Origin: an uncultured Leptospiraceae bacterium
GTDB taxonomy: Bacteria > Spirochaetota > UBA4802 > UB4802
Direction: 5' to 3'
NCBI GenBank assembly: GCA_964486725.1
Contig: CAZAOK010000001.1
Location: 49,213 to 113,212, forward strand
Length of the DNA: 64,000 nucleotides
Shown: in pieces, positions 1 through 64,000 of the stretch
How the letters are laid out: every line of letters starts with the position of its first letter
Position numbering within the stretch: the stretch's first letter is position 1
Notes under the pieces: generated by a model
What the model saw: the letters and a program-made list of their open reading frames with translations, nothing else
What the model was told of the DNA's origin: nothing
Databases searched by the model: none
Made by a program: the position numbers and the translations under genes

Positions 1-395
1 TAGAAGCTCTTGATGCGCGATCAGAAAAAATTCGTGGTGACATCGAAGCTGCCGAAAAATCTCGCCTTGAAGCTGAAAAGCTTTTTGAAGAGCACCGGCA
101 GATGATGGACAAAGCGAGAGATGACGCGCAGCAGGTGATTGCGGATGGAAAGAACGACGCGGAGAAGCTGAAGAATTCCATAGTTGAGAAAGCGAATCAG
201 GAAGCTAAAGATATGGTAGAACGGGCCAGGAAAGAGATCACCCTGGCCAAAGATAAGGCGTTAACTGAGATTCAGGCTGAAGTTGTAACATTAACAACTG
301 AGATTGCTTCGAAAGTGATTTCTAAAAACCTAAATCCTGATGATCAAAAAGCCCTTGTTGAAGAAGCATTGGAAAAACTAAGGACAGTTCAGTAA
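1..395 (+). CDS. atpF: F0F1 ATP synthase subunit b, 5' end outside window
   Basis: The frame is open from nt 3 (EALDARSEKIRGDIEAAEKSRLEAEKLF...). It is a long charged helical sequence typical of subunit b and lies directly upstream of atpH-A-G-D-C. Confidence 0.8.
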   Translation, partial: EALDARSEKIRGDIEAAEKSRLEAEKLFEEHRQMMDKARDDAQQVIADGKNDAEKLKNSIVEKANQEAKDMVERARKEITLAKDKALTEIQAEVVTLTTEIASKVISKNLNPDDQKALVEEALEKLRTVQ

Positions 396-443
396 ACCTG
401 AACTGTCCTTTAATAAACACTTTATCGAAAAAGGGATAGTAAA

Positions 444-1013
444 GTGGCATCTAGTGAAGTAAGTAATGTCTATGCGGGTGCATTGCTGGATCTTGCCCAG
501 GAAAAGGGCATTGTGTCCATGGTAGAAGAGGAAATATCATTTGTGGCCGAACTTGCCAAAAGTGATAAAGATTTAATGTTGTACCTTAACTCCCCTGGAA
601 TATCCGGTGAATCCAAGAAGGCATTTGTTGACAAAGTATTTTCCGGTGAGCTATCTGAAATTATTGTGAATTTTTTAAAAATCTTAATTGATAATAATCG
701 GCAGGACGAGATCCCTTCCATATACGATTCGATGGTGGATCTTATAGATGATATCAATAACAGGCAGCGTGTAAGTATTATCACAAGCACCAGGCTTGAT
801 GATAACTTAAAGAATAAAATTGTCAAGACAATAGAAGAGAAGCTTAACAAAAGCATTATTATTGATGAGATCGTGGATGAGTCAATTCTGGGTGGTATTG
901 TAATAAAGATTGATGATCTTGTTATAGATGGATCCCTTGTAAAGGATTTGAAGAACATGAGGGAAAAACTTATAAATAGTAAAGTCAGGAGTGAAGTGGC
1001 TTATGAAGATTAA
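444..1013 (+). CDS. atpH: F0F1 ATP synthase subunit delta (OSCP)
   Basis: GTG start at 444. The size (189 aa), the N-terminus [14 protein letters not shown] and the position between b and alpha fit subunit delta. Confidence 0.85.
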
Positions 1014-2535
1014 AACAGAAGAAATCAAGTCAATCATAAGGCAGGAGATTGAAGGATATAAATCGGAGCTGGATGTCAGCGAAACCGGTACTGTTATCGA
1101 GGTTGGTGATGGTATAGCGCGCCTCTATGGTCTTGAAAATGCCATGGCTGGTGAAATGCTCGAATTTGAGAATGGTGCTCATGGCCTGGTGTTTAACCTT
1201 GAAGAAAATACAATCGGTGCGGTTATTCTTGGTGATTTCCTGACAATTGAAGAAGGTCATACAGTTAAAAGACTTAACAGGGTTCTCGCAGTTCCTGTTG
1301 GTGAAGAGCTTCTCGGACGGGTAGTTAATCCTCTTGGAGTACCCGTTGACGGAAAGGGGCCGATAAATAGCGATAAGATGCGTCCAGTTGAGATCATTGC
1401 ACCGGGCATTGCCGACAGGCAGCCTGTAAAAGAACCTCTCCAGTCAGGTCTAAAGTCTATTGACGCGATGACTCCTATTGGAAGGGGCCAGAGGGAGCTA
1501 ATTATTGGTGACAGGAAAACCGGTAAAACCGCGATTGCTGTCGATGCCATAATAAATCAGAAAAATACTGATGTAATATGTATTTACGTTGCCATAGGAC
1601 AAAAAGCATCAACCGTTGCTGGTGTTGTTGAAAAACTTGAGCAGCATGGTGCAATGGATTATACCATAGTTGTGGCGGCTAATGCATCAGATCCGGCTCC
1701 ACTTCAGTATATTGCACCTTACGCGGGTTGTGCAATGGGTGAATACTTCATGTTTGAGAAACATGGGCATGCGCTCTGTGTGTATGATGACCTTTCAAAA
1801 CAGGCAAACTCGTACAGGGAGCTCTCACTTCTTATGCGACGTCCTCCAGGACGTGAAGCATATCCCGGTGATATTTTTTATTGCCATTCAAGACTGCTTG
1901 AGCGTGCATGTAAGATGTCAGATGATCTTGGCGCGGGTTCTTTGACCGCATTGCCTATTATTGAAACCCAGGAAGGCGAAGTTTCAGCGTATATCCCCAC
2001 CAACGTTATTTCTATTACTGATGGTCAGATATATCTGCAGCCGAACCTTTTTGCATCGGGTTTACGTCCTGCTGTTGATGTTGGTATATCAGTTTCCCGG
2101 GTTGGGGGGAACGCCCAGATAAAAGCCATGAAAAAGTTTGCCGGATCTCTACGACTTGACCTGGCACAGTACAGGGAGCTTGAAGCGTTTGCACAGCTTG
2201 GTACTGAACTTGACGCGTCAACACAGAAGCAGCTTGACAGGGGTGAAAGGCTTTACGAGATCCTCAAGCAGAAACAATATGAACCCATGCCGGTAGCAGA
2301 ACAGGTTGCCATAATTTACGCAGGTACCCAGGGTTTTCTTGATAAGGTAGCTGTTGAAGATATTAAAGAGTTTGAAGCTGAATTTCTAAAATTTATGAGA
2401 GATTCACACAGTGATCTGCTTGAAGAAATATCTTCATCAGGTGTTATGAAAAATGAAGAAACGTTCAGCAAGGTTACTGCTGATTATGTACAGGATTTCT
2501 TATCAAGGAAAAGTACGGCCGGCGCAAGTGCCTGA
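1003..2535 (+). CDS. atpA: F0F1 ATP synthase subunit alpha
   Basis: Walker A GDRKTGKT; the sequence is conserved alpha-like throughout. The ORF opens at GTG 991, but ATG 1003 ([12 protein letters not shown]) with AGGAG at 987-991 is the likelier start. Confidence 0.97.
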
Positions 2536-2583
2536 TGGTACAAGGGTTACGAAGTTATCCAATACTAAACGAGGGTTGTAACA

Positions 2584-3468
2584 GTGGCTACACAACGTGA
2601 TATTAAAAAAAGGATACAGTCGGTAAAAAGTACCCAGAAGATTACCAGGACCATGGAGATGGTATCCACTTCGAAGATGAAGAAGATGCAGAACAGGCTT
2701 TTACGGTCCATGCCATATAACAACAAGTTAAATAAGATAATCGAGAACCTGAGGCAAACTGGCGTTGAAGATGTATTCGATCCGCTATTGCAGGAACGTC
2801 CGAATCCAAGCAGAATTCTCGTACTTCTTATTGCTGGAAACAGGGGTTTGTGTGGGGGGTATAATACAAACGTTATCGACAAGGCGTTGGAGATAAAAAA
2901 TCAGCTTACAATTGAAGAGGGTAAAGAAGTATTGTTGTATGTTATCGGCAAAAAGGCAAACAGCTATTTGAAATTTGTTGGTGAAACAATGTACAAATAT
3001 TCTGACAATATGGAAGATGATTTTTCCTTTAGCGACGCGGCAGATCTTGGCAACGAGCTCATTAATCTGTTTGTTACCGGTGAAGTTGATGAGGTGTATA
3101 TCTCGTATACTCACATTATCAGTAAAGCTACGCAGGCAGCCACAACTGAACGGCTTCTTCCATTAAAACCCGAAACCGGGAATATTGAAGAGACGGCAGA
3201 AGAATTTAATGTGGAATATATCTTTGAACCGAATCCATACAAAATATTCTCTTCATTATTACCATTATACGTAAAAATGAAGATTTATCTGAGTATACTG
3301 GAATCGGCTTTCTCTGAGCAGTTCGCCCGCAGGGTGGCTATGAAGAACGCGACAGATGCTGCTACCGAAATGATTCGTGACCTGACAGTAAGTTACAACA
3401 GGGTTCGTCAGGCTAAGATCACTACGGAGATCACAGAAATCGTTGGTGGAGCTGCAGCATTAGAATAG
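2584..3468 (+). CDS. atpG: F0F1 ATP synthase subunit gamma
   Basis: N-terminus ATQRDIKKRIQSVKSTQKITRTMEMVS and C-terminus ITTEITEIVGGAAALE are typical of gamma. GTG start with GAGGG upstream. Confidence 0.95.
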   Translation: MATQRDIKKRIQSVKSTQKITRTMEMVSTSKMKKMQNRLLRSMPYNNKLNKIIENLRQTGVEDVFDPLLQERPNPSRILVLLIAGNRGLCGGYNTNVIDKALEIKNQLTIEEGKEVLLYVIGKKANSYLKFVGETMYKYSDNMEDDFSFSDAADLGNELINLFVTGEVDEVYISYTHIISKATQAATTERLLPLKPETGNIEETAEEFNVEYIFEPNPYKIFSSLLPLYVKMKIYLSILESAFSEQFARRVAMKNATDAATEMIRDLTVSYNRVRQAKITTEITEIVGGAAALE

Positions 3469-3492
3469 TAAGTGCAACAATGAACTATATGA

Positions 3493-4935
<1,443 letters not shown>

Positions 4936-4946
4936 GGGTTTTCATT

Positions 4947-5345
4947 ATGGCTATGAAATTGAATTGCAGTGTTTTGACTCCAGATAGATTGATCTATGAA
5001 GGACAGGTGGATTTTGCGGTTGTAGAAGCCTTCGATGGAGAAATGGGGTTTCTATTTAACCATGCACCACTTATTTCTGAACTTGGAACTGGTGAAATTC
5101 GCCTTCGTACTGGAGATAAAGCTGATTATTTCTTCGTGGATGGTGGCTTTGTCGAGGTGAAGAATAATGATTTGATAATTCTGGCTGAAACTGCGCAAAA
5201 AAGAGATGAACTGCAGGTTGAACAGTTAGAATCACAAATTACCCAGTTGACCTCTTCAGAGAAGCCAGAGACATGGGAAGACAGGATAAAAGTTGATCTT
5301 GAATTAAGAAAATTGAAGGCTCGGCTAAAAGTAGCTTCAAAATAA
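4947..5345 (+). CDS. atpC: F0F1 ATP synthase subunit epsilon
   Basis: 132 aa, last gene of the operon, with a beta-sandwich plus helical hairpin pattern (VLTPDRLIYEGQVDFAVV...). Confidence 0.9.
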   Translation: MAMKLNCSVLTPDRLIYEGQVDFAVVEAFDGEMGFLFNHAPLISELGTGEIRLRTGDKADYFFVDGGFVEVKNNDLIILAETAQKRDELQVEQLESQITQLTSSEKPETWEDRIKVDLELRKLKARLKVASK

Positions 5346-5370
5346 AGAATAATATGATAATTAATTATAA

Positions 5371-5401
5371 AAAGGATGTCACCGGACATCCTTTTTTTTT
5401 T
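5371..5401 (+). terminator. Rho-independent terminator of the atp operon
   Basis: Stem aaaggatgtc / gacatccttt with loop accg, followed by a run of about 10 T (5392-5401), 26 nt after the atpC stop. Confidence 0.85.
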
Positions 5402-5595
5402 GATATTAAAGATTCATTACAGGGTTGTTAGTTACCGATAAATAAAAGGAAATAGTATTTATGATATGATAATCTATACAAATGATCGGTATTATGGTAG
5501 ATGAATCGAAATAAAAGTTATATATTGTTAAATAGAGAACTTTAGCTTTGTGAACGAATTTTATAATTGATTAATATTGATACAATTCATAACAT

Positions 5596-7803
5596 TTGGC
5601 TGAGATAGAAGTTATGGGCGATAAAAAACAGGAACATACTTATGATATAGAACTGGAAGAAGTGTCAGAATTTCCGGAGAAAGTTTCGATTTCAGAGGAA
5701 ATGGATCCCATTGAAATCGAAGACATTCTTGAAGATATGCCTGATGCGACTTTTGAAGAGATAACTGATCTTGAAGAAAAGGCCAGTAATAATATTGAAA
5801 TCGCAGATGGTTATATTGAGGAAATCTCAAGTGATGATGAAGTTGATATTTTAGAACTCACTTCTGAAATCGATCAATTTTCTGATATTTCCGATAACCA
5901 GGAAATGACCGATGTAACTCAACGGGTCGCAGAGGATGAAGTGAATGAAAACAAAACCCAAGAGCAACAAAAGGGTGATATACCAGTTATTCACACTGAG
6001 GATCGTGACTCTGAAGGTATGTATTTTGATGACGAGAGGGATGAATTCATTATTGAAGATTTACCAGATACAAGCCTGGAAGAAGATGAATATACAGATA
6101 CAAGCTTGTCACAAAAAACAGAGAGCGCGCAGGAAGATCACAAAGTTAAAGAAAAAGTTGATAAAAACAGGTTAACCATAGATATTCCTGAAGAATTTAA
6201 AAATAAACTATATGAGAACATGGAAATTGATAATTTTGATTCCATAGATCTTAACGAGGCTGAAGAAATAGCAAATGAAAATATTCTCTTTCTGAATGAA
6301 GACGACCTTGTGGAAGAGCTAGAAGATTTTGAATTAACCCCGCTTGAGAAGAATGAATCACCCGCGGATAAAGCCCTGGAGTCATCTAAAGAAGAATCAG
6401 TTCAAACGGATGATTTTGATAAACACAAAGGAAGGAAAGTTGATGTTGAAGATGAATTAACCCAGGAAACAGCTACAGGCAAACCTGTTACGGATGAAAC
6501 TATTACAGGTATTCCGGAAGATAGCAGTGAAGCAGAGTATACAGAAGAGTTGCATGATACACCGGTTGAAGAAATTAATGAACCTGGTGAAGTAAAAGAG
6601 GTTGAAGAAACTGAAGAGGTAGCAGTAGCAGGTAATGAGGATATAATTCCTGCTGAAGTAAAAATGCCGGAAGAATTGAAGGAAACAGGTATAGTAGATG
6701 AGGTAAAGGACCATGACGAAATATCTGTTCAGATACCGGAGTATCATGTTCCAGCAGAGCCTGCTGGTGTAGTGGAAAAGATTCCTCATGGGCTTGAATT
6801 GACAGGACGTTTAGCAGATCAATTTAAAATTGTTGATGATGAAATGGTAGACCGAAAATATGAGGAAACTGTATCTGTTTTTGAAGAAGATTCTCTTGAT
6901 CGGATATCGTCAGGTGTAATTGATGTGATCGAAGGAGAAGCAAAGATACTGCAAGAGGCTGATGCCACAAGGGATGAAGAAAAAATAGCTCACATAATGA
7001 GGGGTACTCTTCCAACTTTTGAAGATTTGCTGATTGACTTCGAAGAGGAATTTAAATTTAAAGATGATGATGTTATATTTATTGATAACGCATTTACGGC
7101 AGATGATTACGATAAATACCTGCATGAGATTGATGAATATTATGAACAGAAGAAAAAGAAGGGGATTACACCCGCTGTTGAATTACTTGGATTAACTCGA
7201 GATGAATTGAATTTTTTTGAGGGTTCAATTTTTGAAAAAGAGTATGAAAGTATTAATGTTGCCGATCAGTTCGGTGTTGAGCAGGTTGGAATGGATCAGG
7301 CAGGAGAAGATTTTGATATAGTTAAAGATATTAGTTATTTTATCGCTGATCCTCAAAGTCTGACAGAGAGAGAAAAAAAGAGTATTGAAGAAGATGTAGA
7401 ATCTGAAGGGGCTGTAGTTTTTGAAGAAAATGTTGACGATATAGTGTCACGATTGAAAACGATGGATCCGAATTATTCGAAAGATGATGAAATCATAGCT
7501 GAAAATAAAAAAGAGAAAAAGACAGAACCGAAAGCTGATATAGTTTCAGAAAAGACAGAAAAACCAGTATCGGCGAAAGAAGAAACCAATGATATAAGCG
7601 ACAAGGTAGTTATTCTTGATAATAAAGAAGATCTTAACCGTTTTGTTGATACGATGCCAGTAGAAAAGCAGGAAAATATAAGAAAATTGATGGCTTACCT
7701 GGATAATCTTTTCGAAAAACTGCCAGAAGATGTTATAAAAAATTTTGCGAATTCAGAATATTTTGACCTGTACGTAAAAGTACTAAAAGATCTGGGAATA
7801 TGA
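5596..7803 (+). CDS. Hypothetical, extremely acidic (E/D-rich) protein, 735 aa
   Basis: Long ORF (TTG 5596 or ATG 5614). Composition is dominated by E/D. The C-terminal ~70 aa (LMAYLDNLFEKLPEDVIKNFANSEYFDLYVKVLKDLGI) is less biased. I recognise no family. Confidence 0.6.
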   Translation: MAEIEVMGDKKQEHTYDIELEEVSEFPEKVSISEEMDPIEIEDILEDMPDATFEEITDLEEKASNNIEIADGYIEEISSDDEVDILELTSEIDQFSDISDNQEMTDVTQRVAEDEVNENKTQEQQKGDIPVIHTEDRDSEGMYFDDERDEFIIEDLPDTSLEEDEYTDTSLSQKTESAQEDHKVKEKVDKNRLTIDIPEEFKNKLYENMEIDNFDSIDLNEAEEIANENILFLNEDDLVEELEDFELTPLEKNESPADKALESSKEESVQTDDFDKHKGRKVDVEDELTQETATGKPVTDETITGIPEDSSEAEYTEELHDTPVEEINEPGEVKEVEETEEVAVAGNEDIIPAEVKMPEELKETGIVDEVKDHDEISVQIPEYHVPAEPAGVVEKIPHGLELTGRLADQFKIVDDEMVDRKYEETVSVFEEDSLDRISSGVIDVIEGEAKILQEADATRDEEKIAHIMRGTLPTFEDLLIDFEEEFKFKDDDVIFIDNAFTADDYDKYLHEIDEYYEQKKKKGITPAVELLGLTRDELNFFEGSIFEKEYESINVADQFGVEQVGMDQAGEDFDIVKDISYFIADPQSLTEREKKSIEEDVESEGAVVFEENVDDIVSRLKTMDPNYSKDDEIIAENKKEKKTEPKADIVSEKTEKPVSAKEETNDISDKVVILDNKEDLNRFVDTMPVEKQENIRKLMAYLDNLFEKLPEDVIKNFANSEYFDLYVKVLKDLGI

Positions 7804-7806
7804 GAA

Positions 7807-9696
7807 ATGGGATTACTTGAAAAAGCACTTCAGTTTAAACAGGAAATCAACAAGAAAGGTAAGGATACATTAATTGACCGAATTGAGGGACCTGCTGATA
7901 CTGAATTCGAGAAGTCAACATCCGAACAAGAAGATGATGATATTTTTTCGCTTCCAGAAGAAAAAGGATCACCTTCGGATACATTAAAAATGCAAAGGCA
8001 AAGTCATGACGAGGAAATTCTTCAGAATAAAAAAGATATGAATAGTCATGATAACGAAACTGCCGGTAAAAAAGTATTAATGGAAGAAGGGCCCCTGGGG
8101 ATTGAAGATGAACCTGAACCTGAATTTATTGAAGAAACAGGGAATACTGTACCGGATCCCGCTGAAATTACAAATGAAGAAGCGAATGAAAAGATTGAAG
8201 GAAGTAAAGATAACAATGAAGAGTCAACTCATACCGGGAAACCAGATAAGAAGTTTCAGGATTTTCTTATCCTGTATGAAATTGGGAAGGAGATTGTAAA
8301 AGCAAGAACGCCTGGTGAGTTATATGATGTAATACTGTTTTCAATAATGGGTCAAATAGGTGCATCATCATCTTCTATACTGGTAATTGATTCAAATGAC
8401 GCAACAGTATTTAAAATTGCCGAATCACGTGGTATAACAATAAAAAATAAAAAAATAAGTTTTAGCAGTGACATTGGAATAATGAACAAAATTGTATCTT
8501 CACGTGAAATCATTGATATAGAAGAATTTAGTAATAATCAGGAATACCAGGATGAGTATTATCAGTTTATTTCAATTGATGCTCGTTTAGTGTGCCCCAT
8601 GCGTTATGATGATCAGGTATATGGAACAATAGTCCTTGGAGATAAAATAACAATTGGTGATTACACTGACGAAGAAAAAGATTTTATCAGGGCAGTTTCA
8701 GAAATTGCTGCCATCGCTTTTGAGAAGGTTCATACTATTTCCATGATGGAAAATGATATTGATAATTATAGAAATGAAATAAGTTATTTTTCGCATGTAA
8801 GAGAATTACAGGATGAGTTAAGAAGATATACTTCATTGTCTCATTATCGTGAAACCGTGCAGAATGAACTTTCAGAACTTGGCGTAATGAGTTATGCTGT
8901 TTTTATTGAAGATTATGTTTATGATAAATATAAGTTAGTTACAGTTGAAGAAGAGGATTTGCTGTCCCTTGCGGAAGATGAGTTTTCCATAAATAAGAAT
9001 AGTTCATTCTCATCCCTTGTGGCTGATATTTCTGATAGTACAGTAATTGATGAGTTTGACAGGATGAAGTCAATTAAAGATGCCTTCGGAGACAACAGGA
9101 TCAAAAAGATGACGCTTTTCTGGTTGTTCCCAATGAAAATTGGTGAAAATCTTGTTGGCTTCATGGTAGTATTCAAGTTACATGATTATTCTGACAAGGA
9201 TAAAATATTCAAACGTATCAGTGCAACATCAAATCTTCTTATGCTGAACTATCTTGGAATGGAATCTCAGGAGCACCGGTTTGATCAATATATCGATGTT
9301 GTGATTCCGGTATATAAGCGTATCGAAAGCGAAATAAATAATGCTTCGAAGTTAAAAATTCCAGTAACGATAATACTTTTTTCCATAAAAAATTTTAAAA
9401 GGTACATGAATGCTTTCGGAAATCAAAAAACTGATGAGCTTCTTCGATATCTTGAATCAACGATAATGCAAAGACTGTCTGACACAGATTTTACCGTTCG
9501 TATCGATAGAAATAAATTCTTGCTGGTTTTACCAGGTAAAAATAAAAAATATGCCGTTCCACTGGCCAACACGATAAGAAACGAAATGGTACAGAATTTC
9601 AGCACAAGGGAATTGCAATTGTTGATAACATTTCTTATGGCTGAATTCCCAGAGGATGGTGATAATCTGTATTCTCTTCTTGACGCAATTGATTAA
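7807..9696 (+). CDS. Acidic N-terminus + GAF-like region + degenerate GGDEF domain protein
   Basis: Starts 4 nt after the previous stop. The C-terminus aligns to the GGDEF fold (VTIILFSIKNFKRYMNAFGNQKTDELL...FTVRIDRNKFLLVLPG), but the signature reads RIDRNKF instead of RxGGDEF. Confidence 0.7.
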   Translation: MGLLEKALQFKQEINKKGKDTLIDRIEGPADTEFEKSTSEQEDDDIFSLPEEKGSPSDTLKMQRQSHDEEILQNKKDMNSHDNETAGKKVLMEEGPLGIEDEPEPEFIEETGNTVPDPAEITNEEANEKIEGSKDNNEESTHTGKPDKKFQDFLILYEIGKEIVKARTPGELYDVILFSIMGQIGASSSSILVIDSNDATVFKIAESRGITIKNKKISFSSDIGIMNKIVSSREIIDIEEFSNNQEYQDEYYQFISIDARLVCPMRYDDQVYGTIVLGDKITIGDYTDEEKDFIRAVSEIAAIAFEKVHTISMMENDIDNYRNEISYFSHVRELQDELRRYTSLSHYRETVQNELSELGVMSYAVFIEDYVYDKYKLVTVEEEDLLSLAEDEFSINKNSSFSSLVADISDSTVIDEFDRMKSIKDAFGDNRIKKMTLFWLFPMKIGENLVGFMVVFKLHDYSDKDKIFKRISATSNLLMLNYLGMESQEHRFDQYIDVVIPVYKRIESEINNASKLKIPVTIILFSIKNFKRYMNAFGNQKTDELLRYLESTIMQRLSDTDFTVRIDRNKFLLVLPGKNKKYAVPLANTIRNEMVQNFSTRELQLLITFLMAEFPEDGDNLYSLLDAID

Positions 9697-9701
9697 TTAT
9701 T

Positions 9702-9856
9702 TGTAACTACTCAGCTATGACTAAAAATATCCATCATTTGTTTCATAATGAAAAGGAATTGGAGCATCTCCCCCCGCCGAAGGCGGGGGGAGATGCTGAA
9801 TTGTTATTCATTTTATAATAATTTTGATTATTCAATATTACAGCTGAGTAATTACA
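9702..9856. mobile_element. MITE-like element, copy 1 (155 bp)
   Basis: TIRs tgtaactactcagct (9702-9716) and agctgagtaattaca (9842-9856). The hexamer attatt flanks both ends (9696-9701 and 9857-9862). Central 15-16 bp GC hairpin at 9763-9797. A homologous copy lies at 31418-31571. Confidence 0.7.
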
Positions 9857-9867
9857 ATTATTATAGA

Positions 9868-10791
9868 TTACCTGTTAAGTAATAATCCGGGATCAATTGG
9901 CTTTTCGTATTTTCTTACTTCGAAGTGAAGGTGAGGCCCGGTAGTTCTTCCGGTGTTTCCTGAAATAGCGATCTTTTGACCGGTTGCAACAGTGTCACCC
10001 TTTTTCACCAGGATTTTATTCAGGTGACCATAATAAGTACAATAATTGCGGCTATGCTTGATGATGACCAGTTTCCCGTAACCACCGCTGTACCCTGAAA
10101 AAATAACTTTACCGTTTCTTGCAGCACTTATACGTGTTCCGATTGGACAGGCAATATCAATTCCACTATGAAATCTTTTATCATGCTGAATGGGATCTCT
10201 TCTTACGCCAAATCCAGATGTTTTTCTTCCTTTATTAACAGGTGAAGCAAATGCAGTACCAAGAAATAATGAACGTTCAAGACTGGAAAGTTTACCACAT
10301 GGAATAAAGATGACCGGCTTGACATCATTGTCCATCTTATTAACACTTTTTAGAATTTTGGGAGAACCTTTGAACTTACGGGATATTTCGGCAAGGGATT
10401 CACTGTTTTTCTTTTGATAAATAATACCACGCATGTTGGGTATATATATAGTCATTCCACTGGCTATATCCCGTGGAGTTGCGAGATTGTTGGAAGTTAT
10501 AAGGGTATCCATATCCAGGGAGGTCTTTGCCAGGATAGTCCAGAAGGTATCTTCTTTTTTTACCCTGTATTTAAAAAACCTTAATTGAGGCAGCTGGTCA
10601 ACACTTCGTCCACTCTTTATTACATATAGTGCAGTTCGAATGTCATGTCGAATGCTTTTTAACTCAGAACTGTTACGTTCAAGTGAGGATAATACAGGTA
10701 GTACATTTTCAGACCATGCAGTTGACCATGCTCCCATGATCAAGGCGACAGCAATAGAAATTATATGTAATGTAAAAAACTGTTTAACCAT
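9868..10791 (-). CDS. LysM domain-containing M23 family metallopeptidase
   Basis: Signal peptide; LysM-like YRVKKEDTFWTILAKTSLDMDTLITSNNL; M23 motifs HSGIDIACPIGT and GNTGRTTGPHLHFEV. Confidence 0.9.
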   Translation of the reverse strand: MVKQFFTLHIISIAVALIMGAWSTAWSENVLPVLSSLERNSSELKSIRHDIRTALYVIKSGRSVDQLPQLRFFKYRVKKEDTFWTILAKTSLDMDTLITSNNLATPRDIASGMTIYIPNMRGIIYQKKNSESLAEISRKFKGSPKILKSVNKMDNDVKPVIFIPCGKLSSLERSLFLGTAFASPVNKGRKTSGFGVRRDPIQHDKRFHSGIDIACPIGTRISAARNGKVIFSGYSGGYGKLVIIKHSRNYCTYYGHLNKILVKKGDTVATGQKIAISGNTGRTTGPHLHFEVRKYEKPIDPGLLLNR

Positions 10792-11003
10792 TATACTTTG
10801 TATGTTATGTGAAAGTTCATAGTTATATATTTACTATCGGAAAAACTTGTGTATTAATGAATGATTATGTTTTATTGAGACATAATTCATTCAAGTTTTT
10901 ATAACTATGCGTTTTGTTTTTGGCTTGCATTATTTTCAAAATATCATAACCTTATGCGTGAGCGGAATAATTCAGTTATAATGCTGGAGCTATATAATCA
11001 ACA

Positions 11004-11780
11004 ATGGATGAGAAAAAGAAGAAAGCCAGGCAGATCGTTAAATCAATAAAGGCCCTTGAAGGTGTTATGAAAACATCAAGGGACCCGTCACAGCGTGCGC
11101 GGGTAAAAAAAGACATGGAATCATTACGCAACATGTTAAAAGATATGTATCCGGATGTATCTGTTAAAGATCTTGAAGAAGCAATCGCTACTGATGACCT
11201 CCTGGCAGAGCCTTCAAGGGAAGAGATGCTGAATGGCTACAAGTATATCAAGGTTGTACCGGTAGAGAAAATATCACCTTACAGAGATGACGAAGAAATA
11301 AATATCGCAGCAAGTTTAATGAAATATTTTGAAGACAGGATATGGGGTGTAATTTCAGATCAGCATTCCAAACTTGATTTTTCAAATTCAGCCGAAAGGG
11401 ACGTTCTGTATCGGAAACTTGATGAATGCAACAGGGCTTTTAAGATATTTTACCAGACCCTTGATGATCTTGAAAGGACAAAATCAGGAGAATACATTAG
11501 CCAGTTGAATCTAATGCGGGTGAAGCAGGGTAGAATATTTCTTATCGAGATCCATGCTTTTTTCAGTGCGGTTAAGGATTTTATTACAGAGGTCATTGCT
11601 GACAGTGAATTTGGCGGCACGATGGTTCTTAATTCTGATGAAGTTATTGTGTATTCTGATTATGAGAAGTACAGAACCTTTGATGGGTGGAACGTGCTTG
11701 ACGCGCTGAAATACATGAAAGGGTTTGTTGATGAAGCAACACAGGTAATAGTGGTTCCGGATATAAAAAATTATAAATAA
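11004..11780 (+). CDS. Hypothetical protein, 258 aa
   Basis: Clean ORF between the M23 peptidase and bactofilin. I recognise no family. Confidence 0.55.
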   Translation: MDEKKKKARQIVKSIKALEGVMKTSRDPSQRARVKKDMESLRNMLKDMYPDVSVKDLEEAIATDDLLAEPSREEMLNGYKYIKVVPVEKISPYRDDEEINIAASLMKYFEDRIWGVISDQHSKLDFSNSAERDVLYRKLDECNRAFKIFYQTLDDLERTKSGEYISQLNLMRVKQGRIFLIEIHAFFSAVKDFITEVIADSEFGGTMVLNSDEVIVYSDYEKYRTFDGWNVLDALKYMKGFVDEATQVIVVPDIKNYK

Positions 11781-11806
11781 TATCCTGAAAGAATCATAGA
11801 ATTGAT

Positions 11807-11835
11807 TTGACAAGCTTCAGATTCAATACTATATA
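11807..11835 (+). promoter_or_regulatory. Sigma70-type promoter candidate upstream of bactofilin
   Basis: TTGACA (11807-11812), a 17-nt spacer, then TATATA (11830-11835), 45 nt upstream of ATG 11880. Confidence 0.45.
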
Positions 11836-11879
11836 GTGTCGAAGAATGATGAATTTTATAAGCGACAAGGTGTTAAAAA

Positions 11880-12305
11880 ATGGCATTAGCGAAAACCGGT
11901 GGAGATGTAGCAAATAACGTAATAGGCGAAAGTTCATATTTTACCGGAAGGTTCCTCATAAACGGTTCCTTGAGAATTGATGGTAGATTTGAGGGGAAAT
12001 ACCTGCAGGCAGATCAACTCTATATTGGATCGAATGGGAAAATCAGAACAAATATTAATGCTGTTTCAGTCATAATTGAAGGCATGGTGATAGGCAATAT
12101 TAATGCGTCAAACAGGGTTCTTCTTATGCCCACCGCGAAAATACTGGGTGATATTAAAACTCCTGAACTCATAATACAAAATGGTGTTATACTGGAAGGT
12201 CGATGTACTATTGCCAATGATCTGAAATCTTCGGCGAAAGATCTCATTGACGCCGAATACGAGAAGAACAAGCTTGTACCAGAGGAGTTCCTTGCGGAAT
12301 CATAA
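11880..12305 (+). CDS. Bactofilin (polymer-forming cytoskeletal protein)
   Basis: Repetitive beta-helix pattern: GRFLINGSLRIDGRFEGKYLQADQLYIGSNGKIRTNINAVSVIIEGMVIGNINASNRVLLMPTAKILGDIKTPELIIQNGVILEG. Confidence 0.85.
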   Translation: MALAKTGGDVANNVIGESSYFTGRFLINGSLRIDGRFEGKYLQADQLYIGSNGKIRTNINAVSVIIEGMVIGNINASNRVLLMPTAKILGDIKTPELIIQNGVILEGRCTIANDLKSSAKDLIDAEYEKNKLVPEEFLAES

Positions 12306-12324
12306 ACAAGTAATTGGTGTCACC

Positions 12325-13290
12325 ATGGGGGATCCGGCGGGTGTGGGTCCTGAAATAGCATTAAAAACCTTTGCTAAACTGAAAGAATCAAGCCTGCCTT
12401 TTATTCCCGTGTTGATTGGATCATTCGAAGTATTGAAGCTGTATAATCCTGATAAGCTTGATACATATACTATAACCGACCCGGAAAACCTGCATACACA
12501 ACTAAATAATACAGATTCTCACGTTATCTGCGATGTGCCCTTCTCAGGGGAGCTGCCTGTTCCAGGCAGGGGAAATGAAAATACTGGTCGAGAATCACTG
12601 CGATACGTGGATATTGCCCTGGATTTATGGAAAAGAGGGATAATCAACTGCATGGTAACGGGACCGGTAAGCAAATCCCTGATCGAAAGAAGTGGTGTCC
12701 CATTTACCGGGCATACTGAATATATTGCAAACTATATTGGTGAAGATAATCCATCCATGCTAATGTTTTCTCCGAAATACAGGGTACTACTTGTAACCAC
12801 ACACATACCAGTTTCACGCGTGAAAGATGAAGTTACCAGTGCAAAGATTCAGCATGTGATCGAAACCGGTTACCATGCAATTTCAAAAATTGAAGGAAGA
12901 CCTGCACGTATGGCTATATGTGGTCTTGATCCACACTGTGGTGATGGGGGCGCAATTGGTGAATTTGACACAACTGTAACGGTAACCATGGTTGAGAAAT
13001 TGAAACAAATGGGTATGCATATTTCGGGTCCGTACGCGGCAGATACATTGTTTATGCCTGCAAAATGGGAACAGTATGATTGTGTAGTGGCAATGTATCA
13101 TGACCAGGGATTGATACCATTCAAGGTTCTGGCCTTTGAGGATGGAGTTAATGTGACACTGGGACTCTCAATTGTAAGAACTTCTGTTGATCATGGAACA
13201 GCATTTGATATTGCGGGAAAAAACCTGGCAGGATATTCAAGCATGGTTAAGGCGGTACACCTCGCGTATTTACTTCTTACGGGTAAGTGA
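12325..13290 (+). CDS. pdxA: 4-hydroxythreonine-4-phosphate dehydrogenase PdxA
   Basis: MGDPAGVGPEI, TGHTEY, MYHDQGLIPFK and RTSVDHGTAFDIAGK. The ORF is open from 12247 and would overlap bactofilin by 59 nt, so ATG 12325 is preferred. The start is uncertain. Confidence 0.9.
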   Translation: MGDPAGVGPEIALKTFAKLKESSLPFIPVLIGSFEVLKLYNPDKLDTYTITDPENLHTQLNNTDSHVICDVPFSGELPVPGRGNENTGRESLRYVDIALDLWKRGIINCMVTGPVSKSLIERSGVPFTGHTEYIANYIGEDNPSMLMFSPKYRVLLVTTHIPVSRVKDEVTSAKIQHVIETGYHAISKIEGRPARMAICGLDPHCGDGGAIGEFDTTVTVTMVEKLKQMGMHISGPYAADTLFMPAKWEQYDCVVAMYHDQGLIPFKVLAFEDGVNVTLGLSIVRTSVDHGTAFDIAGKNLAGYSSMVKAVHLAYLLLTGK

Positions 13291-13314
13291 CCATTAAGCT
13301 TGTCTAATCACGTA

Positions 13315-13743
13315 CTACTTGATTAGTGTACATAGACGTTTTGATAACTTGAGGGCAAGATCATTCATGTTATCCCCCTGGATGTTTATGAAATGAATGT
13401 ATTTTGCCTTGTTCACCGGTTTTATTATTACAAGAACCGATAGATATCCCTTCTCCCTTGTTTGTTGAATACTGCCACTTGATGTTTCCATGTCGATGCT
13501 GAATCTTTCAATGCCGGAAGAATATGAATAAATTACAATTTTAATTTCTCGATGGGCTTTCAGTGCTTTTTCTTTCAGGGGCATTTGACATTTTTTAATT
13601 ATTGTTTCCCTGTATTGTTCAAGGCCATGGGGAACAACGAAAAGTATCCCGGATGTAGATTGGTTGTAGACTTCCTTTTCAGTTGTTGCGCATGCGGCCA
13701 GGCCGCATATCAGGATTATGATTCCAATAGTATGTGCTCTCAT
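13315..13743 (-). CDS. Hypothetical lipoprotein
   Basis: Lipobox-like N-terminus MRAHTIGIIILICGLAAC. No recognised family. Confidence 0.55.
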   Translation of the reverse strand: MRAHTIGIIILICGLAACATTEKEVYNQSTSGILFVVPHGLEQYRETIIKKCQMPLKEKALKAHREIKIVIYSYSSGIERFSIDMETSSGSIQQTREKGYLSVLVIIKPVNKAKYIHFINIQGDNMNDLALKLSKRLCTLIK

Positions 13744-14194
13744 TTTTTACCACTTTGTATTGTCAGGGTTTTCTATTCGTTCAATCTCATCAGATCGTTA
13801 CAGTTTTGCTCCCTTGTCATTCCGGCACTTCGGCCGGAACAGCTCTTAGGTTGCCTGGTGTAAAAAGCGATACTAACATGTATTGACCAACTTGCTGTGC
13901 CGCCGTGTGGCAGTGCGAACACAAGTTCAGTTTTCATGATACAACTATAAAAAATCATCCGCGTTAATCTGCGTTCATTGAGCGAAGCGGGCGGTTCCAA
14001 ATATTTGAATAGATTTAATACGAATGTCAACAGAAAATAGGAGTCATTTGCAAACTAAAGAATGACGATATGTAAAGGTAAGAAAGACAGGGCCAGAAAT
14101 TATACAGAAAATGGATTGATTTTTTTCGCTTATCACAGTAATAAATTGATATAGAGCAACTGGTGTGAATATTTTAGTTATGTTGAGTTAAATT

Positions 14195-14635
14195 ATGGAG
14201 AAAACACTTCTGGAAACATCAATATTTTTATTTATCTCAATCTGGGGATTTACCATACTCTTCCTGTGGTTCAGGCCCCGAATCGAGATATTCTGGAAAA
14301 TTATCGCTACGGTTATATATGCATTTTATATATGGTTTTTTTACAGGGAAATAATGACTGGTTATGAGTTATTTACCGGGGCTTATTTTGATGTAACAAT
14401 GAGGTTTCTAAAGGAGTTTATAACCCTTATTTTCATGAACCTGTTTTTTCTCTGGCCGCTTGCCCTTATTATTATTTTCTACAAGTCAAGTGATCTCGGT
14501 GCTGAAAGGCTTCTGAAGTTCATGTGCATACTTACACTGGTTTTATGGATAGTATTTGTTGTGTATGTATTTTACCAGAAGGGTATAGATGAGTTTCTTT
14601 TCGAAAACCTTAAGAAAATGCTTCCAGATGCGTAA
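14195..14635 (+). CDS. Hypothetical integral membrane protein
   Basis: 146 aa with about four hydrophobic segments rich in F/W/I/L. Confidence 0.55.
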   Translation: MEKTLLETSIFLFISIWGFTILFLWFRPRIEIFWKIIATVIYAFYIWFFYREIMTGYELFTGAYFDVTMRFLKEFITLIFMNLFFLWPLALIIIFYKSSDLGAERLLKFMCILTLVLWIVFVVYVFYQKGIDEFLFENLKKMLPDA

Positions 14636-15137
14636 AATATTTCCGGTCATTTGTGTTTTTTGTATCCTGTGTATTTTTGTTAGCTACGGGGAGGGTGAAA
14701 ATAAGAACGCGTCATGGTATTACAATAAGGGTGCCAGCGAGGCGGTAAAAGGGGACCTGAAAGAGGCGATTAATTTTTTTAAAAAATCACTGGAAAGGAA
14801 TTCCTATTTCACGCTGGCACATTACGGGCTTGGTAAAGCCTTTCTTTACACTGGAAACATCAATGAAGCCGTAACCCATCTTCAAAAAGCTGTAGATTAT
14901 GACAGGCGTTTTGCTCCTTCCTTTTTTTATCTCGGTATGGCATACCTTTTTGATAAAAGATATAATGCAGCAGTTCAAGCTTTCATGAATGCGGTGAAAT
15001 TGGACCCTTCAATGGTTGAAGCATTGTATAATATTGGTGTAGCATATGAAGAAACAGGTAGAAGTATTAAAGCACGCATTTATTATGAAAAATACCTGTA
15101 TGAACGTGAGAAGAAAGAATCGAACATTCTTTTTTGA
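14628..15137 (+). CDS. TPR repeat protein with signal peptide
   Basis: ATG 14628 overlaps the upstream stop (ATGCGTAA). Signal MRKIFPVICVFCILCIFVSYG. TPR-like repeats (AHYGLGKAFLYTGNINEAVTHLQKAVDYD, FFYLGMAYLFDKRYNAAVQAFMNAVKLDP). Confidence 0.7.
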   Translation: MRKIFPVICVFCILCIFVSYGEGENKNASWYYNKGASEAVKGDLKEAINFFKKSLERNSYFTLAHYGLGKAFLYTGNINEAVTHLQKAVDYDRRFAPSFFYLGMAYLFDKRYNAAVQAFMNAVKLDPSMVEALYNIGVAYEETGRSIKARIYYEKYLYEREKKESNILF

Positions 15138-15458
15138 TTATTTAATATCCTTTTCATCATCGATAAGTGAAAAATACTGCAGAACTCCTGAAACTTTGAA
15201 AAGAGCTTTTATTGATGGATTAACATGAAGAAAATAAAGTGAGGTTTCTTTTTCTTTAAGATCATTTTGTATCTTAATAAATGTGCCAAGCGTAAAACTG
15301 TTTATGTAGGTGACTTTTTCCAGGTTTATTACTACGTTTTTCCCACTTGAGATGTTTTTATTGATGAATGCTTCCAGTTCTTCAGCGTTTTCTCTGTTAA
15401 TATCTTCATTGATGTCAAAAATTAGACTTTTTTTCTTTTCCCTCATTTGTATGTCCAT
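15138..15458 (-). CDS. STAS domain protein (anti-sigma-factor antagonist-like)
   Basis: NLEKVTYINSFTLGTFIKIQNDLKEKETSLYFLHVNPSIKALFKVSGVLQYF matches the SpoIIAA/STAS pattern. Its stop codon abuts the convergent TPR stop with no gap. Confidence 0.7.
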   Translation of the reverse strand: MDIQMREKKKSLIFDINEDINRENAEELEAFINKNISSGKNVVINLEKVTYINSFTLGTFIKIQNDLKEKETSLYFLHVNPSIKALFKVSGVLQYFSLIDDEKDIK

Positions 15459-15488
15459 TAACTGCTCCTGTAATACCCATAATAATAA

Positions 15489-15518
15489 ATATGGTGAGCG
15501 TAAATACGCTCACCATAT
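15489..15518 (-). terminator. Hairpin terminator downstream of the Ig-like protein gene
   Basis: Perfect 13-bp stem atatggtgagcgt / acgctcaccatat with loop aaat. On the minus strand it is followed by a U-rich ttattatat. Confidence 0.55.
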
Positions 15519-15557
15519 AAAATATTCATTAAATCCAGTGGTTTATCCAGTGGTTTA

Positions 15558-16625
15558 TTAGTCAACTGTCCTGATCTTAGTCTCAGGAGGAATAACGTCA
15601 ACATATACAGAAAGGAGTTTAACACCTGATGCGTTTCCAACCTTGTCAACAGACTTGGCTTCAATCAGGTGTTCACCGTTCTTAGAAAACTGAATTGGTT
15701 CGGTATATTTCACAAAGTTTCCCTTCCCGTCAAGCCTGATCAAAAGATCGGCAACACCTGATTCGGTGTCATTTGCTGTTACTTCATATGTGTAATCTAC
15801 GGAAGCAACTTTCTTGCCGTCTTTGTCTATGAATTCTTTATCAGCCTTGATTTCAACAGTTGGTGGGGTATTGTCAACATAAAAAGAAACCGAATCACCT
15901 TCAAGTTCTTGAAGGTTACCGTTTTCGTCCAATACTTTAAGAGAGTATTTTTCTGTAGTATTGAGTACGTTATCCTTAGCTTTTAACTTTAAGGATGAAT
16001 CGCCGGTTGAGTCAAACGTGAATGGGGCTACATACTCGGTGTAGTTGTTTCCATCAAATGAATACTCAACCTGTTTTACGCCTGAAGCATTATCTTTTGC
16101 GTCAACGGAAAAAGAAAATTCCTGTGATGCGTAATACTTATCACCTGATTTCACAACAGGCTGCGAGGCAGTGACTGATACTTCAGGTGCGGTGTTGTCA
16201 ACCACAACCTTGAAGTATTTCATGTCTTCAGTGTTACCAACCCGGTCAACACCGTAATAGCTGATGTTATGCTTGCCTTCTTCTGTGAGCTGGAAGGGAG
16301 ATTCGTAGACCTTCTCTTCTTCATCATTAATCTTATACATAACCTTGTCAGCAAGAAGATTGTCCTTTACAGAAAGTTCAAACTTGACTCTTGAATTAAC
16401 ATAATGATTTAGTCCATCAAAATGTGAAGCTGCCTTTTCAGCATCGGTTGCTATGACTTCATCTTTACTAAGCTCGTCTGATTCAGGACTTTCTGTATCA
16501 GGAGTTTCGGCTGTGTCCTCCATCGTTTCTTCTGTTTCTGCAGGCTCTTCCTGTGAAAATGATACAGTGGAAAAAGCCAGTGCAATGAAACAACAAAGAG
16601 AAAGAATAAAAATTCTCTTTAACAT
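15558..16625 (-). CDS. Secreted protein with repeated Ig-like domains
   Basis: Likely start is ATG 16625 (MLKRIFILSLCCFIALAFS) with GGAGGT at 16631-16636; the ORF is open to GTG 16685. Repeated module boundaries VDNTAPEVSV, VDNTPPTVEI and VDVIPPETKI, plus DAKDNASGVKQVEYSFDG. Confidence 0.7.
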   Translation of the reverse strand: MLKRIFILSLCCFIALAFSTVSFSQEEPAETEETMEDTAETPDTESPESDELSKDEVIATDAEKAASHFDGLNHYVNSRVKFELSVKDNLLADKVMYKINDEEEKVYESPFQLTEEGKHNISYYGVDRVGNTEDMKYFKVVVDNTAPEVSVTASQPVVKSGDKYYASQEFSFSVDAKDNASGVKQVEYSFDGNNYTEYVAPFTFDSTGDSSLKLKAKDNVLNTTEKYSLKVLDENGNLQELEGDSVSFYVDNTPPTVEIKADKEFIDKDGKKVASVDYTYEVTANDTESGVADLLIRLDGKGNFVKYTEPIQFSKNGEHLIEAKSVDKVGNASGVKLLSVYVDVIPPETKIRTVD

Positions 16626-16765
16626 ATATAACCTCCGGGGTTTATTTAATTTTATTGCGGATTCTGCGTAGGAACAGAAATGCACACATTATTATTTTGT
16701 TTATATTACTAAACATGGCGGCGTTTTGTCAATTCGATTTTTACTGTACTCCTTCGTTACGGGGA

Positions 16766-17212
16766 TTATTTTTCAAGAAAGATTTCAGCATAATTCTGAA
16801 ATAACCGTACGATCTCCCTGTAATGATATTTCGAACCAGGATATGAAGTATTATCCTCGATCCTGAAGGTATTGGAGAATTCTTTATCGGTGACCGAAAC
16901 AAGATAATACGGGTTTTCTGAGCCGGGTTGGTAGTAGTCATTGAGACGCCATATTCCCTTTTTGTTCATTTTCTTAATAAAATCAAGGTATGCCTCACGG
17001 GGGAGTGATGCCCTGCGTTTAAGATCAGGAATATTGTTTGAAGCGATATAATAGTTGTCATTTTCCCTGTATATCTCGATTGACCACTGGCTGTAATAAA
17101 AGGGGAGGGGATGATATGAAACAATGCACCTGTAGTCGGCAGCAGAGAGGATACCTGTAGATAGAAGAAAACTGATGAAGAAAAGATAGATTGTTAACCT
17201 CTGTGTGAACAT
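16766..17212 (-). CDS. Hypothetical secreted protein
   Basis: Signal peptide MFTQRLTIYLFFISFLLSTGILSA. Overlaps the NUDIX gene by 19 nt, which suggests one operon. Confidence 0.5.
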   Translation of the reverse strand: MFTQRLTIYLFFISFLLSTGILSAADYRCIVSYHPLPFYYSQWSIEIYRENDNYYIASNNIPDLKRRASLPREAYLDFIKKMNKKGIWRLNDYYQPGSENPYYLVSVTDKEFSNTFRIEDNTSYPGSKYHYREIVRLFQNYAEIFLEK

Positions 17213-17784
17213 GAATAGAGATCCCTTAGTTTTCCCGATGGTATGTGTGAGTATGGTGACAGGAAGAAAAGACTTAATGCTGTAACGATGATAGTATGAT
17301 TGATGGTGCCATTTGATATCATTTGAAGTGCTTCATATTGAGAAACGGTAATAACCTCGATATCTTCGGCAATGTCAAGCGACTGGTCAGCGATTTTATT
17401 TGAATTCAGCGCAAGATAGAAGTGTATGTAGTTTGACATGATGGCGGGATTGGCAGAAAGCTTTTTCATAAGGATCATTTGGCCTGCCTGGTAACCTGTT
17501 TCTTCAAGTAATTCTCTTTGTGCGGATATTTCAGGTAATTCTCCATCATTCATAAGCCCGGCTACGGTTTCAATTGTTATCTCATCGGTACCAAGCCGGT
17601 GCTGTTTTACAAGAACCAGCCTGTCATCGCGGGTAAGAACTACGATATTGATCCAGTCAGGATTGTTCAGAACATAGAAATCATGCGTTACATCTTTTCC
17701 AGGATGATAGCAACGCAGGTCGTCGATGGAGAATATCCGCCTGTTAAAGAGTTCCCTGCGTTCCTTGATGTCCCATTTTATCAT
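17194..17784 (-). CDS. NUDIX hydrolase (ADP-ribose pyrophosphatase-like)
   Basis: Nudix box GLMNDGELPEISAQRELLEETGY. The start is ambiguous among ATG 17784, ATG 17814 and GTG 17850. Confidence 0.8.
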   Translation of the reverse strand: MIKWDIKERRELFNRRIFSIDDLRCYHPGKDVTHDFYVLNNPDWINIVVLTRDDRLVLVKQHRLGTDEITIETVAGLMNDGELPEISAQRELLEETGYQAGQMILMKKLSANPAIMSNYIHFYLALNSNKIADQSLDIAEDIEVITVSQYEALQMISNGTINHTIIVTALSLFFLSPYSHIPSGKLRDLYSCSHRG

Positions 17785-17868
17785 TTTAAGCCCCGGTAAG
17801 ATAATTGAAATCATGTAATAATATACCCTGATTAATGAGGGGGTCAACACATTAACGCTAAATAGTAT

Positions 17869-17897
17869 TTGACCAATTACTGGAGTACACGTAAAGT
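17869..17897 (+). promoter_or_regulatory. Sigma70-type promoter candidate upstream of the VanW gene
   Basis: TTGACC (17869-17874), a 17-nt spacer, then TAAAGT (17892-17897). Confidence 0.3.
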
Positions 17898-17954
17898 ACT
17901 TTCCACTATAAGGCCGGTGTAATTCTTATGATATTACTCAGGTGGTGAATTCTA

Positions 17955-18659
17955 ATGAAGAAAACACGATTTATTCCTTCAATTCTCCTGGCTGGGTATC
18001 TATGCCTGCCCGTATATGCTATGCCTGGATTGAAGGTGGTGGCAAACTTCTCTACGTCAGTGAACGACCAGACCCCGGAAGTGAAAAAAAATATTGCGAT
18101 AGCCTGTGACAGGCTTGATGGTTTTGTGCTGGAACCGGGATCAGTGCTCTCTTTTAATGGAATCGTTGGTGAAGGCTCAGCGGCGAATGGGTTTGCAAAT
18201 GGTAATGTATTATACCAGGATGAGGTTGTTATAGAGCCGGGTGGAGGATTGTGCCAGGTTTCATCAACACTTTTTAATGCCATGCTTATGGCAGGTTGTG
18301 CCATCGTGGAACGTCACAGGCATTATCAGCCGGTTACCTATGTACCCCTGGGCCTGGATGCAGCAATTAAGTATGGAAAGAAGGACCTGCGCATCAGAAA
18401 TCCTCATGACCAGCCGCTATATATCAGCGCAGTAATGAATAACAGCAGCCTGGCAATTAGCATACGGGCCGCCAATTCCCTGAAATATACATACGAGCTT
18501 GTAACAGAAGAAGAGGATGTATCACTCCCACTTGATTCAGATGATGCGATACGACCGGGTGTGTCAGTATACGTGTATAGAAACAAGATGGAAAAGGGTA
18601 AAATTATTGAGTCATTTCTCATGTACAAGGATTATTATCCGCCGGTTAGATTGCGATGA
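17955..18659 (+). CDS. VanW family protein
   Basis: Signal peptide plus VanW core GGGLCQVSSTLFNAMLMAGCAIVERHRHYQPVTYVPLGLDAAIKYGKKDLRIRNP. Confidence 0.8.
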   Translation: MKKTRFIPSILLAGYLCLPVYAMPGLKVVANFSTSVNDQTPEVKKNIAIACDRLDGFVLEPGSVLSFNGIVGEGSAANGFANGNVLYQDEVVIEPGGGLCQVSSTLFNAMLMAGCAIVERHRHYQPVTYVPLGLDAAIKYGKKDLRIRNPHDQPLYISAVMNNSSLAISIRAANSLKYTYELVTEEEDVSLPLDSDDAIRPGVSVYVYRNKMEKGKIIESFLMYKDYYPPVRLR

Positions 18660-19285
18660 CGCGACCGGTGGCACAGGTTTTGATTGTTGTTTCGTTAATG
18701 TTAGTGACCATTGTTGTGGTATGCCCCCCGGTGGCGTCTCATCCAGGTGATGACCTGGAAAGCTGGAGTACAATCAGGGGGTCAACTGAAGAGAAATGTT
18801 TGTTTCACTGGCTCAGGCAAAAGGGGACCGGATACCTGCGGGATCAGGGTGGTAATGAACATTTTTCATGCGCCCTCCCGGAATTTTATGGCAGGTTCGG
18901 GCTTTTTATTACACTGGTATATAATGGCAGGGTCAGGGGCTGTTATGGCGCCTTTCATCATGCAACTGATAACGTTGAAAGTATTCTGGGTGATTATTTA
19001 AAAGGGGCATTGACACGGGACAACAGGCACAGGCCGCTGGAGGCCCATGAGTTTGAAAAGAGCAGTATTATACTGACAGTGGCATCAGGTCTGTACCCGG
19101 TTGTCTCACTTGAAACTCTTGATATAAGCCGTTTCGGTATAAAGGCTCATTGCGGGGATGGCAGCATTCTTGTCATTGTCCCCTCCGAAATTAAAAGCAT
19201 AGAGTATTTGAAAAAGATACTTTCGCCATACGATGTTGTGCAGCTGTTCGCGTTCAGGTGTGTTACCCTCAGGGGAGAACCGTAA
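18656..19285 (+). CDS. AMMECR1-like domain protein with N-terminal signal/anchor
   Basis: ATGA start/stop overlap with the VanW gene. Hydrophobic N-terminus VLIVVSLMLVTIVVVCPPVA. AMMECR1-like core FGLFITLVYNGRVRGCYGAF, then RHRPLEAHEFEKSSIILTV. Confidence 0.6.
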   Translation: MTRPVAQVLIVVSLMLVTIVVVCPPVASHPGDDLESWSTIRGSTEEKCLFHWLRQKGTGYLRDQGGNEHFSCALPEFYGRFGLFITLVYNGRVRGCYGAFHHATDNVESILGDYLKGALTRDNRHRPLEAHEFEKSSIILTVASGLYPVVSLETLDISRFGIKAHCGDGSILVIVPSEIKSIEYLKKILSPYDVVQLFAFRCVTLRGEP

Positions 19286-19316
19286 CGCGCCACCAAACAT
19301 ATGAAGGAGTAAACAG

Positions 19317-22300
19317 ATGAAAAAGGTTATTGTGTGTGTAACTCTTATGCTGCTGGTGATTACGGGGTGTACGACCACCGGGAAAAAGCACATGGAGGAC
19401 GGGACAGTTGTGTATACCGGTGATGGCGATAAAAAACTGCAAAAAGAATACGTGGTGAAAGGCCGGGTGCTGGATGCACAGAGTAAAGACGCGGTTGCAG
19501 GAGCCACGGTGGAGCTGAAGAACGCCCAGATGGGGGTGGGCTACTACCTTGAAAAAACAGATAGCGGCGGTTATTTCAAAATTGAAAACTTTATACCTCA
19601 GGTACGATATATAATTGAAGTTGTAGCAGACGGCTACGTTACATATAAAACTACCGAAAAAGTGGAAACCGGAAAGAGAACTATCTACTTACAGAAAGAA
19701 GGCATTCTCACGGGTGTAGTTCGGGGAGGTGACGGTAAACCGGTACAAGGGGTGCAGGTAAAGCTGCGGCAGGCATCTTCCGGGTATGGACAGGGTAACA
19801 AGCCCTTTATACAGTCAACAGGTGATGATGGCAGTTACAGTTTTAACAAGCTTCCCGCCGGTAGATACATGGCAACCTTCAGTAAGCCGGGTTATATCAC
19901 CGAAACTGCCCGCATCAAGTATATTAAGAATGGTGAAACCTTCACCCTTCCCATGGTAGTATATGAACCGGCATCCATATCGGGGAAAATCGGTATTAAG
20001 CAACTGGATGCCCCAGCAATAAACGTGGACGTTCAGGCGGTTGGACGGGTAACGTATTCTGCCAGCACCTTCCATGATGGAACATATGTGCTTGAAGACC
20101 TGAAACCAGGTAATTACAAGCTGCGAGTTCATCACCGGGGATTTGATACAATGGAAACCTCTTCCTTCAAGATAACAGAAGGTGAGAGAAAGAAGGAATT
20201 TAATTACGAGGTAACCCCGAAAGATCCTGCATTAAGCGTGTACTCATACAGGTATACTTTTGTGCCGGGTAATAAACTTTCGTTTAACCTGCGTACATTT
20301 CGTCTTGAATCGGTAAAGGTGCGGGTATACCAGGTTCCCCTGAATACATTTTTACAGGGGCACGTTGACCCGGATACTATTGACCCGGGGAAAGAAAAAT
20401 TCAAGGTGTTCACAGAATGGAGTGAACCCATACACAATTTCAAACCATACGAATGGCGCTACCAGTCACTGGAATTGAAAGACCAGCTTCCAACCGGGGG
20501 CTATTGCATTGAAGTTGAAGGTGCAGGTAAAATGATCAGCCGGAAGTTCTTCTCTGTTACCTCGGTGGGGGTGGTGGCGAAGCGATCGCAATATTCAATG
20601 TTTACCTATGTGACCCATCTTGCTGAAAACAAACCCATCAAGGGTGCATCGGTGGTGGTATTTGACTCAACCCCCGAGAAGAAGCAGTACAGGTATTCTA
20701 CACATCCATACAAGCCGCCCAAACGGATAGAAGACCTGCCTGTAAAGATATTAAAGAAAGGGAAGACTGACAGCAATGGTGTGTTTACCTACAGGATGAA
20801 ATCCAGGAAGCATTATACTGTGCTGGTTATAGGAGAAGACGGCAGCTACGCCCTGTGCAGCACCGGGTCGCCATCGGCCTTCGACCGTGAGAAGAACAAG
20901 TACTTCATCTATACTGACAGGCCGGTATACAGGGCGGGTGACACGGTGTTTTACAAGGTGGTTGGCAAGGAAAGAAAGCGTAGATTTATGCCGCTTGACG
21001 GGCAGAAGCTGCATTACAGGATAATCAACAGGGATTTTAACAGTACGGTGGATGAGGGTCAGCTCACCCTTGACCAGTGGGGAACCTTTCACGGCAAGAT
21101 AGCCATGGCAGCAGATGCACGGCTTGGTGAATATGATATACGGGTTGGTCCCTCGAAGAAAAACCTGTATGCCGCCGGGCGTTATTACATGGAGCAATAC
21201 CGAAAACCGGAATTTAAAATAGACATCACCCCTTCAAAACCCTACTTCACCAACGGTGATACCGTTGAATTTAAGGTTGAGACGAAATACTTTTTCGGTG
21301 CCCCGCTGAAGAACGGGCTGGTGCGGTATCGTTTTTATGAAACCAGGATGCGTGATACCGATACCACCTACTGGTGGGAAGAGGATTATCCGTCACGTGA
21401 ATCATACAACCGTATACGCCTGGAAGGTGAGAAATATCTCAACGATGAAGGGGTTGCCGTATTGCGCTTTGACAGTGGCAACTACCCCTATGATCGTAAG
21501 ATCACCCTTGAGGCAACCGTGATGGACAAGTCTAATATCAGCATCACTTCGAGCAACTCGGTAAAGGTTGGCCGGGGGGAATATTATATTAAGATAAACC
21601 CTGATCAGAATTTTTACGCGGATAATGAAAAAAAGAAAATCGAGATCCAGACCCTGTCCCATACGGGTGACCCCATTCGTGCAGGGGTAAACCTGGATCT
21701 TTACCGTTACGTGTGGAAACCCCTGCAGCGTGTGTATGTACATGAAAAGCGACCGCTGTTTTCAAAAAAGATCACTACTGACAAAAAAGGCCGGGCAACG
21801 GTAGAACTACCCCGAAAGTTTTCATACTACGGCGAGTTTGACCTGGTTGCCGAAAGCACCGACCGTTATAATAACAGGATCAACGCCAACAGGATCATCT
21901 GGGTATACAGTAAGCAGGGTGGAGAGATAAAGTCAAAATTGAAGAACCTTGAACTTACGGTGGACAAGACAAGCCTTAAAGAACCCGGCAGGATCACCTG
22001 CCTGGTGAAAAGCAGGTTCACCGATTCATACGTGTGCCTCACACTTGAGGGGCGTGACGTGTACCACTCCAGGGTGGTGAAAATGAAAGGGAATATTACA
22101 CCGGTGACATTTGAGGTGAAACCTGAATACGCACCGAACTTCTATCTTACCGCAACCATGCAGAGAAAACGTGCACTGTATACCAGCAGGGTTGATATTG
22201 AACTTCCGGTTGCGGAAACCGGTCTTTCCATCGAAATGAAAAATGACAAAAAGGTATATAAACCCGGAGAAAAGGCAACGGTACATATCAAGGTAACAGA

Positions 22301-24677
22301 CAAAAACGGGAACCCTCTTAAGGCCGACCTGTCCCTTGCCGCAGTAGACGAGGCAATATACCAGATACGGCCCGATCATACGCCGAAAATGCAGGATTTC
22401 TTCTATACAAAGATATCCAACTGGGTGTTGACAAGCTACTCCTATCCCATACACATCCTTGCCGGAGCCGCTAAAGAGGGAAAGGTGAAGATCAGGGAGA
22501 AGTTTGAAGATACAGCTTTCTGGAAGGGAAAGATACGAACCGACGATGCAGGCAGGGCTTCGGTCACCTTCACATTACCAGACAACCTTACCGTCTGGAG
22601 GCTTACCGCCAGGGGACATGATCGGCAGGGACGTGTGGGTGAACATAAATCGGAATTCCAGGTAACACAAGACCTGATCGCCCGTATAGGGCGCCCGCGG
22701 TTTGCCGTTGAAGGGGATACCATGGGTATCATTGGTATTGTTAACAGTAATACCAAACGGGGATTGAAAGAAGTAAAAACCACCATGCAGATCAACGGGA
22801 AAAAGGTTGTGGCCGATAACCCGGTGAAGATCAGCCTGCCGGGATTCGGTTCTTCCAGGGAATATTATACAACCACTATTCCGGAGGATAAGAAAAAGCT
22901 AACCATGGAATATACCGCGATAGCGGACCCGTCAGCCAGCGACGCGCTGCGCCTGCATGTACCTGTACAGCGGCGTGGGGTGAACTACAAGCTCTATGGA
23001 ACGGGAGACATGGCAAATAACAGCAAGATTGTTATACAGCCGTTGAAAGACAGCACTGATTTTGATTTCATTCCAGAGTCTGTTACCATACAGGTGAATC
23101 CCTCACCGGTAATACAGATGCTCAGGGCCACTGAATATCTCATGAAATATCCCTATGGCTGCATTGAGCAGACCATAAACAGGTTTCTGCCGGCAATGGC
23201 AGTGTACAGGCTTGCCGAGAGGCAGGGATACGGGGCATTGCTTTCAGGGAAATCCACAAAGGAACTGCATGCCAAGGTTGATTCGGGGATATCACGGCTG
23301 CAGCAACTGCAGAACAGTGACGGTTCGTGGGGGTGGTGGTACGGCGACCGGGGTAACGGCTTTGTAACCGGTTACATTCTGAGTGGTTTTATGCTGGCAC
23401 AGAAGAACGGGTATGCGATCAGTAAGAATACAATCGATAAGGGTGTAGCAGCCGTTGCCAGGATGCTGAAATACCGGCAGGTGTCACATGACGCGATGGC
23501 CTACCTGCTGTACGTGTATGCCCTTCATGGAAAATGGGACCAAAAGGCCTACGAGTATTGCACAGACAAGCTCGCGATGAACCCCTACCAGCTGGCATAC
23601 ATGGTGCGTGCCCTGGCAAAGGCTGATGGCATAAAAGAACTGAAAAGTGAAAGAAAACAGAAGCTCAGAAAAGATTTAAAGAAGTTCCTGGCCGCGTTAA
23701 AAGAAAAACAGGAACTTGACGGACGGGGGATCTACTGGCCCAGCGTGGGATCCCAGCAATGGGGATGGCCGGGAGGACGTGCTGAGATTACTGCACACGT
23801 GCTCTCAGCTCTCGTTGAAACGGGTGACACTACTTCACTGGTGTCAAGGGCGGTGCGTTCGTTGACCAAAAGAGGGAAGGGCGGCGCATGGAACTCTACC
23901 AAGGAAACCGCCACGGTCATATTTGCCCTGGGTGACTATATTGACAGTATCGGTGCCGCACCGAAAACCAGCGGAAAGGTAGCCTTCACACTTGACGGAA
24001 AGCATCTGACCGAGTATGCCTATGATCTCAGCGGCAACGTTGATATGAAGGATTTCACAAAAACATTACCCCTTGAGGGGGAACGAAGGGTTCCTGCCTT
24101 TACAGTGGAAGCCGCGGGGGATACCGGCAGGGATCTCAGTTACGAGGTGGTGATCAACGGCACCCTGAAATTCAAAGATGCCGGTGTGCTGTCACTCTTT
24201 AAATCTGAAACACGAAGCGTGAATGCCCTGTCCAATGGAATACAGATAGCCCGTTCATTCTCATACGTAACCAGGGTGAAGGACATTCATCATAACGAGT
24301 ACCTTGTTCCACAGAATATCGATGATAAGAGAGAATTGAAAATAGGTGATGAACTGCTGGTGAAGGTACGGTTCGTGGCCAGTGATGATTTTGAATACCT
24401 GGTACTTGAAGATTACCTGCCGGCGGGGTTCGAGGTGGTGAATGAAAACGCCTACGACGGCTATCAGCCATACGTGAACGCCGAACGCTGGGATAACAGG
24501 ATGGTGTTTTTCTTCAACAGCATTCAGAAGGGGAAATACTTCGAGATCGCCTATATTATCCGGGCAGAACTGCCGGGCACCTTCAGTGTGAAACCATCCA
24601 GGATGGAGTGCATGTATGAACCAACTATACAGGGATGGGCGCCGCCGGGTTCCATCGAAATTGATAAGAAGGAATAA
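19317..24677 (+). CDS. Alpha-2-macroglobulin family lipoprotein with intact thioester motif
   Basis: Lipobox LLVITGC. Three CarboxypepD_reg-like N-terminal modules, then long MG-domain-like repeats. Thioester CIEQ in YPYGCIEQTINRFLP (nt 23160-23171). AGGAG lies 8 nt upstream of the ATG. Confidence 0.93.
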   Translation: MKKVIVCVTLMLLVITGCTTTGKKHMEDGTVVYTGDGDKKLQKEYVVKGRVLDAQSKDAVAGATVELKNAQMGVGYYLEKTDSGGYFKIENFIPQVRYIIEVVADGYVTYKTTEKVETGKRTIYLQKEGILTGVVRGGDGKPVQGVQVKLRQASSGYGQGNKPFIQSTGDDGSYSFNKLPAGRYMATFSKPGYITETARIKYIKNGETFTLPMVVYEPASISGKIGIKQLDAPAINVDVQAVGRVTYSASTFHDGTYVLEDLKPGNYKLRVHHRGFDTMETSSFKITEGERKKEFNYEVTPKDPALSVYSYRYTFVPGNKLSFNLRTFRLESVKVRVYQVPLNTFLQGHVDPDTIDPGKEKFKVFTEWSEPIHNFKPYEWRYQSLELKDQLPTGGYCIEVEGAGKMISRKFFSVTSVGVVAKRSQYSMFTYVTHLAENKPIKGASVVVFDSTPEKKQYRYSTHPYKPPKRIEDLPVKILKKGKTDSNGVFTYRMKSRKHYTVLVIGEDGSYALCSTGSPSAFDREKNKYFIYTDRPVYRAGDTVFYKVVGKERKRRFMPLDGQKLHYRIINRDFNSTVDEGQLTLDQWGTFHGKIAMAADARLGEYDIRVGPSKKNLYAAGRYYMEQYRKPEFKIDITPSKPYFTNGDTVEFKVETKYFFGAPLKNGLVRYRFYETRMRDTDTTYWWEEDYPSRESYNRIRLEGEKYLNDEGVAVLRFDSGNYPYDRKITLEATVMDKSNISITSSNSVKVGRGEYYIKINPDQNFYADNEKKKIEIQTLSHTGDPIRAGVNLDLYRYVWKPLQRVYVHEKRPLFSKKITTDKKGRATVELPRKFSYYGEFDLVAESTDRYNNRINANRIIWVYSKQGGEIKSKLKNLELTVDKTSLKEPGRITCLVKSRFTDSYVCLTLEGRDVYHSRVVKMKGNITPVTFEVKPEYAPNFYLTATMQRKRALYTSRVDIELPVAETGLSIEMKNDKKVYKPGEKATVHIKVTDKNGNPLKADLSLAAVDEAIYQIRPDHTPKMQDFFYTKISNWVLTSYSYPIHILAGAAKEGKVKIREKFEDTAFWKGKIRTDDAGRASVTFTLPDNLTVWRLTARGHDRQGRVGEHKSEFQVTQDLIARIGRPRFAVEGDTMGIIGIVNSNTKRGLKEVKTTMQINGKKVVADNPVKISLPGFGSSREYYTTTIPEDKKKLTMEYTAIADPSASDALRLHVPVQRRGVNYKLYGTGDMANNSKIVIQPLKDSTDFDFIPESVTIQVNPSPVIQMLRATEYLMKYPYGCIEQTINRFLPAMAVYRLAERQGYGALLSGKSTKELHAKVDSGISRLQQLQNSDGSWGWWYGDRGNGFVTGYILSGFMLAQKNGYAISKNTIDKGVAAVARMLKYRQVSHDAMAYLLYVYALHGKWDQKAYEYCTDKLAMNPYQLAYMVRALAKADGIKELKSERKQKLRKDLKKFLAALKEKQELDGRGIYWPSVGSQQWGWPGGRAEITAHVLSALVETGDTTSLVSRAVRSLTKRGKGGAWNSTKETATVIFALGDYIDSIGAAPKTSGKVAFTLDGKHLTEYAYDLSGNVDMKDFTKTLPLEGERRVPAFTVEAAGDTGRDLSYEVVINGTLKFKDAGVLSLFKSETRSVNALSNGIQIARSFSYVTRVKDIHHNEYLVPQNIDDKRELKIGDELLVKVRFVASDDFEYLVLEDYLPAGFEVVNENAYDGYQPYVNAERWDNRMVFFFNSIQKGKYFEIAYIIRAELPGTFSVKPSRMECMYEPTIQGWAPPGSIEIDKKE

Positions 24678-26733
24678 TGCCAGCAGCATTACCCTGCTAC
24701 TTCTTCTGCTGTGTGTTCTTTCGCCGGCAATGCTTTATGCCGGCGAAGAAAGGGTGGGTATACAGGTACTCTCCAAACACTTTCGCCAAATGCGTGAAAA
24801 GGGCGGTGGACAGGTGCTGTGTACCTTCCCGCCGGAGAGCAGGCTGCAGGTGGAGGGGGCAGGCAGCAGCATACCTGTGCAGCGGCTGCAGCTGAGCTTT
24901 CACCGTGGCTGGCATGTGACCATGGATGATGTACCGGTTGGCCTGCCGGTTGAATGTGAGATCGAAGCCCCATCAGGTGAAGAGGCTTTCACCCTGAACC
25001 TGGAAGATATAAAGCGAACCTACCCCCTGCCGTTATACCTGTCCCTTGATAAGAATGAAGAACCTGTTACCGTGGTTTATGAAGACGCAACGCGATATGC
25101 CTCTGACAGTGCCCGTGCCGAATACGGCAACAGGCCGGCCAGGCACCGTGAAGCACTGGCAGCCCTTGCCCACGTGATACTGGCCCGGTGCCGGTACATA
25201 CAGGACAATCACCCCGGACATCCTTACCGGTTCTGCGATCTTACCCACTGCCAGGTCTACAGGGGGAGGACGGGGATGCCATCCCTCCTGCACGAAGATA
25301 GATGGTATATAGATCATCAGAACCTGGCCGGCCCCCTGCTCTTTCATTCACGTTGCGGAGGGCATACCATGGACATGGGGGTGTTCGGCGCCGGGGACAG
25401 GGGTTTTCCGCCGGTTAAGGATATCCTTTACAGAACCGGAATGGTGCTCTGTCATGCGGGTGATAACGGGTGGACACGGATGCTTTCACCGGCACAGGTG
25501 GTTGACATCCTGGATGATGAGAAGCTTTCACGTCCACCCTCTTCTGTTGAATATGATTCGGGGGTGGGGGCTGTTTTGGTGAAAGGGGATTCGGGTGTGC
25601 GCACCCTGGCGCCGGAAACTTTCAGGCTGAAGATTAACCGGGTAATGGGGTGGAACTTTCTCAAGAGTAATAATTACCGGCTGGAGATGGCGGAGAGGGA
25701 TGACGGGCCAGTTCTGCGTTTTGCCGGCAGGGGGCTGGGGCATAACGTCGGCCTGTGCCAGCACGGGGCCCTGGCGTTGGCTGAAATGGGATATTCGCGT
25801 TACGAGATACTGGAGCATTATTATCGGGGGATAACCCTGAATGCGATGGAAGGGGGAAGGGCGGGATCTCCCTACCTGTATTTTTTAACATTTGATACGC
25901 GGAGCGGAGAGGTGACGGGGCAGAGCCATCCGGCAATGCTGGAGCGTGTGGTGCCGCCGGGTTCACTTTGGAAGATCATCATGGGGCTGTATCTTGTTGC
26001 CCATCGGCCCGACCTGGTAGAGGGCTATCATATTACATGCGGAGGTCGGGGGGATGATCAATCCATTCTAAGCGACGGCTGCTGGAAACCGGAAGGGCAC
26101 GGCAGGATGGATCTATTTACGGCACTGTCACATTCGTGCAACATGTATTTTGCTTCACTTGCCGGTGAGATATCGTTTAATGATTTTAACAGGTTTTACA
26201 GTGCGTTGTGTGAAAGGCTTGGGCTCTTGTATTCATTCCCGGCGGTAAAGGGTAACCCTGAATGGTCAAGGCGATGCGCCGGGCTTGATTTCCAGGTGAG
26301 CATGCGTATGGGTGACCTGGTGAAGGTGGCCATGCTGGTGAGTAATGCCAGCAGCGAAAACGAACAGGTTAACCGGCTGAAACAGGAGATCAGCCCCGGA
26401 GGGCTTGCCATGCTGCGGCGGGCCCTTGCGGAAACCTTTACCATGGGAACGGCAGCGCCGCCGGTGCATACCGCGGGGCCAAAGTGCAACTGGGAGATTC
26501 CTGTCAGGTTGACCAGTGATATGCGAGAGCTGCCTGTTGATGAAGGCCTGTGGGGGAAGACCTCCACTGTCATCGACGGCACCAACCTTCCACTTGGATA
26601 CGGCATGTTTCTGGGGGGAAAGGATGAGAGTGGGATACTGGTGATCCTTCGAAAGGGCAACGGCCACCTTGCGGCGCAGTGGGGGCGGTTGATCCTTGCT
26701 GACAGGCTGGGGGAGTGTTTTTTTCACCGCTAA
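24616..26733 (+). CDS. SpoIID/LytB-like domain fused to a penicillin-binding transpeptidase-like domain
   Basis: SpoIID motifs RFCDLTHCQVYRG (25231-25266), FHSRCGGHT and GLGHNVGLCQHGALALAEMGYSRYEILEHYY. PBP motifs SLWK (25963-25974), SCN (26134-26142) and KTS (26557-26565). GGAG lies 7 nt before ATG 24616. Overlaps the A2M gene by 62 nt. Confidence 0.8.
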   Translation: MNQLYRDGRRRVPSKLIRRNNASSITLLLLLLCVLSPAMLYAGEERVGIQVLSKHFRQMREKGGGQVLCTFPPESRLQVEGAGSSIPVQRLQLSFHRGWHVTMDDVPVGLPVECEIEAPSGEEAFTLNLEDIKRTYPLPLYLSLDKNEEPVTVVYEDATRYASDSARAEYGNRPARHREALAALAHVILARCRYIQDNHPGHPYRFCDLTHCQVYRGRTGMPSLLHEDRWYIDHQNLAGPLLFHSRCGGHTMDMGVFGAGDRGFPPVKDILYRTGMVLCHAGDNGWTRMLSPAQVVDILDDEKLSRPPSSVEYDSGVGAVLVKGDSGVRTLAPETFRLKINRVMGWNFLKSNNYRLEMAERDDGPVLRFAGRGLGHNVGLCQHGALALAEMGYSRYEILEHYYRGITLNAMEGGRAGSPYLYFLTFDTRSGEVTGQSHPAMLERVVPPGSLWKIIMGLYLVAHRPDLVEGYHITCGGRGDDQSILSDGCWKPEGHGRMDLFTALSHSCNMYFASLAGEISFNDFNRFYSALCERLGLLYSFPAVKGNPEWSRRCAGLDFQVSMRMGDLVKVAMLVSNASSENEQVNRLKQEISPGGLAMLRRALAETFTMGTAAPPVHTAGPKCNWEIPVRLTSDMRELPVDEGLWGKTSTVIDGTNLPLGYGMFLGGKDESGILVILRKGNGHLAAQWGRLILADRLGECFFHR

Positions 26734-26840
26734 GGCGCTAAGGACGCAAAGTTCGCAGAGGGGGGATTTAGGGGGCCCGTTGAGCAGGATGTTACTATTA
26801 TGCGAATTTATAAGTATACCAAAAAGATTGTGGTGATGAT

Positions 26841-29756
26841 ATGAAAAAGTATCTGTGTAGTATATTCTTCCTTATAATGATATATATACCCTGCAGTGGG
26901 TTTGGTGCCTTCATGTTCCATCCGGAACTTGACTGGAAGTCTATTAAAACAGAGCATTTCTGGATCCATTATCACCAGGGGCTTGAAGAGCACGCACGTC
27001 GTCTCGTGCCAGTTGCTGAAGATCTGCACACCCGCCTGGTTCGGGCCACGGGGTGGGAACCTTTCTGGCGAACCGACGTGGTGCTGGTGGACAATACCGA
27101 CATGCCCAACGGGTTTACCATTCCGGTTCCCTATAACCGGGTGCAATTATATATTGTTCGTCCTGGGCCTGACAGTTCACTTGGTGATTATGATGACTGG
27201 GTAAAGCTGGTGTTTACCCACGAGTATAGTCACGTGTTCAACCTGGATGTAATTGACGGCATTCCACAGATGAGCCGCTATACGCTGGGACGGGTATGTT
27301 TTCCCAATATGTTTCTGCCCATGTGGAACCTCGAGGGGTATCCCGTATACCGGGAGTCTATGAAATATCCCTATGGTCGGGTGCACAGTGCTTACACCCA
27401 CATGGTGATGCGTACCGAGGTTGATGAGAATTCGCTGAAGTCCATCAACCTGGCCTCCTACTTTCCCAGGGAGTGGCCCTCGGGAATGGTGCCCTATCTT
27501 TACGGGGGGCTTTTCGTGGAGTACCTGCAGCAGACACAGGGCCACAGCAGGTTTGAAGATGTGTTCACCGAGAACGCCGACAACATACTTCCATGGCTCA
27601 TACAGAAAAACGGCCGTGACGTGTACGGCAGATCCTTTTATGCCCTGTGGGACCAGTGGCAGAATGAGGCCGTAAAGCGATATCGCCGGGAGGCGGCACA
27701 GATACGAGAGAAGGGACTCACCGATGCGCGGTTGCTGACCCATAGCGGGTATCACACTTCCATTCCGCGTTTCAGCACCGACGGCAAGGTGCTTTACTAC
27801 GTTCGCATGACCGGTTACAACATGCCCGCGTTGATGCGTGTTTCCCTGCGTGATGGTACCACGAAAAAAATTGCCAGGGTACGCATGCCATCGGGGATGT
27901 CGGTGAATGACACCCACGGTATTCTCATGTCCGACCTTGAATATTACCGTACCTTCTCAATCTACAATGATATTTTCAGATATCAGGATGGATACAGGCA
28001 GCAAACCCGTGGTATGCGGGCCCAATCGGTTGATGCCTTTCCCGATGGAAAAATAGCCTGCATACAGGTAAAGGATGACCGCTACAACCTGCTGATTCTT
28101 GATGAAAGGTATAACAGTCAGAACGTTCTTATAAATAAAAGCCGGATGCAGCTTTCCGGTGTCAGGGTTTCTCCGGGCGGCAAAAACCTGGTATTTACGG
28201 CAAGGGGGGAGGACGGGTTCGCCCACATTTATCATTATGGTGTTGACAATGGCAAAATTCAAAAGCTTACCTCCGGGCGCTACAGCTGCATGCATCCAGA
28301 CTGGTATCCCGGTGGCGGGGCTATTGTATTCGTCTCGGATCGCGACGGTGTATTTAACCTCTATAGTCTTGAACTGAAATCGCGGCAGCTGAAAAAATTG
28401 ACAAACATGATGGGAGGGGCCTTCTGGCCTGATATATCACCTGACGGCAGCAGTATTGCTGCAGCCGTGTACGGGAAAGAAGGATTTGACATCGGGCTGA
28501 TAGAGCATCCCGAAGATCCGCCGGTAATCGAAAAAGTACAGGTCACTTACGCCGAAGAACTCTTTGCGGATGCTCCCCCAATTGATGGAGAAAAGGAAAC
28601 GGGGAAAGAAGCCGGGGGATATAATCCCCTGTACTCACTTGTAAACCCCGCATGGCTGCCGGTGCTCTATTCAGAGGAGATCTACCCCGAAGAATATGAC
28701 AGCTGGTACGGTTTTTACACCATGGGAGCAGATACCCTCTACCGTCATTTTTATTCCGTATATGCTGCCGCCTCGGTTCGCCAGAAGCGGGCTGATGTAT
28801 CGCTGCAGTATACCTACGCGGGGCTTTACCCGGATATCACTATTGCCTTCAGCGACAACTCAATTTTTTACGGCACCGATCCCTTTCCGTGGGAAGATGA
28901 TCACAGCGTAACGTTGAAACGTGAACTTGAACGTACTATCGAAGGGGGAATATCGATACCATTTATGAAATTTTACAATCAGCACCTGCTGAGCCTCTCT
29001 TACAGCCGCGAGGTGAAATGGACGGATATCTATTACAGCGGCATGGGGGTTTTCGAGTTCGAAGACGTACTTGCAGGTTTTCACGGGGGATATTCATTCA
29101 GCAGCACCTCTATGTACGCTTACTCGGTAAGCCCGGAGGACGGGGTAGAGTTCATGATAATCGGTGACTGGTATACCAACAGGGTCGGATCGGACATAAA
29201 TTACGGCAAGGTACGGGGTGAACTTGCATGGTACCTTTCGGGTATATGGCGCAACAACGTCATCATGCTGCGGGGACGGGGAGGGGCATCATTCAACAAC
29301 CCGGATTACCTTGATCCCTATAATATCGGCCGTTACGAGAAGGGAAATACCGGAGCTGCCCAAACGGGTGAAGACCGTTTCGGTATGAGGGGGTACGGGG
29401 CTGATATGTTTTACGGCAACAGGCTGGCAGTGGGAGCGCTTGAATACCGGTTGCCCCTTTTGCAGAAAGACCTGGGATATGGGACGTTGCCGGTGATGCT
29501 CAGGGATATATGGCTGGTTCCTTTCGTGGAATATGGAAATGTATGGAAAGACCACACCGGTCTTGCGGATTTCAGAACGTCGGTGGGAGGTGAGCTGCAC
29601 ATGCGCCTCACCATGGGATATGGATATGACATCAGCGGTTTCGCGGGTGTGGCCCACGGTTTCGATGAGTACGGGGAGACGCAGGTCTACTTCGGCGTTG
29701 CCGGCATGTACGAGGGGGCTGGAGGGAATAATAAACCGTATGGGCTCATGCGATAG
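26841..29756 (+). CDS. HExxH metallopeptidase-like / PD40 (TolB-like) propeller / Omp85-like C-terminal barrel protein
   Basis: Signal peptide. HEYSH at 27219-27233. PD40-like repeats (VSPGGKNLVFTARGEDG, YPGGGAIVFVSDRDGVFNLY, PDISPDGSSIAAAVYG). C-terminus FGMRGYGADMFYGNRLAVGALEYRLPL...VPFVEYGNVW resembles the bacterial surface antigen barrel. Confidence 0.7.
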   Translation: MKKYLCSIFFLIMIYIPCSGFGAFMFHPELDWKSIKTEHFWIHYHQGLEEHARRLVPVAEDLHTRLVRATGWEPFWRTDVVLVDNTDMPNGFTIPVPYNRVQLYIVRPGPDSSLGDYDDWVKLVFTHEYSHVFNLDVIDGIPQMSRYTLGRVCFPNMFLPMWNLEGYPVYRESMKYPYGRVHSAYTHMVMRTEVDENSLKSINLASYFPREWPSGMVPYLYGGLFVEYLQQTQGHSRFEDVFTENADNILPWLIQKNGRDVYGRSFYALWDQWQNEAVKRYRREAAQIREKGLTDARLLTHSGYHTSIPRFSTDGKVLYYVRMTGYNMPALMRVSLRDGTTKKIARVRMPSGMSVNDTHGILMSDLEYYRTFSIYNDIFRYQDGYRQQTRGMRAQSVDAFPDGKIACIQVKDDRYNLLILDERYNSQNVLINKSRMQLSGVRVSPGGKNLVFTARGEDGFAHIYHYGVDNGKIQKLTSGRYSCMHPDWYPGGGAIVFVSDRDGVFNLYSLELKSRQLKKLTNMMGGAFWPDISPDGSSIAAAVYGKEGFDIGLIEHPEDPPVIEKVQVTYAEELFADAPPIDGEKETGKEAGGYNPLYSLVNPAWLPVLYSEEIYPEEYDSWYGFYTMGADTLYRHFYSVYAAASVRQKRADVSLQYTYAGLYPDITIAFSDNSIFYGTDPFPWEDDHSVTLKRELERTIEGGISIPFMKFYNQHLLSLSYSREVKWTDIYYSGMGVFEFEDVLAGFHGGYSFSSTSMYAYSVSPEDGVEFMIIGDWYTNRVGSDINYGKVRGELAWYLSGIWRNNVIMLRGRGGASFNNPDYLDPYNIGRYEKGNTGAAQTGEDRFGMRGYGADMFYGNRLAVGALEYRLPLLQKDLGYGTLPVMLRDIWLVPFVEYGNVWKDHTGLADFRTSVGGELHMRLTMGYGYDISGFAGVAHGFDEYGETQVYFGVAGMYEGAGGNNKPYGLMR

Positions 29757-29975
29757 TTATTTATGCTAAATACGGCTGCTATTCACAAATAACCTGTGTT
29801 CATCCAGGTTAATCCGTGGTAACTGAAAATATGATATATATTTTCACAGGTTGTTATAAAAAATAATAATTCAGCAACGACCTGGTTCATCGGCCTGAAG
29901 AGGAGCGGATTTTTTATATTGCATTTCCCGGTGGAACTGTACATATTGTAGTATGGAAATATGAAAGGAGACGGT

Positions 29976-31301
29976 ATGATAAGTATTTACACCGAGATCG
30001 CGATAATAGCGGTGCTCATAGTCTTTAACGGGGTGTTTGCCTTGTCGGAAATCGCCGTTGTGACCTCGCGAAAGCTTATCCTCCAGCAAAAAGCCGAAGA
30101 AGGTCTGCGGGGATACAAGATTGCCCATCAGCTTGCGTCCTCTCCGGGCGTCTTTCTGTCCACGATACAGATTGGCATAACACTGGTGGGAGTTTTAGCG
30201 GGCGCGTTTAGCGGGGCCACCATTGCACGGAAAATTGAAGCCGAGCTCAGCGGTATGCCTGTTGTGGGAGAACACGCGGGGTTCCTGGCCATAATGATGA
30301 TTGTGGTAACCATTACGCTGCTCTCCGTGATCTTCGGGGAGTTGGTGCCCAAGCGTATTGCTCTTAATAACCCGGAGAAAATATCCGCCTCGGTGGCGGT
30401 TTTCATGCGTGCCATATCGTTCATTTTTTCGCCCATCGTTCGGGGGCTGGATTATGTAACCGAGCTGGTGTTGAAGATGCTGCGGGTTCCCACGGAAAAT
30501 GAACAGGTCGTTACCGACGAGGAGGTGCTCCTCATGATCGAACATGGAACAAAAACGGGACATTTTGAAACGACTGAACGGGAGATGATTGAAGAGATTT
30601 TTGACCTGAGCGATAAAACCGTGCAGCATCTCATGATACCGCGAATGAACATTGTTTGTCTGAATATCAAAAGCACGAAAGCCACACTGAAGCGAATTAT
30701 AACCGAACATGCAGACCTGGATTTTTTCCCGGTGTGCCGACATGATATCGATACTATTGTCGGGGTGGTGAATAAAAACGACATACTTGTGGATTTTGCC
30801 AGAGGTGAGACGAAAAGCCTGAAAGCCTATATGCAAAGTCCACTCTATCTTCCCGAAAGGGTGAGTCCGTTGTGGGCACTTGAGCGGTTCAGAAAGGAAA
30901 ACGTCTTCGTTGCCTTTGCCGTGGACGAGTTTGGCGGCGTGAGCGGCATGGTGACATTGACCGGCATACTGGACGAGATAATTGGGGCCGATGATATTGC
31001 TGATGATACAGAGAAACTAAAAGACGGCACCATACGTATTAAAGGGATCACCCCAATTGACCGGCTCGATGATATCTTCGGAAAGGAATTCATCGGATCT
31101 ACTGAAAAAAGCCGTCATTCAACGGTTGCCGGTTTAATGCTGGATCTTTTGGGCCACATTCCCGCAGAAGGTGAAAAAGTGGTCTATAAAGGGTTTACGT
31201 TTAAAATCAGAAAGATGGCGGCAAACAGGATCGACAGTATCGAGATAAAGCCATCCCGCACGCGATTGCCCGCCCGTCCAGAGAAGAGTGGGGACAGGTA
31301 A
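29976..31301 (+). CDS. CNNM/HlyC/CorC family transporter (DUF21-CBS-CorC_HlyC)
   Basis: AAGGAG lies 5 nt before ATG 29976. N-terminal TM domain with FNGVFALSEIAVV, a CBS pair, and a C-terminal transporter-associated domain (FTFKIRKMAANRIDSIEI). Confidence 0.9.
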   Translation: MISIYTEIAIIAVLIVFNGVFALSEIAVVTSRKLILQQKAEEGLRGYKIAHQLASSPGVFLSTIQIGITLVGVLAGAFSGATIARKIEAELSGMPVVGEHAGFLAIMMIVVTITLLSVIFGELVPKRIALNNPEKISASVAVFMRAISFIFSPIVRGLDYVTELVLKMLRVPTENEQVVTDEEVLLMIEHGTKTGHFETTEREMIEEIFDLSDKTVQHLMIPRMNIVCLNIKSTKATLKRIITEHADLDFFPVCRHDIDTIVGVVNKNDILVDFARGETKSLKAYMQSPLYLPERVSPLWALERFRKENVFVAFAVDEFGGVSGMVTLTGILDEIIGADDIADDTEKLKDGTIRIKGITPIDRLDDIFGKEFIGSTEKSRHSTVAGLMLDLLGHIPAEGEKVVYKGFTFKIRKMAANRIDSIEIKPSRTRLPARPEKSGDR

Positions 31302-31322
31302 CACGTCATTACGCGGGTGCCT

Positions 31323-31385
31323 GTTTCGCGGGCGTGGCTCATGGTTTTGATGAGTAATAAGAGACTCAGGTGTGCTTCGCCTTCG
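31323..31385 (+). pseudogene. Decayed fragment homologous to the 3' end of the 26841-29756 gene
   Basis: Ungapped 49/63 nt identity to 29638-29700. It reads CFAGVAHGFDE-stop-stop-ETQVCFAF, against GFAGVAHGFDEYGETQVYFGV in the intact gene. Confidence 0.65.
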
Positions 31386-31417
31386 TGAAAATCTTTTAAC
31401 CACTAAAAAGAAAGAAT

Positions 31418-31571
31418 TGTAACTACTCAGTTGTCATGATTAAAAGATTTAATTACCGTGAAATGAATAAAAATATGATGGTTCCCCCCGCCGAAGGCGG
31501 GGGGAACCATGTCTAGATCTGTTCATTATATAGAAAATGATCTATATTCTGATAATAGCTGAGTAGTAACA
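31418..31571. mobile_element. MITE-like element, copy 2 (154 bp)
   Basis: TIRs tgtaactactcagtt (31418-31432) and agctgagtagtaaca (31557-31571). The hexamer aagaat flanks both ends (31412-31417 and 31572-31577). 15-bp hairpin at 31478-31510 with the same CCCCCCGCC-gaa-GGCGGGGGG core as copy 1. Confidence 0.7.
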
Positions 31572-31674
31572 AAGAATTAAAAAATTCCCGGAACAAAATA
31601 GTGTTTGTCCTGTCCAATAAGCAGGAATATATTAAAGGCATTCAAAAACCTTCACACATATACCGGGGGCGGAT

Positions 31675-33495
31675 ATGAAACGGGCGTTATTATGTGCAGT
31701 GATGTTTCTTGCCGTTTTCAGCTTTATGCAGAACCATAATGGGCATACCCAGTCAAAATATACCATCGCGGTACTGGATTTTAAGGACGTTACCGGCGAT
31801 TCTGCGCTTACCTACCTGAGCGTGGCGGTACCCGAGCTGATCGCCACCAACCTTGCCCAGAGCGGCAAAATGGTGGTGCTTGAGCGTGAGCGGGTGAAAA
31901 AGATACTGGAAGAGAGGGGACTTGCCGCCGCGGGGGTGACCGAGGGGGACGCCAACGAAATAGGGAAACTGCTTGCGGCAAAGCAGCTTCTCACAGGTTC
32001 AGTTGTCAGGGCAGGCGATAATATACGAATAGATGTACGGTTAACTGATGTCAGTACCGGAAAGATCATGTCAGCCGACAAGCAGCGAAGCCCTGATGTT
32101 GACGGTGTCATTGACGCGGTGGATATTATTTCCGGAAGGATGGTGAAATCATTGACCGGAAGTTACGTTGATTTTTCCGGTGACGTGGAACCTGTCAGGC
32201 CCGTAACGGATAGCGGGGTGGTAACGCTGGAGCTGCAGACGCAGAACAGGTATATCAGCAAAAACAACAGTGGAAATTTTTACGTGCGGACAGGTTTTCT
32301 CGCGGGGAAAGCTGAACGTCCTGAAAAAAGACTGCCGCTGAATATATCGGTGGTGCTTGATCGAAGCGGCTCCATGTCGGACAGCGGGAAACTGGATTAC
32401 GCCAGGAACGCCCTGAAGTTTCTTGTGCGCAACCTGGAATCCACTGATATGCTGTCCATCGTAACCTATGATGACGTTGTTGACGTGGCACTTGAGCCGG
32501 AAGTTGTGTCAGATAAGAATAAAATATACAAAATTATTGATGCCATAGAGCCGGGAGGTGGAACCAACCTGAGCGGCGGTATGTTGGAAGGCTGCAACCA
32601 GGTAAAGAAAAAATTCAAAAGCGGCCAGGTGAACAGGGTCTTGCTTATATCCGACGGGCTGGCCAACGTGGGAGTAACTGATCCCCGCCAGATACAGAAG
32701 CTTGCCAGGCAGAGATCCGCTGAGGGAATTACCATATCAACATTCGGCGTTGGGCAATACTTCAACGAGAAGTTGATGACCGGTATCGCCGAATATGGCA
32801 GCGCTTTTTATTACTATATTGACAGGGCGGATAAGATTCCCGAAATATTTTCCAATGAACTGGAGGGGCTTTTAACAGTGGTGGCACAGAATTGCAGCAT
32901 TGAGATACGCCCAGAACATGGTACACGGGTTGAAGAGGTATACGGTTACGCGGCAAGTGATGCAGCTGATGGAGTTGTTATTAAAATGGGAGATATGATC
33001 TCAGAAGAAAAAAAACTAGCCCTGCTTGCGCTTGTACCTTCCAGGCAGTCAATCAGCAGGGGTGTACTTGCGACGGTGGTATATACCTATGATGAAACGG
33101 TAAAGGGTGAAGGCAGGATAAGCTCAAGTAAAAAGGTGACAGTTACACCTACATCTGACAATAAACTGGTGACCCTGAATATCAATCCACTGGTAATGAA
33201 GGACGTCAAGATGTTCGTCTCCTCTTCAATGATGGAAGAAACAATGGACCTGGTTGATAAGGGCCGGGTTGACGACGCAAAGGCGAAAATCCGGGAAAAC
33301 CTGGACGTGGTTCGTGATGGACTTTCACGGTATACCTCACGTGAGATGAAGCAACAGGTGATGAATATTGTAGAATACCAGTCACGGCTGGAAAAGGCTT
33401 CAGAGGAACATGAACTGAACGCGGCCTCGGAGTCTTACCAGATGATGCAGAAGGATTCACGAAGTAAGCAGTATAACCTGCGTAAGAGGAAATAA
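31675..33495 (+). CDS. von Willebrand factor type A domain protein with CsgG/LpoB-like N-terminal module
   Basis: Signal peptide. N-terminal YTIAVLDFKDVTGDS...LLTGSVVRAGDNIRIDVRLTDVSTGKI. vWA MIDAS VVLDRSGSMSDSG and GGTNLSGGM. Confidence 0.8.
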   Translation: MKRALLCAVMFLAVFSFMQNHNGHTQSKYTIAVLDFKDVTGDSALTYLSVAVPELIATNLAQSGKMVVLERERVKKILEERGLAAAGVTEGDANEIGKLLAAKQLLTGSVVRAGDNIRIDVRLTDVSTGKIMSADKQRSPDVDGVIDAVDIISGRMVKSLTGSYVDFSGDVEPVRPVTDSGVVTLELQTQNRYISKNNSGNFYVRTGFLAGKAERPEKRLPLNISVVLDRSGSMSDSGKLDYARNALKFLVRNLESTDMLSIVTYDDVVDVALEPEVVSDKNKIYKIIDAIEPGGGTNLSGGMLEGCNQVKKKFKSGQVNRVLLISDGLANVGVTDPRQIQKLARQRSAEGITISTFGVGQYFNEKLMTGIAEYGSAFYYYIDRADKIPEIFSNELEGLLTVVAQNCSIEIRPEHGTRVEEVYGYAASDAADGVVIKMGDMISEEKKLALLALVPSRQSISRGVLATVVYTYDETVKGEGRISSSKKVTVTPTSDNKLVTLNINPLVMKDVKMFVSSSMMEETMDLVDKGRVDDAKAKIRENLDVVRDGLSRYTSREMKQQVMNIVEYQSRLEKASEEHELNAASESYQMMQKDSRSKQYNLRKRK

Positions 33496-33537
33496 AAAGG
33501 GCAGGGACAAAAAAAAGAAAAAAATGACGAATTAATC

Positions 33538-33566
33538 TTGACCGAGTAGAGGTCAGCCATTATGTT
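33538..33566 (+). promoter_or_regulatory. Sigma70-type promoter candidate
   Basis: TTGACC (33538-33543), a 17-nt spacer, then TATGTT (33561-33566). Confidence 0.3.
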
Positions 33567-33585
33567 ATCCCAATAAAGACTGAGC

Positions 33586-33614
33586 AGACGGTATGAAAAT
33601 TACCGTCTTATTTT
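33586..33614 (+). terminator. Intrinsic-terminator-like hairpin
   Basis: 8-bp stem agacggta / taccgtct with a 7-nt loop and tail tatttt. It lies 90 nt after the vWA stop and 80 nt before the giant ORF. Confidence 0.4.
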
Positions 33615-33693
33615 CCAAGGGTTTAAAGTCTGGCTGGACGGTATTATATTATGGCCAGGTGGCTCTATACTTTAATCATCAGGGGAGCTCTGT

Positions 33694-36600
33694 ATGATAC
33701 GTGTGAAGGAACTACGTGTAATTATTCTTGCCTGTATATTGTTTTTTGCTGGTTGTTCAAATGATAATGAGTATGCATTCCAGCAAAATGATCCCGATCC
33801 CTCGGTGCGGCTCTTTGAGGTGCTGGATGAAACCCCTGCGTTGAAATCATTGTTCACCGGTCTTGATCAGCATGAATTTAATGTGAAACTTTCCCGCCTG
33901 ATGAATGAAGACCCTCGACTCTTTGCAGAATTAATGCGCCGAATGGCGGAAATGTTTTACGGATACAATGCCCCTTTCCCGCAGGCTGTATCTGACATGT
34001 CTGACAGTTTCAGCGTGTTCCATGATGTGTACTGTGTTCAGCCGGATGCACTTGATCGCACAGTGGAAATGGTGAAAAACATACTGAGTGTTGATTCAAA
34101 TGTAATGATGGAGGGTGCTGATTCCATAAATGACATCCTGATAGCCCTGAGAAACCTCGAACAGGATGAACATGGTGTATTCTACAGTCCCCACCCGTGG
34201 AATCTTTTTGGTGTGAACCAGGAACTGGCTGATATCGGCTACGATGGTGTGGATAACCTCATAGAGAACATCGGTGTGGTACATGACATGTATAATGGGG
34301 CCGCGAACCTGAGCGAACCCGATGTTCTTCTCAGGGAATTTGTTGATTCCCTGCTTCAGGGTGATGTTGACATAGAAACCAGGGTTGCTGATATGATTGA
34401 CAGCCTTAAAAACACTGATGACGTGTCGCTAACCGAACGCGAGGTGGCTGACTGGATGGTGGCTAATCCAATGAAGTCATCGATTACTCAATACATGATG
34501 TCTGACCTGTACCCCATGCTCAAAGATCCTGATCTTGTGAACGTGAATGGTGAATCCAACGTTATTATTCGGGGTAAACAGCTTCTTGATGAAGAAGCCA
34601 GGATTCTGTCAGCCACCCCCAACAGTCTTTCAGGCGGAATAGCGGGAAACAACATCCTGATGACGAAATGGCTTATGCAGGGGATCTATAATGACATGCG
34701 GAAATATGACAATCTTGAACAGGTGGAAATATTCGATGTTGAGAATAATGACATGCTCAAATGGGCAGACACCATGGTTCACAATTTTAATGCCGGTTTA
34801 AAGCTTTCCGGCAGCAGCGATGGTATTTCCAAGAACAGGGTAAAAGATATATTATGGGACGGGTGGATCTTCGATCCTTATGGTAATGGCAGCCGAACCT
34901 TCAACTTTAAAGGTGTACTCTTCATCAATAATAATGATCCTGCTGTACCTGATCAGGCTGATGGGTATGTGGCAAAGATGGCCAAAACACGGAGCCTTGA
35001 CAGTACTCAGAAAACTTTCAGGTTGCAGATCAATGATATACTAAACGGTGACAATGACGGTGATTTTTTTGATGATAATAATGATGTTTTCAAGCTAATC
35101 AATTATTCCTATACAGGTGAAAGTCAGATAGAATCCATCATGACGAACCTTCAGCTGTATCTTCTCTCGTATTATTATTCTCCCGTTTACCGGAAATGGG
35201 CATGGACTCCTGAAGATGGAGATGAATTTTTTGGGGACAACCGGAGAAATATTAAAGACCTGTATGGAGGACTGTCTTCATCCCTCAGAAATCTGGTAGT
35301 GCTGGATAAAAATGGTATGAGCCCTGCCGAGGGAGGGCGTAATATGACCCTGGCTGCGGAACTTGTGTACGTGCTTGCCGCGGGATACGGGATAACCGAC
35401 CCTGTTAACGCTCCAGGGGAACTGAGCCTTGAAAACTGCCTGCGTTCAATGGGATCCCCCCTGGCAACAAGTGACTCGATTAGTGTTGATACGGGGCTTT
35501 TTACCATACACATGAACGTTCTGGGCAACAACAGGATATATAGAAAGCCATCTAACCAGGCGGGCTATGTGTCATTCACCACCCAGAGTGCAATGCCGGC
35601 AATGGAGATTTTACAGCCAGGGATGTTTCGATACAGAACTGGTGGCAGGGGCAGTGAAAATGTTGGAGGGTGGCAGGGAAAATTTTCACCTTCACAGGGG
35701 GATATCAGGGGTATTGTGAACGATAATGGACATATCGTTACCAGTAACTGGACCCTTACCGAGATTGCCCTTTCTTGCTGGGAGGGCTATGGTCCATTTA
35801 CCTTCAAGGGACGTGCTCCCAACGGTTCAGATTGCAAATACAGAAACCACTGGACCTCAGACTGGTATTACATAAGTGGAAGATATAAGGGTAACAAGGG
35901 CCCGGGGTTTGCCCGACATGGTTTTACAGAAGGGCGGTATAGAATATATGAATCCATCATGCAGCCTGAACCAGGGCAGGCCGGGTTTGTGAATTCCGGT
36001 TATTATGATTCAACGGGAAACCCCATGCCCAGGTATGGATACATGCGGGAAAACGCTGAAGACGGGAGTTACGTGGATGTAGAAACCTCCGTAGATAACA
36101 GGCTGCTTCTGGACTGTAAAAGCAGGGAAGAGGCTATCCGCAAAAATTTCCAATGGCTGATGAACCAGAAAAAGTATCAATTTTTGATACCTATTCAGAG
36201 TGATTACAATATGCTGTGGGGTAGTGTGAAAATAGAGATTTACGCTTTCACCACAATAAACGCAAACGGGATAGTGGGTGTCACAAAAGCCAGGCGATAT
36301 AATTCAAATCTCCAGAATAATGCCCGGTGGGGTGAAAGCGGAATACAGAGCAATTATTATCAGCATTACGAGGGAGAGAGCAACTATTTTGTAAATACCA
36401 TAAACGAAGGGAAAAATACATGCAGGTTTTCCGGTGTTTCATTTGATGACTCAGATTACATGATGGCCCTCGATTATAAATACTATATAGACGGCTGGTT
36501 GAGCGGTATCGCCAAGGCAATGGTGGATATGACTGATGAAATATGGGGCTGTCTTGGTGATAATCCAGTATTACCTCCCTCGGTTGGTGAAAATTTTAAT

Positions 36601-39321
36601 GCGGTCGCAAGCCTGGGTGATGTAGTGTATGACGCGAAAGATATAATGTATAATACAGGTGACGCGAATATGCATGATGTTGGTAAGTTTAAGAAATATT
36701 ATGATACCTGTTATGCTGATGCTGCACTTTTTGATTCTTCCGGAAACCTGGTTGTTCGCGAAGATGAACTTCCACCGGTTCCATGGGTAAAAGGAGTACA
36801 TTATCCTGTCCAATTTGATAATAATGGATTTGCCACGGGTTGGGAGGAACACACGGGAGATAGTAAGGGAAAATTTGAAGATATGCTTGGTATCCTTGCA
36901 TGCGCGGTAGGAACTATTCACGAAGATGGAACCGTGTATGCTGACATTCATGGCAACAGCGTGGCAAGCTATGATGAAATCAACAGGGGTGATATTGGAT
37001 ATTTTGAAAAAGACGGGTATCGTGCCAATATTGACAACCTGATTCTAATGGTTGCCGCCCTCAACGAACACAAGAAAGATCCGAATTCCAATCAACCCGT
37101 GTATAATACAGGGGCCTGGATAAACAAACTTGTTGATCACGACCCTGTGGCAGACCAGACCACACCGGGGTCCAGGGCCGGGGTGTTGCCTTCGGCACTG
37201 TCAAGCAAATATATGAATTTTAATCACATGGATCCTGTGAAGGATGGGTTGGAAGATGTAATCAGGCATACATTCAGGATGTACCTGAATAATTTTATGC
37301 TCACCCAGGGATACGATGGAGATCATGGTTCCCAATCACCCTCCCAGTGGCAAAATCTTCCGGCATATTACCTGCATGACAGTGACGGGAACAGGGTTGA
37401 TTACGATGATGATGGATATTTCGATCTCAATCCCGATATCAACTGGAATATACCCATAAATCGCTTGCGGTATTTCGCGGACGATAGATCCCTTGACCAG
37501 TTGCGCAGGACACTTGACCTTGTAAAGGATTGTTCACAGGATGAACGATTTGTCACATTCCTGGAAAGAACAATCATCAATATGGATAAGTACCTGATCG
37601 TAAAATATCTTGATCAGCATCCTGACGTAACCACACCCGCGGATGCACTTATGGATGGGGTGTTCCAGGTATTCGTTCCAAGAGATGAATGGGGTAATCC
37701 CATTCAACCGGATGCCCTTAGTGATCCGGACCTTGTGCAATACAACCAGTTGAAGATGGCAAAGATTTCAACCAGTATGGATGACATTATAGAGTTTCTT
37801 AAAGAGCTGAAATATGATGAACTATTTGATTTCATCCAGGAATTCAGGCTTAATGATATTGAGAAGTGGTATAATTTTAGTTTCGATGACTGGGGAGATA
37901 CTCTCTCACCGGCACTGCTTCAGCAGCATGGGGATGAGATGAATGCCAGGTTACTAAAATACTTTGGTATGAACCTGAAAGAAGGCCTGGTAAATGGTAT
38001 ATATATTCTTGATGATCCTGGCTGCCTGCCAGATTACCTGTCCCAGCATTTCGTTTCAGGAGAAAAAATATGGGGGTTGGGAAAATACCAGAAAATAACA
38101 GAAGACGAGATGTACCTTTACGATAACAACGATATAATTGAAGACATCAATGGAGATTCAACCAGTTACTATGTGTATATCGATCTTCAACAGTATATCA
38201 CCGATTTCCCAACATGTTTTACAAGAAAGTTTGAGGGAATTACAGCCTTCTTCGATTTCAAGAAGAACATGGACAACACAGAGGAATTTGAAGAGTATTG
38301 TATGGATTACCGGGATAAGTGGTACAGGGGTGGCAAGGTAGAATGCCCGAATATTTACAGTGGTCATAATTATGATCTCAGGATGGACTGGGCCATGGAT
38401 AACTATAACCAGTTCTTCTTCAACCTGACTGCATCTGACTTTTCTGTAAACCAGCCCCTCACCGCGGAGGGTAATCCATCCACCATGCTTGACTGGCTTT
38501 TCGGGTGGGATGGCAGCAGTGATGCGGGCATAGATCTCAAAAAAGAACTCAACGTGGTTAAAAACGACATAATAAAAGGGGTGTATGATACAGAAGTTAC
38601 CGTGATTGATCCCGATAACCCATATGGTGACAGGATCACCGACAGCCTGCGAAATGTTATCAGGACATACAGGGAATCGGTGAATGAGAACGTGTTTGAG
38701 TACCAGTATGGAAAAGATTCAAACGGGAACCCCCTCTTCGAAGAGTATTTCATGGATGATGCGGCTGATTTGAACGATGGTCACCGGCATATGATGAACA
38801 ATATAGCTGATATCGTGGCAGCACTATTAAATCCAGACAGTAACTATTACAAAACGGGCCGCCTGTTTGCCGCCTGGCAGAATTTCGTTGAAGCGGCGGA
38901 TATACCACCGGAAGACCTGCTTGCGGTACGCGACCTTGTTGGCAACCTGTTATATGACAAATCAACAGCCACTTATACCGACTTGTTCACAAAGCTTTCC
39001 CGTCACATGCCGTCGGTACTTGAAGGTTATCAGGGCAGGTATGATGAAATTCTGGAGCTTGCCGTTACCGCCATGCAGCCTGATGGTATCGGCACCTATA
39101 TGCTGACCACGATGGAAGTAGATAGTGCCTATGATTCCTGGCAGATGGTGGACGAATATAATTATCTTCTCCATCTTGACATCTTCCAGAACTATGAATC
39201 AGATGAAACATTCTGGTGGCAGATGGGTAACCTTATGCAGGATTTTGCCATTCTAATGGACGAATCAAACGGAAACGAAGAATATGAATTATACGGTAGT
39301 GTGAAAGAAATATTTGAATAG
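33694..39321 (+). CDS. Giant hypothetical lipoprotein, 1875 aa
   Basis: GGGGAG lies 6 nt before the ATG. Lipobox ILFFAGC. The 5.6-kb ORF is uninterrupted and rich in D/N/Y/W/G, with acidic DxDxDG-like patches (NGDNDGDFFDDNND, DYDDDGYFDLNPD). I recognise no domain. Confidence 0.8.
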   Translation: MIRVKELRVIILACILFFAGCSNDNEYAFQQNDPDPSVRLFEVLDETPALKSLFTGLDQHEFNVKLSRLMNEDPRLFAELMRRMAEMFYGYNAPFPQAVSDMSDSFSVFHDVYCVQPDALDRTVEMVKNILSVDSNVMMEGADSINDILIALRNLEQDEHGVFYSPHPWNLFGVNQELADIGYDGVDNLIENIGVVHDMYNGAANLSEPDVLLREFVDSLLQGDVDIETRVADMIDSLKNTDDVSLTEREVADWMVANPMKSSITQYMMSDLYPMLKDPDLVNVNGESNVIIRGKQLLDEEARILSATPNSLSGGIAGNNILMTKWLMQGIYNDMRKYDNLEQVEIFDVENNDMLKWADTMVHNFNAGLKLSGSSDGISKNRVKDILWDGWIFDPYGNGSRTFNFKGVLFINNNDPAVPDQADGYVAKMAKTRSLDSTQKTFRLQINDILNGDNDGDFFDDNNDVFKLINYSYTGESQIESIMTNLQLYLLSYYYSPVYRKWAWTPEDGDEFFGDNRRNIKDLYGGLSSSLRNLVVLDKNGMSPAEGGRNMTLAAELVYVLAAGYGITDPVNAPGELSLENCLRSMGSPLATSDSISVDTGLFTIHMNVLGNNRIYRKPSNQAGYVSFTTQSAMPAMEILQPGMFRYRTGGRGSENVGGWQGKFSPSQGDIRGIVNDNGHIVTSNWTLTEIALSCWEGYGPFTFKGRAPNGSDCKYRNHWTSDWYYISGRYKGNKGPGFARHGFTEGRYRIYESIMQPEPGQAGFVNSGYYDSTGNPMPRYGYMRENAEDGSYVDVETSVDNRLLLDCKSREEAIRKNFQWLMNQKKYQFLIPIQSDYNMLWGSVKIEIYAFTTINANGIVGVTKARRYNSNLQNNARWGESGIQSNYYQHYEGESNYFVNTINEGKNTCRFSGVSFDDSDYMMALDYKYYIDGWLSGIAKAMVDMTDEIWGCLGDNPVLPPSVGENFNAVASLGDVVYDAKDIMYNTGDANMHDVGKFKKYYDTCYADAALFDSSGNLVVREDELPPVPWVKGVHYPVQFDNNGFATGWEEHTGDSKGKFEDMLGILACAVGTIHEDGTVYADIHGNSVASYDEINRGDIGYFEKDGYRANIDNLILMVAALNEHKKDPNSNQPVYNTGAWINKLVDHDPVADQTTPGSRAGVLPSALSSKYMNFNHMDPVKDGLEDVIRHTFRMYLNNFMLTQGYDGDHGSQSPSQWQNLPAYYLHDSDGNRVDYDDDGYFDLNPDINWNIPINRLRYFADDRSLDQLRRTLDLVKDCSQDERFVTFLERTIINMDKYLIVKYLDQHPDVTTPADALMDGVFQVFVPRDEWGNPIQPDALSDPDLVQYNQLKMAKISTSMDDIIEFLKELKYDELFDFIQEFRLNDIEKWYNFSFDDWGDTLSPALLQQHGDEMNARLLKYFGMNLKEGLVNGIYILDDPGCLPDYLSQHFVSGEKIWGLGKYQKITEDEMYLYDNNDIIEDINGDSTSYYVYIDLQQYITDFPTCFTRKFEGITAFFDFKKNMDNTEEFEEYCMDYRDKWYRGGKVECPNIYSGHNYDLRMDWAMDNYNQFFFNLTASDFSVNQPLTAEGNPSTMLDWLFGWDGSSDAGIDLKKELNVVKNDIIKGVYDTEVTVIDPDNPYGDRITDSLRNVIRTYRESVNENVFEYQYGKDSNGNPLFEEYFMDDAADLNDGHRHMMNNIADIVAALLNPDSNYYKTGRLFAAWQNFVEAADIPPEDLLAVRDLVGNLLYDKSTATYTDLFTKLSRHMPSVLEGYQGRYDEILELAVTAMQPDGIGTYMLTTMEVDSAYDSWQMVDEYNYLLHLDIFQNYESDETFWWQMGNLMQDFAILMDESNGNEEYELYGSVKEIFE

Positions 39322-39343
39322 TCTTTACCACAGTCATTTTTTG

Positions 39344-39371
39344 TTGCAAGTGTATCCTGCTTCGGTATAGT
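39344..39371 (+). promoter_or_regulatory. Sigma70-type promoter candidate for the DUF115-flbD-motAB operon
   Basis: TTGCAA (39344-39349), a 16-nt spacer, then TATAGT (39366-39371), 20 nt upstream of ATG 39391. Confidence 0.45.
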
Positions 39372-39390
39372 GTACCAGCTGAGAATTAAA

Positions 39391-40311
39391 ATGCTGGAGA
39401 TGGTGTTGGTTAACGCTGGAACATTATACGATAATATTAACAGCGCCCTTGTCGGTGAGCGGCTGGGCGCCATACAGAGAAATATCACCCGTAATCTTCC
39501 CTCTATCCGAAAGTGGGGAGGACTTGGGCCGGTAGTGCAACGCTTTTCCGGGAAACATGTTATAGTATGCGGCGCGGGTCCTTCCCTTGAAAACAGCATG
39601 AATGAGTTGAAAAAGTATTATCAGCGGAAAGAACTGGTGATACTTGCCGTGGATATGGCCTTAAAGCCATTATTGAAAGCGGGAATAACCCCATCCTTTG
39701 TAATATCCTGTGAATCTACGCCGGTTCCCTTCTTTTACGGTGTTTCCACCGAAAGGATGCATCTTTTGGCATTCAGCGGTATGTCAAATATTAATGTCCG
39801 CCAGTGGAAAGGGCGTATGAGTTTTTACAACTGGCTGCTGCGCAGGGAGCCCTTCAATGAATTGTGGAAACAGGCAGGTGAAGAGCTTGGATACGTTGCT
39901 ACCGCAAGTATTGTAACCACCCAGGCGGTGTCCCTGGTGCTTGGATGTAATATACGATCATTGATTCTTGCGGGTAATGATCTGGCATTCGATACACGGT
40001 ACTATACGGCTGGAAGTATGGCGATGGAGCAGGCAGCTTTGCGTCAGTGCCGCACAATCCCGGCTGAAACAGACGAGTATATGCGCATACTTCGCAAACG
40101 TCATTATAGGATTAACAGGCGCGATATGCAATGGTATACCGATCATCAGTTTTTGGCAGCAAAGGAATGGCTGGACGAATTGTTCCGTAAAGTTAATGTG
40201 CCGGTATATGATTGCAGTTTGCCCGGCTGCAGTGAAAAATATGTTCATAAGACAACAATAAAGGAAATAATCAGGGAATTACTTCCTTCAAGAAAAAAAA
40301 GGAGAACATAA
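39391..40311 (+). CDS. DUF115 / MptE-like (motility accessory factor-like) protein
   Basis: VIVCGAGPSLENSMNELKKY...LAVDMALKPLLKAGITPSFVISCES fits the Maf/DUF115 core. GTG 39370 lies inside the predicted -10, so ATG 39391 is preferred. Confidence 0.7.
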   Translation: MLEMVLVNAGTLYDNINSALVGERLGAIQRNITRNLPSIRKWGGLGPVVQRFSGKHVIVCGAGPSLENSMNELKKYYQRKELVILAVDMALKPLLKAGITPSFVISCESTPVPFFYGVSTERMHLLAFSGMSNINVRQWKGRMSFYNWLLRREPFNELWKQAGEELGYVATASIVTTQAVSLVLGCNIRSLILAGNDLAFDTRYYTAGSMAMEQAALRQCRTIPAETDEYMRILRKRHYRINRRDMQWYTDHQFLAAKEWLDELFRKVNVPVYDCSLPGCSEKYVHKTTIKEIIRELLPSRKKRRT

Positions 40312-40312
40312 T

Positions 40313-40498
40313 ATGATAGTATTGCACAAGATAAATGGTGACGAGTTCGTAATGAACTCAAATCATATTGAGGTTATCGAAAAAAAACCCGACACAACTA
40401 TTACCCTGACCAATGATCGTAAATATATCGTGAAAGAAACCATTGATGAAGTACTTGAAAAGGTAAGGAAATATCACCGGCTGCTGCTTACCCCGTAA
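40313..40498 (+). CDS. flbD: Flagellar protein FlbD
   Basis: 61 aa, MIVLHKINGDEFVMNSNHIEVIEKKPDTTITLTNDRKYIVKETIDEV, immediately upstream of motA. Confidence 0.85.
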   Translation: MIVLHKINGDEFVMNSNHIEVIEKKPDTTITLTNDRKYIVKETIDEVLEKVRKYHRLLLTP

Positions 40499-40603
40499 GC
40501 TGTTTCATGGTGGTATTAATTACTGAATTATTTTATAATAATTACCGAAACACTACTATAGGATACTGTATATGAGAATATTCAACCGCTTGGAGTCATA
40601 TAT

Positions 40604-41383
40604 ATGGATATAGCAACCATTGGTGGGTTAATTGCCGGTTTTACATTTATAATACTTGGGATACTGTTTGCCAAGGGTAATCCCCTTATGTTCTGGGATC
40701 CCGCGTCTGTTATGATTAGTCTTGGCGGCTCGTTTGCGGCCATCCTTATCTCCAATCCACTGGCAAAAGTACTGGGAGCGTGGAAAGTTGCCCGGTTTGC
40801 TTTTTTTGCTCCGAATATTAACCCTAATGAAATGATAATCACCCTTGTATCCTTCTCTGAAAAGGCAAGACGGGAAGGTCTTCTTGCGCTTGAAGATGAC
40901 CTTGACGAGCTTGATGATGATTTTCTTCGTAAGGGTATACAGCTGGTTGTTGATGGTACAGATCCGGAACTTGTACGGCGGATCATGGAAACCGAACTTG
41001 AGAACATAATATCCCGTCACGACGCCCAGCGTAAACTTTTCGAGGACTGGGCATTATTCGCCCCTGCCTTTGGTATGATCGGAACCCTGATAGGGCTTAT
41101 CCTGATGCTTGTTAATATCGAAGACAAGTCGGCGATCGGGCCTGGTATGTCCGCCGCTCTTATCACTACTCTTTATGGTGCCATTCTGGCAAACCTCGTA
41201 ATGCAGCCGGTTGCAAATAAGCTTGAACTGAGAGGTAACGAAGAGGTGCTCTTGAAACTTATTATGATAGAGGGTACATTATCCATACAGTCAGGTGACA
41301 ACCCGAGAATTGTTAAAGATAAGCTTATCTCTTTCCTTGAACCTGCTGAACGGGAGGCAATCACCAGCGAGGTGGGAGATTAA
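40604..41383 (+). CDS. motA: Flagellar motor stator protein MotA
   Basis: MotA/TolQ/ExbB channel pattern: PAFGMIGTLIGLILML and ALITTLYGAILANLVMQPVANKL. Confidence 0.93.
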   Translation: MDIATIGGLIAGFTFIILGILFAKGNPLMFWDPASVMISLGGSFAAILISNPLAKVLGAWKVARFAFFAPNINPNEMIITLVSFSEKARREGLLALEDDLDELDDDFLRKGIQLVVDGTDPELVRRIMETELENIISRHDAQRKLFEDWALFAPAFGMIGTLIGLILMLVNIEDKSAIGPGMSAALITTLYGAILANLVMQPVANKLELRGNEEVLLKLIMIEGTLSIQSGDNPRIVKDKLISFLEPAEREAITSEVGD

Positions 41384-42162
41384 TGAAGAAAAAGGAAAAA
41401 AAACAAAGGGCGGGTTCACCGGCGTGGATGACCACCTACGGTGATATGACAACCCTCCTTCTGACTTTTTTCATATTGATGTTTAATATTGCCGATATCA
41501 GTGGTAAAGACTTTTACCTGGTGCTTTCATCGTTTCGGGGATCATTGGGGATGTTTGAAGGTGGATATTCACTTTCAGCCGGTCGCCTGGAGGAGCTGGG
41601 CCAGAATATGCAGAACCTGCCTTCAAGTGAACAGGGACGTGCCCTTGCGAGAAGCCTGAAGCGGGCACTTGAAGCGTTTAAACCTGAAATCAAGGCAAAA
41701 AAAGTGCGGGTGCAGGATGATGAAAGGGGGCTGGTTATTACCCTGTCCGGGGACGCGTATTTTGATCCGGGAAGCGCGAAGTTGAAAGACGAGATAATAC
41801 CTGTACTGGACAAGGTTGGGGCCATCATTAAAAGCATCGATAACTATACGAGGATTGAAGGACATACGGACAACAGGCCTGTTGCCCCGCGGGGACTTGA
41901 AGAGGGGTATGATAATAACTGGGAGCTTTCGGCGGCCCGCTCAGTGAACGTGGTGGAGTACCTGTCTGAAGAGGAAAATGTAGAGCCGAAACAGCTTTCG
42001 TCGGTGGCTTTTGGCGAACACAGGCCGATAGATGATAACAATACACCCGAGGGAAGGGCATATAACCGGAGGGTGGATATTGTAATACTTCGTGACAGGG
42101 GAATGCCCGAGCAGACATCGTCGAAAATTTCAAGACCGCTTCCCGATGAAGAGTGGAGATAG
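41383..42162 (+). CDS. motB: Flagellar motor stator protein MotB (OmpA-like C-terminus)
   Basis: WMTTYGDMTTLLLTFFILMF plug/TM segment and an OmpA-like C-terminus (IEGHTDNRP, NWELSAARSVNV, NRRVDIVI). Start overlaps the motA stop. Confidence 0.93.
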   Translation: MKKKEKKQRAGSPAWMTTYGDMTTLLLTFFILMFNIADISGKDFYLVLSSFRGSLGMFEGGYSLSAGRLEELGQNMQNLPSSEQGRALARSLKRALEAFKPEIKAKKVRVQDDERGLVITLSGDAYFDPGSAKLKDEIIPVLDKVGAIIKSIDNYTRIEGHTDNRPVAPRGLEEGYDNNWELSAARSVNVVEYLSEEENVEPKQLSSVAFGEHRPIDDNNTPEGRAYNRRVDIVILRDRGMPEQTSSKISRPLPDEEWR

Positions 42163-42198
42163 GAGCATTTTGGAAATGTGGTTTAGTGACATAATCAT

Positions 42199-42262
42199 AA
42201 ATTAATTGACATTTGGTTTTATTATATTATGATGTCAATTAATTGCTTAAATTAATTGACTT
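42199..42262. promoter_or_regulatory. Three copies of AATTAATTGAC (two forming a perfect 13-bp inverted repeat)
   Basis: aattaattgacat at 42200-42212 and its exact complement atgtcaattaatt at 42232-42244, with a 19-nt AT-rich spacer. A third direct copy aaattaattgac lies at 42249-42260. All are in the motB-fliL intergenic region. Confidence 0.5.
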
Positions 42263-42401
42263 GAAGGTTACCTTGAGATAGATTGGGCGATTGTCGCTTT
42301 TTTGTGATGCAGGATGTCATGTGTGCTGTGCGCACCGGTTTTTGAAATAATATTTTATCAGCAAGGGTGAATAGCTGTAATTATTACGTGAAGGTGAACG
42401 T

Positions 42402-42938
42402 ATGGGTGACGAAGAACGAGTCAATGTTGATGATATCGAAGAGGAGGAGTCTGAGGGGTTAGCGCAAGCGCCGACGTCGTCAGATGCTTCCAGGGTTATA
42501 AAGCTGCTCCTGTATATCGCGGGGGCCATACTCCTGGTATTCATTGTGATAGGTATTTCATACCTGGTAACAAAATACGTACAGGAACAACGGTATGAGC
42601 GTGAGCAGGATATCGTTCTTGCGCCGCCGCCGGCTCCGCTTTCTCACTTTGATTTGCCATCGTTTTCGGTTACAACCAAGGATGCAGAGCCGCATTTTGC
42701 CAAGCTTACGGTATCTCTTGGATACGAAGAGAATGTTGGGTTAAACGCTGAGCTGGTGCAGCGAACGCCGCAGATTCAGCATATAGTCAATATTGTGCTG
42801 CGTGGAAAGAAATACGAGGACATGGATTCCGTTGAAGACACGGTGAACCTGTCAGAAGAAATAAAAGCGCATATTAATACAATATTGATTTCCGGGAAGA
42901 TTAAGGAGGTTTATTTCCGGGAATTTGTAGTTAACTAG
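42402..42938 (+). CDS. fliL: Flagellar basal-body-associated protein FliL
   Basis: Acidic N-terminus, a single TM (LLLYIAGAILLVFIVIGISYLV), and a FliL-type C-terminus ending KIKEVYFREFVVN. Confidence 0.85.
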   Translation: MGDEERVNVDDIEEEESEGLAQAPTSSDASRVIKLLLYIAGAILLVFIVIGISYLVTKYVQEQRYEREQDIVLAPPPAPLSHFDLPSFSVTTKDAEPHFAKLTVSLGYEENVGLNAELVQRTPQIQHIVNIVLRGKKYEDMDSVEDTVNLSEEIKAHINTILISGKIKEVYFREFVVN

Positions 42939-43011
42939 AATTATTTTTATTATCTTGTCAGTATAAGGCATAAAAAGTACGCCTTCAAGACTGATTGTTC
43001 GGAGGAATTAC

Positions 43012-44082
43012 ATGGGTGACGGATCACTGTCCCAGGACGAAATAGATGCTCTATTACAGGGAGCTGATGACATGTTGTCGGGGTCTGGTACGGCCCCTTC
43101 CGCGGAAGCCACACCTTCAAGCGGGCCCCTTTCGCCGGTAGCCCGTGATAATATCGGGGATCTCTTCAACGGGGCAATGGCTTCGGTTTCACCCGCATTG
43201 TCCGGATACCTGGGTAAAAACATTACCATATCCAATGCCATGGTGGAGGTGAAGACCGCTGATGCGTTGAGATCAGAGCATAACAAGCAGTATGTGCAAA
43301 TTGCCATGAATTTCACCGGTGGTGTTACCGGCGCCAACCTGATTATGTTTTCGATGAACGATGCCGGTGTTATTTCGTCTCTTATGATGGGGGACGATTC
43401 GGGTACTCCTCCATCCGAACTTACTGATGCCCATCAGAGTACCCTGCAGGAGTTTGTAAGCCAGATGCTTTCATCCACTGCGACACATATCAGTGAAAAC
43501 ATGGGACGCTCGATTAATACAACGGTACCTGAGCTTTCTGTGGCTGGAAACGGACAGGAATTGTCATTGCCGCAGGGAAACGAGCTTGTAAGAATAACCT
43601 ATAATCTGAATATTGAGGGGCTGGTAAATTCCCGTTTGTATCATATAATGGATCTCGGTCTGGCCCGTGAACTGGCAGGATCTCCAGGTCAAGCCGGGGG
43701 ATTTGGCGGGGGAGAACAGGTGCAGCAGATGCAGGAACCTTCCCAGCAGAGAGGGCCACAGGTAGGTATAAGTCCTGTTAAATTTCCACCCCTTGGGGAA
43801 GGGATGCCCGCGGCAGCATCGGGTAACATAAATTTGCTTTTAGATGTCCCGATGACCCTTACCGTGGAACTGGGACGAACAAGACAGCTGGTAAAAGACA
43901 TACTCGGACTTGGAGAAGGCTCTATTATAGAACTGGATAAGCTTGCCGGTGAACCGGTTGACCTGCTTGTAAATGGAAAGCTTATTGCCAAGGGTGAGGT
44001 TGTCGTCATTGATGAAAACTTCGGTGTGCGTGTAACAGACATAGTGAGTCCGGCTGAGCGGTTAAATAAAATACAGGTGTAA
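43012..44082 (+). CDS. fliY: Flagellar motor switch protein FliY (CheY-binding peptide + CheC-like domain + FliN/SpoA domain)
   Basis: N-terminal LSQDEIDALL. The middle region aligns to CheC-type repeats. C-terminus LLDVPMTLTVELGRTRQLVKDILGLGEGSIIELDKLAGEPVDLLVNGKLIAKGEVVVIDENFGVRVTDIV. GGAGG upstream. Confidence 0.85.
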   Translation: MGDGSLSQDEIDALLQGADDMLSGSGTAPSAEATPSSGPLSPVARDNIGDLFNGAMASVSPALSGYLGKNITISNAMVEVKTADALRSEHNKQYVQIAMNFTGGVTGANLIMFSMNDAGVISSLMMGDDSGTPPSELTDAHQSTLQEFVSQMLSSTATHISENMGRSINTTVPELSVAGNGQELSLPQGNELVRITYNLNIEGLVNSRLYHIMDLGLARELAGSPGQAGGFGGGEQVQQMQEPSQQRGPQVGISPVKFPPLGEGMPAAASGNINLLLDVPMTLTVELGRTRQLVKDILGLGEGSIIELDKLAGEPVDLLVNGKLIAKGEVVVIDENFGVRVTDIVSPAERLNKIQV

Positions 44083-44093
44083 CGATACAGTAA

Positions 44094-44834
44094 ATGAGAA
44101 AGGTTTATTCAATTATAATCATCATTTTGTTTTGCGGGGCATTTGCGTTATGTCCCATTAAGACATGTGATCAGTTTCATCCTGTTTCTGGCGCGGCATA
44201 TGCTGCTGATGAAACCGGTAAGCCTGAAGCCGGCAAAAAGAAAGAAAAGAAAACATCGGATGAAACAGATATTACCGGTAAGAAAAAAGCCGGAGAAACC
44301 GGGGAGAAGGGGCTTTACGATTACGAGGAGCCCTCAACTGAAGAACAATCCTATGGATGGCTGATATTTAAGACCATCCTTATTCTTGGCACCCTGGTTG
44401 CCGGGTTTTATTTCTTTTTCCAGTATGTAACAAAAAAGGCTGGAATTCAGACTGTGGGACAAAATGTTGTGCAGGTACTATCCATAGTGCCCGTGGGGCA
44501 GAATAAATTTCTTCAGGTCGTTGATATGGCGGGTAAGATCCTGGTGCTGGGAGTATCAGACAATAATATCAATCTTATTACCGAGATTCACGAGAAGGAC
44601 GAGATCGACAGAATTCGCCTGCTGAGTTCCAGGTCTGCGCCGCCTGCCGCGGGAGGTTTCCAGGAATTTGTAACGAATCAGGTCGGCAGGGTTTTTGACC
44701 GGGTTAGAGGTACCGGGAAGGATGCCCAATCGCAATACGGAAGAGATCATGATTTTGAAAAAGATTCCATGCAGTATCTCAACAGTCACAGATCACGTCT
44801 CAGGAAGTTAAATGGCGATGAAACGGATAATTAA
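44094..44834 (+). CDS. fliO: Flagellar biosynthesis protein FliO/FliZ-like
   Basis: Signal peptide, K/E-rich linker, a single TM (WLIFKTILILGTLVAGFYFFF), then VLSIVPVGQNKFLQVVDMAGKILVLGVSDNNINLITEI. Located upstream of fliP. Confidence 0.7.
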   Translation: MRKVYSIIIIILFCGAFALCPIKTCDQFHPVSGAAYAADETGKPEAGKKKEKKTSDETDITGKKKAGETGEKGLYDYEEPSTEEQSYGWLIFKTILILGTLVAGFYFFFQYVTKKAGIQTVGQNVVQVLSIVPVGQNKFLQVVDMAGKILVLGVSDNNINLITEIHEKDEIDRIRLLSSRSAPPAAGGFQEFVTNQVGRVFDRVRGTGKDAQSQYGRDHDFEKDSMQYLNSHRSRLRKLNGDETDN

Positions 44835-45597
44835 ATATTGCGCTGCGGCGATTATTTTTATTACGGTGCTGCTGGCTGCTGGTCAATTATTAGCCCAGGA
44901 CGCGGGTGGCGTCCGAATGCCTATACCTAAAATTGCCTTTGATGTCGAAGAGGCATCATCACCGAAAGATGTTGCTCTCAGCCTGCAAATATTATTTCTG
45001 CTGACCATATTGACCCTTGCCCCTTCTATCATTATGATGATGACCGCTTTTACCAGGGTTGTCATTGTTCTCGACTTTGTGAAAAGGGCATTGTCACTGC
45101 AGCAGATGCCTCCAACACAGGTAATTGTGGGGCTTTCCATATTTCTCACAATATTTATCATGGCTCCCACCTTTACCGAGGTGAATGATACAGCCCTGCA
45201 GCCATATCTCAACGGTAAAATCAGCAATGAGCAGTTTTTCGAACGGGGAATGGAGCCTATGCGTACATTCATGTTTAAACAGACGCGAAAGAAGGATATT
45301 GCGCTTTTTATCGAGCTTGCCAGGCTGGAGAAACCAGAAACACAGGAGGATGTACCGTCGTATTGTCTTATCCCCGCGTTTATGATCAGTGAGTTAAAAA
45401 AGGCTTTCGAGATTGGTGTATACCTGTTTATACCATTTATTGTTATAGATATGATTGTAGCCAGTGCGTTGATGGCGATGGGGATGATCATGCTTCCACC
45501 GGTTATGATTTCTCTGCCGTTTAAAATTATATTGTTTATACTGGTGGATGGCTGGAATCTGCTTACGTATGAACTGGTACGCTCATTTGTGCAGTAG
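44812..45597 (+). CDS. fliP: Flagellar export apparatus protein FliP
   Basis: LTILTLAPSIIMMMTAFTRVVIVLDFVKRALSLQQMPPTQVIVGLSIFLTIFIMAP and a conserved C-terminus. Confidence 0.95.
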   Translation: MAMKRIIKYCAAAIIFITVLLAAGQLLAQDAGGVRMPIPKIAFDVEEASSPKDVALSLQILFLLTILTLAPSIIMMMTAFTRVVIVLDFVKRALSLQQMPPTQVIVGLSIFLTIFIMAPTFTEVNDTALQPYLNGKISNEQFFERGMEPMRTFMFKQTRKKDIALFIELARLEKPETQEDVPSYCLIPAFMISELKKAFEIGVYLFIPFIVIDMIVASALMAMGMIMLPPVMISLPFKIILFILVDGWNLLTYELVRSFVQ

Positions 45598-45627
45598 TTC
45601 GTATAAATTGGAATCAGGGATGATATT

Positions 45628-45900
45628 ATGACAGATATTACTGTTATTAAAATAATGCGTGAAGCGTTGATGGTGGCAATGGTAGTGTCAGCTCCCATTC
45701 TTGGCATTGGCATGCTGGTCGGGTTGATCGTATCAATTTTTCAGACTACCACCTCAATACAGGAGCAGACGCTGACATTCGTTCCGAAGATACTGGCTAT
45801 TTTCGCGGCGTTAATCTTTTTTGCCTCGTGGATGATGCATACGTTAATCAATTACACGAAGGGCGTTTTTATGATGATCTCAAAGATTGGTGCCGGATAA
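45628..45900 (+). CDS. fliQ: Flagellar export apparatus protein FliQ
   Basis: 90 aa with two TM segments; FQTTTSIQEQTLTFVPKILAIF. Confidence 0.93.
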   Translation: MTDITVIKIMREALMVAMVVSAPILGIGMLVGLIVSIFQTTTSIQEQTLTFVPKILAIFAALIFFASWMMHTLINYTKGVFMMISKIGAG

Positions 45901-45901
45901 C

Positions 45902-46681
45902 ATGCAGTATTTTGTTCTACAATTTCAGATTTTTTTTCTTATCATGGTGCGCCTGGCAGCCATGTTTATGGTGGCCCCGTTTTTTTCAAGCGGGGTTATC
46001 CCTTTGAGGATCAAGGGTGTTGTAGCGTTTCTCATGACTCTTGTTATGTTTCCTATAGTGTCATCGATGGGGTATGAGCCCACAACCAATATGGGTTTAT
46101 TCGCGGTTATGGTTACACAGGAGATTATTATTGGTTTGTTTATTGGATTCCTTGTGGCGGTTATCTTTTCAGCATTTCAGCTTGCAGGACAGTTCTTTTC
46201 GGTGCAGATAGGTTTTGGTATTAACGAGGTGATTGATCCCCTGGCACAGGTGTCCATACCACTGATCGGGCAGTTTAAAAACCTGATTGCCCTTTTGCTT
46301 TTCCTGGCAATGAACGGTCATCATGTGCTGATTCAGGCAATCTATCGTTCTTATGAACTTGCGCCCGCTTTTTCCCTGAAGGGGAGCTCGAGCGAAGCAT
46401 TTTTGAAATTCCTGATGTACGCGTTCAGCGGTATGTTTGTAATCGCGTTAAAAATTGCAATGCCGGTGGTGGCTATTATTTTTTTAGTAACCATCAGCCT
46501 TGGTATTCTGGCAAAAGCGGCACCACAGATGAACATTATGATGCTGGGGTTTCCATTTAAGATAGCTGTAGCCTTTGGAATGCTGATCATGATTACCCCC
46601 CTTGTGGTGAGAATTATGAACGTATCAATAGAGAGAACTTTTAAATTTATAAGTACAGTGGTGCAACAATGGCCTGTATGA
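45902..46681 (+). CDS. fliR: Flagellar export apparatus protein FliR
   Basis: Polytopic; FFLIMVRLAAMFMVAPFFSS. ATG 45902 directly follows the fliQ stop; the ORF is open from TTG 45887. Confidence 0.92.
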   Translation: MQYFVLQFQIFFLIMVRLAAMFMVAPFFSSGVIPLRIKGVVAFLMTLVMFPIVSSMGYEPTTNMGLFAVMVTQEIIIGLFIGFLVAVIFSAFQLAGQFFSVQIGFGINEVIDPLAQVSIPLIGQFKNLIALLLFLAMNGHHVLIQAIYRSYELAPAFSLKGSSSEAFLKFLMYAFSGMFVIALKIAMPVVAIIFLVTISLGILAKAAPQMNIMMLGFPFKIAVAFGMLIMITPLVVRIMNVSIERTFKFISTVVQQWPV

Positions 46682-47886
46682 ATACTGTGAACGAGGGATG
46701 TGTGATTTCACCTGGAGAAGGGGATTTGAATACCTTTCAATACGACATAATGCTGGAATATCCTGAATATTGTCTTCCAGGCGGCCTGACCTTTGACCTG
46801 CAGCTATTTTCCGCAGAAGAGGAAGGGCGTACTGAAGAACCAACTGAGAAAAAGTTACGGGAAGCCCGCGAGAAAGGGCAAACCGCCAAAACCGAAGAGC
46901 TCACACAGGCAATTACAGTTATATTCGGATTTATGGTAATATTCTTTCTGGGAGGCTGGATACTTGAGACTATAATAAGGATGACAATTTTTTACCTGTC
47001 ATCCTTCTCGAATTTCACATTGACGAAACAGAGTATATTCAACGAATTTATAGCGGTTGCAAGTGAATCAGGTAAGATATTATTGCCGATTTTTGTAACC
47101 GCTTTCGTGGCGGCATTCGTGGGAAACGTGATCCAGGTTGGTTTTCAGTTTTCATCCCACCCCCTGAAGCTTGACTTTTCAAAGATTAAGTTTGATCCGG
47201 CCACCATCATGAAAAAGGTACTTTTCTCTAAACAGGTGGCTATGAACCTGTTCAAGTCATTGTTCAAGGTGCTGGCTATTGGTATAGTATGTTATCTCGT
47301 TATCTTAAGTGATTATGAAGTAATAATCAACTCACCGGACATCGGCATCAGCATGGCCCTGAAAGCAGTGTCCATTACCGGACTGAAAATAATAATATGG
47401 TCAGCTGTTCTTCTGCTGGTGCTGTCCATACCTGATTATTATTTTCAGAAACAGGAATTTATCGAGTCATTAAAGATGACAAAGCAGGAAACAAAAGAGG
47501 AGATGAAAGAAACTCTTGGTGATCCGCAGGTAAAGGCCAGGCTCCAGGAGATGCAGCGTGAGCTGGTAATGAAAAACATGATACAGGAAGTGCCCAGGGC
47601 AGACGTGGTAGTTACAAACCCTACTCATTACGCGGTAGCTCTCAAGTATGACAGGGCTGCCATGGATGCGCCGGTGATTATCGCCAAGGGAGCAGACAGC
47701 ATGGCTCTTCGAATCCGTGAGATTGCCAAGGAGAATGAAATTTTACTGATTGAAAACAGGTACCTTGCAAGGGAGATGTACAACAGGCTGGATATTGGTG
47801 ACATGATACCAGAAGATCTCTTTTACGCGGTTTCCCTTGTATATGCGGAGCTGTATCGAAAACAGGGTTTCAAAGAAGCCATATGA
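46678..47886 (+). CDS. flhB: Flagellar export switch protein FlhB
   Basis: FDLQLFSAEEEGRTEEPTEKKLREAREKGQ and autocleavage site NPTHY. ATG 46678 overlaps the fliR stop as ATGA; alternatives are ATG 46669 and ATG 46750. Confidence 0.93.
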   Translation: MNTVNEGCVISPGEGDLNTFQYDIMLEYPEYCLPGGLTFDLQLFSAEEEGRTEEPTEKKLREAREKGQTAKTEELTQAITVIFGFMVIFFLGGWILETIIRMTIFYLSSFSNFTLTKQSIFNEFIAVASESGKILLPIFVTAFVAAFVGNVIQVGFQFSSHPLKLDFSKIKFDPATIMKKVLFSKQVAMNLFKSLFKVLAIGIVCYLVILSDYEVIINSPDIGISMALKAVSITGLKIIIWSAVLLLVLSIPDYYFQKQEFIESLKMTKQETKEEMKETLGDPQVKARLQEMQRELVMKNMIQEVPRADVVVTNPTHYAVALKYDRAAMDAPVIIAKGADSMALRIREIAKENEILLIENRYLAREMYNRLDIGDMIPEDLFYAVSLVYAELYRKQGFKEAI

Positions 47887-47909
47887 GGTTGAAACAGGGG
47901 ATATAATTT

Positions 47910-50015
47910 ATGGCAGAACAGAAAATGAAATCCAATCTCTCGCAGGATTTGCGATGGATGCAGAAGTCTGATGTATTGATGGGGCTTGGTGTTATTGCTG
48001 TAGTGACCATGCTGATCATACCGCTGCCAACCTTTCTTTTGGACTTCCTCATGGCCCTCAGTGTAATGATTGGTATTTTAACACTCCTGGTGGTAATGTT
48101 TGTTGCCAGGTCATTTGATTTTTCTGTATTCCCGTCGTTATTGCTTGTTACCACTGTGTTCAGGCTTGCCCTTAACGTATCCTCTACAAGGCTGATTCTG
48201 CTTGAAGGGTCTGCTTTTGATGGGAAGATCGTGCGTACTTTCGGGGAGTTTGTAGTGGGGGGTAATTACGTTGTTGGTTTCATAATATTTATTATACTTG
48301 TCGCGGTTCAGTTTATTGTTATCACCAAGGGTGCAACAAGAACCGCAGAAGTTGCTGCCCGGTTTACCCTGGATGCAATGCCCGCAAAGTTGATGAGCAT
48401 AGACTCTGACCTTTCAAACGGTATCATTACGGAAGAGGAAGGATTGAAACAGAGAAAGGAAGTTCGAAAGGAGTCGGATTTCTACGGGGCCATGGATGGT
48501 GCGTCAAAATTTGTCCAGGGTGATGTCAAAGTTGGCATCGTTATCACCATTATAAATATCATCGGTGGATTTATTGTTGGAATGGTAATGCGGGGAGAAA
48601 GTTTTCAAAATGCCCTTGAGACCTATACCCTCTTGAGTATTGGTGACGGGCTTGTAGCACAGATCCCGTCGCTTTTGATAACAACGGCAACAGGTATTAT
48701 CGTTACCCGGGCAGTATCAGATGATAATCTTGGCACCGACCTGTCCAACCAGCTCGGCTCACAACCCAGGGCCCTTTTCCTTACCGCGGGGGCGCTTGGA
48801 GCCTCGGTTCTTATTCCGGGATTTCCCAAGATTTCAGTTCTGCTCATATCCATTTCGCTGGCAGCGCTGGGATATGTGCTGATGCAGACGAAAGAAGAGG
48901 AAGAAGAAAAATCACGCATGGAAGAGAAAGAAGCGTCACTGCGTGAACACAAGCCTGAATCTGTGCTGCCATTGATACAGGTTGATCCCCTGGAGCTTGA
49001 AATAGGGTACAGCCTGATCCCCCTTGCTGATCCTGACCAGGGGGGTACCCTCCTTGAGAGAATTACCAATATCAGGAGAAGAAGCGCCCTTGAAATGGGC
49101 CTGATTGTCCCCCCCATCCGTATACGTGATAACATGGAACTGGGCCCGCAGGAATATTCACTGCTGATAAAAGGCGTAGAGGTGGGACGGGGAACCCTGC
49201 AGGTTGGGAATCTCATGGCAATGGACCCGGGTACTGTTGAAGAGAAGATCGAAGGCCGGGAATTCATTGAACCTGTGTTTAACCTGAAGGCAATATGGAT
49301 TGATACTGAAACCCGTGATATCGCAGAGAGAAAAGGATACACTGTCGTTGATTGTCCCACCATTATTGCCACACACCTGACTGAACTTATTAAGAGACAT
49401 GCTGATGAAATACTGGGCAGGCAGGAAGTGCAGCAGCTTATCGACAATATCAAGAATGATTACCCGGCAGTCGTGAACGAATTGATAGGCGAGAAAAAGA
49501 TGACACTTGGGGAGATACAAAAAGTGTTGCAGTCACTGCTTCGTGAACGGGTCTCAATTCGTAACATGGTAACCATTATGGAAACACTTGCAAGTTACGC
49601 GGATTACACGAAGGATATCGGGTTACTGGCTGAATATGTACGCGTCGCGCTGGCCAGGCAGATATGCCGGGAATATGTGGATACTGACAAGGTATTATCG
49701 GTCATCACTGTTGATCCGGAGATTGAAAACGCAATTAGAACTTCTATCCACGATGATCCAGTTGAAGGACGGGTAGTCGGGCTTGATCCGGATACTCATT
49801 CGAGGGTCTTGAAATCGCTGCTTGAAGCATACACCGAGGCAAGAAACGCGGGATTTCTCCCGGTATTTTTGGTGTCGCCGCAGATACGCAGTGTCACCTT
49901 TACACTGCTGGAGAGGGAGGTGCCTGAACCGGTAGTGTTCTCATATAATGAAATAGTACCTGACATACAGGTGAACATAGTGGCAACAGCATTGTTGTCT
50001 AAGCAAAGCGCGTGA
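47910..50015 (+). CDS. flhA: Flagellar export gate protein FlhA
   Basis: 701 aa. An N-terminal TM domain with FPSLLLVTTVFRLALNVSSTRLIL, and a cytoplasmic domain conserved throughout. Confidence 0.97.
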   Translation: MAEQKMKSNLSQDLRWMQKSDVLMGLGVIAVVTMLIIPLPTFLLDFLMALSVMIGILTLLVVMFVARSFDFSVFPSLLLVTTVFRLALNVSSTRLILLEGSAFDGKIVRTFGEFVVGGNYVVGFIIFIILVAVQFIVITKGATRTAEVAARFTLDAMPAKLMSIDSDLSNGIITEEEGLKQRKEVRKESDFYGAMDGASKFVQGDVKVGIVITIINIIGGFIVGMVMRGESFQNALETYTLLSIGDGLVAQIPSLLITTATGIIVTRAVSDDNLGTDLSNQLGSQPRALFLTAGALGASVLIPGFPKISVLLISISLAALGYVLMQTKEEEEEKSRMEEKEASLREHKPESVLPLIQVDPLELEIGYSLIPLADPDQGGTLLERITNIRRRSALEMGLIVPPIRIRDNMELGPQEYSLLIKGVEVGRGTLQVGNLMAMDPGTVEEKIEGREFIEPVFNLKAIWIDTETRDIAERKGYTVVDCPTIIATHLTELIKRHADEILGRQEVQQLIDNIKNDYPAVVNELIGEKKMTLGEIQKVLQSLLRERVSIRNMVTIMETLASYADYTKDIGLLAEYVRVALARQICREYVDTDKVLSVITVDPEIENAIRTSIHDDPVEGRVVGLDPDTHSRVLKSLLEAYTEARNAGFLPVFLVSPQIRSVTFTLLEREVPEPVVFSYNEIVPDIQVNIVATALLSKQSA

Positions 50016-50048
50016 TGAAATATTTTACAAAACGAGGAGAATGGTGTT

Positions 50049-51374
50049 ATGAGATACGTAAAGATAAGGGCAAAAACTTATAACGAGGCAATGATGAATT
50101 TGAAGATGGAGCATGGTGATGATGCCATACCCATCAGTCACAAGAACGTGAAAGACGGGGGTTTGTTCAATACCAGTTTTTTCGCCCGGGATATTGTAGA
50201 GTTGACTGCAGCCATACCTGAACGGAAAAACGTGCCAAGAATAAAGCCCGCACAGAAAACGGGATTTGATATTACTGTTGGCGATAATGCGACGGCCGCA
50301 AGTCAGGCTGTACCCCGGAAGGATTTTCCTGGTGCACAGGCAGCAGCGCAGAGCAGCAGTGCTGAAATTTTGAATTCCGGTATAGCCAGAAAAGCTGCCC
50401 AGGTGACAGGCCAGGCTGAAAAAGAAAAATCTTCTCCTGCGGTACAAGGGGTTGATGGTGAGAAAGACAGGCAGTCATTTGAAAAACTGGAAAAAGAATT
50501 CCATGAGCTTAAAAGTATGCTGAATACTCTGCTTGATCAAAAAGAAACGAAAAGCCATTCACAGGAAAAGCAGGACGACGAAAATGACGCGGTTATGCAG
50601 CATTTTCGGGAAATGCTTAAGAATAATGATTTCAATGATGATGAATGCAAGGAGATGCTTGGAAAAGTTAAACGTTCTGTAAGCAGCGAAGACATGAAGG
50701 ACAAGTATAAAATTGAAAAAAGCCTGCGTGATCTGCTTAAAAGCAAGATCGTGGTGAGCGGTCCCATCGAAAAGGGGAAGAAGAAAAAAGTACTGATGTT
50801 CATAGGGCCAACGGGAGTTGGCAAGACAACAACCATGGCCAAGCTTGGAGCAATATACGCGTTGCGTGAAGGGGTAAAAGTTTCTTTTATAACCATAGAT
50901 AATTACCGGATAGCAGCAACGGAACAGTTGAAAAAGTACGCTGAAATAATGAAAATTCCAATTCACGTGGTGATCGATCATAATTCTTTTAAAGAAGTGC
51001 TGGAAAACGAATCAGCAGATATTATAATGGTAGATACCTCTGGAAGAAGTCACAGAAGCGAATTGAAAATATCCGAGATCAAGGCTTTCGCTGATGCGTC
51101 AGGACACGAAATACAGAAAGTGCTTTGTGTGAGCGCCAATACCAAGAAGGTTGACCTGATGGATGTATTTCGTTCTTATGAAAAAATTAATATTGACAGT
51201 GTTATAATCACAAAAGTTGATGAAACAACTTACATTGGGAATGTAATAGATGTTGCCGATAAGTATAATAAGCCTATAGCATATTATACGAATGGGCAGG
51301 AAGTTCCCAATGATATATCGGTAGCCAACAGCGATTCCATTGTTGATATGGTTATTGGAAAAACTGCTTCATGA
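50049..51374 (+). CDS. flhF: Flagellar biosynthesis GTPase FlhF (SRP-type)
   Basis: G-domain motifs FIGPTGVGKTTTMAKLG, DTSGRS and TKVDET. Confidence 0.9.
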   Translation: MRYVKIRAKTYNEAMMNLKMEHGDDAIPISHKNVKDGGLFNTSFFARDIVELTAAIPERKNVPRIKPAQKTGFDITVGDNATAASQAVPRKDFPGAQAAAQSSSAEILNSGIARKAAQVTGQAEKEKSSPAVQGVDGEKDRQSFEKLEKEFHELKSMLNTLLDQKETKSHSQEKQDDENDAVMQHFREMLKNNDFNDDECKEMLGKVKRSVSSEDMKDKYKIEKSLRDLLKSKIVVSGPIEKGKKKKVLMFIGPTGVGKTTTMAKLGAIYALREGVKVSFITIDNYRIAATEQLKKYAEIMKIPIHVVIDHNSFKEVLENESADIIMVDTSGRSHRSELKISEIKAFADASGHEIQKVLCVSANTKKVDLMDVFRSYEKINIDSVIITKVDETTYIGNVIDVADKYNKPIAYYTNGQEVPNDISVANSDSIVDMVIGKTAS

Positions 51375-51387
51375 GGGGAGGTGGAAT

Positions 51388-52257
51388 TTGGATCAGGCAG
51401 CTAATCTCCGCAAGCTGGTCATAGAAAACAGCAACACGGCCAGTAAAACGAAAACGATTGCCATTACCAGCGGGAAGGGTGGTGTCGGCAAGACGAGTTT
51501 TGCGGTAAGTTTTTCGATCGCGCTTTCACAGCGTGGAAAGTCGGTAACCCTTCTTGATGCAGACCTTGGTCTTGCAAATATCAATGTTGTGCTGGGTATA
51601 ATACCCAAGTATAACCTGTATCACGTTATAAAAGGTAAAAAAAAGCTTAAAGACATTATTATAGACGTACCGGAAGGCATAAAGATCATCGCCGGGGCCT
51701 CCGGTTTTCACCAGTTGGCAAATCTTGATATTAAACAGAGAGAAGAGTTCATTAAAGCGCTTTCTGAGCTGGGGTCTGATGATTTCATGGTGGTGGATAC
51801 CGGTGCAGGTATTTCTCAGAATGTGCTGAGTTTTCTCGTAGCATCAGACGAGGTAATAGTGATTACAACCCCGGAACCCACCGCGATTACAGACGCGTAT
51901 GGTACAATAAAAGCTATTGCTGCTAACGCGCCGGATAAAACTGTAAAACTTGTCGTCAACAGGGTGCAAAGTGTGTCCGAAGGAAAACGGGTTGCCCAGC
52001 GTGTCATCAATATTGCCGGGCAATTTCTGAATATTAAAGTAGAGAATCTCGGGTTTATATTTGAGGACATGTATGTGTCCAAATCTATACGTAATCAAAA
52101 GCCATTTATCGCAAGTTATCCCAAGTGCAGGGCATCCAGCTGCGTGGATATTATCGCTGACAGGCTGACCCATTCCGAGACAGAGGATATGAAAGGTAGC
52201 GGAATGATGAATTTTTTCAAGCGACTTTTCAGGCCTGAAGAGGAGGAAGGATTATAA
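51388..52257 (+). CDS. flhG: MinD/ParA-type ATPase FlhG (YlxH/FleN)
   Basis: Deviant Walker A ITSGKGGVGKTS. TTG 51388 is preceded by GGAGGTG (51377-51383); the ORF is open from ATG 51340. Confidence 0.88.
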   Translation: MDQAANLRKLVIENSNTASKTKTIAITSGKGGVGKTSFAVSFSIALSQRGKSVTLLDADLGLANINVVLGIIPKYNLYHVIKGKKKLKDIIIDVPEGIKIIAGASGFHQLANLDIKQREEFIKALSELGSDDFMVVDTGAGISQNVLSFLVASDEVIVITTPEPTAITDAYGTIKAIAANAPDKTVKLVVNRVQSVSEGKRVAQRVINIAGQFLNIKVENLGFIFEDMYVSKSIRNQKPFIASYPKCRASSCVDIIADRLTHSETEDMKGSGMMNFFKRLFRPEEEEGL

Positions 52258-52394
52258 GTATTTATTGGTATAATTGCGGGAAAATGAGCTATATTTCATT
52301 ATAAATGATGAAATTAGCCTTTATTAAGGTAAATACTGCTTGATTTATGATAACGATGTAGTATTCTTACTAATAAACAGTCCTGGAAGACAAC

Positions 52395-52982
52395 GTGGTC
52401 ATGATGATAAATTTTAAAAGCATTCCAGTTGAAGTTCGTTCGGCACTGATTATGGGGATGACGGCTCTGCTGGTGACATTTATCGTTAGCCTTCTCGCAG
52501 GGAACAGCCCCGTATTGATAGTAGGCCGTACATTCACTATGACATTCATATTTGCAGTAATTGGCCTGGCCGCCATGATTATACTGAAGCAGTTTGTTCC
52601 AGAGGTGTACAATATTTTCGCGGGAGGCATTAAAACAGATACGGTTCCGGAAGAACCTGAGGATGCCGTGCTTGATTCCGGGATGCCGGATCAGAAAACC
52701 GGTGAAAGCACCTCTGAGAAATACACAACAGGTGCAGAACAGAGCTCTTTCGCAGAAGGAGAGGAATCTGTCGAACCAGAAATGACACAACCGGGAAGTG
52801 ATGCCCATGATGAAGTCTTTACTCCTCTTGATAAGGATGATTATCCCAGGGCTGGCAGTGGTCAGGATACCAGGTCTGGCCAGATGGGGAAACATATAAT
52901 ACTTGATGATAAGAAAGTAAAGTATGAACCGAAGGTAATGGCCGAGGCTATACGAACTATTATGGGCAGAGATAAGGAATAA
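52395..52982 (+). CDS. Hypothetical membrane protein (two TM segments + acidic tail) between flhG and fliA
   Basis: Co-oriented with the operon. Has TM segments ALIMGMTALLVTFIVSLLAG and FIFAVIGLAAMIILKQF. The overlapping minus-strand ORF has an implausible C/H/F/R-rich composition. Confidence 0.55.
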   Translation: MVMMINFKSIPVEVRSALIMGMTALLVTFIVSLLAGNSPVLIVGRTFTMTFIFAVIGLAAMIILKQFVPEVYNIFAGGIKTDTVPEEPEDAVLDSGMPDQKTGESTSEKYTTGAEQSSFAEGEESVEPEMTQPGSDAHDEVFTPLDKDDYPRAGSGQDTRSGQMGKHIILDDKKVKYEPKVMAEAIRTIMGRDKE

Positions 52983-52999
52983 TATAAAAAAGGTTTTAT

Positions 53000-53800
53000 A
53001 TGAACAACAAAAAGTTCGAGGCATTCGATAAGATAGACGAAGAAGAACTCTGGAAAAAATTCGTCAAAACCCAGGAGCAGGATATCCGGGACTATTTTGT
53101 TATTAAATATGCTCCCCTGGTGAAGTATGTCGCGGGTAAAGTTTCAATGGGTATGCCCCAGAATATCGAATTTGATGACCTGGTGTCATACGGAGTGTTC
53201 GGCCTTATTGACGCGATAACTAAATTTGACCCCGACAGGGGCATTAAGTTCAAAACATATGCAATGACTCGAATACGGGGGGCTATTTTTGATGAGTTAC
53301 GGTCAATTGACTGGATTCCCCGGTCGATACGACAAAAGGCCAAGCAGATAGAACAGGTTATATCCGAGTTGGAGAATAAGCTTGGAAGAACCGTTGAAGA
53401 TGAAGAAATTGCCCGTGAACTGGGAGTTTCAAATGAAGAATTTCAATCGCTGTTGCATAAGTTAAGCGGCACAGCGATATTATCACTTAATGATATATGG
53501 TACATGGGGGATGACAAAGACGAGCTTTCGATCATGGAAACACTTGAGGCTCCTGGCAGCATGAATCCTGACGTTTTGATAGAAAAAGAAGAGATAAGGG
53601 ATTATATTGTAGAAGCTATAAAGAAACTGCCTGATAAGGAAAAAAAGGTGATTGTTCTCTACTATTATGAGGACCTGACACTGAAAGAGATAGGGGAAGT
53701 ACTTGAAGTGACTGAAAGCAGGGTATCGCAGCTGCATACGAAGGCAATCATGAGACTTAGAGGGCGTCTTGGAAGGATCAAATCAAATATTGTCGGTTAG
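53000..53800 (+). CDS. fliA: Flagellar sigma factor FliA (sigma-28)
   Basis: Region 2 YAPLVKYVA...[20 protein letters not shown] and region 4 [37 protein letters not shown]. Confidence 0.93.
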
Positions 53801-53803
53801 TAA

Positions 53804-55783
53804 ATGAAGAATTTAAAAGACCTGCTTACAACTATTGAAGATGAAGAATCCACAGAAGACGAAGTTGAGGTGTATGCCGACTCAGTCCGTCAGGCACTGG
53901 AACTTGCTGCAGATGAACTACACCTTGATGTCTCCGAACTGGACTATGAAATAATTGAAAAAGGTACAAAGGGGCTGCTTGGAATGGGAAGGCAGCCTTA
54001 CAAGGTATTGATTAAGCCTGCAAGGATTCAGTATGATGAAGATGACATCAGTGAAATTGAGCAAAAACTAGGTAAAATTTCTGATGTTGATCTGGAACTT
54101 CGAAATGCCGATAAAGATAAGCATGGCAAATTTTCCCTACGGGTGACAAAAACCGGTGTTTGGCTTAAAGTTACCCCGCCAAAAGATGATGGTAGAAAGG
54201 TAGACGTTAATGATGTGACCACCGCGCTTTATTCCATGAGACTAAACAGTGCGGACATGGCAAAAGTGGAAAAAGAAGTTAAGAAAGCATCGGGTAAACC
54301 TGTCAAGATTGGTGAATGGGTTCCTAATCCTGAATTTGACAGCACCATGTCAGTAGAAGTTACCGAAGATGAGATGAAAGCGGTCGTTCATTTCAGCCCA
54401 CCCCGCTTCTCGGGCCGGCACATGGACATCGATGATGTATTGGAATCGCTGAAAACAAATGGTGTGGTAACCGGGATCAGGGAAGAGGAGATCGCCGGAT
54501 ACCTTGAGAACATGGATTACAGTCAGCCATTGATTGCGGCAGAAGGAGTTCGTCCACGACATGGGCGGGACGCGTATATTGATTACAAGGTACGTATAGA
54601 CAAGTCTGATGTTACCTTCGAGGAAGACGAAAAGGGGCAGGTGAACTTCAGGGATCTTGATCTTCTTGAGAATGTTGTTGTTGGCCAGGTGCTGGCAGTC
54701 AAGGTTCCTGCCGAAGAGGGTGTTCCCGGAAGAACGGTGACCAACCGGATCATCCCGGCACGTTCAGGTAAGGATACACAGATTAAACATGGTAAGGGAA
54801 CTATCCTGTCAGAAGATGGTACTGAGCTTACCGCCGAGATAAATGGACAGGTAGTCTATCAGAGTGGAAAAATTAGCGTAGAACCGGTATATTACGTGAA
54901 AGGGGATGTATCCCTTGAAACGGGAAATATTGTATTTCTCGGATCAGTTGTTGTTTCCGGCAGTGTGATGGATAATTTTACGGTGAAGGCTGCCGGTAAT
55001 ATTGAGGTGAAGGGTTCGGTTCAGAAAGCATTTCTTGAGGCCGAAGGGGATGTTATTATTCGCCAGGGAATCATGGGTCGTGAAGAAGCCAGAATCGAAT
55101 CAACCGGCGGATCCATATATGCCAAGTTTATACAGACGGCAAACGTGATTGCTGAGAAAGATATTATCGTGGCAGAAGGAATAATGCATTCACATGCTGA
55201 TGCTGGTGAAAGGATTCTTTGTCATGGTAGAAGGGCGCGTATCGTTGGCGGTGTGTTACGAGCAGGAGAAGAGGTTAACGCGAGATATATAGGTTCTGAT
55301 TCCTTCACCAGAACTGAGATTCGGGTTGGCATGAACCCAAAGGTTTTGCAGCAGCTTTCAGACCTGGAAGAGAGTAAATCATCTGTAAGCAAAGATTATG
55401 AAAAAGTGAAAAAGGATGTTACTACTCTTACTCATCAAAAAACAACCGCAGGAGGCAAGCTGCCCAAGGACAGGGAAGAAATGCTGAATAAGCTTATCGG
55501 GCAAAAGCAGAAAATGGAAATGCGTCTCAATGAGCTGAATCTTGAACTGGAAGAGCTGAAAGCATATCTCGGGATGCTTGAGCACAAGGGAAAAGTAAAT
55601 GCGGAAAAGACAGCATTTCCAGGAGTTGAAATATTTATAAAAGACAAAAGGTTTAATGTTAAGGATCCATATAATAATATTAAGTTTATGCTTGAAGCAG
55701 GTGAAATTCGATTATCAGAGTACGAAGCGCCTGACATGGAAGATATGCAGCAACACATAAGAACGGTGAGACGAAGACGTTAA
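53804..55783 (+). CDS. FapA/DUF342 family protein with Jag-N-like N-terminus
   Basis: N-terminus VEVYADSVRQALELAADELHLDVSELDYEIIEKGTKGLLGMG. DUF342-type beta-helix (GNIVFLGSVVVSGSVMDNFTVKAAGNIEVKGSV...) and a C-terminal coiled coil. Confidence 0.78.
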   Translation: MKNLKDLLTTIEDEESTEDEVEVYADSVRQALELAADELHLDVSELDYEIIEKGTKGLLGMGRQPYKVLIKPARIQYDEDDISEIEQKLGKISDVDLELRNADKDKHGKFSLRVTKTGVWLKVTPPKDDGRKVDVNDVTTALYSMRLNSADMAKVEKEVKKASGKPVKIGEWVPNPEFDSTMSVEVTEDEMKAVVHFSPPRFSGRHMDIDDVLESLKTNGVVTGIREEEIAGYLENMDYSQPLIAAEGVRPRHGRDAYIDYKVRIDKSDVTFEEDEKGQVNFRDLDLLENVVVGQVLAVKVPAEEGVPGRTVTNRIIPARSGKDTQIKHGKGTILSEDGTELTAEINGQVVYQSGKISVEPVYYVKGDVSLETGNIVFLGSVVVSGSVMDNFTVKAAGNIEVKGSVQKAFLEAEGDVIIRQGIMGREEARIESTGGSIYAKFIQTANVIAEKDIIVAEGIMHSHADAGERILCHGRRARIVGGVLRAGEEVNARYIGSDSFTRTEIRVGMNPKVLQQLSDLEESKSSVSKDYEKVKKDVTTLTHQKTTAGGKLPKDREEMLNKLIGQKQKMEMRLNELNLELEELKAYLGMLEHKGKVNAEKTAFPGVEIFIKDKRFNVKDPYNNIKFMLEAGEIRLSEYEAPDMEDMQQHIRTVRRRR

Positions 55784-55805
55784 AAAAATGTGACATGGTG
55801 ATGCT

Positions 55806-56132
55806 ATGTCTGTAAAACCTATTGACCTGCAAGTCCATATAGCGCAAGTAACAGAAGTTGCCCGTGGAGAGCAAGCGCGTCAATCCGCGTTGCTGGAGCA
55901 ACAGCATGTTCTTGAAAAAGAAGCAAAAGATAAAGCAAATCTACAAAAGGAACGTGTTGAAGAGAACAAGAGGTCTGAAAACGAACCAATAAGAGATAAT
56001 GAAAAAGAGTCAGGAAGAGGACAGAAAGGCCGGAAAAAACGAAAAAAAAGTGATGCTGGCAGCCATGATGGTGATACTCAAAAAGTACATACTGATGATA
56101 CCATTGGCAGGATTATTGATATTCGCAAATAA
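55806..56132 (+). CDS. Hypothetical K/E-rich protein, 108 aa
   Basis: Co-oriented ORF 22 nt after the fapA-like gene. No recognised family. Confidence 0.45.
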   Translation: MSVKPIDLQVHIAQVTEVARGEQARQSALLEQQHVLEKEAKDKANLQKERVEENKRSENEPIRDNEKESGRGQKGRKKRKKSDAGSHDGDTQKVHTDDTIGRIIDIRK

Positions 56133-56215
56133 ATGAACCACCATAATTATTGATTTCGCCGAACCGACTGTTTGATAAACCAGAAGGCTTAAAAAGTGGA
56201 GGGACTTGAAATACT

Positions 56216-57034
56216 ATGCAATTGTTCATCCTGATAGTAATAAATATAGCACTGGGGACTGTTTTTTACCTTGTAATCAGTTTGAAACTGGAAAAGAGCG
56301 CATCAGAATACAGGGAAAAGAAATTTCGCAGGGAAATGGACGAAGTTATCAGGGAATTTAATAATACAGCCGAAAGAAATATATCTCTTCTTGAGAATAA
56401 GATCAATGTAATGAAAAAGCTACTTCGGGAAAGCGGACAGATATCTTCTATCGACATTACTCTTGGTGATGAAAAAAATGACCGGACAGAAAATCCGGAT
56501 TTGTCAGCTGGCAATGAAGGAAGGATTGATGAACCTGATATTAAAATACATGATCATCAAAAATCTGCTGTTGATACACCAATGATGGTAAAAAAGGGGA
56601 AATCTGTTAATGATGTATTGCATGAGACATGGTATAGGGTAAAAAATATTCTGGTAGACTTAAAAGAGAAATTTCCCAAAAATGCCCCAAACAGAAAAGA
56701 CAGAAAAGAATTAAATAAAAAAAACAGTGTCAGTGAAACCGGGACATTGCAGAAAGGAAACTCGCTTGATATAACTATTGAGAAGGATTTCACTTCTTTA
56801 AATCTTTCAACTGCTGTTGATACAGAGATCAACGAGGAACTGGAAACAGTGAAAGAAGATATGGCACCGGTTCATGATGAAAATCTGGAAGAAATGTTCA
56901 GCGGTGCAGAAGATAAGTACGGACTGGTGGCTGACCTGTATAAACAGGGATACCCCCTTGATATTCTTGCAAGATCATCTGGAATCCCGCTTGGTGAATT
57001 GAAGTTGATCTTAAACCTTTCATCTTCACTGTAA
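56216..57034 (+). CDS. Hypothetical membrane-anchored protein with C-terminal HTH-like tail
   Basis: GGAGGG upstream. N-terminal TM LFILIVINIALGTVFYLVISL, a coiled coil, and C-terminus DLYKQGYPLDILARSSGIPLGELKLILNL. Confidence 0.5.
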   Translation: MQLFILIVINIALGTVFYLVISLKLEKSASEYREKKFRREMDEVIREFNNTAERNISLLENKINVMKKLLRESGQISSIDITLGDEKNDRTENPDLSAGNEGRIDEPDIKIHDHQKSAVDTPMMVKKGKSVNDVLHETWYRVKNILVDLKEKFPKNAPNRKDRKELNKKNSVSETGTLQKGNSLDITIEKDFTSLNLSTAVDTEINEELETVKEDMAPVHDENLEEMFSGAEDKYGLVADLYKQGYPLDILARSSGIPLGELKLILNLSSSL

Positions 57035-57086
57035 TGGTTGCGGATGTGTAATTCATTTGGCCCGTTAATACCTGGAGTAAGAATAA

Positions 57087-57935
57087 ATGATTGATTTTAA
57101 CAGTATCAAAAGATTAACAGAAGATGAATTTAGAAATTTTGCCAGGCTTATATATGAAGAAAGCGGGATATTTCTTAAGGACGCGAAGATAACTCTGCTG
57201 TCAAACAGGCTGCGGAAAAGACTTAAGGCGTTGAACCTTGATGAATTTTCCCAGTATTACGATTATATAACCTCGTTGAAAGACAAAACAAAAGAACTTG
57301 AAGCATTGTTAGATGTTGTGTCTACAAATGAAACATATTTTTTCAGAAATGAAAGGCAGTTCGAAGCACTGTCAAAATATTGCTTTCCCGATATTGTGAA
57401 GAAAAAACAAAAAAAAAGATTGCGGATATGGAGTGCCGGGTGTTCAACAGGTGAAGAACCATATACCATAGCAATATGTGTCCGTGAAAACATGCACCTT
57501 TTCCCGGACTGGGATATACAAATAGTGGCAACTGATATTGCACCATCGGTTCTTGAATTCGCCAGGGACGGTCATTATTCAGGTAGAAGGATAGAAAAAG
57601 TATCAACTCCACTATTAAAAAAGTATTTTACCCAGAACAGGGATAACCCTGAAGTGTATACAGTAAATGAAAATCTGAAAAATCTCGTTTCATTTTCTTA
57701 TCTCAACCTGTTTAAAAGTAAATTTCCAGATGATCTTGACATTATTTTTTGCAGAAATGTGATGATATATTTTGACAGACCGCATCAGAAGGAACTTGTT
57801 GGGAATTTTTACCAGGTATTGAATCCCGATGGGTACCTTTTCATAGGGCATTCTGAAACACTACATTCGCTTTCTGAAGATTTCAGCTACATGAAAATTC
57901 TTGATTCGCCGGTCTACATTCCAAAGGAGAAGTAG
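57087..57935 (+). CDS. cheR: Chemotaxis protein methyltransferase CheR
   Basis: ETYFFRN, LRIWSAGCSTGEEPYTIAI and IFCRNVMIYFD. Confidence 0.93.
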   Translation: MIDFNSIKRLTEDEFRNFARLIYEESGIFLKDAKITLLSNRLRKRLKALNLDEFSQYYDYITSLKDKTKELEALLDVVSTNETYFFRNERQFEALSKYCFPDIVKKKQKKRLRIWSAGCSTGEEPYTIAICVRENMHLFPDWDIQIVATDIAPSVLEFARDGHYSGRRIEKVSTPLLKKYFTQNRDNPEVYTVNENLKNLVSFSYLNLFKSKFPDDLDIIFCRNVMIYFDRPHQKELVGNFYQVLNPDGYLFIGHSETLHSLSEDFSYMKILDSPVYIPKEK

Positions 57936-57936
57936 T

Positions 57937-58416
57937 ATGGATTTTAAGCTGATAACGGTTGCTATTGCTGATTACAAGGTTGCGAAAAAACCGGATATAC
58001 TGAGAACTATTCTTGGCTCATGTATTGGCATATGTATATTTGACCAGAAAAATGGAGTTGGTGGTCTGGCACATATTATGCTTCCGAATCAAACTGCGGA
58101 GGCTGTAAATCTGAAGAAATATGCTGAAACGGCAATTCCCATGATGATTGATGATATGGTATCAGAAGGGGCAGAGAAGAAGGAACTCAAGGCGAAGATT
58201 GTGGGTGGTGCCACCATGTTTAAAATGGCCAGTGATTCTTTTATCGGATCAATAGGATTGAATAATACAAAAAGAGTGCGGGAAGTGTTGGAAGAAAACG
58301 GGATTCAGATTATCACTGAAGATGTAGGTGGTGATTACGGCAGAACAGTAGATTTTTATATTGAAAGCGGGCAGGTGCGAATTAAATCTCTCGGAAGAGA
58401 AGAGAAATCTATTTAG
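57937..58416 (+). CDS. cheD: Chemoreceptor glutamine deamidase CheD
   Basis: AAGGAGA upstream of ATG 57937. ILGSCIGICIFDQKNGVGGLAHIMLP. Confidence 0.9.
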   Translation: MDFKLITVAIADYKVAKKPDILRTILGSCIGICIFDQKNGVGGLAHIMLPNQTAEAVNLKKYAETAIPMMIDDMVSEGAEKKELKAKIVGGATMFKMASDSFIGSIGLNNTKRVREVLEENGIQIITEDVGGDYGRTVDFYIESGQVRIKSLGREEKSI

Positions 58417-58431
58417 GACTGGTAATTATTG

Positions 58432-59298
58432 ATGCTGAGTATGACTGGATTCGGATCTGTCGAAAAAAACACAGATCAGTTTACATTTTCTATAGAATTG
58501 AAATCATTAAATTCAAAATTTCTTGAGATATATACAAACCTGCCAAGAATATTAAGAAATGATGAGATAAAACTAACACAAACATTAAAGGACAATTTTG
58601 GTAGAGGTAAGCTTGAACTATCCATTGAAATTTATGAATGGAATGAAGCCCGGCCAATACACATTGATGGTGAAATGTTGAAGAGATATTACAGTGAGAT
58701 AACATCAGCCGCGTCTACCATGAAAATTTTTGCTGATGTTTCTCTCGACACGATAATCACCCTTGAAGGGGTAATTCAGCGTGAACGATCAATATTATCT
58801 GAAAAATCGAGAAATGATATTTATGAGTCACTTGAAAAAGTTATCCAAAAAACTATTGAAATGCGAGTAAAAGAAGGAAAGGCTGTTAAAAAGGACATTC
58901 AGCACTCGCTGGTTGTCATATCTGATAATGTGAAGAAGATTTCTAAAATGGCAGGAGATATCGCGAAAAATCAATATGCTCGTCTTCAGTCAACATTAGA
59001 ATCACTGACAAACGCAAGGGTTGATGAATCGAGGCTGTATACTGAAGCAGCTATACTTGCTGATAAGCAGGATATAAATGAAGAGATCTCAAGATTGCAG
59101 GACCATATAAAAAAGTTTAAAAACCTGATGGCTGAGTCCGGCCAGGTAGGTAAGCAGCTTGATTTTCTGGCGCAGGAGATGTTTCGGGAAATTAACACGA
59201 TTGGCGCAAAATCAAACAATTCACAAATATCACACCTTGTGGTGGAAATGAAAAACTATATAGATAAGATTAGAGAACAATGCAGAAATGTGGTATAG
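58432..59298 (+). CDS. yicC: YicC family stress-induced protein
   Basis: MLSMTGFG N-terminus and C-terminal GKQLDFLAQEMFREINTIGAKSN. Confidence 0.9.
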   Translation: MLSMTGFGSVEKNTDQFTFSIELKSLNSKFLEIYTNLPRILRNDEIKLTQTLKDNFGRGKLELSIEIYEWNEARPIHIDGEMLKRYYSEITSAASTMKIFADVSLDTIITLEGVIQRERSILSEKSRNDIYESLEKVIQKTIEMRVKEGKAVKKDIQHSLVVISDNVKKISKMAGDIAKNQYARLQSTLESLTNARVDESRLYTEAAILADKQDINEEISRLQDHIKKFKNLMAESGQVGKQLDFLAQEMFREINTIGAKSNNSQISHLVVEMKNYIDKIREQCRNVV

Positions 59299-59301
59299 TA
59301 T

Positions 59302-59550
59302 ATGAAAACGTCTTTAATTAATATTGGCTTTGGTAACGCGGTGGTTGCAGAACGTGTTATAGCGGTTATTACCCCCATGTCAGCTTCAGGGAAACGGTTA
59401 AGAGAAGAAGCAAAAGATAATAACATGTTGATTGATGCTACCCATGGAAGAAAAACCCGGGCTATAATTATCATGGACAGCAATCATGTAATACTTTCGG
59501 CAATGCAGCCTGAAACACTTTCGCACAGACTTACCAGTAATGAAAGCTGA
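59302..59550 (+). CDS. remA: DUF370 / RemA family protein
   Basis: [21 protein letters not shown]...[30 protein letters not shown]. Confidence 0.9.
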
Positions 59551-60169
59551 TACTGTTTCAATAGTGATCTCTGCGCCGTCGGGAACCGGCAAGACAACTC
59601 TTATTTACAAGTTGCTGGACAGGCTTGAAGATCTTTCATTCGTAACTTCCACCACTACCCGGGAGAAACGAACAAATGAGGAAGAAGGAAAAAACTATTA
59701 TTACGTTTCGAAAAGAAAATTTCAAAAGATGATCCTTGATGGAGAATTTTTGGAATGGGCGATTGTTCACGGTAACAGTTATGGAACAACAAAAAAAGAA
59801 GTTGACAGAATTCGTGATGCCGGGAGAATTCCAGTTTTTGATGTAGATGTGCAGGGTGCGCGAAATTTGAAATCGATCATGGGTGGGGCAACATTTATTT
59901 TTATTATTCCACCAACTTTTGAAGCCTTAAAAAAACGATTAAAAAATAGAGCTACAGATTCTGAACAACAAATTGCTACCAGGCTTGATAATGCTATATC
60001 TGAACTGAAAGAATATACAATGTATGATTATATTGTTGTAAATGATGAAATTGATTCTGCGTTATCTGATTTAGAGTCAATTATTCGTTCTCAGATGTTG
60101 AGAAAAAATTTTATGGAAGAAAAAGTAAGACTTATATTGGAGAATAACAATGATCATCCCACTGGATAA
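59540..60169 (+). CDS. gmk: Guanylate kinase
   Basis: P-loop [30 protein letters not shown] and [12 protein letters not shown]. Confidence 0.95.
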
Positions 60170-60389
60170 ATTGATCGCATATGAAAAAAATCGTTACAAG
60201 TTAACCTGCGCCTCAATGAAGGCAGTCGATAAATTGGGTAATATCAGGGATTATCCAGAATCAGAAGAGGATAAGAACTGGAAGATTGTTTCAAATATTC
60301 TCGACCTGGTATTGAATGGCAAGATTCAATACCATGAGCCTGAAGAAGAATATATAGAAGAACCAAAAGAAGAACCTGAAAAAGAATGA
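60150..60389 (+). CDS. rpoZ: DNA-directed RNA polymerase subunit omega
   Basis: 79 aa, NRYKLTCASMKAVDKL, in the conserved position after gmk. Confidence 0.85.
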   Translation: MIIPLDKLIAYEKNRYKLTCASMKAVDKLGNIRDYPESEEDKNWKIVSNILDLVLNGKIQYHEPEEEYIEEPKEEPEKE

Positions 60390-60400
60390 GGTAGCCAGGT

Positions 60401-61303
60401 ATCAAGGCAGTAGTACTTGCAGGTCCAACGGCAATAGGCAAGACAGATATATCGATTTTACTGGCCGGTGACCAATTTCAAATAATATCTGCTGACTCTG
60501 TGCAGGTATACCGGTATATGGATATTGGCAGTGGGAAACCATCCCATGAACAGCGTAACGAAGTTATCCATTATTGTATTGATATAGCAGACCCGGATTA
60601 CCGTTTCACCGCAGGGGATTTTTGCCGGAAAGCAGAGGAAGCGTGTTCTGCAATAAAGAATACCGGTAAAATTCCATTATTCGTTGGTGGTACCGGAATG
60701 TATATAGATGCATTTTTTGATGGTCTTTCAAATATTCCACCAGTTAATACTGATATTAGAAATCAACTTCAGAAAAGATTGAGTATCGAAGGTACGGAGC
60801 CATTGTACAGAGAGCTTGAAGAGTATGATGGTGCCTGGGCCGCCCGAATACACCATAATGACAGGCAACGCATACTGAGAGGTCTGGAAGTTTTTTTAAG
60901 TACGGGAAGGCCGATTTCTTCCTATCATGAAGGGAGTAGGGGTAATTATTCTGATGAAACTTTGTACCTGGGATTGTACTGTGACAGGTCAGAACTTATA
61001 AATAGAATAAATGACCGTGTTGAGCAGATGATAAAAAAAGGTTTTATTGAAGAGGTGGAGAAATTACGGCAAATGGGATATGGTCCGGATCTTAAATCAA
61101 TGAAATCCCTTGGATACGCGCAATTGCATGCATACATTGACGGTAAATTCAATCTGGATGAAGCAGTTGCAGTTATAAAACATGAAACAGCCAGATACGC
61201 GAAGCGTCAGATGACCTGGTTTAGAAGAAATAAAAGAATAAATTGGTTTAATAAAAATCAAGTTGAAAAGCTCAAGGAAATGATGTATAATTGGATAGGT
61301 TAA
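60401..61303 (+). CDS. miaA: tRNA dimethylallyltransferase MiaA (non-canonical start inferred)
   Basis: The P-loop GPTAIGKT and IISADSVQVYRYMDIGSGKP are encoded at 60419-60540. That is upstream of the first canonical start (GTG 60500) and downstream of an in-frame TAG (60392-60394). ATC 60401 with GAGGT at 60388-60392 is the only plausible initiator. Confidence 0.85.
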   Translation: MKAVVLAGPTAIGKTDISILLAGDQFQIISADSVQVYRYMDIGSGKPSHEQRNEVIHYCIDIADPDYRFTAGDFCRKAEEACSAIKNTGKIPLFVGGTGMYIDAFFDGLSNIPPVNTDIRNQLQKRLSIEGTEPLYRELEEYDGAWAARIHHNDRQRILRGLEVFLSTGRPISSYHEGSRGNYSDETLYLGLYCDRSELINRINDRVEQMIKKGFIEEVEKLRQMGYGPDLKSMKSLGYAQLHAYIDGKFNLDEAVAVIKHETARYAKRQMTWFRRNKRINWFNKNQVEKLKEMMYNWIG

Positions 61304-61439
61304 GTATTATTATTAATTATCGCATACGTGATTATATAGTAACGGTATCCAATCAGGTGTTTACAGTCTAAAAATAAGTTTTATTGTTACACGAGAAGAA
61401 TTATAATAATAGGTACAATACATACCACGAGGTTTTAAA

Positions 61440-61679
61440 ATGCCAAAACAAACAAAAAATTTGCAGGACAGCTTTTTGAATGCTGTAAGAAAAGAAAAGA
61501 TTGAAATAACAATTTATCTAATGAATGGCGTTCCAATAAAAGGCAGGGTGGTAAGTTTTGATAATTTTACCATTCTGATAGAAGTCGATAAAAAACAAAA
61601 TTTAATTTATAAACATGCGGTTTCAACCTTGATGCCGGTGAAACCGGTGCAATACAAAGAAGAAGATAATAATGGATAA
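61440..61679 (+). CDS. hfq: RNA chaperone Hfq
   Basis: Sm motifs [59 protein letters not shown]. Confidence 0.93.
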
Positions 61680-61689
61680 TTGTTAAAAT

Positions 61690-62601
61690 ATGGTTAACCT
61701 GATGAAACAACTGATAAAAACAATACTAATTGTATTAATAATTTCAGCAGCAGGTTATTTCATATATAGTAGCGTGGTAATAATAAACGAAGGAAATATT
61801 GGTATTGCTGAAGATACCGGTGACAAGGTTGTTGTACAGATTCTTCAGCCGGGAGTAAATGTAATATGGAGATCTATTATTCCCGGTCGAGTTGATGTAT
61901 TGAGATTGCCGGTAAAGGGTTCTTCTTTTTTCGATGTTACAATAGATATTCCCCCTCTTGGTTCTCTTGACAGTAAGTATTATTCTATCAATGTACCAAT
62001 AGATTTTAATTACCGGTTGCAGCCGGATAGCCTTTCTTTTGATCCAGGTGAATTAAAGGAGGGGAAGCAATTTATAAAAAATACGGTTGAAAAAGTTACA
62101 ACAGGTGAAATAAATAAAGAATTCTCACGTTATTTAAGTCCATCCTATAACAGGATAATGTTATTACGTCAGCAAGAGAACCTGGTAGCATCAGCATTTA
62201 AGAATATTAAAAAAAAGTGTGATTCACTGGGTATTGAGATCACAGAACTTAATGTATCAGGTAATATCAGTTTTCCTGATAATGCCACCTATTACGAGGG
62301 AGTCCGTTATTATAACGAACTCAGACAAATGGAAAGAAATAACAGGAAAGAGTTAATTCTGCTTAAAAATGATTTGAAGAAAAAAGAACTATCCCGTGAC
62401 AAGTATATAGATAAGTTGAAACGAATATCGACAATTGTAAAAGATAACCCGGATCTTTTAAAATTTATTTATATTGACAAACTGGGGGGTAACGTGAAAG
62501 TTATCTTATCATCTGAAAAGACAGGTGTTCCCTTCGGATTATCGCTTGAAGAGATCAAGGATGAGAAAAAAACCACCGGGGATATTGATAATCTTCGCTG
62601 A
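61690..62601 (+). CDS. Membrane-anchored SPFH/Band-7-like protein (tentative)
   Basis: N-terminal TM, then VVIINEGNIGIAEDTGDKVVVQILQPGVNVIW and GIEITELNVSG, as in HflC/HflK-type proteins. Its position after hfq mirrors hfq-hflXKC loci. Confidence 0.45.
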   Translation: MVNLMKQLIKTILIVLIISAAGYFIYSSVVIINEGNIGIAEDTGDKVVVQILQPGVNVIWRSIIPGRVDVLRLPVKGSSFFDVTIDIPPLGSLDSKYYSINVPIDFNYRLQPDSLSFDPGELKEGKQFIKNTVEKVTTGEINKEFSRYLSPSYNRIMLLRQQENLVASAFKNIKKKCDSLGIEITELNVSGNISFPDNATYYEGVRYYNELRQMERNNRKELILLKNDLKKKELSRDKYIDKLKRISTIVKDNPDLLKFIYIDKLGGNVKVILSSEKTGVPFGLSLEEIKDEKKTTGDIDNLR

Positions 62602-62655
62602 GTGGCAATAAAAAAATCCGGGAAATATTGATTTATTGATATAAGGAGTCGAATT

Positions 62656-62745
62656 ATGCCTTGTGGTAAGAAAAAGAAAAGAAGAAAGATCGCCAATCAC
62701 AAGCGGAAAAAGAGAAGAAGAAAGAACAGACATAAAAAGAAGTAA
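62656..62745 (+). CDS. 29-aa highly basic peptide, ribosomal protein bS22-like (not in the ORF track)
   Basis: AAGGAG (62643-62648) lies 7 nt before the ATG. Translation: MPCGKKKKRRKIANHKRKKRRRKNRHKKK-stop. Confidence 0.6.
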   Translation: MPCGKKKKRRKIANHKRKKRRRKNRHKKK

Positions 62746-62777
62746 TTTTATGTCAATACAGGTTTCATGTGTTTATG

Positions 62778-62820
62778 CAAAAGAGATTGGTATTCATGTG
62801 GGCGAAACCAGTCTCTTTTG
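62778..62820 (+). terminator. Hairpin terminator candidate after the bS22-like ORF
   Basis: 13-bp stem caaaagagattgg / ccagtctcttttg (one G-U pair) with a 17-nt loop, followed by tatttta. Confidence 0.35.
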
Positions 62821-62843
62821 TATTTTATGACAGGTGAATAATT

Positions 62844-63569
62844 ATGCGAAGAAATGTACCACGACCCAGTGGTAATCAGCAGGTTGGCAAAAGACTATAC
62901 TGGAAAAGAAGGCCGTCTGAGATAAGAGGGTACCATAGAACTCTGTATCTCAATGCGGAAAATGGTGATTACCTTCGTGTCGATTATAACCTGAAAGATA
63001 AAAGGATCCGGCTCTACATCGAAGATAGTGATGAAGGGGGGAATCCCTATTATTCTGTTATTAGTAATGGCAGGGTCACAGCAGAGAGGAACGCAACAAC
63101 AGGGCGGGGATATAATTTATCAGAGAAGTTCAGAAGAAGGGCTGATATTTTTTCCACAATACCGAACCGTGAAGTTATTCGATTGATTAATAAGAAATAC
63201 GGTATTGGTGAATCCAGCGAAGATTCACAAAAACGTGAATCACAACGAAGGAAAGAACTGGAGCAGACCCGGAAACGGTATTTTCGTACTGATGACACTC
63301 CATCATATGTTTCGAGGGGCACTGCAACACCCAGGCCGCAGGTAGGGTTTACTGATTTCAAAGATATTGCTATCAGTTCAATCCTTACAGGAGGAATGTA
63401 TTTTATCACTTTTGATCTTATCAAGACGGGAATTGTTGCGGCGTTTTGCGGAATAATTATGGGGATGCTTGATATTTTTATCAGGAACAGGCAGACCATA
63501 TTTGTTAAGTTGTTTATATTTCTCATTGCCGGTCTTATACTTTATGTGTATGGATATTATATTTTGTAA
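62844..63569 (+). CDS. Hypothetical protein with basic N-terminal half and C-terminal TM segments
   Basis: 241-aa ORF. C-terminus ISSILTGGMYFITFDLIKTGIVAAFCGIIMGML...LFIFLIAGLILYVYGYYIL. Confidence 0.5.
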   Translation: MRRNVPRPSGNQQVGKRLYWKRRPSEIRGYHRTLYLNAENGDYLRVDYNLKDKRIRLYIEDSDEGGNPYYSVISNGRVTAERNATTGRGYNLSEKFRRRADIFSTIPNREVIRLINKKYGIGESSEDSQKRESQRRKELEQTRKRYFRTDDTPSYVSRGTATPRPQVGFTDFKDIAISSILTGGMYFITFDLIKTGIVAAFCGIIMGMLDIFIRNRQTIFVKLFIFLIAGLILYVYGYYIL

Positions 63570-63727
63570 TCACCAATCCCCCGGCCAGGTTGCCCTTGTC
63601 CATGTTAAGGATGCTACAGGGAAAAAGGGGTGTGATGCTATTTTATACTTGAAAAGATTAACATCATGGATATAATAGTGTTAAAGTTGGGTACTAATCT
63701 ATTATACGGAAGTCGGGTTAACCAGAA

Positions 63728-64000
63728 ATGGAAAAAACAGTTCAAAATGTAAACTCCATGCAGGTAGTTTGTTTTAATATTGGCACGGAAGAGTATGGTG
63801 TTGAAATTCTGAAAGTACAGGAAATCCTTAAGCTGCCTAAGATAACCCGGTTGCCGAAATCCGCCCATTATATTATGGGCGTTATTGATTTACGTGGCAA
63901 GGTTATACCCATAGTGGACTTAAGCAAGCGATTTGGTATTAAGGAAGATGCGTCGGACGAAGGTAAACGTGCTATCGTCGTTGATATCAGGGGCAAACGT
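63728..64000 (+). CDS. cheW: Chemotaxis coupling protein CheW, 3' end outside window
   Basis: MEKTVQNVNSMQVVCFNIGTEEYGVEILKVQEILKLPKITRLPKSAHYIMGVIDLRGKVIPIVDLSKRFG... is open to the window edge. It is absent from the ORF track because it has no stop codon. Confidence 0.9.
   Translation, partial: MEKTVQNVNSMQVVCFNIGTEEYGVEILKVQEILKLPKITRLPKSAHYIMGVIDLRGKVIPIVDLSKRFGIKEDASDEGKRAIVVDIRGKR

Follow-up and report, generated by a model that had tools for sequence, protein, structure and literature searches.

A secreted SpoIID-transpeptidase fusion protein encoded beside a thioester alpha-2-macroglobulin in an uncultured Leptospiraceae bacterium

In the 64,000-nt stretch of DNA from an uncultured Leptospiraceae bacterium analysed here (the window), a gene overlapping the 3′ end of a thioester alpha-2-macroglobulin (A2M) gene encodes a 705-aa protein that joins a SpoIID/LytB domain to a penicillin-binding protein (PBP) transpeptidase domain. 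The analyses below establish the gene itself, both of its folds, a secretion signal, the invariance of its catalytic residues and a linkage to A2M that is conserved across phyla. We consider it probable that the product is a periplasmic enzyme that cuts and re-crosslinks peptidoglycan and works with the protease trap in envelope damage control. The idea that a bacterial A2M is paired with a wall-repair enzyme is old and has been based mainly on the adjacency of yfhM and pbpC.

Results

The fusion gene and its N-terminal signal

The open reading frame singled out in an initial annotation of the window (Table 1) is real, and its translation holds every string quoted there: RFCDLTHCQVYRG (residues 205-217), FHSRCGGHT (243-251), GLGHNVGLCQHGALALAEMGYSRYEILEHYY (373-403), SLWK (450-453), SCN (507-509) and KTS (648-650). 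The 3′ end of the A2M reading frame reaches 62 nt into that of the fusion, which is preceded by its own GGAG, and both features can be seen directly in the sequence, as annotated. Secretion, which had also been proposed, is predicted from a signal peptide with a basic n-region, the hydrophobic stretch ITLLLLLLCVL and then LYA/GEE. The N-terminus is kept in orthologues of 84% and 68% identity, hydrophobic N-termini were found throughout the family, and the AlphaFold2 model has a helix at residues 22-40 with low pLDDT ahead of it.

Table 1. Cassette genes, fusion domains and motifs, with positions in the window
Feature	Position	Strand	Details
VanW-domain protein, first cassette gene	17955..18659	+	234 aa, signal peptide; Pfam VanW E 6.8e-43
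AMMECR1-like protein	18656..19285	+	209 aa, N-terminal hydrophobic signal or anchor; Pfam AMMECR1 E 4.9e-12
Thioester A2M	19317..24677	+	1786 aa, lipoprotein-type signal (VITGC); Pfam domains
Thioester motif CIEQ	23160..23171	+	A2M residues 1282-1285
GGAG ribosome-binding site	24605..24608	+	7 nt before fusion ATG, within A2M coding region; sequence reading
SpoIID/LytB-PBP transpeptidase fusion gene	24616..26733	+	ATG start, 705 aa
Fusion signal peptide	24616..24744	+	~residues 1-43
Complete SpoIID/LytB domain, including N-terminal beta region	24751..25851	+	residues 46-412; Foldseek, hmmsearch
Glu169, catalytic-Glu column of SpoIID	25120..25122	+	invariant, 52/52
Minimal PBP transpeptidase (acyl-serine transferase) domain	25867..26715	+	residues 418-700; hmmsearch 7rd0, Foldseek
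SxxK motif, S450-L-W-K453	25963..25974	+	S450 and K453 invariant, 52/52
Putative Zn2+ tetrad C475, C489, H495, C508	26038..26139	+	all four invariant; C508 is the x of SxN
SxN motif, S507-C508-N509	26134..26142	+	all three residues invariant, 52/52
KTG-type motif, K648-T649-S650-T651	26557..26568	+	K, T and T invariant; third position S, A or G

The fusion recurs in independent assemblies

The same fusion was found in more than 50 independent assemblies from Spirochaetota and Smithellaceae, among them single contigs of megabase scale and a Smithellaceae chromosome of 5.2 Mb, and this recurrence led us to reject an assembly chimera. That assembly or gene calling has artificially united a SpoIID gene with a PBP gene is an a priori concern for any metagenome-derived sequence, for which we found no other support. 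Against it, 55 loci taken from independent studies have the reading frame uninterrupted and the domains in this order, clustering at 50% identity leaves about 47 full-length representatives, and both domains are packed together in the model (pTM 0.90), so that the likelihood of an artefact is negligible.

Two domains are recognized at the family level

The initial annotation had proposed profile searches and structure prediction, and both favoured its reading of the protein. The AlphaFold2 model is confident (pLDDT 89.3, pTM 0.90) and consists of a SpoIID fold followed by a PBP/beta-lactamase fold; with this model, Foldseek matched SpoIID structures at TM 0.60-0.63 and transpeptidase domains of PBPs at TM values up to 0.66, each time at probability 1.00. 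A family profile built from 52 homologues, which share only 33-40% identity with the window protein, matched C. difficile PBP3 (7rd0; E 2e-14) and SpoIID (5i1t; E 1.5e-11, profile positions 167-400, ~235 positions). PF00905 was detected in 52 of the 52 members and PF08486 in 42 (both at E≤0.1; best E-values 2.9e-11 and 5e-6, respectively), no transglycosylase family appeared, and bar two weak single-member matches these were the only domains in the 52 members. Taken alone, the window protein scores below the PF00905 gathering threshold (18.3 vs 22.1 bits) and the cut-offs of TIGR02669 (59.9 vs 83.3 bits, residues 363-409 only) and PF08486 (16.5 vs 23 bits); the family evidence for both domains is far beyond chance. 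The window's own family is present in public databases under generic names, and many homologues carry precomputed PF00905. Invariant across the 52 homologues are E169, S450/K453, S507/N509, K648/T649/T651 and C475/C489/H495/C508.

For the N-terminal half, the SpoIID/LytB assignment was borne out by the fold (5i1t_A, TM 0.60; 4rwr_B, TM 0.63; both probability 1.00), the catalytic-column Glu, the signature motifs and the family profile match. The alignment with stand-alone SpoIID/LytB proteins runs from the VxIxILS strand to HYYP, and E169 aligns with the Glu of ..VVxxE[ML].. in these proteins. Both D-x-x-H-C-Q-x-Y and G-x-G-H-G-x-G-x-x-Q-x-G-A are present, and residues C207, D208, H211 (or C), C212, G373, G375, H376, G379 and G384 show no or almost no variation in the family.

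In the model, the transpeptidase adjoins the SpoIID domain directly and starts near residue 418; it has a PBP/beta-lactamase fold according to Foldseek (4ztk, TM 0.66; 6hzi, 0.55; OXA-427, 0.63; probability 1.00). These fold matches uphold the initial assignment, as does the presence of SxxK, SxN and a KTG-like motif in this order, invariant in all 52 members except at the third KTG position. S450xxK453 opens helix 449-463 of the model, S507-C-N509 comes after it, and strand 645-654 holds K648-T-S-T651. Among solved structures, the best relatives are class-B-type zinc-site PBPs (7rd0, E 2e-14; 7rcz, E 1.7e-9), and C475, C489, H495 and C508 align with C..C..GHG..SCN of C. difficile PBP3 (7rd0). 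A tetrad of [D/C], [D/C], His and the Cys of SxN was defined in Zn2+-binding PBPs (Sacco et al. 2022, PMC9334274); the fusion has this tetrad, a putative zinc site, as do the class B enzymes C. difficile PBP3, SpoVD and PBP2. Unlike these enzymes, the fusion has a domain of only ~285 aa and no pedestal, transmembrane anchor or nearby SEDS gene. The N-terminal membrane anchor and pedestal typical of class B PBPs are missing from the fusion, its transpeptidase is accompanied by neither a pedestal nor a GT51 domain, and PF03717 (PBP dimer) matched none of the 52 members.

The fusion is the last gene of an A2M cassette

The four genes lie in the order VanW, AMMECR1, A2M and fusion, with the first two reading frames sharing 4 nt, a 31-nt gap before A2M and the 62-nt overlap before the fusion. 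No strong terminator-like site (a GC-rich stem plus a T-run) was found on the + strand between 17955 and 26733, and all four products have N-terminal signals. The A2M contains the Pfam domains CarboxypepD_reg, MG2, A2M_BRD, A2M, TED and bMG10 and is ~24% identical to E. coli YfhM over the thioester region. The AMMECR1-like protein has the N-terminus MTRPVAQVLIVVSLMLVTIVVVCPP and a conserved RGCxG motif. Recent work (PMC11348318) identified VanW domains as L,D-transpeptidases that have a Cys/His/Asp triad and need tetrapeptide donors. Across 31 VanW proteins from cassettes, C100, H123 and D135 hardly vary, and the VanW protein of the cassette is predicted to be such an L,D-transpeptidase.

Linkage was counted in 44 informative fusion loci, each with 6 kb or more of sequence upstream. 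A CxEQ A2M lies directly upstream of the fusion in 39 of them, so the tight linkage to a thioester A2M first noticed in the window is found again when the same fusion is sought beside A2M genes elsewhere. The other five loci have no A2M within 10 kb, so the enzyme can also occur without the trap. CxEQ is present in all linked A2M reading frames except that of L072, a 468-aa fragment at a contig end. Among the 43 loci with enough upstream sequence, AMMECR1 was found in 38, VanW upstream of A2M in 27 and the full VanW-AMMECR1-A2M set also in 27.

The transpeptidase is not derived from PBP1c

The window locus has the layout of a type I bacterial A2M operon, in which a CxEQ lipoprotein-type A2M is followed by a PBP-type peptidoglycan enzyme, with a partner other than PBP1c. 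As the initial annotation stated, the fusion occupies the slot that pbpC holds after yfhM in E. coli; both YfhM (ECAM)-PBP1c and the window pair place a thioester lipoprotein-type A2M directly before a penicillin-binding enzyme with glycan-active and transpeptidase domains. The additional suggestion that the glycosyltransferase of PBP1c had been exchanged for SpoIID did not hold. The family profile aligned to E. coli PbpC with an hhalign probability of only 7.8%, and a transpeptidase HMM gave PbpC 0.2 bits vs 62-103 bits for small A2M-linked transpeptidases that either have a separate SpoIID gene as neighbour or are joined to SpoIID in reverse order, and a PBP1c origin was rejected on both counts. 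The two transpeptidase domains are thus not specifically related. Whereas the glycan domain of PBP1c is a GT51 polymerase, that of the fusion is a SpoIID-type cleaving domain: no transglycosylase family (GT51) was found among the 52 members at E≤0.1, and the N-terminal half is SpoIID. The fusion also lacks the membrane anchor and the C-terminal domain of PBP1c.

Transpeptidase and SpoIID accompany A2M in three arrangements

A2M-linked transpeptidase and SpoIID genes occur as split genes in WOR-3, Myxococcales and Pseudomonadota MAGs, in two cases with VanW and AMMECR1, and as transpeptidase-SpoIID fusions in cultured Archangium and Cystobacter. These proteins share both domain lineages with the window fusion (62-103 bits with the transpeptidase HMM; hhalign probability of 99.9% for SpoIID); all have GSxxK, SCN and KTG[TS], and all are encoded downstream of a CxEQ A2M. 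They differ from it in having the opposite domain order or separate genes. In evolutionary terms, the A2M-linked pair is present in three arrangements: split genes, transpeptidase-SpoIID and SpoIID-transpeptidase. In two split-type loci, L059 and L071, a conserved multi-pass membrane protein of ~350 aa is encoded as well.

These arrangements bear on whether the adjacency has any meaning. The fusion might be a housekeeping or morphogenetic wall enzyme for growth, division or the passage of periplasmic structures, and then its A2M neighbour would be irrelevant; the five of 44 loci without an adjacent A2M fit this reading, as does the frequent occurrence in Gram-negative lineages of stand-alone SpoIID/LytB proteins that carry these motifs. 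However, a transpeptidase and SpoIID lie beside a CxEQ A2M in three different arrangements, spread over Spirochaetota, Desulfobacterota-type Smithellaceae, Myxococcota, WOR-3 and other groups, and the pair also follows yfaS in E. coli. As chance adjacency would not outlast so much rearrangement, we regard a housekeeping role with a meaningless A2M neighbour as highly improbable.

YfaQ and MagE are relatives with the reverse domain order

In E. coli, the gene next after the A2M gene yfaS encodes YfaQ (b2226, 'tandem DUF2300', COG5445), which was described in a 2025 preprint as transpeptidase-like plus SpoIID-like. In the same preprint, a YfaQ deletion strain had wider cells and clustered with peptidoglycan-remodelling mutants. 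The initial annotation knew of no description of this architecture. It is not entirely new, as both domains of the window protein, SpoIID then transpeptidase, already occur in YfaQ in reverse order. The reported Pseudomonas aeruginosa counterpart, MagE (PA4488), is encoded right after the A2M gene magD. Like the fusion, YfaQ and MagE are secreted and combine a PBP/beta-lactamase-fold domain with a SpoIID-like domain. YfaQ has a Pfam SpoIID match of 27 bits at residues 312-374, and its model matches beta-lactamases and PBP2 (E ~3e-6). Comparison of the YfaQ and fusion family alignments (hhalign 91.8%, E 7e-7, SxxK-to-SxN region) supports homology of their transpeptidase-like parts.

YfaQ retains GSLWK, three Cys positions, KTxS and the SpoIID Glu, but has SCG in place of SCN, is without the SpoIID motifs CDLTHCQ and GLGHGVGLCQ and carries an additional region at its C-terminus in which HEYLH is invariant. 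The YfaQ/MagE family is marked by PF10062 and the transpeptidase-SpoIID order, and the window fusion has neither; PF10062 (DUF2300) matched none of the 52 family members. The position directly downstream of an A2M is shared (62-nt overlap in the window; 39/44 loci). The partner of YfaQ and MagE is a thioester-less type II A2M in the six-gene mag/yfa operon, whereas the fusion belongs to a VanW-AMMECR1 cassette. Judging from its sequence, YfaQ is a degenerate member of the transpeptidase plus SpoIID pair, and so is MagE by its reported orthology; the fusion appears to be an intact, domain-swapped relative of both.

Deletion of magE alters the forms of MagD (A2M) on blots, and a chaperone role has been suggested; MagE was reportedly recovered in the cytoplasmic fraction, and a stable complex of it with MagD was not found. 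The fusion could likewise be a mainly non-catalytic A2M partner, that is, a scaffold, chaperone or peptidoglycan anchor that serves to place or mature the trap. The changed MagD forms are consistent with this, and the persistence of YfaQ without CDLTHCQ, GLGHGVG and the SxN Asn suggests that relatives can last without full catalytic sets. Yet every catalytic residue of both fusion domains is invariant at 33-40% identity, which would be hard to explain without catalysis, and the missing stable complex also argues against such a partner, making a non-catalytic role improbable.

Discussion

We infer the enzymatic activities, the cooperation with A2M and the role in repair from the data above. The 705-aa product would be exported by Sec to the periplasm, and its single chain would act on peptidoglycan with two domains: a lytic transglycosylase domain of the SpoIID/LytB type to cut glycan strands, and a minimal zinc-site class-B-like penicillin-binding acyl-serine transferase domain to form or trim D,D peptide bonds. 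Its gene would be co-transcribed, and probably translationally coupled, with that of the thioester A2M. While A2M would trap proteases entering the periplasm, the fusion could remove damaged or denuded glycan and re-stitch neighbouring stem peptides, and the VanW enzyme could add 3-3 cross-links from tetrapeptide donors without new precursor. The recurrence of transpeptidase, SpoIID and CxEQ A2M together in other lineages, in some with VanW and AMMECR1, speaks for this cutting and re-crosslinking, as do the peptidoglycan-related phenotype of the YfaQ deletion strain and the altered MagD forms after loss of magE. Against it, 'trap and repair' by A2M plus PBP is still a hypothesis in the literature, MagE was reportedly found in the cytoplasmic fraction and not in a stable complex with MagD, five of the 44 loci have the fusion but no nearby A2M, and the window protein alone falls below curated cut-offs.

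The PBP-like domain might instead be a D,D-carboxypeptidase or endopeptidase that converts pentapeptides to tetrapeptides for VanW, with SpoIID opening the glycan. Such a role would be favoured by the lack of a partner glycosyltransferase in the cassette and, possibly, of pentapeptide donors in the mature wall. It would also suit the dependence of VanW L,D-transpeptidases on tetrapeptide donors, the small size of the module (~285 aa, without pedestal or membrane anchor) and a third KTG position that varies among S, A and G instead of being a fixed G. However, the best relatives in sequence and fold are class-B transpeptidases (PBP2, PBP3, SpoVD), not PBP4/5/6-type carboxypeptidases. Although sequence alone cannot separate these activities, we consider a carboxypeptidase or endopeptidase rather unlikely.

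In several phyla, thioester A2Ms are linked to the transpeptidase plus SpoIID pair and VanW, not to PBP1c, and YfaQ is a decayed form of that pair, which unifies the known A2M operon types around peptidoglycan cutting and cross-linking. The fusion also offers a single-chain enzyme with intact catalytic residues and clear sites for point mutants (E169, S450 and the Zn tetrad). We tentatively raise the possibility, which we do not regard as likely, that the zinc-site transpeptidase plus SpoIID pair is the ancestral and widespread A2M partner, that it forms with VanW and AMMECR1 a self-contained periplasmic 'trap, excise and re-crosslink' system of wall repair, and that PBP1c is only its proteobacterial analogue. 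If so, the pair would explain MagE and YfaQ, and the intact spirochaete fusion would be a tractable model for the 20-year-old A2M 'defence and repair' hypothesis.

SpoIID of Bacillus and Clostridioides (PDB 4rwr, 5i1t) shares with the fusion the fold, the catalytic-column Glu and the motifs (C)D-x-x-H-C-Q-x-Y and G-x-G-H-G-V-G-x-x-Q-x-G-A. Characterised SpoIID works on glycan strands already rid of peptides. It is a membrane-anchored, single-domain sporulation protein of the DMP engulfment machinery, with SpoIIP and SpoIIM as partners, whereas the fusion has a transpeptidase attached, is linked to A2M and comes from a non-sporulating diderm lineage. SpoIID and the zinc-site PBPs SpoVD/PBP3, best known from Firmicute sporulation, thus have counterparts in a diderm, non-sporulating setting.

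SpoIID and transpeptidase domains share one predicted exported protein

The initial annotation described, from sequence motifs, a 705-aa protein (the fusion) in which a SpoIID/LytB domain precedes a PBP transpeptidase (TPase) domain. Its details are borne out: the quoted motif strings lie at residues 205-217, 243-251, 373-403, 450-453, 507-509 and 648-650 of the translation, the ORF shares 62 nt with the ORF of an upstream alpha-2-macroglobulin (A2M), and its own GGAG lies 7 nt upstream of the ATG. The N terminus runs from a basic stretch through a hydrophobic run to LYA-GEE, a leader kept in orthologues of 84% and 68% identity, and hydrophobic leaders are present across the fusion family. We therefore take the first ATG to be the true start and the product to be exported. 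A lipoprotein anchor was rejected in favour of a type I signal peptide, the likelier option, as the sole Cys sits within the hydrophobic core and the orthologue of 68% identity does not retain it.

As the window protein alone stayed below curated thresholds (PF00905, 18.3 bits, cut-off 22.1; PF08486, 16.5, cut-off 23; TIGR02669, 59.9, cut-off 83.3, confined to the 47 C-terminal residues of the SpoIID domain), the motif-based domain call required further evidence. Of ∼100 full-length homologues (620-730 aa) retrieved from the database, 52 were aligned (A1; 33-40% identity to the window protein, two close orthologues excepted). The A1 profile matched C. difficile PBP3 (7rd0, E 2e-14) and, across ∼235 positions, the SpoIID structures 5i1t, 5txu and 4rwr (E 1.5e-11 to 1.6e-9). 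Pfam assigned PF00905 to 52/52 and PF08486 to 42/52 A1 members, and no further family to any of the 52 except for two weak single-member matches. An AlphaFold2 model built from A1 (mean pLDDT 89.3, pTM 0.90) was compared with the PDB using Foldseek and matched both SpoIID structures (TM 0.60-0.63 on target) and PBP transpeptidase domains (TM ≤0.66), each with probability 1.00. Profile searches, Pfam and structure prediction thus agree on a SpoIID fold and a PBP TPase fold in a single ORF. Ordinary SpoIID/LytB proteins are ∼390 aa long, and as residues 46-157 align to their N-terminal beta region, the N-terminal half corresponds to an entire SpoIID/LytB protein and not to a fragment.

Catalytic and putative zinc-site residues are invariant

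Within the SpoIID half, E169, C207-D208-x-x-[H/C]211-C212 and G373-x-G375-H376 are invariant in 52/52 sequences. MAFFT places E169 in the VVxxE[ML] column of stand-alone SpoIID/LytB proteins, the site of the SpoIID catalytic Glu. All 52 TPase halves likewise retain S450 and K453 of the SxxK motif, S507, C508 and N509 of the SxN motif, and K648, T649 and T651 of the KTG-type motif, whose third position is S, A or G. As the catalytic residues are invariant despite such divergence, the data argue for a family of enzymes rather than relics; a role as a non-catalytic partner is less likely.

Three further invariant residues of A1, C475, C489 and H495, align together with C508 to the C..C..GHG..SCN of C. 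difficile PBP3. This Cys-Cys-His-Cys set matches, at the sequence level, the described Zn2+ tetrad of two Asp/Cys, an invariant His and the Cys of SxN (Sacco et al. 2022; PMC9334274). The C-terminal half, from which pedestal, membrane anchor and GT51 domain are all absent, is thus predicted to be a minimal (∼285 aa) zinc-site class-B-like acyl-serine transferase. A fold match to OXA-427 raised the possibility of a beta-lactamase or BlaR-type sensor; this was rejected, as the Asn of SxN is invariant, the Zn tetrad is of class-B type, the best sequence matches are PBP2, PBP3 and SpoVD, and there is no sensor membrane domain.

The fusion gene recurs downstream of A2M genes

One genome per GTDB species was scanned, and 73 loci were gathered by similarity to the fusion. 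Locus content was read by searching the window neighbour proteins and our own domain HMMs against six-frame ORFs; adjacency counts are based on stop-to-stop ORFs, and taxon labels are the titles of MAG records. An uninterrupted SpoIID-then-TPase ORF was present in 55 loci, all independent assemblies, from Spirochaetota MAGs (labelled Leptospirales/Leptospiraceae) and Smithellaceae/Syntrophaceae, including megabase-scale contigs and a 5.2-Mb Smithellaceae chromosome. As the same ORF recurs in independent assemblies, an assembly chimera was rejected. The A2M neighbourhood is likewise found in other genomes: in 39 of the 44 fusion loci whose sequence extends 6 kb or more upstream, the gene immediately before the fusion is a same-strand A2M gene, which often overlaps it. 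Where at least 7.5 kb was available (n=43), the upstream genes were VanW-AMMECR1-A2M in 27 loci, AMMECR1-A2M in 11 and none of the three in 5. That the fusion is an unrelated housekeeping enzyme is less likely. Every linked A2M ORF contains CxEQ, apart from a 468-aa fragment at a contig end (L072).

When 1.84 billion cluster representatives were searched, ∼47 full-length representatives at 50% identity were obtained, beyond which scores fell sharply. By neighbour-joining (no bootstrap), the Smithellaceae/Syntrophaceae sequences form one clade within the spirochaete diversity, and four loci of this group (L022-L024, L037) hold the complete cassette with its gene order unchanged (VanW-AMMECR1-A2M-fusion). 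Together, these data suggest that the cassette moved between phyla by horizontal transfer.

FlhA (FHIPEP) and FapA-type genes mark the window as part of the chromosome of a flagellated bacterium, which fits the Spirochaetota labels of the closest loci. The window also carries an MptE-like gene after a long ORF; in two loci without the A2M cassette (L045, L048), an MptE-like gene directly follows the fusion, in L045 as one read-through ORF.

Upstream genes may form one operon with the fusion

The window A2M has its thioester motif, CIEQ, at residue 1282, a lipoprotein-type N terminus ending in VITGC, and ∼24% identity to E. coli YfhM over the thioester region. The cassette is tightly spaced (VanW/AMMECR1, 4-nt overlap; AMMECR1-A2M, 31-nt gap; A2M/fusion, 62-nt overlap), and a simple scan of the + strand from 17955 to 26733 listed no strong terminator-like site (GC-rich stem plus T-run), consistent with a single operon from VanW to the fusion. 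In two loci of the scan (L032, L044), a GAF-GGDEF gene occupies the VanW position. AMMECR1 proteins are normally cytoplasmic, and an N-terminal hydrophobic leader is unusual for the family. The window VanW carries a signal peptide, and C100 (in GGGxCQ), H123 and D135 are near-invariant in 31 cassette VanW proteins; a 2024 study established VanW domains as a second L,D-transpeptidase family with a Cys/His/Asp triad (PMC11348318). Downstream genes (TolB-like/Omp85, CNNM, CsgG-VWA) were rejected as cassette members, as they are kept after the fusion only in its two closest relatives (L001 and L002 for the TolB-like/Omp85 gene, which lies directly 3' of the fusion).

Features of the window and, with locus prefix, of loci from the GTDB-species scan
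Feature	Position	Strand	Description
GAF-GGDEF gene	7807-9696	+	diguanylate cyclase
VanW	17955-18659	+	cassette
AMMECR1-family protein	18656-19285	+	cassette; N-terminal hydrophobic signal or anchor; in 38/43 cassettes
A2M	19317-24677	+	cassette; 1786 aa; Pfam MG2, A2M_BRD, A2M, TED, bMG10
Fusion	24616-26733	+	cassette; ATG start, 705 aa
TolB-like/Omp85	26841-29756	+	971 aa; TolB-like beta-propeller repeats (PD40/DPPIV_N) and C-terminal Omp85-family barrel
CsgG-VWA	31675-33495	+	CsgG/TolB_N/FlgO-like N-terminal lipoprotein-type domain joined to von Willebrand factor A domain
Long ORF	33694-39321	+	1875 aa; no Pfam match at E<1e-4
MptE-like gene	39370-40311		follows long ORF
FlhA (FHIPEP) and FapA-type genes	47910-50015, 53804-55783	+	
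GAF-GGDEF genes	L032:2851-3837, L044:2976-3971		directly 5' of AMMECR1-A2M-fusion
Membrane protein	L059:3358-4410, L071:8805-9851		∼350 aa, multi-pass
SpoIID ORF, WOR-3 MAG	L067:8670-10211		C-terminal extension with FHEIFHWAL
YfaQ	L074:3149-4798	-	HEYLH in second DUF2300 region

The transpeptidase belongs with other A2M-linked proteins and not with PBP1c

The fusion had been interpreted as a PBP1c (PbpC, the partner of YfhM) whose glycosyltransferase appeared to be replaced by SpoIID. The hhalign probability between A1 and PbpC was just 7.8%, and the fusion-family TPase HMM scored E. coli PBP1c at 0.2 bits, in contrast to 62-103 bits for A2M-linked transpeptidases; E. coli YfaQ and PBP2 reached 18 and 12.7 bits, and E. 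coli FtsI gave no match. These scores indicate that the fusion does not derive from PBP1c by exchange of the N-terminal module.

The distant loci of the scan encode a CxEQ A2M followed by TPase and SpoIID in other arrangements. Split genes, with a ∼300-aa transpeptidase before SpoIID, occur in a WOR-3 MAG, Myxococcales, 'Deltaproteobacteria', Pseudomonadota and unclassified MAGs, two such loci also having VanW and AMMECR1. Cultured Archangium and Cystobacter encode a fusion in which, conversely, Transpeptidase (E 8e-27) precedes SpoIID (E 1e-23); hhalign of A1 against the Archangium protein reported the SpoIID segment alone, and the TPase segment was confirmed by Pfam and our own HMM. All A2M-linked transpeptidases contain GSxxK, SCN and KTG[TS]. 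By these sequence criteria, the A2M-linked TPase and SpoIID constitute a distinct pair that comes in three arrangements, the fusion being one. The two split-type loci with VanW and AMMECR1 (L059, L071) encode, between VanW and the transpeptidase, a conserved membrane protein (38% identity between the two, no Pfam family) that is absent from the window cassette.

A further pairing is found in MG1655, where the A2M gene yfaS is immediately followed by yfaQ ('tandem DUF2300'). Pseudomonas MagE, encoded after magD, is taken to be the counterpart of YfaQ on grounds of gene position. YfaQ matches Pfam SpoIID above threshold (27 bits, residues 312-374), an alignment of 27 YfaQ proteins (A2) matches A1 over the SxxK-to-SxN region (91.8% probability, E 7e-7), and its AlphaFold2 model (pLDDT 81.9) matches beta-lactamases and PBP2 transpeptidase domains (E ∼3e-6). 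YfaQ retains an invariant GSLWK and the SpoIID-column Glu, together with KTWS and three of the Cys positions. In contrast to the fusion, it has SCG for SCN, lacks the CDLTHCQ and GLGHGVGLCQ motifs, places the TPase-like before the SpoIID-like domain, and has an extra C-terminal region. As the fusion has no PF10062 match and the reversed order, it was not assigned to the DUF2300/YfaQ family, which was retained as its closest known relative. The extra region may be a metallopeptidase-like module, as it contains H520-E-Y-L-H524 (HExxH-like), invariant in A2; a similar motif lies in the C-terminal extension of the WOR-3 SpoIID ORF.

A 2025 preprint describes YfaQ as bipartite, N-terminally transpeptidase-like and C-terminally SpoIID-like, and reports that yfaQ deletion gives wider cells and clusters with peptidoglycan-remodelling mutants; A2M goes unmentioned (10.1101/2025.02.11.637708). 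The Pseudomonas mag operon papers give the function of MagE (COG5445) as unknown and report that magE deletion changes MagD forms. The architecture, which the initial annotation did not know as a described one, is therefore known in reverse domain order, whereas neither the A2M linkage of the intact version nor a unified view of the arrangements was found in the literature searched, in which no relevant paper combined SpoIID with A2M and transpeptidase, or VanW with AMMECR1 and macroglobulin. Judged by its retained motifs, the fusion represents the A2M-linked TPase + SpoIID pairing in catalytically intact form and with swapped domain order; YfaQ and, by reported orthology, MagE are degenerate members of the pairing.

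A possible role in periplasmic damage control

Overall, the observation of the initial annotation stands and its interpretation holds only in part. The best-supported reading of the cassette is periplasmic damage control, in which the enzyme activities and any joint action with the A2M are inferred. The A2M would trap proteases, as established for YfhM-type A2Ms, and the SpoIID domain would cut glycan strands, by analogy with characterised SpoIID peptide-stripped ones, which would suit the clearing of amidase-damaged wall. The PBP-like domain would re-form or trim D,D peptide bonds, and the VanW enzyme would add 3-3 cross-links from tetrapeptide donors present in mature wall without new synthesis. 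The main alternative within this reading is that the PBP-like domain acts as a carboxypeptidase/endopeptidase and is itself the source of tetrapeptide donors for VanW.
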